From assembly GCA_002104945.1 (NCBI GenBank), contig MCFH01000078.1:124001-188000 (forward strand): 64,000 bases of DNA, written 5' to 3'. This DNA comes from Piromyces finnis finn (Eukaryota > Fungi > Neocallimastigomycota). Position numbers and translations under genes: made by a program. Positions 1 through 64,000 of this stretch are shown piece after piece. Under the pieces are notes generated by a model. That model ran no database searches. It was not told the DNA's origin and saw only the letters and a list, made by a program, of their open reading frames with translations. The stretch's first letter is position 1; each line of letters starts with the position of its first letter.

Positions 1-90
1 AAAATAGATAAAAAAAAATTTAAATGGATAAACTTTTTTTCATCAACATCTTTTTTTTTTCCTCCTCTTCCTTCTAAAAATTCAACTTAC

Positions 91-2201
91 TTTCATTAGA
101 ATGCTTTCCAATAATAGATTGAATAAGAGTTAATTCCTTTTCATCATCTTCACCAGATTCAATTTCATCAATAAACTTGAAACGTTCCAAGTGATCCCAT
201 TCAGAGTATTCTTCAGATTGTGGCTTGCCATTTAATTCACGATCAATCATCTTAGCAACAAATCTAGTGATCATAATTGGACAAGTTCTCTTGGTTTCCT
301 TTAATAAGTTCCAGAATTCATCAACATCTTCCTTCTTTTCTTCCTTCTTTTCTTCGGCAGCTTCAGTAGTTTCAGCTTCTGGCTTTTCTTCCTTAGCTTC
401 AGTAGATTCAGCTTCTGGTTGTTCTTCCTTCTTTTCTTCAGTAACTTCGACAGCTTCAGTTTCGGCAGCTTCAGCTTCTGGCTTTTCTTCAGTAGCTTCA
501 GCTTCTGGTTGTTCTTCCTTCTTTTCTTCAGTAGCTTCGACAGCTTCAGTTTCGGCAGCTTCAGCTTCTGGTTTTTCTTCCTTAACTTCAACTTCTTCCT
601 TTGGTTCTTCGGCAACAGCAACAATAGTAGCTGGAGCTTCATTACCAACTGGATCAGCATTGGTAATTTCAATAGCATCACCAGATTTGAGAGCTTCAGT
701 AATATCATCTAAGGTCGGTTGATATAAATATTTGTTATATTTATCCCATGATTCTTCACTACATTCCTTACTACAGAAGACGATGTTCTTGTCCTTTCCT
801 CTGACACCTTCACCTTCGAATCTCTTTAAACAATGAGAACAGTAGTTAGTGTTCTATTAAATAGTAGTATGGATAGAAAGTATCATGTATATCATGGATA
901 ATATTGGTATTATATTAATATTATTTTTATGATTGCAATTGGTTTGTATTTTTTGTTTTTCATTTGCAAAAAGATGATAATAATATTCATTATAGTAAAA
1001 AAAAAAAAAATAGGTTGTGGATATTTTGGTAAAAGAAAATATAAATAATTTTAAAAAAAAAAAAAGCAATATAAAAAAAATAATATACAAGATAAATTTA
1101 ATAATAAAAAGAAAATTAGTTATTTTAATTTGTCCATTCATAGGTATATATATTAAATTTATAATATTATTTTATTCCACATATATATATAAAAATTATT
1201 TATTACTTCAACTCTTGGATCTAAAGTAGCCATCATTGGTTTTTCCTTGTAAATAATTTCACCAGCAGCAATATCCTTAGTAACAATAATATCATAATCC
1301 TTCTTATCAATCTTAACATTCATATCCTTGCTTGGATATAAGTTGAAGTATTCTTCTTGCTTCTTTCTAACCTTTAATTTAGAAATATAAAAATATAATT
1401 AATAAAGTTTGCTTTTTAAATAAAATTTTTTTCATAGTTTCAAAAAAAAAAAAAAAATAATTTGAAACCTACATCAGCAGAGATCATTTCAATAATCTTT
1501 TTGTATACTGGTTCTGGAGTAGAACGTTGTAATAAAACAATTAATTCAGTTGGGTTTGGATAGACCTTGAAGGCTCTGTAGTAGCATAAAGCAGAAACTT
1601 CATAGTATGGTTCACCTATTCATTAATAGAATTAAAATTTACAATAATAGTAAAATTAGAAATTGAAATTTTTACTGATATACTATTTTAAAAAAGTGCC
1701 ATTTCATCTATTTAATTTTTAATTTGTTGTAGGTTACCTTGATAGGATAACATTTCACCCTTTTGTAATTGTTGCATGAAGAAAGTTTCCTTGGCTTCCA
1801 TTTCAGTTGGTATTGGTTCATCATTGATAACCTTTTTAATAGCTTCAATTTGATTTTCAATCTTTAAGGAAGCTTCATCCTTTGGCTTTGTTTCGGTCTT
1901 GACGCTTCTTATCTTCTTGGCCTTCTTTCTTTGTTTTTCTATTATTAATAAAAAAAATAGGTCAAAGTAATTTTTTTTTTAGTTTTTGCATTTTTATTCT
2001 AGGCATTCGTCTCATTTATTTTTACTATTTAATTAACAAAATATTCTTTTATGTGTATCACTATTATTATTAATATTTACTTAATTGTTTTCTAAATTCT
2101 GGATCATTTCTTCTCTTATAGTCAAAATAAACAGCATAGGCAATACTACCAACAGCAAGAGCTGAGACAGTACCAACAATAATTTGTTTTTTTGTTGGCA
2201 T
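91..2201 (-). CDS. TOM20: Tom20 (MAS20) mitochondrial/hydrogenosomal import receptor fused to a SET/MYND (SMYD-like) domain; 3' end lies beyond the window start
   Basis: Manual GT-AG reconstruction: exons 2201-2081, 1938-1738, 1615-1473, 1371-1207, 853-91, then an intron running off the edge. Translation starts MPTKKQIIVGTVSALAVGSIAYAVYFDYKRRNDPEFRKQL (TM anchor plus Tom20 YFDYKRRxDPxFRK signature), then ETFFMQQLQKGE and ALCYYRAFKVYPNPTELIVLLQRSTPEPVY (Tom20 core), then VTKDIAAGEIIYKEKP (SET N-lobe) and YCSHC...FCSKEC...W (MYND-like). Confidence 0.85.
400..580 (-). repeat. Coding tandem duplication, 90-nt period (30 aa, EEKPEAEAAETEAVE[A/V]TEEKKEEQPEAE-like), inside the Tom20-SET gene
   Basis: 421-480 and 511-570 are identical except for one base, and the flanks continue the 90-nt period. 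Confidence 0.9.
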
Positions 2202-2702
2202 TTTCTTTTTATTTTAAATATTTATTTCTATTAAAAAAAGGGGATAAAGAGAGATATAATATAGTAATGTATAATATAGATAAGGTCAATAATTATTAAT
2301 TTAAATTTTAAAAAATAATAATTTTTTAATTATTAAAATAAAAAAGTCTAAAATGTTATTTGTAATTTTTTTTTTCTTAACCAATTTTAAATACGAAAAT
2401 ATATATATGTTGATTTTCGATTATTAATGTATTGTACTTTTTAAAATAATAATAATAATAATAATTTCTTTCTTTTTATATAATGTATTAATTTAAAATG
2501 GTCACAAGATTCCTTTTGAAATAATCTTTTGAATTTTTAAAGCTTAGTATTAATATATAAAAGTTTATAATATGAATTTCTTTATTTTTTTCTTTTCGTA
2601 ATTTAATTTTATTTATAGTGAAAAAAAAAAAAATATAAAAATTATAACATTTGAAATACTGGTAGGTCAATATATCATTTTAAAAATTTCTTTTTCTCTT
2701 TT

Positions 2703-2734
<32 letters not shown>

Positions 2735-3017
2735 GGGAGAGAAATAATTTTGAAAAAGAAAAAGAAAAAATCAAGGTGTAATTGAAAAATATATTATTAT
2801 AATTTTAATAATTTCATTAATTGATATGAAAATAGTGGTTAAACTCTTTTTTTTTTTTTTTCAAAATAGACTTGTTTCAACTTTTAAAAATTATTTCACA
2901 TTTCATTCTCAACATATATATATTGATAAATAGTTTTATTTTATAGAATTGAATATTATAGTTTTAAATAGAAAAAGTAGGTACAATTTACGCCTAATAA
3001 TATAAATTATATTAAAC

Positions 3018-3018
<1 letters not shown>

Positions 3019-3063
<45 letters not shown>
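3019..3063. repeat. (AAT)n microsatellite
   Basis: Direct reading of the sequence. Confidence 0.9.
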
Positions 3064-3065
<2 letters not shown>

Positions 3066-3904
3066 AATTGTTGATATTTACAACAAAACTTTTTTTTTAT
3101 AAAAAATTTTGGAAAACAAAGATTGCAAAGAAGAAAAGAAAAAAAAAAATTTTTTTTTTATTTAAATTATTGAGGATGGAAAAAAAAATTTTTTATTTAA
3201 ATTTTTTTAGGAAGAATGTTCAAGGTAGTACAGGCCAAAACAAAGCAATAAAAAAAAATTGGATAGGAATGAAAATGAAATAAAATGCCATTCTTTGAAC
3301 TATTTAAATAAAGTCATCCTATTCTACAATAAAATAAAAAAAAAACTTTTTTTAATAAAATAAAGAAAAAATAGGATTCAACATAAAGGCAACATAAAAA
3401 GTTTTTTTTTTTTTTTTTTTTTTAGTTTATTCATTATAAAAAAGATGGTCATTGAATTTTTAAAAAAAAAAAAAAGAAAGGATTATTGAATTTAATTCAA
3501 AATAATATATTTTGATATATATTAGAATATATTATATTTAATTAAAATGTTTTTTTTTTTTTTTACGAACCTTTACCTTCCTTCACCAAATTCACCACCA
3601 AAAATTTTTATAAATTTTTATGTAAAATAAGAATAAATATAAAGGATCCATCCAATTTTAATCTATGATACAGTCAAAATTTTAATATAATTTTACATAA
3701 ATTTTAAAAAGATAAGGTAATCACATGTCTCATAAAATAGTAATGATTGGCTCGCTTGAATCTACTATTTTTTCATCCATGAAAAAAAAGACTTTACGAA
3801 AAAAGATAATGTAACGTAATGTAATGTACATTGGAAATAATTCCATGATGGAAACCTTGTAGGAAACTTTGTAGGTGGTGGATTAAGATTATTTCATAAA
3901 GCCA

Positions 3905-3995
3905 GTACTGACCACTACTGGCCAGACTTGTCTTACAATATTGACGCACTTGGTTGTTACTTGAAACCTTTTTGAACATTAGCTAAAGTTGGTCA
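3905..3995 (-). mobile_element. Decayed copy of the interspersed repeat family also found at 41.6-44.3 kb (possible non-LTR retroelement 3' remnant)
   Basis: Reverse complement aatgttcaaaaaggtttcaagtaacaaccaagtgcgtcaat aligns with aatgttcaagaggtttgaagcaacatccaagagcgtcaat at about 42834-42873. Confidence 0.5.
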
Positions 3996-5142
3996 GTAAG
4001 ACATAAATTTGATTATTCTTTTTTAACGGCATCAAATTTATGAATTTGGTAAAAAGTAATAAATATAATATCTATTAAAAAAAAAAGAAAGAGATCTTCA
4101 TGAACATCTGGTTTAATTTGGTACACTTTAGCTAATGTATATCAATCATAACCACACACAAATGAATCATCATCTTCACTATTAAATACCTTGTCTTGGC
4201 AACTAACACCTTTCTATATTATTCCTAAAAATAAATCCCATCTTTATTCTTTTTTTAATGAATTTTATTCTTCTTTCTTTCATTTGTTTATTATTTAAAA
4301 TTTCTTTTTTTTTTAAAAAAAAAAAAAAAATACAAATACTACATTTTTCATTCTCTATTAAAAAGTCTTTTTTAATAAATTCATAAATAAAAAATAATAG
4401 TACTTCTTTATAAAAATGGGTAGGAAGGAAAATATAAAAAAAGATGATCATAAAAAGAAAATTTTTCAATTTATTCATCCCTTATTTCCCTTTTTTAAAT
4501 ATATATAAATGTTCATTAATATAATAATTAAATAGATTTTTTTTTTTTTATAAAAGGTATTACTATTTCTTTTTTTAAAGAATTTTTTTTTTTTTATTTA
4601 TCAATTTTTATTTTTCATTTTCTTTCTACTATTATATATGAAAGGTATTACAAATAGATAGTGAGATGTAAATATAAAAATGAAATGATCAATTATGAAT
4701 AGAATTGATAATTTGTTGGTGTAGAGTGAAAACATAAAACTAAAAATTGATTTTACTATAAAAAAATCAACTTTGATTTTTTTTTATTTATTTATCATTT
4801 TTAAAAATTAAATTAAATATTTTATATAAATTAATGATGATGAGGTAGGTAAAAATTAATATTAAATTAGTTGAATTTCTTTATTCTATTGCGATAAAAA
4901 ATATTATAAATTAGAGTGGATATTTTATATTAAAATGGGTTTGAATAAAGGAAAATATATAAATATTAGTGAATCAAACCCACCACTATCTTTTATTCTA
5001 TTGTGGTAATAACTTTTCACTAAATGTTTTTCTACTTCATTTTGCTTTTTTCTAAACTATTTTTTTTAAAAATTTTATTTTCCTTTAATGGATTATCTAT
5101 ACTTTTTTTTAATTATTATATTAACAATTTGTTTTTGTTAAT

Positions 5143-5967
5143 TTAAACTTTTTCGACAACTGGGAATAAATTACTGTCATTTAAATTTTCTTCAACCTTT
5201 GGCTTAGAGTTGTAACTGTAAAGGTACCACATGATAGCACCGATAAAGACAGCACCACCAAGAATGTTTCCTATTGTAACTGGTAAAAGATTGTTGTAGA
5301 AGAACTTTCCCCAACTAGCATCAATACCAAGGAAAAGAGCAGTTGGAATGAAGAACATGTTAGCGACACTGTGCTCGAATCCACTAGTAACGAAAGCGAA
5401 AACTGGTAAGAAAAGACAAACGATCTTGGAGATAGCATCATCAGCGGCAGTAGCCATGAAAATAGCTAAACAAACAAGCATGTTACAAGAGATAGCACGA
5501 AGGAAGTTGTCACTCCAAGCGTTGTTAATCTTTGCCATACCAAGGTTTTTGGTGTATTCACCCCAGTTACCAGCAGTTAATGGGATATCAGCTAAGTAAA
5601 CTAAAAAGTAGGAAACAAGAAGAGAACCAATAAAGTTACCAACAAAACTGCTGACCCAGTTAATTATGACATGCTTGAATTTACATTTTTTATCAAGGAA
5701 AGCAATTGACATGAACATGTTGTTACCAGTGAATAATTCCATACCAGTGAAAACAATAATACAAAGACCGACTGGGAAAACACTACCAAGTAAGAACTTT
5801 TGGAAAGCAGGTGGAGCAGCACCAGCAGTGGTAATAGCAAAACAACCACCAAAGGCAAGGAAAACACCGGACATAATACCCTTTACAAATCCTTTAACTA
5901 ATGGAAGTTCGGACTTCTTTTTACCGGTATTTGAAATAGCTTCAGTAATCTTTTCTGGAGGTAACAT
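5143..5967 (-). CDS. Formate/nitrite transporter (FNT family, FocA/NirC/FdhC-like), intronless, 274 aa
   Basis: FNT signatures GMELFTGN, LRAISCNMLVCLA, GFEHSVANMF and VTIGNILGG; about six hydrophobic helices; higher GC than the flanks. Confidence 0.95.
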   Translation of the reverse strand: MLPPEKITEAISNTGKKKSELPLVKGFVKGIMSGVFLAFGGCFAITTAGAAPPAFQKFLLGSVFPVGLCIIVFTGMELFTGNNMFMSIAFLDKKCKFKHVIINWVSSFVGNFIGSLLVSYFLVYLADIPLTAGNWGEYTKNLGMAKINNAWSDNFLRAISCNMLVCLAIFMATAADDAISKIVCLFLPVFAFVTSGFEHSVANMFFIPTALFLGIDASWGKFFYNNLLPVTIGNILGGAVFIGAIMWYLYSYNSKPKVEENLNDSNLFPVVEKV

Positions 5968-8900
5968 TTTTATTTTATTTATTTATTTTATTAATTTATT
6001 TGGTATACTATTATTTAAAAATTAAACAAAAAAACAAAATTGTTAGTGTATATAATAAATAAATTGTTTATGGACTTTTTTTTTTAATCCTGAATAATTA
6101 TCTATATAAATTTTTAACTACTACACTCGTTTATACTGTTCATTAATCTATCAATATATATTTTAATTTTCATTTATCCTATTTATTCAATTTCCCATTT
6201 CCTTTAATTTATTTTAAAATTTTTATTCAACTTTTTATACTTTCAATCTATACTCTCTTTTGACATTTTTAAATATTTCAATATTTCCCAATAGTTCTTT
6301 CCTTTTATTAAAATAATCCTTTATACTTTACTATTAATTTTCACTATGATTTTTTTGGATTTTCTTTTATTGCACAAAATGAATTTTTTTAATTTTACTG
6401 TATATAGTATTTTTTTTATTTTTTTTATTTTTTTTAATTATTTTAATGAAAATAAAAAATTTTTTTGTTCAATTTATTATTTGTCCTTTATTTTCCTATG
6501 TAATTATGCATAATGGGATTTATTGGTTATTTTTTTTAAATATTATTTTGTGTTTCTATAATAATATAGCTTATATATATTGCTAATAAATAGAAATAGA
6601 TAAATAGTTTTATAATAATAATATATTATATTATATTATATACAAAAAAAATTTTTTATCTCTTTTAAAAAAATACAAATTTTTTAAAGTTTTAATTATA
6701 TCACTACTAAGCATTTTAACAATATTCTAATTATAAAAAAAGTACAGATGGTAATAAAAATTGACAATAAAATTATAAAAAAAATCTAATAAAATCCTTA
6801 CTTTTTATTTTTTGTTTTATTTTTTATTTTTTTGGTTTTTTTTTTTTGTTGTTGTTTTTTAGTTTTTTTTTTTATTTTTATTATTATTATAATATCTTTT
6901 ATTACAACAATATAAAAATGGATATCGGAATTGAAATTGTAAAAACGAAAAAAAAAAAATTTTGAAGGGTTTTTTCAAACCTTTTTATAATAAACGAAAA
7001 AAAAAAAACGAAAAAAAATTTTTAATTTTTATCAATACAATATTAATATATTGATTTTAATTGATAATAAATTAATACTATATATTAATGTATATATTGC
7101 AATATATTATATAATAAATTTAATTTACAATTTATGATTAATATACTAAATTTTATCAATTTATTATAAAATAATTTAAATTCATATATTAAGGCATAAA
7201 AATTTTTGTTTATTTATGACTTAATTCATTAATATATGTCGGTTATATTATAATAATATATTATAATATATTAAAATATAAATAATATAATAAATAAAAA
7301 TTTATTAATAAAAAAGTTAAGAATAAAAAAGGCATCATCATCATCCTAAGCAGTAGCAATAAAAATTATGGATGAAAAAAGAAAAAAAGAAAATGGATTG
7401 AGTGGTAATAAAAGGCAATGTTATTTTATGTTTATTCTTATTTCAATTAGTATTTCATGTCATATCAGAATATTGGAGTATTTCCTTTAAACTTTGATGG
7501 TGGTGGGGATAACCCAAGAATTACCACTGATTTGCCCTAAAAATTGAAAATTATTTAGGGTTAAAAAAAAGGATAAATTTAATTTATTGGCATTTCAACG
7601 AAAAAAAAATTTTTTTAATTAAAATATAAATTAAAGATGAATAAGATTTTTCTTGTTTTTTTATTGTAAGCGCTTGCTAAAGAGAAAATGACCACTTTTA
7701 AAAAAAGTTATTATAGACTGCGATGATGATGATGATGATGATGGCACATATAGAAAGACATGTTAAAAAGAGTCTAATATCATTACATTCTTTTTTTTTT
7801 ATAATTCTTCTTTCATTACGTACAATTATTATTAAGTATGTACATTAATTAATAATACAACAAAATGATTCGCTGGTGTTAAAGCAATAATTAAAATATA
7901 TTTATGTCTATTGTAATATATTAAAATATATTAAAAAAATACATTTATTCTAGATTCAACAAGGATAATTAAAAAGTAGACTTTTTTTAAAAAAAAAAAA
8001 GGTAAGAAAGCATCAATGCCAAAAAAAAAAAAGAGGCATAAAGATAAAAATCTTCTTAGTGTCTATTTAGTGTCTATTGGTATCTTTTCTTTTATTTATA
8101 GTCATACAGTCATATTAATAAGAAAAAGAAAAGAATCCCAATAATAAAATGATTTAATGGTCTAAAACACCAGAGTGGAATAAAGAAATTCTTTTATTAA
8201 AAAAAAAAAAGGAAAAAAAGAAGCAAAAAAATTGTTAAAGATATGTTGGAAAACAAGCACTATTTGTGATGATGAAATGATGAATTAGTTTATTATACAA
8301 AATAATTTTAGAATAAAAGGTACCTTTTTCATGATAGTAAGAAGAGAAATCACCATAGAAAGAATGAAATACAAATAAAGAAAATCAACAACATGAACAT
8401 GACTTTCAATATTTTATATTCACAAGAGATAAAGTCACCATGACTTTACCCTTTTAAACTACAAACTATGATCATACCTGTTGATTTATAAAAAATATAA
8501 AAAAATTAAAATAATATTAACAACAATATTATTTTATAAATAAAAAAAAAAGGTATCTCTATTCTCTTTTTCACAGCGTCTTTTTAGAAAAAAAAAAAGT
8601 ACACTTTTATTAAGAGTAAAAAGTCCACTTGTTATTAAAAGTTTTTATTTATTAGTTAATATATGTTCAATAATATATAATATATTGTGTTAATTTATTT
8701 ATAATATATTATGAATGTTTTAATTGCTGTCAAAAATTAAAAAAAACTTATTTTCCAATGTTTTCACATTTTTGTCCTAATAAATTATTTTAGATAGAGA
8801 GAAAAAGTTCATCTTCCTATCCAATAGAATCAAACCCATAAATTAATTTTTAAAAATTTTTAATATATTAAAGTGTAATGTAATATATGTTTTTTAAAAA

Positions 8901-9614
8901 GTTTATTTATTAATATTTTATTAAAAAATAAATTAAATTTTTTTTGTTTATTAAAAACAAATTGGAGAGGAGTGGTAAAGGGTTAGAAAAAGAAAAAGTG
9001 ATAAACCTAATCGAACACAATGAAATATGATATTTTATTAATAAAAGGTAGGAATATTATAGGTATTATAGTACCAATCCTCATGAAATGTAAAATGATT
9101 AGGAATATATCTATGATAAATAGCTTATAAAAAAAAAAGAGGAATTGAATAATATATTAATCTATCTCCATCATCCATCCATGTGTAGCATTAATGATAA
9201 TAATTAAAATTAAAATTTTAAAATTATTTAATTTAATAATGTAATACATTAATGTATACATAGAGATCATGTACAAGGAATATAGGTCATAAAGAGAATA
9301 AAGGCTACTTTTAAGTCCACCTGCCTCTTTCTACTTTCTTCATCCTTTTCATTTATCAGTAGTGTAGAATCCTTTTATTTAAATAGAAAGGTTAAATTTC
9401 TTATTAAAGATTCTAAGGTTGAAAAAAATAAGAAATAAAAATTTTTGTAAAAAATAGCTTTTGATATTTTTCTGGGAAGGAAAATAAAGAATGACGCGTA
9501 GGTGAAAGGACTAATAAATGAATGATAAGATAAATAAATAAACCATTAATAATTAATAAATAAAATAAATGATTCTATTAATATACTCTTTCTATTAAGG
9601 TTCAATATAAAAAG

Positions 9615-9647
9615 TTGTTGTTATTATTATTATTATTATTGTTATTA

Positions 9648-9729
<82 letters not shown>

Positions 9730-9800
9730 GTTTATTATTATGTTTATTATGTTTATTATTATTATGTTTATTATTATTATGTTTATTGTTGTTGTTGTGA
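9615..9800. repeat. (TTA)n microsatellite with TTG/TGT variants
   Basis: Direct reading; explains the spurious poly-Leu ORF. Confidence 0.9.
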
Positions 9801-12800
9801 ATGTGTTTTGTTTATATTAAAAAAAATAAAAAAAAAGTAAATAAACAAACAATGCATAAAATATGAAATTGTTTATAAAATTAAACTTTATATTAACTGA
9901 AGTACACATATAACGTCAGGATTATTAAAACAAAATACTTTTAATACTAAAATTGTCTTTTTTTTTAACTTCATAAAAAATAAACATATATATCATTAAG
10001 AATAGAATATTATTAATTATTAATCTATAAATAATAAAGTAAAAATCAAGGTTGGAATGGTTAATATTACAATATGGATATATAATATTATGTAGTTAGG
10101 TAGTGAATATAAGAAATATAATAATCTAATATTATCTCTATCCTTGACAAATTCAGTTATAAAGGCATTAATCATTAATAAACTTTATTTATTATAAAAA
10201 AGAAATTCAGATGAGAATACTAAAAACCATTCTTAATTACTGTAGTTTTTTTTATAGTCTTAAAAATTAATCTGTAATATATAATTAAAAATATATATAT
10301 TTGTAATATAGTAGGAGGCCTATTTTGTTTGCTCTTTTTTTATTATTATTATAAAAGTATGCAATCCTTAAAAATATATTTCTAAAAGTAAATCTATATA
10401 ATTAAGATATAATAATAAATGTAAAATTACTGCCTATTAAAAAAAGTTGTATTAGTTGTTTCCACATCATCTAGCATAGGTTTATTAATACCTTTATTTT
10501 TAAAAGACATCATTTAATTATTAATTGTTATTATTTTTAAAAGTAAATAGGAAAGCTTAAAGTTTATAAAAATAAAATTATTGTTAGTATTATCTTTGTT
10601 TTAATTAAAACCATAAAAATAATGTTTTTTATTAAAAAAAAAAAAGGTTTAATTAAACATCAAATAATTAATTTTTAATCATTAATTTTTAACTATGTTA
10701 TTAATAATAAAAACTAATAAATAATTATATATAATTATATTAATAATACCTTTTTATTAATGGCTTTGTTATAACGATACTAATAATAAACAACCTTTTA
10801 ATAAAAATATTATTAAATATTTAGATATTATTAAAAACAAAACATAAATTAAAAAAAACATTAGCTATTATCAATAATATATTTTAAATAGAATCAAAAA
10901 ATTATATATAATGCATATAATACAGAAATATACAATTAAATCAAAAGGATTTTTAACATACTTAAAATATGAATAAACTTTAAAGAAGTAAGTTACATTA
11001 TCTTTGTACTATTTATTTTAAATACTTTATAAAAAAATATAATTCATTCTATTAGAAAGGGAGGAAATAAAGTAAAATTTATAAATAGTACATTTTTTTA
11101 AAAAAAACCTATTTAAAAATTAAAAATTAAACTTATGCATCTATATTCATCTTTTGAATTTGGTAAAGATGTTTTTTATATTACACCTTTTATTCTACTA
11201 CGCTTTATTGAATGAATCAATGTATCAATACATTACATTACAATAGCATTACAAAATAAACTTTTTTTTTATTATTATAAATAAACCTCTTTTTAGATAC
11301 ATTTTAATATTCCATCTGGTTAAGAAAGATTTTACACTGAAGCTTTCATTATGACTGTAGGATTAATTTAGCTTTTTTATTATTTCTATAATAGATGTAT
11401 TTATTAAAAAAGTATTTTCATAATACTAGTTTAATTTTATATATATTTTAAATATATTGAAATGTACAAAAGTATAATTATAAAAATGTTATAATATCAA
11501 TAAGGATAAATATAAAAAGTATAGAAAAAATGATTATCACTAGACTTTTTAGAAAATATTGATATCAAATTTAAAACGCTCTTTTCCTTTTAAAATTTTA
11601 TTTATAACAAAAAAACAACCTTTATCTCATATTTTAATATTAAAGTAAAAAAAAAAAAAATGGAAACATTATTCATTATTATTATTATTAATAGTTGATA
11701 CAATTAACTATAAGAATCTAAAAAAAAAGCCAAATAATATTACCTTTCTTGGCATCCTTTTATAAAATATTCGACATTATATCATTTCAAAAAAGCATAT
11801 TCCATTTTATCCTTTAGTTAAAAAAAGGGATAAATCTAATATACTTTAACTTTCTTCTTTTGATTCTTTTTGAGAAAAAAAAAAAAAAAAAAAAAAAAGA
11901 TTTAATTTTCCAATAATTTATTGTTACTTAAAAATAACCAAAGAAAATAAAATTATCTTAAAAAAGTAGATTTTCTTTTAATTAAAATTAAAAAATTAAC
12001 TTTGAAAATATCTTTTTTTTTTTTTATTTCAATAAACATCAAATATCATTTATTAATATAAATATTGGCATTTTTTTTTTTTTTTTTTTTTTTTTACTCT
12101 TTAAGGTTGGACCATCACTTTCTTTTTAAATAAATGTATATTTTTAAGAATATGTCTCCAATTATAATTAATATAAAATATTTTTTTTTTACTCTTTATT
12201 TTCATACCTATTTTTCTTTCCTTTTTACCTTTCTATAGTACTAAAAAGAGTGGATTTTTAAATGAAATTTCCTATCATTATAAGGAAAATTTCTTTTTAT
12301 ATTATTATAGTTTTTACTATTTTCTAGTAAAAAAAAAAAAAAAGGGAATCTTTAAAACATTATTTTTAATAAGAAACCATCTACTTTACACTATTCATTA
12401 TAAAAAAAAATTGAGTATATTTTTTTTTCTTTTATATAGGAGATAATAAATAGTGTTATAATAAAACTCTCCATTATTCATAGACATCTAATAAACCCCC
12501 CTTGCATAAAAGTACTTTTAAGTTTTTTTTAAAGTTTTTAAAGTTATAGCAAATTTAATTTGATTTTTTGCTGTAAAAATATGTCTTTTCTTTTACACTT
12601 ATTGAATATACTCTAAAAATTGAATTTAAATATCATGATTAAAACCATAATTATTGAAAAATAAAATTATTGAAGCTATAATAAATAAGGTATATCATCA
12701 TATATATGTTTTTTTTTTTATTTTACCTTGCATTATATTGTATATGTGTATACATATAAAAAAAAAAAAACACTTTTTAAATTAAAAATTTAATTTATTA

Positions 12801-12991
12801 AAATTTTAAATTTATATTAAAAGACCTTGATTATTTTTAAAAAAATTTTTTTTCTTTAAAAAAAAAAAACATTTTACGAAAAAGAATAAACCTTGTGAAA
12901 TCTATTTTTAAACGTAAACTTTATTAGAAAATTATTATATAAAAAAACACATTTAAGTACTTATAAAGAAAAAGAATAAAATTCTAGGAAA

Positions 12992-15646
12992 ATGTTATGT
13001 TTTATATTGCTATTAATAACTACGCTTTGTCATTCCTTTGTTCATAGCATACCTCTCTTTTGGGTGGGTGGTGTGACATCAAATAATGCAAAAATATGTT
13101 TACAAGTAAAAATACAATCTTTTTTTAATTTAAAATATAATAGAGATATTTTTTTATTTTATTAAAATAACAATATATAATGAAATAATAAATTTCAAAT
13201 AATAATTAAACAATTATTAATGGAATTCACTTTGAATTCTTTAAATTCAAATATATATAATCTTTTATATTTTATTCTTTTTATATTATATATACTCTAT
13301 ATGTCATTTCGTATAACACCGTAATAAAAATAAATATAAATTTTAAAATTTCATTTGGAAAACAAAACAAAAAAAAAAATGAATTTGAATTTCAAACAAC
13401 AACAACAATATATATATATATAATATCTTATTTACATTTTATAAAAATAGACCAGTGAAAGCAACATAAATACAATATTGGTATCTTCTAAAAAAGATTT
13501 ATGGGACGAAAATAATTCTCAAGAAATATTAATTGAACATAATCAATATGGATTTGAATGTACTACTATCTCAAATTTACAACCCAAAACAACCTATTAC
13601 TACGCTTATAAAGATAATAATATAATAAATATAATTGGTAATTTCGAAACTTTCCCAGAAGAAAAACAATTAACTTCTTTTAAATTTGGTTTCGGTAGTT
13701 GCGAAAAATTCCATGAAAAAGGTTATGTTTGGAATGAACTTTCCAATAAGAAAGCAGACTTTTATGTTCATATGGGAGATTTATTTTATTCGTAAATATC
13801 AAAACTATTAAAGAATTAATAATAATAATAATAATATCGTAAAGATATATGGTCATATAGAAAAAAAAATAAATAATGTAATACAGCTCTACTCTTTATT
13901 ACAATGAAAATAATTAATAGTTTAATATTTTAATTTGAAAGAAGAAGAAGAAGAAGAGAGAGAGAGAATAAAAAATATTACTATTTGTTTTTAATATTAA
14001 CAAACTTTTTTTTTTTCTTTCTTTCTTGTAACTAATTCATTAACATTTAAATGTGTAGAGATATCGAGGAAAATGATATTAATTTATATAAAGATTCTCT
14101 TTACAAATTTTTACAAGGAAAATCTCAAAGAAATTATTTAAAAGAACATCCAGTAAGTCCCACCTACCTACAATATATACAATATGCATTGAAAATAAAA
14201 AAAAATAAAGAAGAAAAGAAAAAAAATAAATATAGATTTTTAAATAATAATTTTGATATTTTTATAATATTAATATATATATGAATGAATAGGTAGTATA
14301 TATGTTTGATGACCATGATTTCAGTAAGTTCATATAGTATTATAAAGTTATTACGAGAGTTGTAAAACAATTTTTTTTTCTAATAAAAATGTTTGTATTA
14401 TTAAAATAATAATAATAATAATAATAATAATTAAAAAGGTAATAATAATTCAGGAGGTTGGGTTCGTGCAAGACCAGCAGCCTTAGAATTTTATGATAAA
14501 TTAACACCACATTATGATTTTAAACAAGATAGAGAGGATGGTGTTTATCAAGCATTCACTTATGGTAATGTTCGTTTTATACTTACTGATTTAAGATCAA
14601 AATCGGATAATCAAGGCATTTCCACCCTTGGTAATATTCAAAAGGAATGGCTTAAAAAAGAATTGGCTGATTTTAAAAACTATTCAATGGTAAAAAATAA
14701 ATCATAGAAATATATATAGCTTGTAAAAAATAATAAATAGACAATAGAATTATATAAATTATGATTCTCGTAGTTATTATTTTTCTAATTATGAGAATAA
14801 TAATAATTTAAAAAAAAAAAAAGACTTTATTAAAATATTAAACTTTTAATTGATGATAAAATTATATTATTTTTTTAATATATTATTATTTAATTAGGTT
14901 ATTTGGGTTTCTACAAAGCCTTGGATTGGTAAAAAAAAGGATGGCATAATTGATGATAAATGGTATAGTTTCCCAGAAGAAAGACAAGAAATTTCTAATT
15001 ATATTGCTGAATTAGGTATTAATAATATTGTTATGATTGCTGGTGATGCTCATCTTCTTGCTATTGATGATGGTAGTCATACAGATTATTCAAATAATGG
15101 AGGTAAAGCCGGTTTCCCAATAATGCAATCTTCTCCAATGGCTCAATATGGTTCTTCTAAAGGTATAGTATTAAATAAAAATAAAATAAGAAAGATTTAA
15201 TAAAAATTTTATCCTCCTTGGAATTGATAATATTAAATCTTTTTTTTTTTTATTCATCATAAAAATTTTTAAAAGGTGGACCATTCTCCGAAGGTTGTTA
15301 TTCCTTCAGATATTATAAGAATTATCAATATGCTATGATGTATATTGAAGACACTGAAACTAAAGTTTGTTTCACTTGGAATGGATATATTGCTAAAAAA
15401 TCAGATCCAAAATTCAAATTCAATCGTTGTATCAATAAAACTGATCCAAATTCTTCTTGGGTTATAAAGGGTACTGGTGGTGAAGGTACATGTGAAATTA
15501 AATACATCCCTAATTGGCTTTCAATTATTATCGGTATTGTAGCCTTCCTTTCCTTAGTAATTATTTGTGGTGGTCTTGCCTACCTTTACCTTAGAATAAA
15601 AAATAAGAATGGTTCAAGGGCTTTCAGTATAGAAAAATTAGCTTAA
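12992..15646 (+). CDS. phoD: PhoD-like alkaline phosphatase D / metallophosphoesterase with signal peptide, FN3-like N-domain and C-terminal transmembrane anchor (7 exons)
   Basis: Exons 12992-13105, 13451-13791, 14059-14152, 14293-14323, 14439-14690, 14898-15162 and 15276-15646 join in frame. Motifs FGFGSC, HMGDLFYSD, MFDDHDF, FILTDLRS, TLGNIQKEWLKKEL, MIAGDAH. N-terminus MLCFILLLITTLCHSFVHS is signal-like; WLSIIIGIVAFLSLVIICGGLAYLYL is a TM helix. Confidence 0.88.
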
Positions 15647-16472
15647 ATTAATAGTAAATTTAATCCTATTAATTATAAATCGGTATTCAAACGAAAAATA
15701 TCTATAAATTTTATCCAATTCTCTGTATGCAATTTTTCATAAAAAATTTTGAAAATAATATTTTTTTTTTTTTTTTTGAATTATAGAATGACATAAAGAA
15801 AAATTGCATTGTATATATATCTTTTTATAACTATAATTCATTTATATATTTAAAGGGAAAAAAAATATTTATAAATTAAAAAAAAAAAAAAAGTAACTGA
15901 AATATTATTAAAAGAATAATAGACTAATAGACATAAAAAAAAAAAAAAGAATAAAATAGGATGAGTTTTTCTTTTTATTCAATCCTTATTTAGATATATC
16001 GGCTTCAATAAACAAAATTTAAAAAAAAAAAAAAAAAAAAAAAGATAAAATAAATCTAAATTTTTTTTTAAAAAAAAATAGCACTTTTCTCTTTTCATAG
16101 GCAAATAAACTTTTTTTTTTTATAATATTTTTAATATTTTAAAATTTTTTATTAATTTTTTTTTTATATATATTTTTTGTTGTTATCATCATGTAGACTT
16201 TTTTTTTTGTGTGGTAGAAGTATTATGATTATTATAAATAACGATAATAATTATAATTTTTTTTTTTTTTAATTTCATTCGTTAATGTCGTATTCGCTTT
16301 TAAAGAATTAATTTTTATTATTATTATTATTATTATTAATTTATTATCTTTTGAGAGGTTTTTTCCGTTTTTTTTTTTTGTTTGTTTGTTTGTTTTATTT
16401 TATACTATAACTATTTTTTTTTTTTTTTGTTATTGTTGTTGTTGTTTTTCTTCAATTTTTCACTTTTTCATT

Positions 16473-17796
16473 TTACTTTTTGGAATCAGCATAAAATTTT
16501 AATTCATTCAAATTATCCATAATCTTGTCGAGTCCTTCTTCTTCATATAAATCTTCGGCTTTAAAAAGAGTCTTGATACGAAGATCAACACATCCACTTA
16601 AATAGGCATTAATATTAACAATATGCCAGGCTCTCATTTTACCCTTCTTTGGTGTAATTTGCTTATCGGACCTTATACTGTTAATTAATTCACAAAGAAG
16701 TTGACCATCATGAAGAATGGTGAAAAGACCACCTTCCATATCTTCTTTTTTAGTGGTTTCAAGAATCCATTGCTTCAATTGATTTTCATCTAAATGTTCA
16801 AGTTGACGTCCTCCGGTATGACTATCTTCACGACGTGAACGTAACTTAACACTGGAAAGTCCTCCTTCTGGTAACATGGAAGGTAAACCACGTCCAATCT
16901 TATGAATTCTACTAAGGGTTGAATTAATTTCTTGTTCTTGTTCTTCTTCTTCTTCTTCTTGTTGTTGTTGTTGTGATGGTTGTTGTTCTTCTCCTTCTTC
17001 TCCTTCTTTTGCTGAGACAGGACTCTTTACTACACTTTCCTCTTCTTCTCCATCATCATTAGTGACAGAACTCTTTATTGGACTCTTTGGACTCTCTTCA
17101 CGATTCATCTTTTCAAGTCGTGCCTTTAATTCTGCATTGTTGGAACTAGTACTATCGTTACTTCCCTTTCTTTCCGAACTACGCTTTGGAATTTGTGGCT
17201 TTGGTAAAATAATTGGAGTTTGTGGCTTTGAAGAAGCTGTACTACTTTTTCTTTCGGATTCTACTGGAGAAGTGATAAGTGATGCTTGATTTTCAAGATC
17301 AAGACTTAATGGTTCTTCCATTAAAGTACTAGTAACCTTCTTTAATGTTTTTCTTTCAGTAATTGCTGAACTAAGACGGTTACCACGCTTACGAACACAA
17401 GATTTTGTTGGCTATCCAAAAATAAAATTATATATTCATATTAAAATTAATAATTAAAAATAATTTTTGATAACTATTTATTAAATTATTCAAAGTGCAG
17501 AGATAGAATGTGTAATGCTATTAAAAATAATATAATATATAGGGTTTGCAGCAATGTATGAATATATTATATTTACCAAAACTAAAGGTCTGGAAGAAGT
17601 TCCTGGTAAAAATTCAATAGAACTACTAGTAGATTCATCCTTTGATTCTGACTCATCTTGAGCAACTTCCTTAATTGGGCTTGACTTTTCAAAAGATTGA
17701 TTACTTGGACTATTATCCCCAAAATCGTATTCTTCACTATTAGCACTTTGAATCATTGATTCACAAACTTTTCTTGATGGCTATTATATTCATTGT

Positions 17797-17832
<36 letters not shown>

Positions 17833-20800
17833 GAAGAAAAAATAATAGTATTTTAATATTAATAATTTTATAAAAGTAATTTATTTAAAATATATATATA
17901 CCTTTGGTGGAACAACTGGACCAGGCTTTATATTATTATAAATTTAATATATTTTTATTTGAAAATAAAAAAAATTATAGAAAAGTATTAATATTTCAAT
18001 TTTAAAATATATACATATATATATATACAACAAAAGTTCAGTAATTGACAAATAAAAATTTTACTTTGGTTGGTGATTTGGTTGGTGAACCTGCTCTAAT
18101 TGGTGTTGAAGGTTTAATTGGAGTTGAAGGTTTAGCTGAGACGACAGGTTTTACTGGAGTTGATGGTCTTTCTGTATCAATCTATTTTAAATAAAAAAAA
18201 GGTAAATGAATTTTATCAATAAAAAAGAATTGATTTGATTTCTTCTTTATATATATCCTTATTTATATTTACCGTTAATTGTTTATCTTTTATAATTATT
18301 TATCGATAATATTAAATTAAGATGATTATTTTTTTTTTAAAAAAAAATTATATAAAAAATATATAATTAATGATTATTTAAAATTGAGTTATATTTAAAT
18401 TTAACAATATATATTTATATAATATTATATAATATATATTCTTATATATCTAATATTTAAGTTTTATTAAAAAAAAATAGCATACTCTTTTGTTTTAATT
18501 CACCATTATCCTTCTTTAAATATTCATTGTCGGATTTTAATTTCTCATTTTCAGCCTTTAATGTTTTGATTAAATCTTCGTTGGCCTTATTTTTTGAGAT
18601 TAATTCCTTATTTTCACTACATACTCTATTGTAATCTGTTTTTAAGTCAGAAATAACTTCATTCTTGTCTAAAAATATTTTTAACAAAAAGTTATTATTA
18701 TTAATTATTTATTATTATTATTTTTTAATATATATTTTTTGTTTAGGGTTTAAATAACAGTTATTTATAAAAAAAATAATTATATAATAATAAAATTAAT
18801 CAATTAAAATATATATATTAATGATTTATTTACATTACCTTTTATTTCTTGTTTTAATTCTTCAATTTGCTCTTCCAACTTTTTAATTTCTTTATTATTA
18901 AATGAAAATTTATATAATCAAATTATAGTTTAATATTTTTTTATAATATTCACTTCAAATTAATATTCATTATACTAAAATATATTATAAAATAATAATA
19001 ATAATAATTAAACCTTCTGCTGAAGCTATCATTAATTAAAATGGTATAGATTATAAATTTATATGAATAAAAAAAATGGTTTTTTTAATATTTCAATATA
19101 TTAATAAATCTAATATATTATATATATATTAATATAAATACCACTATTATCATTTTTAGCTGGAATTTGTTCTTGATCATCATCTTCTTCTTCTTCTTCA
19201 ACATGATGATCTAAAAAAATAATTAAATATGATATTTTATTTTTCATTAATATATTATTTTGTCATTTCAATGGTAATGTTAAAATCACTTATAATAGAG
19301 CTTACAATTTCTAGCTGGAATTGGTGGTGGAACATCATCTATTTTATTACATTTAAAAAAAAAAAAGAAATTATAATTTATTATTTTATCCACAAATTAT
19401 AATTAACTATTCCATTTTAAATTTTAAAATAATCAACCTTCATCATCTGGTTCACCTTTTTTTTTTTTTTTTAATTAAAAACATCATTTTTAATTTATTT
19501 AAGAAAATATTAATATATAAATAATGATAATGATAATAATTAGTGATAATATTCATTATATTAATAATTACTTATTCTTGGTGGAAGAGTTGGTGGAGAA
19601 TCATCTTCTGGAATATCAAAGTCATCTAAGTTTTCATCACTCATCCTAACATCAGCTTTTAAAATACATTTTAATATTAATACTTTTTTAAAAAAAATGG
19701 AATATTTTTAAAAAAAATTATACCTCCTCTTGGTGGAATTGGTGGTGGAACGTTATCTAAATTCAATGAATTAAATTTTTATTAATTAATAATTAATTAT
19801 AACAATTATATTCAAATTTTAAAAACACAGTAAAAATTACAAAAATAAAAAAAAATTTTTTTATCAAAATATAATAAATAAATTACCTCCTCTTGGTGGA
19901 AGAACCGGTGGAGCATGATCTTCTGAAATATCATAATCTTCTAAGTCAGTTTGATATCATATGCATCATATACATTTAAACATTAGTAATTTTCTTTAAA
20001 AATGATATATTAATGATTTATATATTGCACCTCCTCTTGGTGGGATTGGTGGTGGAACATTATTATCTGAATTTATTGAATTTAATTTTATACAATTAAT
20101 ATTTTTATATATTGATAAAATATAGTTATTATTTTTTTTTTTTTTTTTTTTTTACTATTATTTATTCAACTATTTATATATATATATATATATATTCACA
20201 TTTTTTTATCTAAATTTTTCATAAATTAAAGAATAAATAAATAGTAATATTTACTTTCTGGAATATCATAATCATCCAAATTTTCATCACTAAGTTTAAC
20301 ATTGCCTTTATATATTTAAAGTATTTTAATATTTATCATTAGAATGATTATCAATACTATTTTTTTATTATTATCTTTTAAAATGGAATAAAATATAAAA
20401 AAAAATAATTATATACCTCTTTTTGGTGGTAATGGTGGTGCATTACTTGAATCTATATTTTTTAAATATTTGTTGATAAACAGTTTTTATATTGGAATAA
20501 TATTATTTATAAAGTATAGCAATTATTATATAATATATTTTTGGAAATTTTAATAAAAATTTTAAATTTCATTTTTAAATTTCATATCAAATATAAATAG
20601 TAATATGGTAAATTGGTTTATTGTTAATTTTAGTGTTTCATATAGTATAAATAATTAAAATAAACAAATTAAATAAAAATAAAGTATTGTTATTGTATAA
20701 TTATTTAAATAATCCATAATAATCCATAATTTGTTAAATTATTGTTGTTGTACATTTGAATAATATGAATAATATTAATTTTTATGTAAAAAGGTGTATA

Positions 20801-21573
20801 ATAACAAATAAATATATTTCAAGTATTATAAATAAATTAGTTCGAAATAGTGTATGTAATAAATTAAATAATTTGTCCATAATTTTTATTGCATGTTTTA
20901 TTAAATTTGTATTGGTAATAAAAATAAAAATAATAATAATAATAAAATAATTTAGAAATTTTTGAAAATAAATTCAGTTTATATCTTTATAAAAATAATA
21001 TATAAAAAAAATATACCATATTGAACACCAGAAATTCTTGATGGAGTTGCTACACTTCCACTAGTTCCTGTTTTACAACAAATTAATTATTCATGTTTTT
21101 ATTTATTATTAATAATTTTGTATATTTGAAACCAATAAAAAAAGTTGAATTTCAAATTGTAAAATTATTATTGAAATTAATAAATATAAGATATCAATAT
21201 TTAATGTAGTGTGATTATTTATAAAATTATTTCAATGAAATAATGTGTCTTCTTAAACATTTATTAAAAATAATATTGTAATTACTTATAGTGGATAATC
21301 TTGAAGTTAATTCTGAAGAAATAGTTTTTGCTAAAGCTTCCTGAATATTTTAAGTTACATATAAAATTTTCATTGTTTTTAGGATTTTTTAATAAAAATA
21401 AATAATATTAAAATAAAAAAGGTTTATTTTTAGATATAGAACAGAAAAAAACATTATATAATGTAATATAGTGGTTTATGAATTTTGAATGATTTTAATA
21501 CATTTAAATTTATTTTTCTTGAAGTTCTTGGTGGTAATTCTGGTGGGGCTGAATCTTGGTTTTCAGATTCCAT
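16473..21573 (-). CDS. Multi-exon (about 20) putative actin-cytoskeleton adaptor: PxxPxR proline-rich repeats, coiled coil, WH2-like segment and C-terminal calponin-homology (CH) domain
   Basis: ATG at 21573 (MESENQDSAPPELPPRTSR) with an in-frame stop just upstream. Many short GT-AG exons between 21573 and 17577. Coiled-coil exon at about 18690-18484 (KENKELISKNKANEDLIKTLKAENEKLKSDNEYLKK-like heptads). Last exon 17411-16473 ends in a CH domain (QLKQWI...LHDGQLLCELINSI...NINAYLSGC...LFKAEDLYE). Some internal exon boundaries are approximate. Confidence 0.72.
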
Positions 21574-22079
21574 GTTTAATTATTGGTCTAAAAATATTAA
21601 TTTTCTATAATACATATAAATATTTTATATAAATAAATGCATATAACATTAATTTCTTTTAGTTTTCCAATTTTGTTTCTATCTTATTAATATTTTGTTT
21701 ATTTGTTTGGTTTTTAATATTATATTTATGATACTTTTTTTTTTCTTTAATATAATAAATTAATGTAAATTACAAAATAGAAAACCTGTTTCTTTTATTA
21801 TAACTTTTAATTGTATTGTTCATTCAATTTTTAAACTTACATAGATTAAATCTTTTTAACTAATAATTATTTTCCTATTGTTTTTTTTTTTTCTGAAAAA
21901 AAAATATAATAGTTTACTTTTTATAACCTTTGATTTTTTTAAAATTTTATTTATAATTTATTAAAAATTTAATTTAATATAATAAAAAAATTTAAAATTA
22001 ATTATTAATAAATAAGTAAATGAATAAATAAATAAATAATAAACTATAATTAATAATAAATTTTAAATTATATTTCATA

Positions 22080-22144
22080 ATCATTTATTTAATTATTTAT
22101 TTATTTACTTATTTACTTATTTATTTATTTATTTATTTATTTAC

Positions 22145-22203
<59 letters not shown>

Positions 22204-22260
22204 CTTATTTACTTATTTATTTACTTACTTATTTATTTATTTACTTATTTATTTATTTAA
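22080..22260. repeat. (TTTA)n/(TTAC) tetranucleotide microsatellite
   Basis: Direct reading. Confidence 0.9.
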
Positions 22261-23316
22261 AATAGATTAAATAATATATTTTTTAATTATATAAAAAATT
22301 GATCATCCATAAAAACTAAAAAGATCAAAGAAATACTTTATTTAAAAAAAGATATATATTCATATAACCCATATAATGAAATTTGGAAAGAAGAACTATC
22401 TCTATCTTAATAAGAAAGTATATTTATTATACTTGTTAATTTAGTATACTTATAAAAAATTGGTTTCCTATACATAAAAGAAAACATTGATGCAAAATTT
22501 TATTTTAACCATCAGTATTATTATAGAAATAATATTTATTAAAATAGTATAAACTTTTTTTCTTAATTTACTTTTAAATAATGGAAATAATAAATACAAA
22601 ATAATAAAATTAAAAATTTGTGCTTCTTTATACTTTATTTCTTTTTCTTTTTATTATATTTTAGTTTCTTTTATCGTTTCTTTATATGTAAATGCAAAGT
22701 AATTTTTTTTTCACTTTTTTAATTTTAAATTAATTTTGAAAAATATTGAAATAATTCAATTATTAATATAATAAATTTATCCAATCACATTTTAATCAAT
22801 TTTATATATTATTTTATAATAATAAGCACTTTTAGCAACTTGGAATAAAAAAGAAAATAAAGCAAAGAGAAAGAAAAAGTGTTATTTAAAGGAAAGAATC
22901 ATAGTAAAAAAAAAAAGTACAAATAAAAGAGAATATAATAAATATAATTGATTAATATTCATTGTATAATAATTTTTAAGTAAAAATGTTTCAAGAACAA
23001 TCATATATACTTCAAGGGATTGAAGTAACCGAAAACACCCCATATACAAATTTAAATAATTTAATAAATAATGGAGATTTATTAAGTCAAACACAACAAT
23101 TAAACCTTATAAAACTTATGGGTATGTATGCATATATTAATAATAATAATTTGATTAATTAATTTTAAATTTTTTTTTTTTTTTATTATTGATTTCTAAA
23201 TACTGATTTAATATTAATTTGAAATTTTGAAATTTCAAATTTTAATTTTTATCTAAATTTTAAAAATTAAATTCAAATTTCATCTTCAATCAATTTTATA
23301 TATATATTATATATAT

Positions 23317-26300
23317 ATGCATAAACGTTTGATACGGCTACTAGTTCGAGAAATCAGTAAAACAAAAGAAATTACCCCAGAATTCGTAGAAATTATTAAA
23401 AAACATGGAGAATTCACATTTAATGTTTTATTATTAGATGTTGAAGGAAAAAATGCTAAATCTTTAATTCAATTAATAAATGTTTGTCATTCAAAATTAA
23501 ATAACACAGAATATAGTAACGATTTAAAGCAAATATGTTCAAAAATTTATGAAAATTTAATTGAAAAGCATCATACTTTTATGAATCAAATTTGTAATTC
23601 TAAAGATAATGTATCTGAAAATGAAACAGAAGATAATATTAATTATATTATTCAAACAATTTATAAAATTAATGAATTTGAACTTGGAAGCAAAATCATT
23701 ACTCAAAATTTAAAAAATATATTTAAACTTTTCATTAAAATTTTCGAATATCTTCAACAATATTTATTCATTGATGAAACAAATATTACTTCCGAAAAAA
23801 TTCTTATTCTTCAACTTTCAAAAAGCATGACCATCTTAGAAAATACCTTAAAAACTCTTGTTGTCCTTTTCACTAAAAATCAAAAAATCATTAAAAAGGA
23901 AGCAGATGCTGTATTAAATAACACACAATATACTTCAGACATAAGTGTTATTGATAAGGAAACTTACCAACAATTATTAAAATATATGATTATGGCTGCT
24001 TATTCAAAAATTAGTGTTAATAATTGTAAATATTTATCAACCATGTGTTCAGTAATATTATTAGATTATATTAGCAATCCAAAACATTCAAGCTATTATA
24101 TTTTAAAATTATTATATCCAAAACTCTTAATGGAAAATAATGAATACGTATTAGAATCAATGGAAGAAATTTACAATGAATTAAATACTAGTAATGCCTT
24201 AAAGTATGTTGAAATTAATGAAAAGGATACTAATAACTTGAATTTCACAAATATATCTATGATTCGTGCTTTAATTTCAAATGCCAGAATCGAAACCCTT
24301 TTAACACCAATAAAATCTAGTGATGAAAATGACAAGCATACTCTCTTTTCTTATTGTTTAGATGAAACTAACTATTATTGTGAAAAGTCAATAGAAGCTT
24401 CAATGAAAATTGTTGCTTTTGAATCTATGAAAAAATGGATTGAAAAAACAATGGAATGCTATAAAATGGAGCAAATTACCAATAGCAGTAACATTAATCA
24501 ATATACTTCAAAATATATGTGCAATAAATTTATGCAATTCATATTAAATAATTGGAGTGATCCAGTTGACACAATTCAACAAAAAGTTGAAAATATCTTG
24601 GAAGTATTATTAAACTTAATTTCATTAAAATCAGAATGCAATGGTAACTCGGAATTCTATAATGAAATGATTTATAATATATATGATAAATTATTTAAAC
24701 TTGATTATTACAATAAAACTCGTTATGGTCTTTTATCTATTGTTGTTCCATTCACTGGTGTTGATCAATGTCTTTCTATTCAACCTGATATTATTTCACT
24801 TAGCATTCAAGTCTTAAGGTAATAGATAATAAATAAATAAATGAGTAACACCTTTAGCACTTAATACAATAAAATATTTATTTTAATAAATTCATTAAAA
24901 TAAATTATTTAGTATGATAAAATATTTTTTTAACATACTATTTTTTATGATATATATTTTATAGAATGGATACTATGGCTAGAATTGTCACTAATTTCAT
25001 TGGTGTTTTTTACGGTTTACAAATTAAGGATAAGAGTAATGAAGAAAAAAAGAAGGTAATTTTAAAAATAATTTAGTTGATAATATTATCAATTTTAATT
25101 TGTTTTCATAACTCAATAATAATAATAATCCATAATCAATAATCAATAATTTTTAATTATTTATATAAAAATAGATTTTTGATGCTTATTATTATAAACC
25201 TTTATGTGATGCTTTAACTAGTTCAGATCGACTTTTAAGAAAAAATGCTAATATTTATTTACTCACTTCTTTATTAAAATGTAATAAAGATGTTTTCGGT
25301 CAAACTATTGATAAATTAAAATCAGATGAATATAACAAAAATGAAAATTACCTTAGTGCAATTTTAGCTACAATAAAAATTGCAAACCATGTTATAGGAA
25401 ATAAGAATAAATCTGAAGAAGTTGAAGATGAAAAAAAATTATTTGGAGGAATTGATAAAGAATTATTATTACAATGTTTCAGTATGAATTCCTTAAACAT
25501 CCGTATTGATGCTTTCGGTTTAATTTGTGAAAATGCTAAAGAATTCGAATTCCCAACTAAAATTGAAATGGAATTATTCAGAGAATTCCTTCCATTAAAT
25601 ATGCATTGTGCCATTCCAGAATTCCGCCAAAAAATTGAATCTTACGCTAATAAATTCTTAAGTAGATTAAGAAATGGTATTCTTACCTCCTGGAAGGATA
25701 TTAAAAAAATCGAAAAGAAAAAAAGAGTTACAGACGATTTATTAGCAAAGAAAAATAAGTTAATGGAACGTATCGATGAAGCTGAACAATGGTTAAATGA
25801 ATTATTAGAATTCAGTATTCAATCTATTTATCCAGATGCCTCATATCAACGTGGTAGTATTGGTCTTCATTTAATAGAAATTCTTATTAATGTCTTTGGT
25901 ATTACTGAAATTAGTTTACCATCTGGATTTGATATTAGAAAATCAGCACTCACCAAAGAAATTTTCCCATTCAAATTACCAATTATTACTGAAAGAAATG
26001 TTTATTCTTTAATTGCTGCTATCAATATTCCATATGATACCACTAGACAATCCATTTTCAATATTTTCAATAAAACTGAACCAAATCAACCTTTACCAGG
26101 TATCGAATCAATAGAAAAGGTTGAAGAACTTATCTCTAATGTTTTATCAAAATTAAATTCACCAAGAGCTCAAGAAAATGATGGTGCTGCTTTATTAGGA
26201 AAAATATTGACTAAAAAATATATTAATCAATTAAATTGGGACGTTAAACTTATTTCAAACGATGAGATTTCTATTAATCAAAATGTTAAGGGAAAAGCCG

Positions 26301-29300
26301 TATTTAGTAAGTACCCTTTTTTTTCAAGATCCTAATTAAAAAAATAAATGATATTTAGAAATTATACATTGGTTATTAATGTAATATTCCTTTTTTTATA
26401 TACCAATAATTAATTAATTAGTTCGCTTTATTAGAAGAATTATTGCAATGATTGATGAACAAATCAAGATTGCTAAAAATAATTTACTCTATGCTTCCAA
26501 AAGATATCCAATGTTTGGTTTATTCAATTTCTTAAATGATTTCCTTACTACTCTTGATTACAATAAATACATAAAAGATCATTTGGAAGAATTAAGAGAA
26601 GTTCATAAAGAAATTTATGAACGTATTATTAGTGCTAATGAAGTAGTATTAGATATTATTCAAAATTCTTCTCCTGAAGGTCCAATGCCAGATGTTCAAG
26701 ATATTGGTGTAGCAATTGATGAAATTGTTAATGAATTTGATAAAAGTGTAGATGATGCTTCTTCCAAAGGCAAAAACTTTAATGTTACTTTGAATTGTTG
26801 TTGGAGAGTAATTAAGAGTACTAGGTAAATAGTTATTATACTACTTTAATTTTTTAATAATAAATTAAAAAAAAAAAAAAAAAAACATAGTATTAAATTA
26901 TTATTTTAAAAATAATATATACACAAAATGTAAAACACATTCAATAATATAATATATCAATACATCCTTTTAGTCAAGTTTTATCAACTCTTCTTACCAA
27001 GGCTCCAATTCAAAAAAGTGATGATGATAATGAATATATTCTTAGTTATGATCAATTAATTGAAGGTAGTAACTTGTATAGAAATTATTTAAGTACTATT
27101 AGACATTATGGAGCAATCATTGCTATCTATCCTGGCTACATTCAATTATGTAAAAAACTATTAAACTCATCTCAAGAAATTTTCTCAAGTTTACCACAAA
27201 AATGGCTTGAGGTATGATTAACATTAATTTCATTCTATTTATTAATTAAGCTATCTACTTATTTATAATACATGCCTAAATATGATAAATTTTTATACAT
27301 GTTTAAAAACTTTTAATATAATTAGGATTCTTTAAATACAATTAAAATATCAAATAAGATTTCAATTACTAGAAGATCTGCCGGTATGCCATTCTTAATT
27401 CTTGCTATTTTATTATCCGAACAAAATTCCAACAAGGTTCTTTTACCTCACGCTCTTTCTGTTTTAATTGATATTGCTCGTCAACCATTTGATACTGAAA
27501 CTTACAATGAAAAGTGTGATTTACCACAAGTTCATGCTATGAACATTTTAAGAAGTATTTTTAGAGAATCAAGATTAAGTGATGATATTTCAGCTTATGT
27601 TACCGATACAATGATTTTAACACTTGAAGGTTTTAAATCACCAGCGTAAGTAACCTTAATTTTTGATAATATTTTCAAAAGAAAAAAAAAATGTTTTTAT
27701 CTATTTTATTTTAATAAAAAAAAAAAAATATTGCTCTATTCATTAACAAAAGTCACATTACCTATTATATATATATATATATATGTAATATTATAGTTGG
27801 TCTATTCGTAATTGTGCTATGATGATGTTTACCACTATCTTACATAGAATCATTGGTTCTAAAAAGACTAGAGACGATTATAGTTCAGTTAACTTCATTA
27901 CTAGATCAGTTTTTGTCTCAAGATATCATAGTTTATATGTTTACTTATCAAAACTTTTAAATGAAGCATCAATCTTATTAGTATTTATCATTCAAATATA
28001 TAAAATATACAAAATTATAAATTATATATATTAATATACCAATTTTTTTTTATCCAAATAATAAATAGGAAAAAGATTCATCCCACGTTCAACAAGATTT
28101 ATTCTCTGTTTTAGTATTATTATCAAGATTACAACCTAATACTAAGAAAAGTGAAATTGAAACTGAAGATAAGGATTTAGAAAATGTCATTTCATCATTA
28201 CGTTCATTTGCCAAATGTTCCATTTATCAAGTTAGAGAAGCAGCTGCTCGTTCTCTCGTACCTATGGTATCCAACCATAATATTAATAAGTATTGTATTG
28301 ATTTAATTAAGGATTATTGGAATCTTTCAAATCAAAATGGTCTTCACGGTAGTATGATTCAAATGAAATATTTATTAAAGAGTCATCTTATTATTAGCTC
28401 CTACCCAATGAAAAAAGGTAATTTCTTTTTTTTTTTAATCCGATCCAATGTTTATTCAAAATAAGCGATTAATTATTAATTTAATTTGTGAAAATACTTT
28501 TTAATTTATTTTCAAATTCATTGTTAATATTATTACTACTATTATTTCCTATTAGAATTTGTCGATAATGTATTATCCTTAATCATAGAAAGAGTCAATT
28601 TAATGTCAAAGAATTACAATAAGTGTGAATTAACCAGAGCAGAATACATTAATTTATTAAATGAAATATTATTTAATGAAGAATGGATTAACGAAAGTAT
28701 TTCCTCTCAAGACAATGGTAACAATGAAGAAAATAAGGATAATAAGGATGATGAAGAAATTAAAAACTATATTCGCTTACAATGTACTCATTACAGAAAA
28801 ATTGTATTTGATAAAATCAAAAACTTGTTATTTAATGAATATGAATATGCTCAAGTATGTATACGAATCTTTAGTAGATATCAAAGAGGAATCGAATTGT
28901 ATCAATTAAACAATAGTATTAATAAATTTATTCATTATAATATTTATAATACATTAATAAATAGATTATGGGCACTTGGTATTTAAGAGAACATTGTACA
29001 AAGATTATCATGAAGGCTCTTATGTCCTACCAAGATTTAATTTGCACTTCTGAAAATGTTATTGAAAAATTGATTAAGGATCCACAATTTGAAGTTCGTC
29101 AATACACCCTTCAAACCTTAATGAACTATCTCAATGAAGCTTCTCAATCAGACTATCAAAGAAACACATTATTAGAAAACTCTTTAAAGCAAATTATTGA
29201 TGAAATTATTAAATTAGAAGATGATAAGCATGAATGTTTAAGCTTAAAGATTAAGATTATTCCAAAATTATTAAATAATTCTCTTTTCACTTATGATCTC

Positions 29301-29442
29301 CCATGTCAAAAACTTTGTGATTTATTAAATAAGATAAGAGATATTATTAATGTTTCTTATAAAAAGCATTTATCTGTCATAATGGAAAGTATAATTGTTT
29401 ATGGATTTATTTTCAATAAGGTAATTAACATAGTAAATTATC

Positions 29443-29490
<48 letters not shown>

Positions 29491-30023
29491 AATGAAAAAA
29501 ATATTAATATATATATTAGATTTACCAAAAGAAAGAAGAAATTAATAATGATAATTACATTCTTGATATGATGAAATCATGGTTTGAAATTATTAATAAA
29601 TACAATGATGAAAATTCAACAGTTTGTATTTTTTTATTTATTATTATTATTATTATTATCAATATTATTTCATTTATTACAATAATATTCATAAAATTAT
29701 TGATATCATTCTATAACACTATTATTATAATGATAATTTTATATTAATATATTATATTTAATATAGGAATCTGGTGCTCTTCATTACTCAATTTGTTCAT
29801 CCATTGCTTATATGGAATCATTATTATCCAAGAGCTTACCACCATCATTAGAAACATACATTATGAAAATTTACTTTATCTTGATAGAATACTTACAAGA
29901 TGATGAATCTGAAATTCGTGATGCTGTTGCTCAAATTGTATCCAAGATTATATTACAACACAATGTAAGATACTTATAAAATAAATATATATTTTTTTCA
30001 ATTATTCATAAACTTATAACATT

Positions 30024-30063
<40 letters not shown>

Positions 30064-30632
30064 GATATAAATTTCTATAACTTTTAGTATATCATGTCAG
30101 AATCTAAAGCCTTAAACACATTATATGAAAAAATGGACAAAAACTTTAACACTAGAGAAGATTATCAAGAATCTTTGAAAAAGTCATTATTCAACTATAA
30201 TATTGACGCTATAGGTAATAATGATAATGTTTAAATATGACTTTTATATTATTATTCATTATATTAAAATATATATATATTATATATATTTTATTAAAAT
30301 ATTTAATAGATGAATTTATTATGAATAAGATTAAGCCAATTAAAAAAGCCTTCTTCCTTGAAAGACCAGATATTTATAAAGAAGCATTAATTAATGTTCA
30401 AAATATTATTAAATATATTACACCTGTCTCAGAAGATATTCAAAAAATAGTTGTTATCTTTAAAAAGCTTGACGCCACCTTACATGATATTACTACAAAG
30501 TACGGAAATTCACAATTAAATCAAGTTATTTCAGATCGCGATATTTTTGTTATGATCTACAGTGTCTTAATTTGGCTTGAAAAATGTATTCAATCCACCG
30601 AATGTTCAGCCGAAATAATTACCGGTAAATAA
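23317..30632 (+). CDS. TRM732: THADA/Trm732 family armadillo-repeat protein (DUF2428), tRNA 2'-O-methylation cofactor; about 14 exons
   Basis: Family motifs ITRRSAGMPFLILAIL, PQVHAMNILRSIFRESRL, WSIRNCAMMMF, QDLFSVLVLLSRLQP, VREAAARSL and LLQDDESEIRDAVA. The ORF track pieces from 23317 to 30632 link through GT-AG introns; stop at 30632. Confidence 0.9.
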
Positions 30633-32642
30633 ATATTGAAAGTTTAAAAAAAAAAAAAAAAAAAAAAACATAAATATAAATTTTATACTAAATCTAAATA
30701 TATTAAATTTTAAAAAAAAAAAAAAATTATAATATGTAGAAGTTCAAAAAATAATATCACAATGGAACAAAGACTACATTGAAAGTTTCCATTCTCTTAT
30801 TATAGAAATAATTATGAATACTATAAATATTTTAAATACAAAGTCAAGTAATACTATTTCTAATACTGATGATAACGTTTATAAATTTAAGTATGTTGAT
30901 AGATTCTTCTTAAATTAAACACTGGTATAAATACAGAATTAAATGTGTGTTTATAAATTTTTCTTGAATTATCATTACTAGTATATATTCATCCAATTTA
31001 TATTAATAATTATATATAATAATATTTTCAATGAAAATCTTTACTTTTTACAATATAACATATATACATATTTAATTTTATATTATATTTTTAAACTCTA
31101 TTTTTTAATAATTATTAAAGTTTTATATTTTAAATAATTCATCTATCCAATATCTACAAATAAATAAAATATAAAATATATATATATATATATACTTTAT
31201 ATATCCATTTAATTTTGGTATTATTTTGATTACCTTGTAATCTTTATAATTATTTAATAAGAAAAAAAAAAAGGCTGATTTTAACCTAAAAATATATTTT
31301 TAATGATAATAATTTAAATATCTATTATTAATGAAAGTGTATTATATTTCTTTTTTTTTTTTTATTTATATAATTTTAATATAAATAATCTTTAAAATAT
31401 TTCATTTTTTTTATACAATTGTTTCTTTTTTTTTTTTTGCAAATAAATTCATTCTATTACTCATTTATTTTTATTTATATTAAAATATAAATAATCTTCA
31501 AATAACACAACATTCTTTTAAATAATCGTTTTTTTTATAGTGACATATTCAAAAGATTTTCTTTTATTTACACACATTTTTTATTTTTAACTTTCTAGTA
31601 TTTAGAGAATAGCCCAATCACACCACATCATTTCTCTTAAATTTAATATAAAGGCAAAATTTTTATTAAATATTAAAATTTTGGTTTTTTGTTTTAAGAA
31701 ATTATAAATAGAAATATTTGTGTAACAAATGACGTTGAACAAAAAATTTAATAAATTTATTAAAAAAAGAAAAATGAAATACTAAAAAAACAATATTTTG
31801 TTCTCTTTAAACAATGGTAGAGTGATGATATTTTAAAGCATTTCAATTAGTTCGTATTATAAAATAATATGTTTATTAATAGTATAATTATATTAAATAT
31901 GATAGTATGTTGAATCATAAAAAATATTTCTAAAAATACTCTTAAAAAAAAAAAAAAAATAAATGAGCGATTATGTTTTGTAATACTAAAAAAAAAAACT
32001 GTTATTTTTATAATTAATATAATTATATAATAATATAAAGAAACAATAATATATTTATATACAATTAATTAAAAGAAAGCTTTTTTATTTGATAATAGTT
32101 TTCTATTTTAGTTTAATTTCAAGTTAAGTTTACAATATATATATATACTTTTTTTTTTCTTTTTTTTTTTTTCTGTTTTTGTTTTTATTTTTCTAAAAAA
32201 AAAATAATAATAAAGAAATATAGAAATCAAAAGTATATACATAAAATTATAATAAAATATAAATTGTAATTATTAATTGTATTTACTTTAATTGTATTAT
32301 AAAGGAAATCAATATATATCTTATTTAACAAAGTCACAAAAAAAAAAAAAATAATAATAATATCACTATAATACATCAATATCAAATATCTTATATATTT
32401 CTTTTAACTCTTAGTCTTCTCTGAACAAATTTTTCTTTGAAGCCTACTTTACATTAAATTGTTTAAATATATAATATATTTAGCACTGGAATAGAATATA
32501 TTATATATAAAAACATTTAACAAGGATATAAGAAAAAAAATACTAGACTAGGAGACTTTTTAAAAACAATTATATAATTTGTCCTATTTTAAAAATTTTA
32601 AAACTATTATAATTAATTTATATTAATAATATATTATCAAAA

Positions 32643-33738
32643 ATGACTTACTCAAATTATGATACTATACCCGATGAAATCTTAATCAGGATTTTTTCTT
32701 TCATAACTAATGATAATTTAAATGATATTTTTAACTCTTTATTAGTCTCAAAGAGGTATTCATCTTCTAATATAATAATATAATTTTTTTTTACTTCTAT
32801 TTATAAAAAAATAATGAATTTTACTAATAATTTTTTTTAAAAAAATAATATATATATTATACATTTAAAATAGATGGAATAAATTAGCTACATTTGCTTT
32901 ATATAACTCTTTACATTTCCATAATATGAATCAACGATCAAATTTCTTCAGAGGATTATTAACAAATAATGAAGATCAATATTATAATGAAAAGAAAGAT
33001 AAATATCTCGATATATCATTACTTGAACGTGAATTCTTTTTTAATGAAAAAGTAAACCAGCAAATAGAAAATGAAATGGAAGTTGTTGATGATAGTGAAA
33101 TTACTATCAATGATTATCCAATTCCAATGAAATATGTAAACTATGTTAAAAGTATTAATTTCGGTCTTTCTCCAGATGAAAACAGTGATGCTAATGAAGA
33201 TGGTTCATTTAACAATAACTTTGAATGGCGTCAACATTGTGTTAATTCTTCTCTTAATATTATTTCTATCTATTGTCCAAATATTATTTCATTAAATCTT
33301 TCTGGTTGTCAATACTATGATTATGTCTTGAGTGAATTTTTAGAAACCAGTAAAAATTTAATGTATTTAGATGTTTCATACTCTAGTATTAAACAAATGG
33401 GATTATTATCTATTCTTGAAGCCGTTAGTCGTTCAAACAATCCAATTCCACTTAGAGAAATTAATTTAAGTGGTATTTTCAGATTCTGGCGTCTCTACCG
33501 TGAAGCTCGTTTCTTACCTAATTTAATTAAGTATGCTAAAGATCTTAGAAAAATTGTTATTCTCGACTGTCCTGATATTATGGATGAAATAATAGAAGAA
33601 TGTAAATCTATTAGAGACAATATTACTATTGTCTATGAAACAAAGACACCTATTAATGAAATGTATATGAAAGACTATTCCGATGTAAAAAATGATAGTA
33701 GTTTAACTCTTTCCATAAATAATGAAATATATGTTTAA
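32643..33738 (+). CDS. F-box / leucine-rich-repeat protein (2 exons)
   Basis: Exon 1 32643-32755 (MTYSNYDTIPDEILIRIFSFI...LLVSKR, an F-box) splices to exon 2 32874-33738 (WNKLA...; cysteine-containing LRRs CPNIISLNLSGC, LMYLDVSYS, LREINLSG, LRKIVILDCP). Confidence 0.88.
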
Positions 33739-34420
33739 ATTTTATTAATTGTGAATATTATTTTTGATGTATTATAAATTTTAATATATATTATTATAAT
33801 ATTTTTTATAAATAAAAAAGAAAAAAAATACACATAAAAAAATAAAAAAATAAATTTAAAAAAATAATGCCTATGCTAATTATGATACAGATTTTATGAT
33901 GCTTTTTAAGAGATTTATAGAAATCAACTTTAATATTTTTTTTTTGTTTTTTTAATAACCTTTTTTTATATTTTTACATATAAAAAATATATTGTTTCAT
34001 ATATGACTTTTTTTTATGTGACATTGATATTACAATTGATAATGTAGTATTCTATTACTGTTCTATTACTCAATAAATTTATGTAATTTTGAATTCTTTT
34101 TTTTTTATAAAAAAAATTTGACAATGTATTTTTAAATATAGCAGAATGAAGTAAAGTAATTATTAACAATTTTTTATAAAAATATATACAACAACAACAA
34201 TAATAATGAGTTGGGAAATAATTCTTCCTCCCTCTCTTTCCCCCTATTAACAGTATTATAATTAATTATTAACTAAATAACAATAACTAGTATATATACG
34301 AATAAATCTAACCCATAACATCTTTTAATAACTCAAATTTAACCTATAACATAATCATGTGATCATATGATATTTTATCATAGATTTATTGATATTAATG
34401 AGAAAAGCATATATTTCGTT

Positions 34421-34837
34421 AATAGTAATAGTAATAGTAATAGTAATAGTCAAAGTAATAGTAATAGTAATAGTAATAGTAATAGTAATAGTCAAAGTAA
34501 TAGTAATAGTAATAGTAATAGTAATAGTAATAGTAATAGTCAAAGTAATAGTAATAGTAATAGTAATAGTCAAAGTAATAGTAATAGTAATAGTAATAGT
34601 AATAGTAATAGTCAAAGTAATAGTAATAGTAATAGTAATAGTAATAGTCAAAGTAATAGTAATAGTCAAAGTAATAGTAATAGTCAAAGTAATAGTAATA
34701 GTCAAAGTAATAGTAATAGTCAAAGTAATAGTAATAGTCAAAGTAATAGTAATAGTCAAAGTAATAGTAATAGTCAAAGTAATAGTAATAGTAATAGTAA
34801 TAGTAATAGTCAAAGTAATAGTCAAAGTAATAGTAAT
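34421..34837. repeat. (AATAGT)n hexanucleotide array with interspersed CAAAGT variant units
   Basis: Direct reading; about 70 units. Confidence 0.92.
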
Positions 34838-36039
34838 TATTTTAAATACTAAATTTATTATAACAATTATAATAACAGAGTATTAACAATAACACGGTAT
34901 AATAATATTAGTAGTAATTATAAAATACTATATACTATAACTATATGTTATTAAATGTTAACAATCATAAAGGATTCGTTTTAAAAATCCTTTAAAGGTC
35001 TTAATCTTTTTTTTTTTATGTTATCTACTTTTATTATTTTAATTTATAATATATTTAGAATATAATTAAATAAATTAAAATACATATATTAATATATTAA
35101 ATTGTTATTATACCAAAAATTTAATAATTAAATTTAAACCATCCATTTTAAAGAATAATAATTCAAATAAAGATAAAAACTAAATAATTTTAATTATTTT
35201 CTAGTAGTTTTATTTGTTATCTGTAATTGGAAGTGGCCTTCTTTCTTTCTTTCTTTCTTTTTTTTTTTTTTGTATATATGAAAAATAAAGGTTTTTTCTT
35301 TTTTACAAAAAAAAGGTTAATTATTAATAACAAAATTCTATAAATATTATAATTCAAATGAAATTCAATAATTCTATATTAATAGTTATCATATTTTTAT
35401 TAAAAGAAAATGATGTTTTTATTTTGTCCTTCATCAAACTTTAATTATTATAGATTTTAATATAAAGATGCACTTTTAATTGTTGATTGCTGATGTTCCA
35501 ATGATTTATATATAAATACATTTTTATATTTATGTGTTTTTTTTTTTTTTTTAAAAAAAAAAAGTAAAAAGAATTCTATCATTTTATTATTCGATGGTGA
35601 ATATTATCTTTATTTTTTTTTGATAAAAATAATCAATTAAATTTCATTAAAAAAAAAAAAAAACTTTAATAAAGATAATTATGAAAAAAACAGAAAAAAA
35701 ATTAAAAAAATTAAAATTTAATTAAACTTAAAAAGAAAGTGAAAACTTTGTGGATTAAAGAATGAAAGATACTGTAGCAGCAAAGGTTTGAATAATAATA
35801 TGAATAGTATTGATTTCAGTTGTTATTTTAATAAATGAAAACATTTTATAAAGAATTTAATATCTATAATAATTATTTTTTTTATATATGATGTGGTGTG
35901 GATTTAAACTTTTAGTATAATAAGAAATATATTGTATGTATACTGTGTAATACCTAATAATAGTATAGGATAATAAAGTATAGTGGTATTATATATAATA
36001 CCAATAATAAATAACTTTAACATATATCCCATAGATAGT

Positions 36040-36420
36040 AGTATTAATAATAATAATTATAATATTACTACTAATTATTACTACTATTACTATTACTAAT
36101 AATAATAATTACAATATTACTACTAATTATTACTACTAATTATTACTACTATTACTAATAATAATAATTACAATGTTACTACTAATTATTACTACTAATT
36201 ATTACTACTATTACTATTACTAATAATAATAATTACAATATTACTACTAATTATTACTACTAATTATTACTACTATTACTAATAATAATAATTACAATGT
36301 TACTACTAATTATTACTACTATTACTAATAATAATAATTACAATGTTACTACTAATTATTATTACTACTACTACTACAATAATAATTACAATATTACTAC
36401 TACTACTAATAATAATAATA
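36040..36420. repeat. Complex minisatellite (aataataattacaat[a/g]ttactactaattattactact units)
   Basis: Direct reading; about 7 imperfect units. Confidence 0.85.
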
Positions 36421-37869
36421 AATTTCTTTTTTTTTTTTTTACAGATAGTCTTAATAATATTCTAATAAATATATTATTATATTATTTTATATTAATAATA
36501 ATATTATTAATGCTACACACTATTTCTATTTTTTTTTTTAATTCGTTTTCTCCTATGAATAGTAATGTATGTGGATTCGTTTCCACATTTAAGCTATGGG
36601 TTATTTTTTTATTAATAATTAATAAAATAATATCCTTTTTATAAAGTTTTTTTTAAGCATTATTCCTAAAAGAATTTTCTTGTAGACGACTACATTGTTA
36701 ATGCCATTTTCACAATAATCGTAATAGTAAAATTATCCTAGTTAAAGTTCCCAGAAAAACAAACAAATCACTCTGATAAGGCCTTACTATGAAAAAAGGA
36801 TATGATGATGAACACTAATTCAAGGAATTTTTTACTAATTTCAAAGGAAAACCTTACCTATTTAAATTATATATAAAAATAGTATAAATTATATTTATTA
36901 TATATTATAATATATTATTAAATAATATTCTTATCAATTGATTATAATAAATTTTATAATGTATTATGTAGTCCAATAGGAATATAAACAAATTAATATA
37001 TTAACATCTAAAATTTCAATTATATATTGTATATTACAATATATTACATATATTAAATTACCATATATTATTTAATAGATTAATAAAAAGGATAATAATC
37101 AAAATAATATAAACCAAAGTAAACTATAATTTTAGTAGTTTTAAGCGAAAAAAGTTAGCATTGAGGGTTAGGGATATTTACAATGATAATAAAATTCTAA
37201 TTTTATTTTTGTTAACTAATTCAATTTAATATATTATGTTAATATATTAAAATATATAGTTTTGTTGTACTAAAAAGCTTAAAAAAAAAAAGTATATAAA
37301 AAAGAAAAAATTCTGTGTGGTAGGATTTTTTTTGCGTTAATATATAAATAATAACATTTTATAGTAGATAGTAAAAGTTTATATTACCTTGAACTATATA
37401 AACCTTTATAGTATAAAAAGCATAGGATTATAATATTTTTCACTAGAAATATTATATATAGACAAAAAAGAATAGTAACACGACAATAAGAATAAATATT
37501 TTTTTAGTAAAATATTCATATATACCAATTTAAAGTGAGTAAACTATTTTCGTAGAATAAAAAGGACAGAAATATAAAATAAATATAAAATAATAATAGA
37601 ATAAAAAAAAAAAAAAGTTAAATATTAGGAAAAAAAGAATAATTTTTTATATAATAATAAATAACAATACCATATATAATAGATTTATATCTAATAACAA
37701 TTCTTTTTATTATTCTATTTATAATATAATTCAAATAATAGAAACAAAACAAAATTAAAAAAGAATTTAAAAACGTACAACAAATAGAATTTTATACATC
37801 TATTAAAAAAAATAACAACAACTTTAAATAGTTTTTACTTAGAAATTAAATATATAAAATAATAACAAA

Positions 37870-40152
37870 ATGGCTAACAAAAGTTCAATCGATCGTATTA
37901 GAGCTATCTACCAACATTTATTAACTAAACAACTTAATAATTGTGGTGATGAATGCTGTGGTAATATTAATGTTGAAAAATGGATTAAAGATAACTTTAC
38001 TCCATATTTAGGTGACAGTTCTTTCTTAACTAATAAACCAACTGAAGCTACTAAAAAAATTTGGGAATACTGTGAACAATTATTAAAGGAAGAAATCAAG
38101 AGTAACGGATGTCTCGATGTTGATGCTTCTAAACCATCAACTATTACTTCTCATGCTCCAGGTTACATTATCAAGGATTTAGAAAAAATTGTTGGTTTAC
38201 AAACTGATGCTCCATTAAAAAGAGCTATTAAACCATTCGGTGGTATTAAGATTGTTAGAAATGCTTTAAAGGCTTACAATAGAAAACTTGATGAAAGTGT
38301 AGAAACTATCTTCAGATACAGAAAAACTCATAACGATGGTGTCTTTGATATTTACACTCCAGAAATGAGAAAGGCTCGTTCCAATGCTATTATCACTGGT
38401 TTACCAGATGGTTATGGTCGTGGTAGAATTATTGGTGATTACAGACGTGTTGCCTTATATGGTGTTGACTACTTAATTAAGGACAAAGAAAACGATAAAT
38501 TAAAGATCGGTGGTATTATGAGTGAATCTAACATGCGTGATATTGAAGAACTTGCTGAACAAATTAAGGCTTTAAAGAGTTTAAAGCAAATGGCAATGTC
38601 ATATGGATGTGATATTTCTAAGCCAGCTACTACTGCTCAAGAAGCTATTCAATGGACATACTTTGGTTATCTTGCTAGTGTTAAGGATCAAGATGGTGCT
38701 GCTATGTCAATGGGTCGTCTTGATTCCTTCTTTGATGTTTACATCGAAAGAGATATGGAAAAGGGTATCTTAAATGAAGAACAAGCTCAAGAATTAATTG
38801 ATCACTTTATTATCAAGTTACGTTTAGTCAGACACTTACGTACTCCAGAATACAATGACTTATTTGCTGGTGATCCAACCTGGGTTACTATGGTTGTTGG
38901 TGGTATTAGTAATGATTCAAGCAAACCATTTGTTACTAAGACTTCATACCGTATCTTAAATACTTTATACAACCTTGGTCCAGCTCCAGAACCAAATATT
39001 ACTGTTTTATGGAACGAAAAGCTCCCAATTCAATGGAAGAACTTCTGTACAAAGGTTTCTATTGATACTTCTTCTATTCAATATGAAAACGATAATTTAA
39101 TGAACCCAATTTATGGTGATGATTATGCTATTGCTTGTTGTGTCTCTTGTATGAGAGTTGGTAAGGATATGCAATTCTTTGGTGCTAGATGTAACTTAGC
39201 TAAGCTTATGCTCTACGTTCTTAACCATGGTTATGATGAAAGAACTGGTAAACAAGTTGGTCCAGACTTTGGTGAAGTTCCAGAAGGTCCAATTTCCTTT
39301 GACTGGATGTGGAAAACTTATGACAAGGCTATGGACTGGTTAGCTGAATTATACGTTAACACCATGAATGCTATTCACTATTCTCATGATCGTCACTGCT
39401 ATGAAGCTATTCAAATGGCTTTACATGATACCAAGATTCGTCGTTTAATGGCTTTCGGTATTGCTGGTTTATCTGTTGTTGCTGATTCATTCTCAGCTAT
39501 TAAATATGCTAAGGTTACTCCAATTCGTGATCCAAAGACCGGTCTTACTGTTGACTTCAAGATCGAAGGTGACTTCCCAAAATTCGGTAATGACGATGAC
39601 AGAGTTGATTACTTTGCTAAGACTATCCCAGAAATTTTCATTGAAAAATTAAAGAAATATCCAGCTTACAGAAATGCTCAACATACCTTATCTGTCTTAA
39701 CTATTACTTCAAATGTTGTATACGGTAAAAAGACAGGTTCTACTCCAGATGGTCGTAAGGCTGGTGAAGCATTTGCTCCAGGTTGTAACCCAATGCACGG
39801 TAGAGAAACCTCTGGTGCTGTTGCCTCATTAAATTCCGTTTCTAAGGTTAACTACAATTCATGCTTTGATGGTATATCAAACACTTTCACCCTTGTTCCA
39901 TCAGTTTTAGGTAAGATTAGTGAAGAAAGAGTACAAAACTTGACTGGTCTTTTAGATGGTTACTTCTGCCGTGGTGGTTTCCACTTAAACGTTAATGTAT
40001 TAAATAAGGCTACTTTAGAAGATGCTATGGTACATCCAGAAAACTATCCAAACTTAACCATTCGTGTTTCTGGTTATGCTGTTCATTTCATTAGACTTAC
40101 TCCACAACAACAAAGAGAAGTTATTGCTCGTACCTTCCATGATACCATGTAA
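37870..40152 (+). CDS. pflB: Pyruvate formate-lyase (formate C-acetyltransferase, glycyl-radical enzyme), intronless, 760 aa, with an N-terminal PTS2-like motif
   Basis: Catalytic AIACCVS (Cys-Cys) and C-terminal glycyl-radical TIRVSGYAV; also [42 protein letters not shown] and [11 protein letters not shown]. Confidence 0.97.
37894..37920 (+). other. Predicted peroxisomal targeting signal type 2 (R-I-x5-H-L = RIRAIYQHL, residues 9-17 of PFL)
   Basis: Exact match to the PTS2 consensus (R/K)(L/V/I/Q)x5(H/Q)(L/A), with a hydrophobic residue at position 5, lying N-terminal to the start of PFL core homology. Confidence 0.65.
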
Positions 40153-40949
40153 ATTTAATAAATTATTTTTTATTGTAATTTAAAAAAAAAGAAAAGTTAG
40201 GTTCTTTTTTTTCCTACCCTCTCATTAATAATATCTAATATTCACGATAAAACAAACAAAATCAGTACAATATAACGAAAAAAAAAAAAAAAAAACAAAT
40301 TAAAATGTAAATTTAATTAAAAATATATATATCATACATTAATTTTTTTTTATAATCAGCGTATATAATTTCTATTTCTATCCGATAATTTATATCTTTT
40401 TTTATAAATTTAGTATAATAAAATAACCATTACAGAATTATTTATTTATAAAATAAAAATAAAAAAGAAAAAAAAATATAAAATATTTAAAAAAAAAAAA
40501 GATGAAAAACAACAATTAATTTAATTGATAATATTTAAAAAAGGAAATAAATATGTAAAAAAATGTTACACATTTATTATATAACCTTTTTTTATATTAT
40601 TACATAGTTTATTATTAAATAAAAATGCTCTTTTTTTTATTTTATTTATCATACCTATTAGTTTTTTTAATAAAAAAAAAAAAAAAATAAAAGATAAAAA
40701 ATATATCCTAAAATAGAATAAAATAATAATAATAAAAAAAAAAAAAAAAAAAAAGAAAAAAGTGTGTTTTAAGAGACCCAAATATATAGATACTTTGTGT
40801 GTGAATATTTTAACCAATTATAATAATAATTTTCGAAATACTTTTATATAATAAGTAATAATTATAAACTTTGTAGTAATAATGAGATTTTAGTTTTAAT
40901 GGAAGTAATCTTTTTAAAGAAATAACAAACTAATTAAGGAGTACCTTTA

Positions 40950-41742
40950 GATATATATTATATATAAAAAGAATAATAATAGTAACAAGTGGAAAAACTC
41001 AAATTGTATTATTTCATACTTTGTCAATTACATTCCTAAATTTAGAAAATATACATGGTGCAAATCAAGTATATTTTCTAAATTTTTGATTAATACACTA
41101 ATTAATCAAAAATTACCAAACTCATTTTTCCATTTTAAAATCTTTATTTTAATAAATAATTTAAATAAAAATTATTATCAATAGGCCTTTTAATAAAAAG
41201 TTAAATAAGCGTGGAGATGTTAAAGCAATTAAAAACTTTTATTGGGAATATCTCAAAGGAAATTCAATCAAAGCGCAATATTATGATGATAATAAATTTA
41301 TTGAAACTAAAGATTTTATTAAATTATGTTAATTCCATAATCCAGCTATTAAATTTTTTCAGTCAATGTAATTCCAACAGTCCTATCAATAATAATGTAC
41401 ATTCCAAATTAGAACTTAATAAGTGGTGACTTAGGCTATGCCAAAAACACATAATATTCCTTAATCAATTTAAGTGTAAATATTAGGGGGCGGTTGACAC
41501 GTGATCAAATTGACTATAAGAGGCTTAGCATTGTAGTTGTGAAATATCGTACAACGACATGCATCTAATGTACATGGATTAAGTGAGCGTCGAAGCTGAA
41601 GAAACAGTATGACAGACCAGGAGGGTCACAACCACCTAGCAATAGGAATGAGCCAACGTTTCTCTAAGAACCACCATTGGAGCTAACTCTGATCGATGGG
41701 AGAAATGCACTCGGAAGTTAAAAAAAAAAAAAAAAAAAAAAA
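40950..41742 (+). mobile_element. Degenerate non-LTR-retroelement-like 3' fragment ending in a poly(A) run
   Basis: GC-richer stretch with stop-interrupted protein-like frames (NFYWEYLKGNSIKAQYYDDNKFIETKDFIKLC*), the shared repeat core at 41585-41633 and an A-run at about 41719-41742. The class assignment is inference only. Confidence 0.4.
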
Positions 41743-41743
41743 T

Positions 41744-42590
<847 letters not shown>

Positions 42591-42609
42591 TAGTAATAGT
42601 TCTAATAAT

Positions 42610-42990
42610 CCGGTGAATATTAATGTGAATGATTATCCTAGTGTGTGTAATAAAATATTTAAATTCCTTCTTGGGGGAAAAAGTTTTAACAATATCAATT
42701 TCAATTCAATGGAATGGAAAGAACTTTGCAAGTGTCAGATTCAATCTGGTACTAACGAAGGAACACCATTCTTGACGGTAACCGCGGAACTTCTAACCAA
42801 AATCATGCCTTTTGTTATTGGCCAGCAATGACCAATGTTCAAGAGGTTTGAAGCAACATCCAAGAGCGTCAATGCTGAAGAAACAGTAAGACAGGCCAGG
42901 AGGGCCAGCGCAACCAATGGAGATCATAATTTTGTCCCATGGCAAATTTTTGATCTTTGACTAGGTGTTCCATTGGAAGTCAAATACAAT
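42610..42990 (+). mobile_element. Best-preserved copy of the decayed repeat family (retroelement-like ORF C-terminus, one in-frame stop)
   Basis: Reads ...FLLGGKSFNNINFNSMEWKELCKCQIQSGTNEGTPFLTVTAELLTKIMPFVIGQQ*PMFKRFEATSKSVNAEETVRQARRASATN. DNA similarity to 41585-41633, 43261-43320, 44184-44290 and 3905-3995 (minus strand). Confidence 0.5.
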
Positions 42991-43260
42991 TTAGTATATT
43001 AGTGGCTTTCTTACTTTGATTAAAATTATTAGAATACATTATACCCAATTTTTATTCATTTGTGTTTGTGTTTATTTAAACTTTTTTTTTTTTTTTTTTT
43101 TTTAATTTTTATTATTTTATTTTTATTTTTACTTATAATTTTACTTAAATTAATAAAGTTTAAAAATATTTGTTGCCTTAATAGAAAAGTATATCAGGTA
43201 ATTATTTAAAATCATTGAAAAAAATATATATATTATATTATTTATGCCAATAATTGAATA

Positions 43261-43320
43261 ATGTCTAGGTTTAAAACAACCACTAAGAATATTAATACTA
43301 TTAATATTAAGACAGGTCAG
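43261..43320 (+). mobile_element. Highly decayed copy of the same repeat family
   Basis: aggtttaaaacaaccactaagaatattaatact...taagacaggtcag versus aggtttgaagcaacatccaagagcgtcaatgct...taagacaggccag in the 42.8-kb copy. Confidence 0.45.
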
Positions 43321-44183
43321 TAAAATTTGGCACTATTAATATAAAGTATAATTTTGCTTTTTTGAAATTATAATATGAAAAAAGCTAATTATTTTTTTTT
43401 TAATTTTGATATTATGATATTGTGAATATCTACTTTGTCATTATAATAGTTTTCCTAGTTAGGCCATCTTTATCACTATAGTTAAACAGATGTTTCTAAT
43501 TGATTATTTATTACTTTTTTTTTCCTTAGTTATACCATCTTTATTGTTAAATCTAAACCGATCTCTTTATTTATTATTATTTTTTAATTAATTATTTTTA
43601 TTTTTTTTACCATGATTTTTACTTCTTATGAATTTTTTTTTGTTTCTATTTCTATTTTCTTATTTTTTTTAATTCTTTTTGTAATCAAAGTAATCAAAAC
43701 TGATATATATATATTTTGTTAAATTATTCACAAAAAGTGATTTAAATTTATAAAGTTTAAAAATACATTGTCTATTTTTAATTATTTTATATCATTACTT
43801 TCTAAATGGCTTTTATTTAAAGTTATAAAAATTAGAATAGTTTAAATTCTTTTTTTAATAAAATGAATTATTTATCATAATAATTATATATTACTTTTTT
43901 TTTATATTTATATAATATATAGTAATAATAATAACAGAAACACAATAATAATAGCAGTTATTGTTCCAATTAATATTTTTTTTTGCATCAATAATTTAGT
44001 TAATATTAAAATATCCATTTATTCTAATGTATCCAAAACATATTTATTTGAGTGTAAAATATAAGAAATAAAAATACATGAGAATAAAAATGAAATAAAC
44101 TTTATAAGACATCAAATTAAAATAAGAACTTGTTTAGTAGCACTATTCGCTATTATTAAAAAGTCCCTTGAAACCCTTTTTAT

Positions 44184-44290
44184 CAAAATCATGCCTTATG
44201 TTATTGGTTAGGAATGAAAAGTATCGATATTGAAGAAAAATGTAGAAGACTAGCAAGGATGGTGCAACTAAGATTAATTATGATTTTAAT
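44184..44290 (+). mobile_element. Decayed copy of the same repeat family
   Basis: caaaatcatgccttatgttattggttaggaatga matches 42798-42831 (caaaatcatgccttttgttattggccagcaatga) with 4 mismatches in 34 nt, and similarity continues downstream. Confidence 0.55.
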
Positions 44291-44589
44291 TTTACCTTTT
44301 AAGCTATCCAAAAAGTCAATTATAATTGTTATTTTATTTCATGTGTAATAGTGTCCTTTTTTTTATTTCATTTTTTGATTAGAATTATTATAATAAATTA
44401 TACATATTTTTTTTATCCACATATATTCTATTAATAAAGTTTCAGTTTTTTTTGTAGTTGTTAAAGAGTAAAGTGGAAAATAGTTTATGTATACATTTAA
44501 AAATTTAAAGTAATTGTAAATAGAAATTATATATATATTTCAATAATATTATTCATTTAATTTGGCTTTACGACATATTAATATAGATG

Positions 44590-45989
44590 TTTCACATATC
44601 TATTCTGTAATAGTCGTAGCACCACTATCAGGACAGGAATTTGTAAGAACCTCATTTGTAGAACCATCACTATATACATTATAAACATAATTATTACGAT
44701 TAAATTTAAATGGTAGCATTTAAAACTACTGAGTTTTCATCAACTTTAACCATTACAATGGAGTTATCACTAGTAGTGCCGTAGAAATAATTGTTAGCCC
44801 CAACATTTAAAAGATAAACCTTGGCTGGAGATTGAAGTACAGGAATATACATCATCATTATTATTTATAGAATAAACATTTTTTCTACTTTAGAACATTC
44901 AATTTCATCGGATATTGATGATTTACAATAGAATAATAACCTTTTATACCTTTATCTCCAATATTACTTTGAGTGAGATGGTTTTTATTAACAAGGTAGT
45001 AGTTTTTGTTATCTCAACTCAAACCTGATTCTACACGACATCCTTTATTTTCTATTATTTTAATTAAATGTAAATTTGATAAGATTAAAATAAGATAATA
45101 AAATAAAAATGGTTAATCCATATAAATTTTTAAATATAAAATACACTATAATTATTATTCTTTGTTTTTTTTTTTTTTTTTTAAAAAAAATTCTATTTAA
45201 ATAGGGTTAAATATTTAATCTCTATTACTTATACTATAAGATTCCAGAATCAAAACCAAAAGTACCTCTATTATAACCATTAGTACTTTTCTTTAATGAT
45301 ATATTTTTATTATTTTCTTTTATACTCTGAATTTTTGTATATTTTGGCATGTTCATATATTACTATATAAAGTCGTCATATATACAATATTTTCCTAAAT
45401 CAAGAGCAATGAATTCTGAAATATTACAAGAATTATTTATTTGTACAAGAAGTCGTAATCTCTGTAGAAATACAAGTTGCACTAAAAACAATATAGTTAT
45501 CAGAGTTTATAAAAACATAATTTATTGTTGTTGCTAAACTATTAATTTCAATAGAACTTGAATCAACACTTTCTCTATACAATTTATAATCCTTTGTAAA
45601 ATCACCATATTTAGTACAAGATGGTTCTGATGTAATGAATGCGTTTATTTTTACCTTTTCCAATTAAATAAGTTTCATTATTTAAAATTTTAATATAACC
45701 ATAAGTTTGTTTATATTGATTTTCGACACAATTTCTTAATGCATATTTTATTATATCTGATACATTTTGATCTGATACATTCATAGTTTGAGCTATAGCA
45801 TTTCTATTGAATTTAGTTAAATTAATTCTATTTGGTAATACAATGTTTTAGTAGTTATAAATAATTTTGTATTTTCGTTCAAGGCAATAATCTTATTACC
45901 CTTTATACAATAACCATTAGCAATTTGACTAACATTATAAGAAGATAAACCGATATTAACATTACCAATAGTACATTCATTAATTATTA
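44590..45989 (-). pseudogene. Pseudogenised scaffoldin-repeat exons (a B-type exon copy at about 45989-45380 plus a degenerate Cys-repeat exon at about 45050-44590)
   Basis: 45989 onward translates VIINEC...QIANGYCIKGNKIIAL..., homologous to exon 61344-60781 (VTIDQC...QIANNYCIKDNKIIAL), but with at least two frameshifts and two Cys-to-Tyr changes (QYKQTYGY, YKLYRE). The lower segment has stops and frameshifts and a VYLLNVGANNYF...MVKVDENSVVL repeat-like sequence. Confidence 0.75.
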
Positions 45990-47402
45990 CTTTAAATAAA
46001 AATATATAAATAATAATAAAAGATTATTAATATTATTTTATATATATGTAAATAAATTAAAATACAAATAAAAAATTAAATAGTTTATCATAATAAATAC
46101 CATTATTTAAAATAAAAAAGTAGAAATATTTTCAATCAATTTTTTATCCTTTAATTCTTTTGAATTTAGAGATTATTGCACTTCATCATATCTTTTAATT
46201 CAAGTTTTTTTTATCTTCAGTCCAATATTTAATTGGAATATTACTTAAAAAAAAAAAAGATAAATTTACTTTAATATATTTATATAAATGAAACTAAATA
46301 TATATATTTAATATAAAATTAAAATATATTAAATATATATATTTAGTTTCGTTTATTAAAAATACTAAGTAAATAATATAAAAGATATTTAAAAATATAT
46401 AATTTTTAGTATTATTGGTATAGTTTATTGTCCATAACTAAATAAGAAAAAGTAATAATTCAATTGGACATTTATATAAAAATCATGAATTAGTTGAAAA
46501 TAAAAGATCAAATTACCTATATTTCAATACATTTCTTATTGTTAAAATAGTATTATAATAACTAATATGTTTTTATATAATATTTTATTTTTTTTCAATA
46601 AAATAGATAAAAAAAAAATACTAATTAATGTCAAAAGGATAATGATTAAACAAATTAATTAAAATAATTTTTCAATCGATTTTTTTTATCAAGTCTTTAA
46701 ATAAAATGTTTCCTTTTTAAAACTTTTTTATAATTAAAATAATTAGTTAAATTAAACTACCATTTTAAGATTAATAAACTTATATATAATTAATAGTGTT
46801 TAACTTTTTTTCTCTTCATTCATTTATTTTTTCAAGTTACAATAAACAATATAAATAATTAATAACATTTAATTTTATAATCACTTTAAATATTAATAAT
46901 AATTTTTTTTTTAAGAAAGATACAAATTATAAACATATATATATGTATTTTTTTTTTAAAAAAAATAAAATTTTATTATTTCTCTTTCTCTTTTTCTCTA
47001 AACAAAGTTTTATATTTATAAATTAGTGAAAATCCTAATTTAGTCACTTTTAACTTCACTTTATTCTTATAAATTACATATACACAATGATTTAATTAAA
47101 TATCAATTTAATTTTTTTTATTAAAAACTTTAAAAAAAAAAGATGGTAAATAAAAAATAAATTAAAAATTTTATGGAACATCCTAAAAAACAGGATATTT
47201 TTTTTTTTTTAAAAATTTGGAAGTAGTTTAATTAAAAAAAAAAAATAAAAAAATGGAATTATTAATAATTATGCGAAAAAGGCTATACCATGGTTTATTA
47301 AAGGAAAAGAAATAACTAAAATAATTGGAAATATGATTATAATTTACAAAATATTTAATGATATATGAATATATATTTTATTCATGTGTAATAATTATAT
47401 AT

Positions 47403-47437
<35 letters not shown>

Positions 47438-48427
47438 AGAATATATTTTTATTAATAAGTTATTCATTTATAAAATAAGACTGTAATTCATTTTCTTTCT
47501 TCTTTCTACCTATATAGAATTTATTTAATTAAAAGTGAAATGGATAAAAAACTCTCTCCATTTTTTTTTAATTTTTTTTAATAAAACATCCTAAATTGTT
47601 AATTTTAAACAAAAAAAATTAAAGTTTTTAAACTAATCTGAGATTAATTAAAAGATTTTATTATTTTATTTTTTAATTTATTTCTTTTAATCTTTTTGGT
47701 ACCCAATCAAGGAAAAAAAAAGTTACTAAGAAAGCTTTTAGGTAAAGAAAAAAAGTTTTACTATATAATATAATCTTATAATTTTATTTATAATAAATAT
47801 AATGATTTAATATTTTAGTATAATTATAATATTATATATTAATATATATATATATTTTGAGTTATTCTGAATAAATTTTTATAATATTTAAATGTTCATT
47901 CTATTTCTTAAAAGTTCTAATTTTTCATTATGATATAATAAAGTAGATTATTAACAAACATAATCGCAATAGATTTGCTAATTTTTATAACATATTAATG
48001 TATAAATAAATGAAATCATATCTATTTAAAATAAAATATTTTGCATTATAAGAATAAAATAAAAAAAAAAACAGTAATAATAATTATAGTAATATATTAA
48101 GAATATGTATAATGTGTAATTGTATATAATATATTTATATTTTTTTATTATTTTTTTAATACGTGTTATTTAAAATTTTTTGTTATTTTATATATTTGTT
48201 TATTAAATGATTATTAAATTGGTTATATATATAATGAAAAAAATTTTTAATGGATATTAAATAGTAAAGCAATAAAATAGAAAAAGGTTGTATAATTAAA
48301 CAAGGATAAGAGAAATAATAAAAAACAATTAATAATTTTTTTAATATTAAATAATTATAAATTTATTAAATACTAAATCTTAAAGTAATATAAATATATT
48401 TATTTTCCCATTATTATTCTGTATTTA

Positions 48428-51400
48428 TTAAACCAATATAAAGAAAAGGAATATTATATTTAATGTAAAAAGTGTAGTAGTGAGGAGGGATGGATAAAGA
48501 TAATGGAAAGAGGCAGCACTAATATTACATTTCTCCGGATTTTCTTCGCTCTCTTCACATTCAGCATAACCCATTTTTTCAATTGAACAAATTTTTAAAT
48601 CTTTAGTTTCATGATCTAACTGAACGAAATTGTTAATACAAACTAAATTAAAATCGGCTTTCTTTTCCTCGGCATTATAGGTACAATTTGTATAAACGCC
48701 AACTACTGAATCAAGGAAATGACGGCGTTGAAGAACAGCAGTTGAATTGTTATTATTAATAATGGCAGAAAGTGCACTTTGAATTTCTTCAGGATATTCT
48801 TTTGTTAAAGCTACTGGGAAGTTTACAACAACCTTCTTGTTGAAATAACAATGACGAGCCATAACGTGAGTAAGTCGACCGTTAGATTCACAGTAGTAAT
48901 ATTGATTTTCAATGAAATAATATTGACCATGGGCACAATAATAACGACTACATTCTGTAGGTTCTAATTCTTCTGAATCATATATACAATTATATATTTC
49001 TCCAGTTTGGGTTAAGATATATTCTGAATTCGTTATTAATTTACATTCTTCACCTGTCATTTCTTTTTTCTTTTGGCAATGATACATTTCTTCATCTATG
49101 GTATAGTAATATCCAAGAGCTGCTTTTTTTCCCAAGGTAAAGGTGATAATATTATCAGAACTCTTTTCAATTTTATAAATATATTTGGCGTCAGGAGAGG
49201 TAGATATTAAAGCATACCCCGAATTTTCAGGAATCTTCCACTCATTATTATTATAACGAAGTAAAAGTTTGGCTTCTTCATCATAATAATAGCTATCATT
49301 CTCAGGTTCATACACCTTACAAATTGATTTTTCACAACCGTATATTAAAATATTGTCTATTTTCTTTCTGAAATATTGAATAGTACTATTTGTATAACGA
49401 CTTATTAAGTGATATCCGGTAGTTTCAATTCTTTCGGCCTTATTAATACTCATAGAGTATAAATATTTACCATATCCATAAATATTTTTTGTGATGCTTG
49501 TTGCCTTAAAACATTCTCCGGTTTCATGATTTTTGATATCTTTACGAACCACTGCTAATTCCCCCTTATATGTAATACAGAATTCGCGATCATTCATATC
49601 GGCATTTGGTGTACATTTATTATTTTTAAAAATACAAATGATGTCCTTATCGTATGCAAATTTATAACCATTATAATCTGTATTGTAGACAAATATACGT
49701 TTATTGGCATCAGTAAAATAAGTTTGAGTAGTGGGTGTATCCAAAATATGACAACTACTACCATTACAACTGTATAATTTTACATTTTCATCATTATAAG
49801 AAGTAATCTCTTTATCCTTTACAATAATATTCTTTTTGGTGTTAATAAAGTAGTTACCAGCTTCAACAAATTGGAGAACACTACCTTTATCCAAGAGATA
49901 TATATTAGATCCCACTGCGAAATAATTATCGGAATAATCATCTGTTACTTCCACACAATTAGTGATTGTCGTGGTACTTTTGTAGGTGGCAATTTTACTA
50001 TCAATAACATTAGGTTTCACTACCACGTTATCAGTGGCGAAATAGAAAACAGAACGTGTTTCATCGGTGCAAATATTACCAGCTTCTAAATTGGTAGTTG
50101 CTGATTTTTTAATAGCATATGCTTGAGTGATATAACATTTTCTATTATCATATTCGCATATTGGAATAGCATCAATTTCAGCAGTGGTAAGAGCATTACA
50201 TTTACCTAAAACACAACGAATAATACCATAAGATTCATTACTATCTCTGGATGAAATTTTAATTTTTTCATTATGTGGTGTTTGTAATTCTTCATTTTTT
50301 TGGAATTCATTATTATTATCAGTAATATTATCTATTGATAATTCTTTATTGACATGACTAGAATTACTTTTTAGATTGTAGAACTCTTTTTCTACTTCAT
50401 TTTCACGCTTTTTGTTTGAATCTGATATGTTTCGGAGAGCACTTCGGAAAATACCATTGGTAATACTAATGTATTTACATTTACCATTATCTTTACAACT
50501 AATTAAAACACTTGGATTGTTGGAAATATAGAAACCAGTATTTGATTCTTCTATATCGCAATTTATTGTATTACCATTTTCTGTACAATTAATTAAACCA
50601 TTTGAATTTTCACTAGAATCAGCATTATTATAATAATTAACTGAAGGAATAATCTCTACACATAAACTACTGGATGTACATTGAATTAAGCGTTCCTTAT
50701 TATATGTTAAATAATATCCTACCTTTCCTTTTACTTCTTTACATCCTTTTTGTTTGGAACATTCAATAAGTGGATAAAAGTCCCTATTTTCACCAGCATT
50801 TACATATATGATCTTTTTTTGTGAACTAATTTCAGTAAAACTACAACTGTTTTGACCATTGCAATAAATTATTCCTGCACCATCATGAGCTAAATAGAAA
50901 CCTGTCGTCACTGTTTTTGTAGCACAAACATTATTGGAGCATTGTATTAAACTGTTCTTGTCTGAATCATAACCATTATTTTCATAGTATGAAGTTACTT
51001 TAGATTGTTCAACTCTACATTTTGTACCTTTATTTTCACATTTTATTAAGGAGGCATGCTTCGATCTACCAGCTAAATTACTGGTTATGACATATCCAGT
51101 AACATCAGCTTGTGAAAGGTGCTTATTCTCGTTACAGAAAAGTGCCTCTTTATTTTCAGAATTATATAAGTAGGTATAAGGAGTACATTCTGGTCGTATT
51201 ATACATTCCATGTTAGTAGAATCACAATCGTATACTGTTGCATTCTCTTCATTTTTATCTGTTTCTTTCACTAATTTCCCATTTTTATCAATAACCACAA
51301 CACCACTTTGATAGAAACGATTAATGGTATATTGTGTAATTTTAAATAGAATTAACATATCCTTTGTAATTCCTGGGAAGTTACCGGCTAGAATGAATGA

Positions 51401-54400
51401 ATAGGTATAGTAATTCTCTGTATTAGTAGTATATATTGCTGTAGAATTCTTTTGAGGATAGAATAATAATTTATTTTCTTTGTAACAGTAATTACCACCA
51501 ACAGCGTCCTCATCCTTCTTTGGACAATTGCCTTTTTCTGCAATACATATGCCATTGACAGTACCACACTTTATCACAGGATTTTCTGGATCACCAGCAT
51601 TAACATAGTAACCAATATCAACTTTGCGAGTTTCACATCCAGTTTCTTCATTACAAATAATAGTTTGGTTGATTGCTTGATTGTAACCAGAGTTAAGATA
51701 ATAACCTTGGGAGGTGAAATCTCGTTTTAATAAGCATGCTGAAGTATTACATACAATTAAGCCATATAGTTCATCTTCATTCTTACCCAAATAATATGTT
51801 GGTCCCTTAGAAGGAGTTATTTTTTCACAAAAATGATTTGAACAGGATATAACAGCATTTACAAGACTATCAGTTTTTTCAGCATTTACGTAATATTCGA
51901 CAACTGTAGATGGCAGGTCAATACGAATAATTTTGCAACCGTCAATGTTAGTACATTGAATTAATTGATGGTTATCTTTTGCATAATTGGAATTAAGATA
52001 ATATCCAATCACATTTCTATATAATTCTGTACAAGTGATTGCTGTGGTAGTTTCATTTTCCTTACTAGAACATTCAATTATACTATTTTTATTTAAATCG
52101 CCGGCGTTTATATAGTATTCATTACTATTCAAAGTAGGTGATGAAATAGAAACTTGACAACCATTATTTTTACTACATTTAATTAATGGATAATCCTTTT
52201 TATTACTACCATAATTTACATAAACATCCTTAGCTTGAGCATTTTGTATATTACAGGTTACTGTATTAGATGAGTAGGAACATTGAATTAAAGTATCATT
52301 TAAATGATTAGGAAGATAGTTACCAGAATTAACAAAAAACTGTGATAACTTTGAGTCAGTCACGGTGATAGTGGAAAGAATGCAACCCTTTTCTTTATCA
52401 CAAATAATTAATGGAAGTGGCGTGTTATTTTCTAGATCAACAGAACTGTTCAGGTAAACATCACCATCGTGACCATTAATAATATCACAAATTATTTTTG
52501 CTTGTACACTTTTACAACGAATAAGGTTATTTACCAATGGATCATCCTTATTATTTATGGAATCATAGTTAACAAAATATGCAAAACCTTTAATATCTTT
52601 ACTTAATGATAAAATTTCACAAGGTTTACCCTCACGGCATTGAATTAAATCACCTATATCAGAAGAATTAATATAGATACCATTATCTTGCCCATCACCA
52701 AGTTCACATTTTATCATTTTTCCATTATTACTACATATAATTAAATCCTTAATATGTTCAATTTCATGTGGATTTTTAGTAAGATCACTAGCATTTAAAT
52801 AAATTTCATTTCTGGTGGTTAATGCAAAACTATTTCTAGCTTTACATCCATTTTGTTCGGTACAATAAATGATTTGAGAATTATTGAAAGCATTAATATA
52901 AACATCATTATTAACGGTTGGATATATTTCACATTTATCACTACATTGAATAATAGTATCTTTAAGAAGAACAGACTCGGTATGCCCAGCATTAACATAA
53001 TAAATATAATTATTAATATCTGATGTCACTGATACTTCCTTACAGCTCTCTCCTTTTTGACACAAAATAATGGGTTTATTATTTTTTGTAGCTTCGTAGG
53101 CTGCGTTCAAGTAAACATCGTCGTTTTGTGCAGATTCTACTTTACAATCAATAATAGAATTGTTATTGGTACATTTAATTAAATCGTCTTTTAATATTTT
53201 ATCATTGGTTTCATCACTATTAACAAAGTATTGTGGTTTACTAATAATGGCTGTACTAATAGTTAATTCACAAATACCATTTAAACATCTAATTAAATGG
53301 TTTTGAGTATCAGCAGTGGATAAATAATTAGCATTTAGATAGATATGACAACCTGTTTTAAATTCATTTTTTATAATTACGCATTGATTAGCTTTAGAAC
53401 ATTTGATGAGACTCATATTAGTAGTGTCACCACCATTGATATAATACTCAGAAAAAGTATCAGTTGGATTTGTAGCAGCAGCAAGACAACCTTCTTGTTT
53501 TGTACATCTAATAATTTGAGTAGCATTTGCAGCATTTAAATAAATTTGTTTATCAGAAGCTTTAGTCGTGTCTTGAGATGTTGTACAAATTGCAGTTTTG
53601 TTCGATTTGATTTCGCATTGTATTAAAGAATCAGCAAGTTTTTCTGTTTTTCCACCATTAATATAATATTCATTTTTACCTTCAATACTATTATTATTTG
53701 AATATGCATGACAGCCATTATCTTTTGAACAACGAATAAGATAATTTATTTTATCGTAATTTATTGTATCGTAGTTTTTATTTAAAAAGAAGGTTTCATG
53801 AACTTTGATTCCATCAATTATATTGGAAATATCTTTTGTAACACATGAAACAGTTGAAGGATTTGAGCACTCAATTAAAGTATTTACAAGAGATTTAGAG
53901 TCATAAGCACCAGCATTAACATAATATTCAAAAGAATTAGATGAAACTGTATTCGCAGTTGAAAGACATTTTCCTTCAGCACATATAATTAATTGGTTAT
54001 TGTCAGTGCTTTTCTCATTAGTAGTAGTTTTCAAATTGGCATTCAAATAGACATCATTAGCATGTCCATCAACTTCTTTGCATGTTTCTTCACACTTGAT
54101 TAAGAGTTTAATATATGTATTAGTATTATCTGACTTTAGACTTATGGTATCTCTTTCATTGTTGGTGGATGTATTTGCTGTTTCCGCATTAATATAGAAA
54201 ATTGGATTATGACTACTACCAATACCACCATAGGAAGTACATTTTGTATCATAACAATGAATCAATGCTTTATTGTAACTATTAATATATATATTATTAA
54301 CAGCAGCTGTAGTAACAAATTCAACATTAGCTCTTAAGGTAACAGAATTCTTTTCCTTTCCAGATTGAGGTGAAGAGACAGAATCAGTGAATGAAACTTT

Positions 54401-57400
54401 AATAATAGCGTCTGTAAGATCAGTCGAATCACCATGAACATAATGCTCAATAATATTTTTATTTGGATTCTTATTACTATAAGGAACACATCCATTAGCA
54501 GAACATTTTATAAGATAATTAATATTGTCATGGTTATTATAGTTTTTATTAATATAGAAAATTTCTTTATCATCATTATTAATTTTTTCGGTAATATCTT
54601 CAACTGTACACTGGGAGGTGTTGCAATATATCATTCCTTCAACTAATTTATTTTCATCACTTGCTCCAGCATTATTATAATATTCTTTTGTACTTGAACT
54701 TTTACCATTAATGGTTGTACATATTCCATCATAGCATCCAATAAGGTAATTATTATCCACAGGTTGATTACCATTTAAATATACGTAATTTTCACCGCTT
54801 GATTCGATTGTACAAGCTCCTCCAGATGATAAACATTTTATTAAAAGATTTTTATAAGGTTCTGTAATGGTAGCACCACCATTAACATAATATACATTGC
54901 TTTCCTTCCTTTCTTTTATACTGGTGTCAATATCACTTGTATTGCATTTATATTCACTACAAATAATTAAACGGTTTGTTGTGTCCCCATAATTATTAGT
55001 AGTTACGGATGAATCTATATAATTTGAATTTATAAAAACATCATAGTCCTTAATTTCTGTTCCATATTCAACGCAATTACCGCTTCCTGAGCATTTAATT
55101 AAAAGACCTTTATAACTCACATTTTCACTTTCATTATTTCCAGAACCATTAATGAAAAATGCTGATACATTTGAATTTCCTAAAGGACCATTAAATGCTT
55201 CACATGTATTACTTCCATAGCATCGTATCAAATTGCCATTATAACTGTTAATATAAATATCATTTTCTTTTGGTGTGTTGAATAATGTACACTTACTAAA
55301 AGTATCATCATCAATACTTACATTATTATTTGCGTCAATTGATTTAATTTTACAAGAAATAATTGATGCACTAAAGTTAGATTCTAATGGTGCTCCATGA
55401 ACATAATATTCAATTGTATTTTCAATAGCATTAGTATTTGAATAAGTATTACAAGTATTAGAAGAAGAACAATGAATAAGATAGTTCATGTCCTTATCTG
55501 TACCTTTACCATAGTTAGCATTAATGTAAAATACATCTTGTGACGTACTTGCTCCAACTGTTACAGTTTCAGCAACACATGATATTTTTGATATTTCTGA
55601 ATTATACTTACATAAAATTAATGGATACGATTCATTACTACTATTTTCAGTATAGATATTAGAATTAACATAATATTCATTATCGTTAGCTGTAGCTGAA
55701 CTTTTCTGTATCTCACATTTACTATTATTACATATAATTAAATGATTTGTACTATCAGTTGGACCAGTGTTTTCTGAAGAGTTACTATTGAAATTACCAT
55801 TAAGATATATATAATTAAGACCGCCGTCTGTAGGAGTGCAAGCCCCACTATTTCTACATTGAATTAAAAGATTAGAGTAAGTTTCAGATGTTGTAGTCGA
55901 TCCATTAATAAAATATTTATTTCCAGTATTTTCTTCAACAGAAATATTTTTTGCTTTACATTCATTATCTGCACAAATAATTAAACGATTTTCAGCATCG
56001 CCACTTAAAGAATTTTCTTTATAATTAGCATTAATAAACACATCATTGTCTTTAATTAAATCATTATTATCATCTGTATTATATAAGTAGCAATCATTTT
56101 TAGAATCACATTTAATTAAACAGCCTTTATAACTAGATTTTGAAGTATCAGTACCTGCATTGATATAGAATCCTGGTATATCATCCGTTCCATTACCTTT
56201 AATGGATTTACAAGCATTATTGTAACATTGGATAATATTTTTATTATTAAAACTATTAAGATAAATATCACCTTCAGATGGATTTATTAATTCTACATTA
56301 ATATTACTTTTTTCACTCCTTTTTTCCGAGGTGGTATCCTTAATTGTTACTTTGATAACTGCTTTTTGTAAACTACCATTATTGGGAGCACCATGAATAT
56401 ACCATTCTGTGCCGGTTTTTAAAGAAGTACTAGCATATGGAACGCAACCATTATCAATATTACCAACTTTACTACATTTGATTAAATAATTAGTAGCGTC
56501 TAATTCATCAGTTAATCCATAGTTTTCATTTTTAAAAAATACTTCTGTAATTTTATTTCCATCAACTACAGTAATGAGATTTTTTGTTTGACAACCATAT
56601 GAATTACATTCAATTAGTGAATCTTCTAATTTTATAGAAGTACCAGCATTAACATAATATTTATTCTCATTTTCACTTTCTTTTGGTGATTGAATAATAT
56701 TACATGTGATGGATGGAGATGTTCCAGTACATTTTAATAAAGTACTTGGAGTTTTAGCACCAGTAGTTATAACTCCAGCAGTTTCATTTAATAAAAAATA
56801 TCCATATGTAGGTACACAATTTTCTTTTGAACAAGTATAAACGGCAAGTTCTTGAGATTCAGATACTTCAGACGCTTCAACTAATATATTACCTGATTCA
56901 ATTTGAATAAGTGATAAAATTTTTTCATTGGTTTCCAATTCTAAGTTTTCATTCTCTGATGTATATTTGTATAATTTAAGTTTGCCTTCAGTTTCTATGA
57001 CATAATACTTTTCATTCTCGCTTACTATATATTTGGTATAAATATTTTATTATTTTAAAAATAAGTTTTCAAATTAATATTTTATATGATAGAATTAATT
57101 TAACAATTAAAATAATAATATTCATAATTTATAATATATTAATAAAATTAAATAATCTTATAAATATTGATATAAATATTTCATTTATATTTTATTTGTG
57201 AATGTTACTATTTTCTTTAAAAAACAAATTGAATCAATTATAATAAATTGTGTTTTGTATATATATTATATTATATTAAATTTTAATATATAAATTTTAT
57301 AATACCTTTAAGATTTTCAAAATAGAATACATTTGAAGCTGCTCTAATAAAAATTGATGCTTCTAATGAGATCTCAGTAAACTTATTATTAGCTGGTGCT

Positions 57401-60400
57401 GTTATAATGTAATTCTTTGCATTGTTTTCATAATTAAGATTTAAAGTATTATTATTAGAATCAATACATAAATTAAATGATGAAGTAAGAATATCACCAA
57501 ATGCACTACATGATGATTTAGGGATAATAGCTCTACTTTCAGATTTTCCAATTAAATATGAATTTTCCCTATCTTTAACGTAACCATATGTTTGTTTACA
57601 TTTCTTATCATCACAATTAATTAAAGCATATTTTTTAATGTCATTTTCATTAATGCTTTCATCTTTTATAAGTGAAACTTCATTAATACTACCATCGAAC
57701 TTAATTAAATGAATTCCAGCTGTTAAATCTGATTCTGTTATTGATACTGGTGTATTGTTATTATTTAATGAAATAATTTTTTTTCCTGTTATGCAATAGC
57801 TATTGCTTTCTAGATTAGAATTATAACTTTCATTATTTTTTATTTCATCACTACATTCATTGACGGTAACTATATATATATATTTGAATTAAAATATGTA
57901 TAATATTTCATAAAAACGTACAATCTTAATATTCTTTATAATATTATTATAATATTGTATTTATAATTTAATTATATTTATTTTACATATAATAATAAGG
58001 TTTTCTAAATTAGAAAATAGTTACCTGGAGGTATATAAGCAGAACAAATACCAGTTTTTTTACAAATATATCTTTTACTGTCTAAGGAACACATTGAAGA
58101 CATAATTGAAACTTCTAAACTTGAATTCATTGTACAATATTCGTTAGCACTCTCTAATGTTTTCAAAACTATGGAATCATTTTTAACATCAATTAATCCG
58201 TATTCATTATTTTGGATTTCAGAAAAGATACTCTTTTCATTATAACTAATTAAATATAAACCAGGAGTTCCTATAGCACTCGTTGTTATTGTTGGGTTTG
58301 CATTATCAAGACAAAGTTTTCCATCATTAATTATCTTACCAATAATACATGAAGATTCTCCTGTAACTAATTTACAACCTTTATCATTATTTGCTGAACA
58401 TTCGATGAATTTATTCGTTTCTGTATCTGCTGCATTTATATAATATCCAGTAGCTGATACCTTTTCTTTTTCACATTCAGATATAGTACATTTTATTAAA
58501 ATACCGGAAGTAGTATTATCGCTAATTAATTCATTATTATTTTCGTTTAATAATATATAACCTTCATATGGAGTACATATACCTGATGATTGTTTACATT
58601 TACTAATAATTGTTTTTTTATCTGTGAATCCTTCCACTTTCTTCAATATACTACCTGAATCTATTGAATCAAATTTCAAAATTTGATCAATACTACTTTG
58701 TAAAGAAAGAGATTTTGTATCAGCATTAAATTCATATAATTTAAAAACATCATCAATTATTATAATATATAACCCGTTATTTTTATTAACTTTTGATTTT
58801 ATTTTTTTTTTTTTAATTTTATAATATAATTATAGTATGGTGTAATATATGTATATATATATAGTTATTTTATTTTAAAATATATATAAATTGAGAGTAA
58901 ATAATATATATGATTAAATAAAAATTCACTACATTTAAATATAAAGTAATAAATCGAGTGCGATAATAATTTATACATACCTTTTAGACTTTCAAAATAT
59001 ATAATATTTGACACTAATCTAATAAGAATTGATGTTTCCGATGAAATTCCAGTAAATTCATTGTGAGCTGATGCTGCAATAATATAATTATTTGTATTAT
59101 TTCCAGAGTTAAATTCTAAAGCATTATCACCATTATTGTTTATACATAATTTGAATGAAGTAATAATATCACCAAATGTTTCACATGATGATTTAGGAGT
59201 AATAGCTCTGCTTTCTGACTTTCCAATTAAATATGTAGTTGCTCTATCTTTAACATAACCAAATGTTTGTTCGCATCTTTCATCATCACAATTAATTAGA
59301 GCATATTTTTTGATATTGGCGGAATCAATAGTTATAGTTGATATAGATGAAATTTCAGAAATATTTTTCCCTTCAAATTTAAGTAAATGAATTCCAGATG
59401 ATAGATTTAACTCTGTTATAAATTGTGCAGTTGAATCTACCTTTGCAATAATTTCTTTATCCTTAATACAATATCCATCAATATTGTCTATATTATACTC
59501 ATTTACATGTATACTTGTATTTTCGTTTCCAGCACATTTAGGTATGGATACTATATAACATTAATTATATAAAATATTAATGTTTGTCATTTTATAAAAG
59601 TAAGTTTAAATAAATACTTAATTATATATATTTACCTCCTTTTTGATTTATATTATTATAAAATTAATTTATTTGAAGTTTTAAATTTATTATTATTTAT
59701 TATAATATAGTAAATAGTATTTATTTTAAATAAATATATATTTAAATTATGATAATTTTTAATAATTAATTTTTTTTACTTAATATAAATATTTACCTGA
59801 AGATAACTCACAAATACCTGTCGTTTTACAGGTATATCGTGTGCTATCTTCTGAACATGCAGAGGATATAGGCAAGGTTATTAAACTTGAATTTATTACA
59901 CAATAATCACTATCAATATTTAATATTTTAAGTGTTATAGAATTATCCATAACTTCAACTAATTCAAACATATTTTTACTACCAGTAGTAAAGATGCTAG
60001 CTTCACGATATTTCACTATATAATTACCATTATTATTAGTTTTTATATTGTTATCAAGACAAAGTTTTCCATCTGTAGTAATTTCACCAATAGTTGAACT
60101 GTCACATGAAGTTTCTCCTACAACCAATTTACAATTACTTGCCGTATATTTAATGAATTTATTAGTTTCTGTATCAGCAGCATTTAAATAATAACCAATA
60201 GCTGGTGATTGAACATCTTCACATACTATAGATTGATCATTTCTACAACTTACTAATGTACCAGCAGTATTAGTATCGTTAATAATAACACCAGTACTCG
60301 AATCTAATAAGAAATATCCAATTATTTGATGACATATACTAGCATCACATTGATAAATAGCAAATCCAGTTTTTATTGAAGCTTCTACTAAAATATCATT

Positions 60401-63400
60401 TGATTCAATTGAATTAAATGATAATATTTTTTTCGTAGTTTCTAATGTTACTGTTTTATCATTTGATGAATATTTGTATAATTTTAAATTATTTTCTGTA
60501 TTTAAAATATAAAATTTTTCATTTTCATTAACTACATAAAAAAAATAATTATTTTAATATAATTTATTAGTATTGTATATTAAATGTATAAAAATAAGTG
60601 ATATCTTTTATTAGTTTAACATTTTAGTTTTATCAAAAAAAAATTTATTATATGAATAATATATTATCTTAATATTTAAATTCTTAATTTTTAATAAATT
60701 ATTATATTATTGATAGAATTAAATAATTTCATTTCAATTAATAACAATTTCTTTTGAATAATAATAAAAATTAGACTTACCATTAATGTTATCTAAATAA
60801 ATAATATTAGAAACTGATCTTATAAAAATAGCACCATTTGTTTTTGTAAATTCATTTTCATTTTCAACATTAATAACATAATTTGTTGTTGTTGTTGAAC
60901 TATTAATTTCAATGGGACTTGAATCAATGTTGTCTCTACATAATTTATAATCAGTTGTAATATCTCCATATTTAGTACAAGAAGATTCTGTTGTAATTAA
61001 TGTATTCTTTTTACTTTTTCCAATTAAATAAACATTATCATTAAAAACTTTAATATAACCATATGTTTGTTTACATTGACTTTCATTACAATTCATTAAT
61101 GCATATCTTGTTATATCTGATACATTTTCATTTGATACATTTGTAACTGGCGTAACGTTATTTCCGTCAAATTTTATTAAATTAATTCCTTTCGTAAATA
61201 CTTCACTAATTATAAATAATTCCGTTTTATCCTTCAATGCAATTATTTTATTATCTTTTATACAATAATTATTAGCAATTTGATCACCGTTATATTTAGA
61301 AAAATCAATATTAATACTGCTATTAGTGCATTGATCAATTGTCACTTTAAATCAAAAAATATAAATAAAATGATTAATATCATTATTTTTAAAAATTAAA
61401 ATAAATATTATAATTATATAGTTATAAATATTTTTACCTCCTTTTTGGTTTTACATTTATAATAATATATAATAAAAAATATTTTTTTACGTATAACAAA
61501 AATTTAATTAATTCTTTTGAAATTTATAAAAAAGTATCTCATTGTTTAATAGTTGGTATTTACCTAAAGATAATTCACAAATACCTGTTGTTTTACAGGT
61601 ATATCTTGTAGTTCCTTCGGTACATATAGAAGACGTAGATAAAGCCGACAAATTTGAATTATTTAAACAATAGTCTTCATCATAATCTAATATTAAATAA
61701 TTTAGTTTTAAAAGCATTATTTAATAAAAATAATAACAATTTTTAATAATTTATTTTTTAAATATTTATTTTTATTATTATAAAAAGACTATTACCATTA
61801 AAATTATCTAAATAAAATATATTATTAGCTGATTTTATCAATATATTGCCTGAAGAATTTGTAAATTCATTTACATTCGAAACATTAATAATATAGTTTG
61901 TCTCTGAAGTTGAACTGTTAAGTATTAAAGGACTTGTATCACCACTATTTTTACATAAACTATAATTACTGGTAAGAATATCTCCTGATTCAGAACATAA
62001 TGATTTAGTAGTAATTATATCACTCTTACTTTTTCCAAATAAATAAATAGAATTATTGTATTCTTTAATATAACCGTGAGTTTGTTTACATTTGTTTTCA
62101 TCGCAATTTATTAATGCGAATTTTGTTATGTTGCTATCATTTACATAATGGATTGATTCATTTTTAGACTTTAAATATATTGTCTTTCCATCAAAGAAAT
62201 ATAATAGTATTCCTGGGTTCAATTTTACTCTTTCCACTATAGTATTATTACTATATATATAAATTAAATTTTTATAAAAACAATAACTATAACTATCAGT
62301 ATTGAAATTGCTGTTTTGATTAGCGTTTAATATTGAATCATTACAAGGGTCAATGTTTACTATTAAATTTTAATAAAATATAATATATATATATATAAAC
62401 GGCAATTTAAATTTTATAATGATAACGATATTTTTAAATAATTATACATAAATAAATATATAAAGAAATATATAATTTAATTGTTAAATAAATGAATAAA
62501 ATAAAATAAATATATCTTTATCATTATATTTACCTCCTTTTAAATGAAAATATTTATATAAATTTTATTTTTTATTAAAATTAATATTAGTTAAGGAAAT
62601 ATTACTTTTTAAATTTAAAAATAGTAATTACCAATAATTACCTATAGGTGGTGAAAAAACATTACATATACCGGTTGTTTTGCAAGAATATCTTGTACTA
62701 CCTTCAGTACATGCGCGATTTAGAAATCTAGTTGAAGCTACTAAATTTGAATTTTCAACACAATAATCACCTTCTTTATCTAATGTTTTAAATGTTATTG
62801 AATTTGATTCAACTTTTATTAATATATAATCAGCTTTAAATATACTTTCGTTTCCATTTTTAATTAAGTATTCTCCGCTTCCACTAGTTTTTACATTTTC
62901 GTTAAGACAAATTGACCCATCATTAACAATTTTACCAATAGTTGAACTATTACATGAAGATTCTCCTGTAACTAACTTACAATCATTACTTGCACTACAC
63001 TCAATGAATCTTTCAGTTTCAGTATTATTATAGTAGCCTATAGCAGGAGACTGAACATTAGTACATTTAAAAGACGGTGACATGCCAGTACATTCAATTA
63101 AAGTACCAGAATTAGTATTGTCAGAAATAAAACTACCAGAAGATGAATCTAATAAGTGATATCCATTATTATTAATACATACACCAGAAGAGGTATCACA
63201 ATTGTAAATATTAAATTCAGAATCTTCATTTGAAATTTTTACTATAATATTATTCATATTCATGCTACTGTAACTCGATTCAATGTTTTCAAGTAAAATA
63301 GAATTCAATGTAACACTAAGTAAACCATATCCTCCTTCTTCTCCTATATTCTCTGATATAGTTTTTTCTTTATATTTAATTAAATATTTAACCTCTATAA

Positions 63401-64000
63401 CTCCAAATGTTTGAGATAACCTATCATTAAAAAGACAAACAGTCCCATTTGTAGTAATCATACCAATACTCTCATCATTACATGATGAAATTTCGGTTCT
63501 TATTATATTGCAATTATTATTACTTAGACATTGAATATACTGATTTTTTGATAAAACACTACTTTTGAAATAACCAATTTTTGAAGTAATAGGATTATAT
63601 ATATTATTAATATAATAATTTAATGTTCCTGTACCATCAGTTGAAAGTACTGCATTTTTTTCACCTAATAAATAATATCCCTCTTCATGTATTAAGTTAT
63701 TATTTTTTTAATAATCATAAATAAAAAATTATTATAATAATAGTAATAATAATAATATTGATTAGTTGAAAATAGTGAAAAGAATTAAGTTATCATTAAT
63801 ATCACTCTGAAAAAAAAGAAGCATACCAGAACCATCATCTAAATCAAAAGAAGAATTATTAACTAAATTTTTTTCATATAATTCTCTGTCTGAACTTGGT
63901 GTATATTTTTCTTCTTCAATTTGAGGATATTTCACTAGGTCTATATTACCAAAAGCGGAATAAACCATATAATGATGTTCATCCATAACATGTTTTGTAC
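48428..64000 (-). CDS. Giant fungal cellulosome scaffoldin (ScaA-like C-terminal part) with an intron-rich N-terminal Cys-repeat array; 5' end lies beyond the window end; at least about 4,570 codons in the window
   Basis: Terminal exon 57024-48428 carries dozens of [Y/F]Y[V/I/L]N[AG]...LIxC...C repeats, a conserved C-terminal block (VVVNFPVAL..., YTNCTYNAEE..., ECEESEENPEKCNISAA) and a hydrophobic membrane/GPI-type tail. Upstream exons 57869-57306, 58789-58025, 59550-58981, 60531-59797, 61344-60781, 61686-61564, 62359-61796, about 63682-62642 and >64000-63827 all join in frame with phase-1 GT-AG introns. Confidence 0.85.
59636..59638 (-). other. Predicted 3-nt micro-exon (GAG) in the scaffoldin gene
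   Basis: Minus strand caaaaAG-GAG-GTaaat inside an otherwise 246-nt intron, splitting it into 158 and 85 nt. Confidence 0.6.
61438..61440 (-). other. Predicted 3-nt micro-exon (GAG) in the scaffoldin gene
   Basis: Minus strand caaaaAG-GAG-GTaaaa; flanking introns 123 and 93 nt. Confidence 0.6.
62534..62536 (-). other. Predicted 3-nt micro-exon (GAG) in the scaffoldin gene
   Basis: Minus strand ttaaaAG-GAG-GTaaat; flanking introns 105 and 174 nt. Confidence 0.6.

What the first reader, a model, noticed from the sequence alone, without database searches (positions are those of the whole stretch)
37870..37960. Pyruvate formate-lyase carrying a canonical PTS2 peroxisomal import signal: hint of an anaerobic peroxisome with glycyl-radical chemistry in a gut fungus
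Seen: the N-terminus [24 protein letters not shown] precedes the point where similarity to bacterial PFL begins ([22 protein letters not shown], cf. E. coli EVNVRDFIQKNYTPYEGDESFL). Residues 9-17, R-I-RAIYQ-H-L, match PTS2 (R/K)(L/V/I/Q)x5(H/Q)(L/A) exactly, with Ile at the hydrophobic position 5, in the usual near-N-terminal position. The extension is short and contains Asp, unlike a mitochondrial-type presequence. Established: gut-fungal PFL has been described as hydrogenosomal (with a long presequence) and cytosolic; PTS2 cargo is imported by Pex7; PFL is oxygen-labile; anaerobic peroxisomes are known from Archamoebae. Inference: this intact, divergent paralog (Cys-Cys and the Gly radical site are conserved) may define a third, peroxisomal site of pyruvate to acetyl-CoA plus formate conversion, a compartment I do not know to have been described for PFL in any organism.
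Basis: partly seen in the sequence, partly recalled or inferred. Interest (0 to 1): 0.88.

Follow-up and report, generated by a model that had tools for sequence, protein, structure and literature searches.

The report
Pyruvate formate-lyase with peroxisome import signal
An oxygen-avoiding gut fungus has a third copy of its main pyruvate-splitting enzyme, and that copy starts with a short, strictly conserved tag of the type that sends proteins into peroxisomes. The same genome keeps the receptor for this tag, so these fungi probably run part of their fermentation in an undescribed anaerobic peroxisome.

Summary
Window 37870-40152 (+) is an intact, intronless 760-aa pyruvate formate-lyase (PFL) with the Cys-Cys and glycyl-radical sites. 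Residues 9-17, RIRAIYQHL, match the strict PTS2 form R-[LI]-x5-H-L.

The match is more than chance:
- Expected frequency is about 1e-4 per N-terminus, and 0 of 119 other PFLs have it.
- The motif sits at the same position in orthologs from Neocallimastix (two copies), Anaeromyces and environmental gut fungi.
- The flanks evolve almost freely (pN/pS 0.62 and 0.66). The nonapeptide is as constrained as the enzyme body (0.037 versus 0.077) despite normal synonymous change.
- ATG 37870 is the only usable start.
- AlphaFold gives a low-confidence helix (3-23) plus a linker ahead of the body.

The paralog forms its own clade, sister to the cytosolic (733 aa) and hydrogenosomal (about 800 aa) gut-fungal PFLs. 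A bona fide PEX7 (best solved match yeast Pex7, 2e-72) lies in the same assembly (Piromyces finnis, GCA_002104945.1) and in all sequenced gut fungi.

I found no paper linking PFL to PTS2 or describing peroxisomes in these fungi. The scan noted this stretch once before (s1-183497).

Best reading: a PEX7-dependent peroxisomal PFL (about 0.6). Localisation is untested.

The parts
37870..40152 (+). Complete intronless coding sequence of a 760-aa pyruvate formate-lyase paralog (stop codon included)
   Evidence: ORF list. Pfam PF02901 plus PF01228. E. coli PflB 1h16 at E 1.5e-283. Orthologs at 92-95% identity in Neocallimastix and Anaeromyces.
37870..37962 (+). N-terminal extension, residues 1-31, absent from the 733-aa gut-fungal PFLs
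   Evidence: N-termini compared. AlphaFold2 gives pLDDT below 50 for residues 1-30, a helix at 3-23 followed by coil, and a confident body from about residue 31.
37894..37920 (+). PTS2-type nonapeptide R-I-R-A-I-Y-Q-H-L (residues 9-17)
   Evidence: Translation check. Invariant in six distinct orthologs apart from one R11K change. pN/pS is 0.037 with pS 0.42. Fisher test of the motif against its flanks gives p = 2e-4.
37936..37962 (+). Variable, acidic, Cys-containing linker (residues 23-31) between the signal helix and the enzyme body
   Evidence: pN/pS is 0.66 for residues 18-31. Predicted coil with low pLDDT. Five of the six distinct orthologs have at least one Cys here, at shifting positions.
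37855..37857 (+). In-frame TAA five codons upstream of the ATG; there is no ATG in the 300 nt upstream
   Evidence: All orthologs also have an in-frame stop 2-15 codons upstream.
39136..39141 (+). Catalytic Cys423-Cys424 pair
   Evidence: invariant columns in alignment A1.
40072..40074 (+). Glycyl-radical Gly735 within RVSGYAV
   Evidence: invariant column in A1; Pfam Gly_radical domain at 635-741.

Best explanation

Proposed mechanism (inferred). The enzyme is made in the cytosol. Its N-terminal amphipathic helix (about residues 3-23) presents R9, I10, I13, H16 and L17 on one face. PEX7, together with a co-receptor, binds that face and delivers the folded enzyme through the PEX13/PEX14 docking machinery into a peroxisome-derived organelle. 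There, or already before import, the activating enzyme installs the glycyl radical on Gly735. The enzyme then converts pyruvate plus CoA into acetyl-CoA plus formate. The Cys-containing variable linker (residues 23-31) may be a site where a DEG15/TYSND1-type protease removes the signal.

Shown here: the intact enzyme, the motif, its selective conservation, the start codon, and PEX7 in the same genome. Inferred: binding, import, processing and activity inside the organelle.
For: - Motif: it matches the strict form R-[LI]-x5-H-L at the usual near-N-terminal position. This is the same pattern used for stringent PTS2 screens in anaerobic amoebae (PMC8887013).
- Chance: expected in about 1e-4 of N-termini, and found in 0 of 119 other PFLs.
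- Selection: pN/pS is 0.037 for the nonapeptide, against 0.62 and 0.66 for its two flanks and 0.077 for the enzyme body. Synonymous divergence inside the motif is normal (pS 0.42), so the constraint acts on the peptide and not on the DNA or RNA. One of 9 motif sites varies, against 18 of 21 flank sites (p = 2e-4).
- Duplicates: both Neocallimastix lanati copies keep the motif.
- Start codon: the extension must be translated. There is no other in-frame Met before about residue 175, an in-frame stop lies upstream in every ortholog, and the ATG sits in an A-rich context. Four probable RNA runs of the organism hold all sampled words of 37835-37965.
- Structure: AlphaFold2 predicts an isolated helix at 3-23 and a coil linker with pLDDT below 50, not confidently modelled and with no sign of being part of the enzyme body.
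- Phylogeny: this is a separate, old and slowly evolving paralog clade (support 100/100). Its sisters are the extension-less 733-aa PFLs and the long-presequence PFLs of about 800 aa, so there is one paralog per predicted destination.
- Receptor: a PEX7 ortholog (3w15_A at 2e-72, covering residues 7-309) lies in the same assembly. It is more than 90% conserved across P. finnis, N. californiae/lanati, A. robustus and Piromyces sp. E2.
- Other import machinery: transcripts that look like PEX5, PEX13, a RING peroxin and an AAA peroxin are in the supplement of PMC5168858.
Against: - No experiment places this protein in any organelle.
- Position 6 of the nonapeptide is Tyr. This falls outside the extended consensus [LSGAK] that I recall from Petriv et al. 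2004.
- The 'x' positions are also nearly invariant, as are K/Q20-Q21-L22. That is more than PTS2 recognition alone needs and would also fit another binding function for the helix.
- The orthologs are close (92-95% identity), so the evolutionary sampling is shallow.
- I did not verify a co-receptor (PEX20/PEX18/PEX21 type or long PEX5). I did not examine the PFL-activating enzyme for a targeting signal.
- Peroxisomes have never been shown in these fungi. [quoted passage not shown]
- The RNA evidence is indirect. It rests on word shares in runs whose type is guessed, because read laying failed.
Confidence: 0.6

Rival explanations
1. The enzyme is cytosolic. The conserved N-terminal helix has another role, for example docking to the activating enzyme, to AdhE or to another partner, or regulating the enzyme. 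On this reading the match to PTS2 is coincidental.
For: All nine positions are conserved, not only the five PEX7-facing ones, and K/Q20-Q21-L22 are conserved as well. Position 6 is Tyr, unusual for PTS2 as far as I recall. Bacterial PFLs also carry an N-terminal segment of about 20 residues before the conserved core. DeepLoc called the two N. lanati PFLs listed in the iNlan20 paper cytoplasmic, although which paralogs those are is not known.
Against: A chance match to the strict motif at the canonical position is expected in about 1 in 10,000 N-termini. The helix is not confidently packed on the enzyme in the model (pLDDT below 50). The closest paralogs work without any extension. The cognate receptor PEX7 is retained under strong constraint in the same genome, which implies that PTS2 cargo exists.
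Confidence: 0.25
2. The extension is a short hydrogenosomal (mitochondrial-type) presequence, or a dual-targeting signal, so this is a second hydrogenosomal PFL.
For: The helix is amphipathic and net positive (K4, R9, R11, K20 against D8). Gut-fungal PFL activity is known from hydrogenosomes (review PMC9026988).
Against: An acidic residue (D/E8) is conserved inside the helix, and the linker is acidic (D27 and E28 here, a conserved D-D in most orthologs). To my knowledge this is atypical for mitochondrial-type presequences. The established hydrogenosomal paralog has a quite different presequence of 65-80 residues, rich in Ser, Thr, Ala and Lys. The two forms are separate clades.
Confidence: 0.1
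3. The finding is an artefact: a wrong start codon, a pseudogene or an untranscribed copy.
For: None found. The only weak point is that the read layout failed, so the 5' end of the transcript was not mapped directly.
Against: The reading frame is open for 760 codons with all catalytic residues. pN/pS is 0.077 across the body. No alternative start exists and in-frame stops lie upstream in every ortholog. Gene order is conserved across genera: Trm732, then an F-box gene, then PFL. Probable RNA runs hold the start region. Many contigs of 2.5-3 kb from JGI samples carry the full ORF with leaders of 136-593 nt upstream of the ATG.
Confidence: 0.03

Closest known systems
Cytosolic and hydrogenosomal pyruvate formate-lyases of Neocallimastigomycota (Piromyces sp. 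E2, Neocallimastix; Akhmanova et al. 1999, Gelius-Dietrich and Henze 2004, Boxma et al. 2004; these three cited from my own knowledge)
   Same: Same enzyme family and same fungal PFL clade. Identity is 75-77% to the 733-aa forms and 67-73% to the forms of about 800 aa. The catalytic residues are identical.
   Different: A separate paralog clade that is sister to both. It has a 31-residue extension carrying a PTS2-type nonapeptide. The 733-aa forms have no extension and the hydrogenosomal forms have a presequence of 65-80 residues.
Classical PTS2 cargo, such as yeast Fox3/Pot1 thiolase (RLQSIKDHL) and plant peroxisomal malate dehydrogenase and citrate synthase (R-[LI]-x5-H-L), all imported by PEX7
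   Same: The nonapeptide pattern, its position near the N-terminus, the predicted helical conformation, and the presence of the PEX7 receptor in the genome.
   Different: The cargo is an oxygen-labile glycyl-radical enzyme, not an enzyme of beta-oxidation or the glyoxylate cycle. Position 6 is Tyr. Import has not been tested.
Anaerobic peroxisomes of Archamoebae (Mastigamoeba balamuthi, Pelomyxa schiedti, Entamoeba histolytica; PMC8887013, PMC8629394)
   Same: An anaerobe that keeps peroxins, with predicted matrix proteins that are not the classical oxidative set.
   Different: A different eukaryotic supergroup (Fungi). PFL is not among the cargo those papers report, and in Pelomyxa pyruvate is handled by PFO/PNO without a targeting signal. 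Entamoeba has lost PEX7, whereas gut fungi keep it.
Glycosomes of kinetoplastids
   Same: Core energy-metabolism enzymes moved into a peroxisome-derived organelle by gaining a PTS1 or PTS2.
   Different: Here only one fermentative enzyme paralog is implicated so far, and cytosolic and hydrogenosomal copies remain.
E. coli PflB (PDB 1h16)
   Same: E 1.5e-283 over residues 31-760, with the Cys-Cys pair and the radical Gly conserved.
   Different: The bacterial N-terminal 20 residues are unrelated to this extension. The bacterial enzyme has no organellar context.

Membership tests
Pyruvate formate-lyase (glycyl-radical enzyme, EC 2.3.1.54) | PFL-like domain followed by a Gly_radical domain | tested here: met
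   PF02901 at E 2e-206 (residues 35-619) and PF01228 at E 2.1e-36 (residues 635-741).
Pyruvate formate-lyase (glycyl-radical enzyme, EC 2.3.1.54) | Adjacent catalytic cysteines and the RVSGYAV radical glycine | tested here: met
   C423-C424 and G735, invariant in a 40-sequence alignment.
Pyruvate formate-lyase (glycyl-radical enzyme, EC 2.3.1.54) | Full-length similarity to a biochemically characterised PFL, as opposed to other glycyl-radical enzymes | tested here: met
   E. coli PflB at 946 bits. The next family (glycerol dehydratase) scores 177 bits.
Pyruvate formate-lyase (glycyl-radical enzyme, EC 2.3.1.54) | Pyruvate to acetyl-CoA plus formate activity after activation by PFL-AE | not testable with these tools
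   Needs an enzyme assay.
PTS2 cargo of PEX7 | Nonapeptide R-[LI]-x5-H-L (strict), or [RK]-[LVIQ]-x2-[LVIHQ]-x2-[HQ]-[LAF] | tested here: met
   RIRAIYQHL at residues 9-17.
PTS2 cargo of PEX7 | Extended consensus position 6 in [LSGAK] (Petriv et al. 2004, from my own knowledge) | tested here: not met
   Position 6 is Tyr in every ortholog.
PTS2 cargo of PEX7 | Signal within roughly the first 30-40 residues, ahead of the folded domain | tested here: met
   The motif is at residues 9-17. The body begins at about residue 31. Residues 1-30 have low pLDDT, with a helix at 3-23.
PTS2 cargo of PEX7 | Signal conserved in orthologs under purifying selection | tested here: met
   pN/pS is 0.037 against 0.62 and 0.66 in the flanks, and the Fisher test gives p = 2e-4.
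PTS2 cargo of PEX7 | PEX7 receptor encoded in the same genome | tested here: met
   ORX60867.1 lies on MCFH01000001.1 of GCA_002104945.1, and the window's PFL lies on MCFH01000078.1 of the same assembly. The sequence tested against solved structures was a 97%-identical environmental copy of that protein (L013), whose best match is yeast Pex7 3w15_A at 2e-72.
PTS2 cargo of PEX7 | PTS2 co-receptor (PEX20/18/21 type or long PEX5) and docking peroxins present | tested here: inconclusive
   I read transcripts that look like PEX5 and PEX13 in the supplement of PMC5168858. Unchecked scan notes report PEX5, PEX14, PEX11 and a PEX39-like gene. No tool verification was possible and no co-receptor was identified.
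PTS2 cargo of PEX7 | PEX7-dependent import into peroxisomes shown experimentally | not testable with these tools
   Needs reporter import assays, fractionation or immuno-EM.
Mitochondrial/hydrogenosomal presequence | N-terminal region free of acidic residues, rich in Ser/Thr/Ala/Arg, like the known gut-fungal hydrogenosomal PFL presequence | tested here: not met
   D/E8 is conserved and the linker is acidic. There is no similarity to the 65-80-residue presequences that begin MESLTL.

The most novel reading that the evidence does not exclude
Anaerobic gut fungi keep a peroxisome-derived organelle, the first anaerobic peroxisome in Fungi. A glycyl-radical pyruvate formate-lyase works inside it. 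That would be a third site of pyruvate cleavage beside the cytosol and the hydrogenosome, and a compartment not described for PFL in any organism.

If the unchecked scan notes hold (a PTS2 on citrate synthase and on aspartate aminotransferase in this genome), the organelle could turn pyruvate into citrate while recycling CoA internally. PFL would then replace beta-oxidation as the peroxisomal source of acetyl-CoA.
Probability: 0.4. Interest if true: 0.85.

Novelty: new variant of a known kind. Interest (0 to 1): 0.72.

Why it matters
Current metabolic models place gut-fungal pyruvate metabolism in two compartments only. iNlan20 has the cytosol, the hydrogenosome and the extracellular space. 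The one paper I found that raises the question says it is unclear whether these fungi have peroxisomes at all (PMC5168858).

A conserved PTS2 on a dedicated PFL paralog, together with a conserved PEX7, gives that question a concrete cargo-and-receptor pair to test. If confirmed, there would be several consequences:
- It would add an organelle and a flux branch (acetyl-CoA and formate) to models used for engineering these lignocellulose degraders.
- It would extend anaerobic peroxisomes from Archamoebae to Fungi.
- It would put radical chemistry inside a peroxisome.
- It might help explain old reports, recalled from my own knowledge (Marvin-Sikkema et al. 1993), that organelle fractions of Neocallimastix reacted with antibodies against the peroxisomal SKL signal.

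Tried and rejected
- **Read layout.** Transcript ends were therefore not mapped. I fell back on word shares from two run searches.
- **Literature.** These term sets found nothing relevant: Neocallimastigomycota with peroxisome and PTS2; 'anaerobic peroxisomes' with Neocallimastigomycota; 'anaerobic fungi' with peroxins; PEX7 with Piromyces; 'pyruvate formate lyase' with PTS2. Zarsky and Tachezy 2015 does not mention these fungi.
- **False PEX7 hits.** Most 'PEX7' hits in the TCDB table of PMC5168858 are generic WD40 or E2 proteins, and I rejected them. The real PEX7 turned up only through a motif search for DWNKY.
- **Fragment query.** A 49-residue fragment searched against solved structures was swamped by multi-repeat WD40 designs, although Pex7 gave the best single stretch. 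The full-length ORF from L013 settled the question.
- **Poly(A) check.** I looked for poly(A) tails on the 2.5-3 kb JGI contigs to prove that they are cDNA and found none, so their RNA origin is not shown.
- **Expression level.** I searched the supplementary P. finnis transcriptome for the PTS2 codons to get an expression value. The stored file is truncated and gave no hit.
- **Other genes in the window.** I checked the window for a PFL-activating enzyme or a PEX11 gene near the PFL and found none among ORFs of 120 aa or more.
- **Not possible here.** I could not check the PFL-activating enzyme, citrate synthase, aspartate aminotransferase, PEX5, PEX13/14 or a co-receptor with tools, because no referenced query sequence was available.
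- **Rejected readings.** A wrong start codon, a pseudogene and a nucleotide-level constraint on the motif. On the last point, synonymous divergence inside the motif is normal.
Full report
**What is there.** The window is very AT-rich (GC 0.215). One GC-richer ORF (GC 0.353) lies at 37870..40152 on the + strand. It encodes 760 residues without interruption.
- Pfam finds a PFL-like domain (residues 35-619, E 2e-206) and a Gly_radical domain (residues 635-741, E 2.1e-36).
- E. coli PflB (1h16) aligns at E 1.5e-283, query 31-760 to chain 21-759.
- The catalytic Cys423-Cys424 and the radical Gly735 in RVSGYAV are present. Together with R440, W338 and F332 they are invariant columns in a 40-sequence alignment.

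The enzyme therefore looks fully competent.

**The motif and the start codon.** Residues 9-17 (nt 37894-37920) read R-I-R-A-I-Y-Q-H-L. This fits the strict PTS2 form R-[LI]-x5-H-L, the same pattern used for stringent PTS2 screens in anaerobic amoebae (PMC8887013).
- An in-frame TAA lies five codons upstream, at 37855-37857.
- No ATG occurs in the 300 nt upstream.
- The next in-frame Met is at about residue 175, inside the fold.

ATG 37870 is thus the only start that yields a whole enzyme. All orthologs have the same arrangement, with an in-frame stop 2-15 codons upstream and an A-rich context before the ATG.

Four runs of the organism, probably RNA (the type is guessed by the tool), hold 100% of the sampled words of 37835-37965 but only 74-84% of 37600-38600. 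That fits transcripts which begin between those points and include the ATG. The direct read layout failed.

**Is it more than chance?** Using the amino-acid composition of this window's ORFs, the strict motif should appear in about 1e-4 of N-termini. None of 119 other PFL homologues has a strict or loose PTS2 in its first 45 residues.

The stronger argument is evolutionary. The window's protein belongs to one 90%-identity cluster of 59 sequences. It includes orthologs from Neocallimastix californiae/lanati, a second N. lanati copy, Anaeromyces robustus and environmental gut fungi. The genes are orthologous by position: a Trm732 gene, then an F-box gene, then PFL, in the window and in the Anaeromyces and N. 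lanati loci; the other Neocallimastix loci fetched reach only the F-box gene upstream.

Among six distinct sequences the motif is R-I-[RK]-A-I-Y-Q-H-L at residues 9-17 in every one. Residues 2-8 are only 29-86% identical and residues 18-31 only 29-71% identical. Summed Nei-Gojobori counts are:

| Segment | pN/pS |
|---|---|
| Residues 2-8 | 0.62 |
| Nonapeptide 9-17 | 0.037 |
| Residues 18-31 | 0.66 |
| Enzyme body 32-760 | 0.077 |

Synonymous divergence inside the motif is ordinary (pS 0.42), so the peptide is what is conserved, not the nucleotide sequence. One of 9 motif sites varies, against 18 of 21 flank sites (Fisher p = 2e-4). This is the signature of a short linear motif embedded in an otherwise unconstrained extension.

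**Structure.** AlphaFold2 on the 40-sequence alignment gives pTM 0.86. The body is confident from about residue 31. Residues 1-30 have pLDDT below 50 and are modelled as a helix (3-23) followed by coil. The helix is not confidently modelled and nothing places it on the body of the enzyme, which fits an appended signal. This is only weak evidence.

**Family context.** Gut-fungal PFLs fall into three groups by their N-termini:
- 733-aa forms that begin directly at the conserved core;
- forms of about 800 aa with a presequence of 65-80 residues rich in Ser, Thr, Ala and Lys, taken to be the hydrogenosomal type;
- this 760-aa form.

In a maximum-likelihood tree all gut-fungal PFLs form one clade (support 100/98). 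The 760-aa group is a clade of its own (100/100, stem length 0.18) and is sister to the other two groups together (100/99). Its terminal branches are among the shortest in the tree (0.02-0.03). It is therefore an old, slowly evolving paralog and not a recent oddity. The PFLs of Catenaria and Gonapodya, the other early-diverging fungi that branch closest to the gut-fungal clade, carry no such motif.

- In that paper's supplement I found transcripts that look like PEX5 (several WxxxF motifs plus TPR repeats), PEX13 (SH3 domain), a RING peroxin and an AAA peroxin.
- A motif search then turned up a PEX7-like transcript.
- A 49-residue piece of it retrieved a 1456-nt contig with a 320-aa ORF (L013).
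- That ORF's best solved-structure match is yeast Pex7, the PTS2 receptor (3w15_A, E 2e-72, residues 7-309). It scores well above generic WD40 proteins.
- Its 90% cluster holds proteins of Piromyces finnis (ORX60867.1, named Peroxin-7 by UniRef), N. californiae/lanati (two copies), A. robustus and Piromyces sp. E2. The next relatives are PEX7 of aerobic chytrids at 66-69% identity.

The window's PFL lies on GCA_002104945.1 contig MCFH01000078.1 and the PEX7 gene on MCFH01000001.1 of the same assembly. Receptor and candidate cargo are therefore in one genome, that of Piromyces finnis. To my knowledge PEX7 has no role other than PTS2 import, so its retention implies that PTS2 cargo exists in these fungi.

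**Leads from the scan, not verified here.** First-stage notes on the same genome report the following:
- PEX5, PEX14, PEX11 and a PEX39-like gene;
- a DEG15/TYSND1 protease with a PTS1;
- a PTS1 on MFE-2 and on a hydroxy-acid oxidase;
- a PTS2 on citrate synthase and on aspartate aminotransferase.

I checked only the PEX7 note. If the citrate synthase and aminotransferase notes hold, a coherent module follows. PFL makes acetyl-CoA from pyruvate, citrate synthase condenses it with oxaloacetate supplied by the aminotransferase, and CoA is recycled inside the organelle. The frequent Cys in the variable linker (five of six orthologs, at shifting positions) recalls the Cys next to the DEG15/TYSND1 cleavage site in plant and mammalian PTS2 proteins. 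That comparison rests on my own knowledge and is speculative.

**Rivals.**
- A cytosolic enzyme whose conserved helix has some other binding role remains possible (about 0.25). The 'x' positions and K/Q20-Q21-L22 are also conserved, and Tyr at position 6 is unusual.
- A hydrogenosomal presequence is less likely (about 0.1). An acidic residue is conserved within the helix, the linker is acidic, and the known hydrogenosomal presequence is entirely different.
- An artefact is essentially excluded (about 0.03).

**Novelty.** I found no paper linking PFL to PTS2, or gut fungi to peroxins or anaerobic peroxisomes. The curated N. lanati model has only cytosolic, hydrogenosomal and extracellular compartments, and DeepLoc calls its PFLs cytoplasmic. 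Anaerobic peroxisomes are described only from Archamoebae, and PFL is not among their reported cargo. Enzyme family, signal type and receptor are each known. What is new is their combination and the compartment it implies.

**Verdict.** My confidence is 0.6 that this is a functional PTS2 directing a PFL paralog to a peroxisome-type organelle.

Noticed in passing
window 5143-5967 (-): An intact 274-aa formate/nitrite transporter (FocA-like, PF01226, E 2.9e-82) lies about 32 kb from the PFL gene on the same contig. A formate channel is a natural partner for any PFL compartment. Its membrane location is unknown.
   Followed up: partly
window 25484-26828 (+) and 32926-33738 (+); loci L001, L004-L006, L012: The gene order Trm732/THADA-like, then an F-box/LRR gene, then PFL (followed by an RWD/Impact gene in Neocallimastix) is conserved between Piromyces, Anaeromyces and Neocallimastix. 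N. lanati has the whole block twice, which points to a segmental duplication.
   Followed up: partly
L012:10001-15150 (N. lanati, protein P0126): The second N. lanati copy is annotated as a 1156-aa protein. This looks like a gene-model fusion of the 760-aa PFL with downstream sequence, because the first 2283 nt form the normal complete ORF with its own stop codon.
   Followed up: partly
L001 versus L002 (A. robustus genome versus a 3039-nt JGI contig): The JGI contig's 263-nt leader lacks the two upstream ATGs that the genomic sequence has 176 and 246 nt before the start. This could reflect a spliced 5' UTR intron or a strain difference.
   Followed up: no
protein P0011 (730 aa, environmental): A 730-aa PFL with no extension groups with the long-presequence hydrogenosomal clade and not with the other 733-aa forms (support 98/99). 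It may represent a fourth paralog class or a presequence-less derivative.
   Followed up: no
L019:2308-4281 (-) next to PEX7 at 6001-8194 (+), P. finnis: PEX7 sits head-to-head with a 346-aa gene that has no Pfam hit on record. A scan note calls this neighbour ACBD5/Atg37-like, which I did not check.
   Followed up: no
window 48428-56938 (-): A giant 2836-aa ORF with no significant Pfam domain. Other scan notes describe it as scaffoldin-like.
   Followed up: no
PDB entries 38la_A and 38lb_A: Two recent 'formate acetyltransferase' structures (687 and 739 residues) match this protein nearly as well as E. coli PflB does (E 1e-266 and 5e-256). Their source organism is not given in the output.
   Followed up: no
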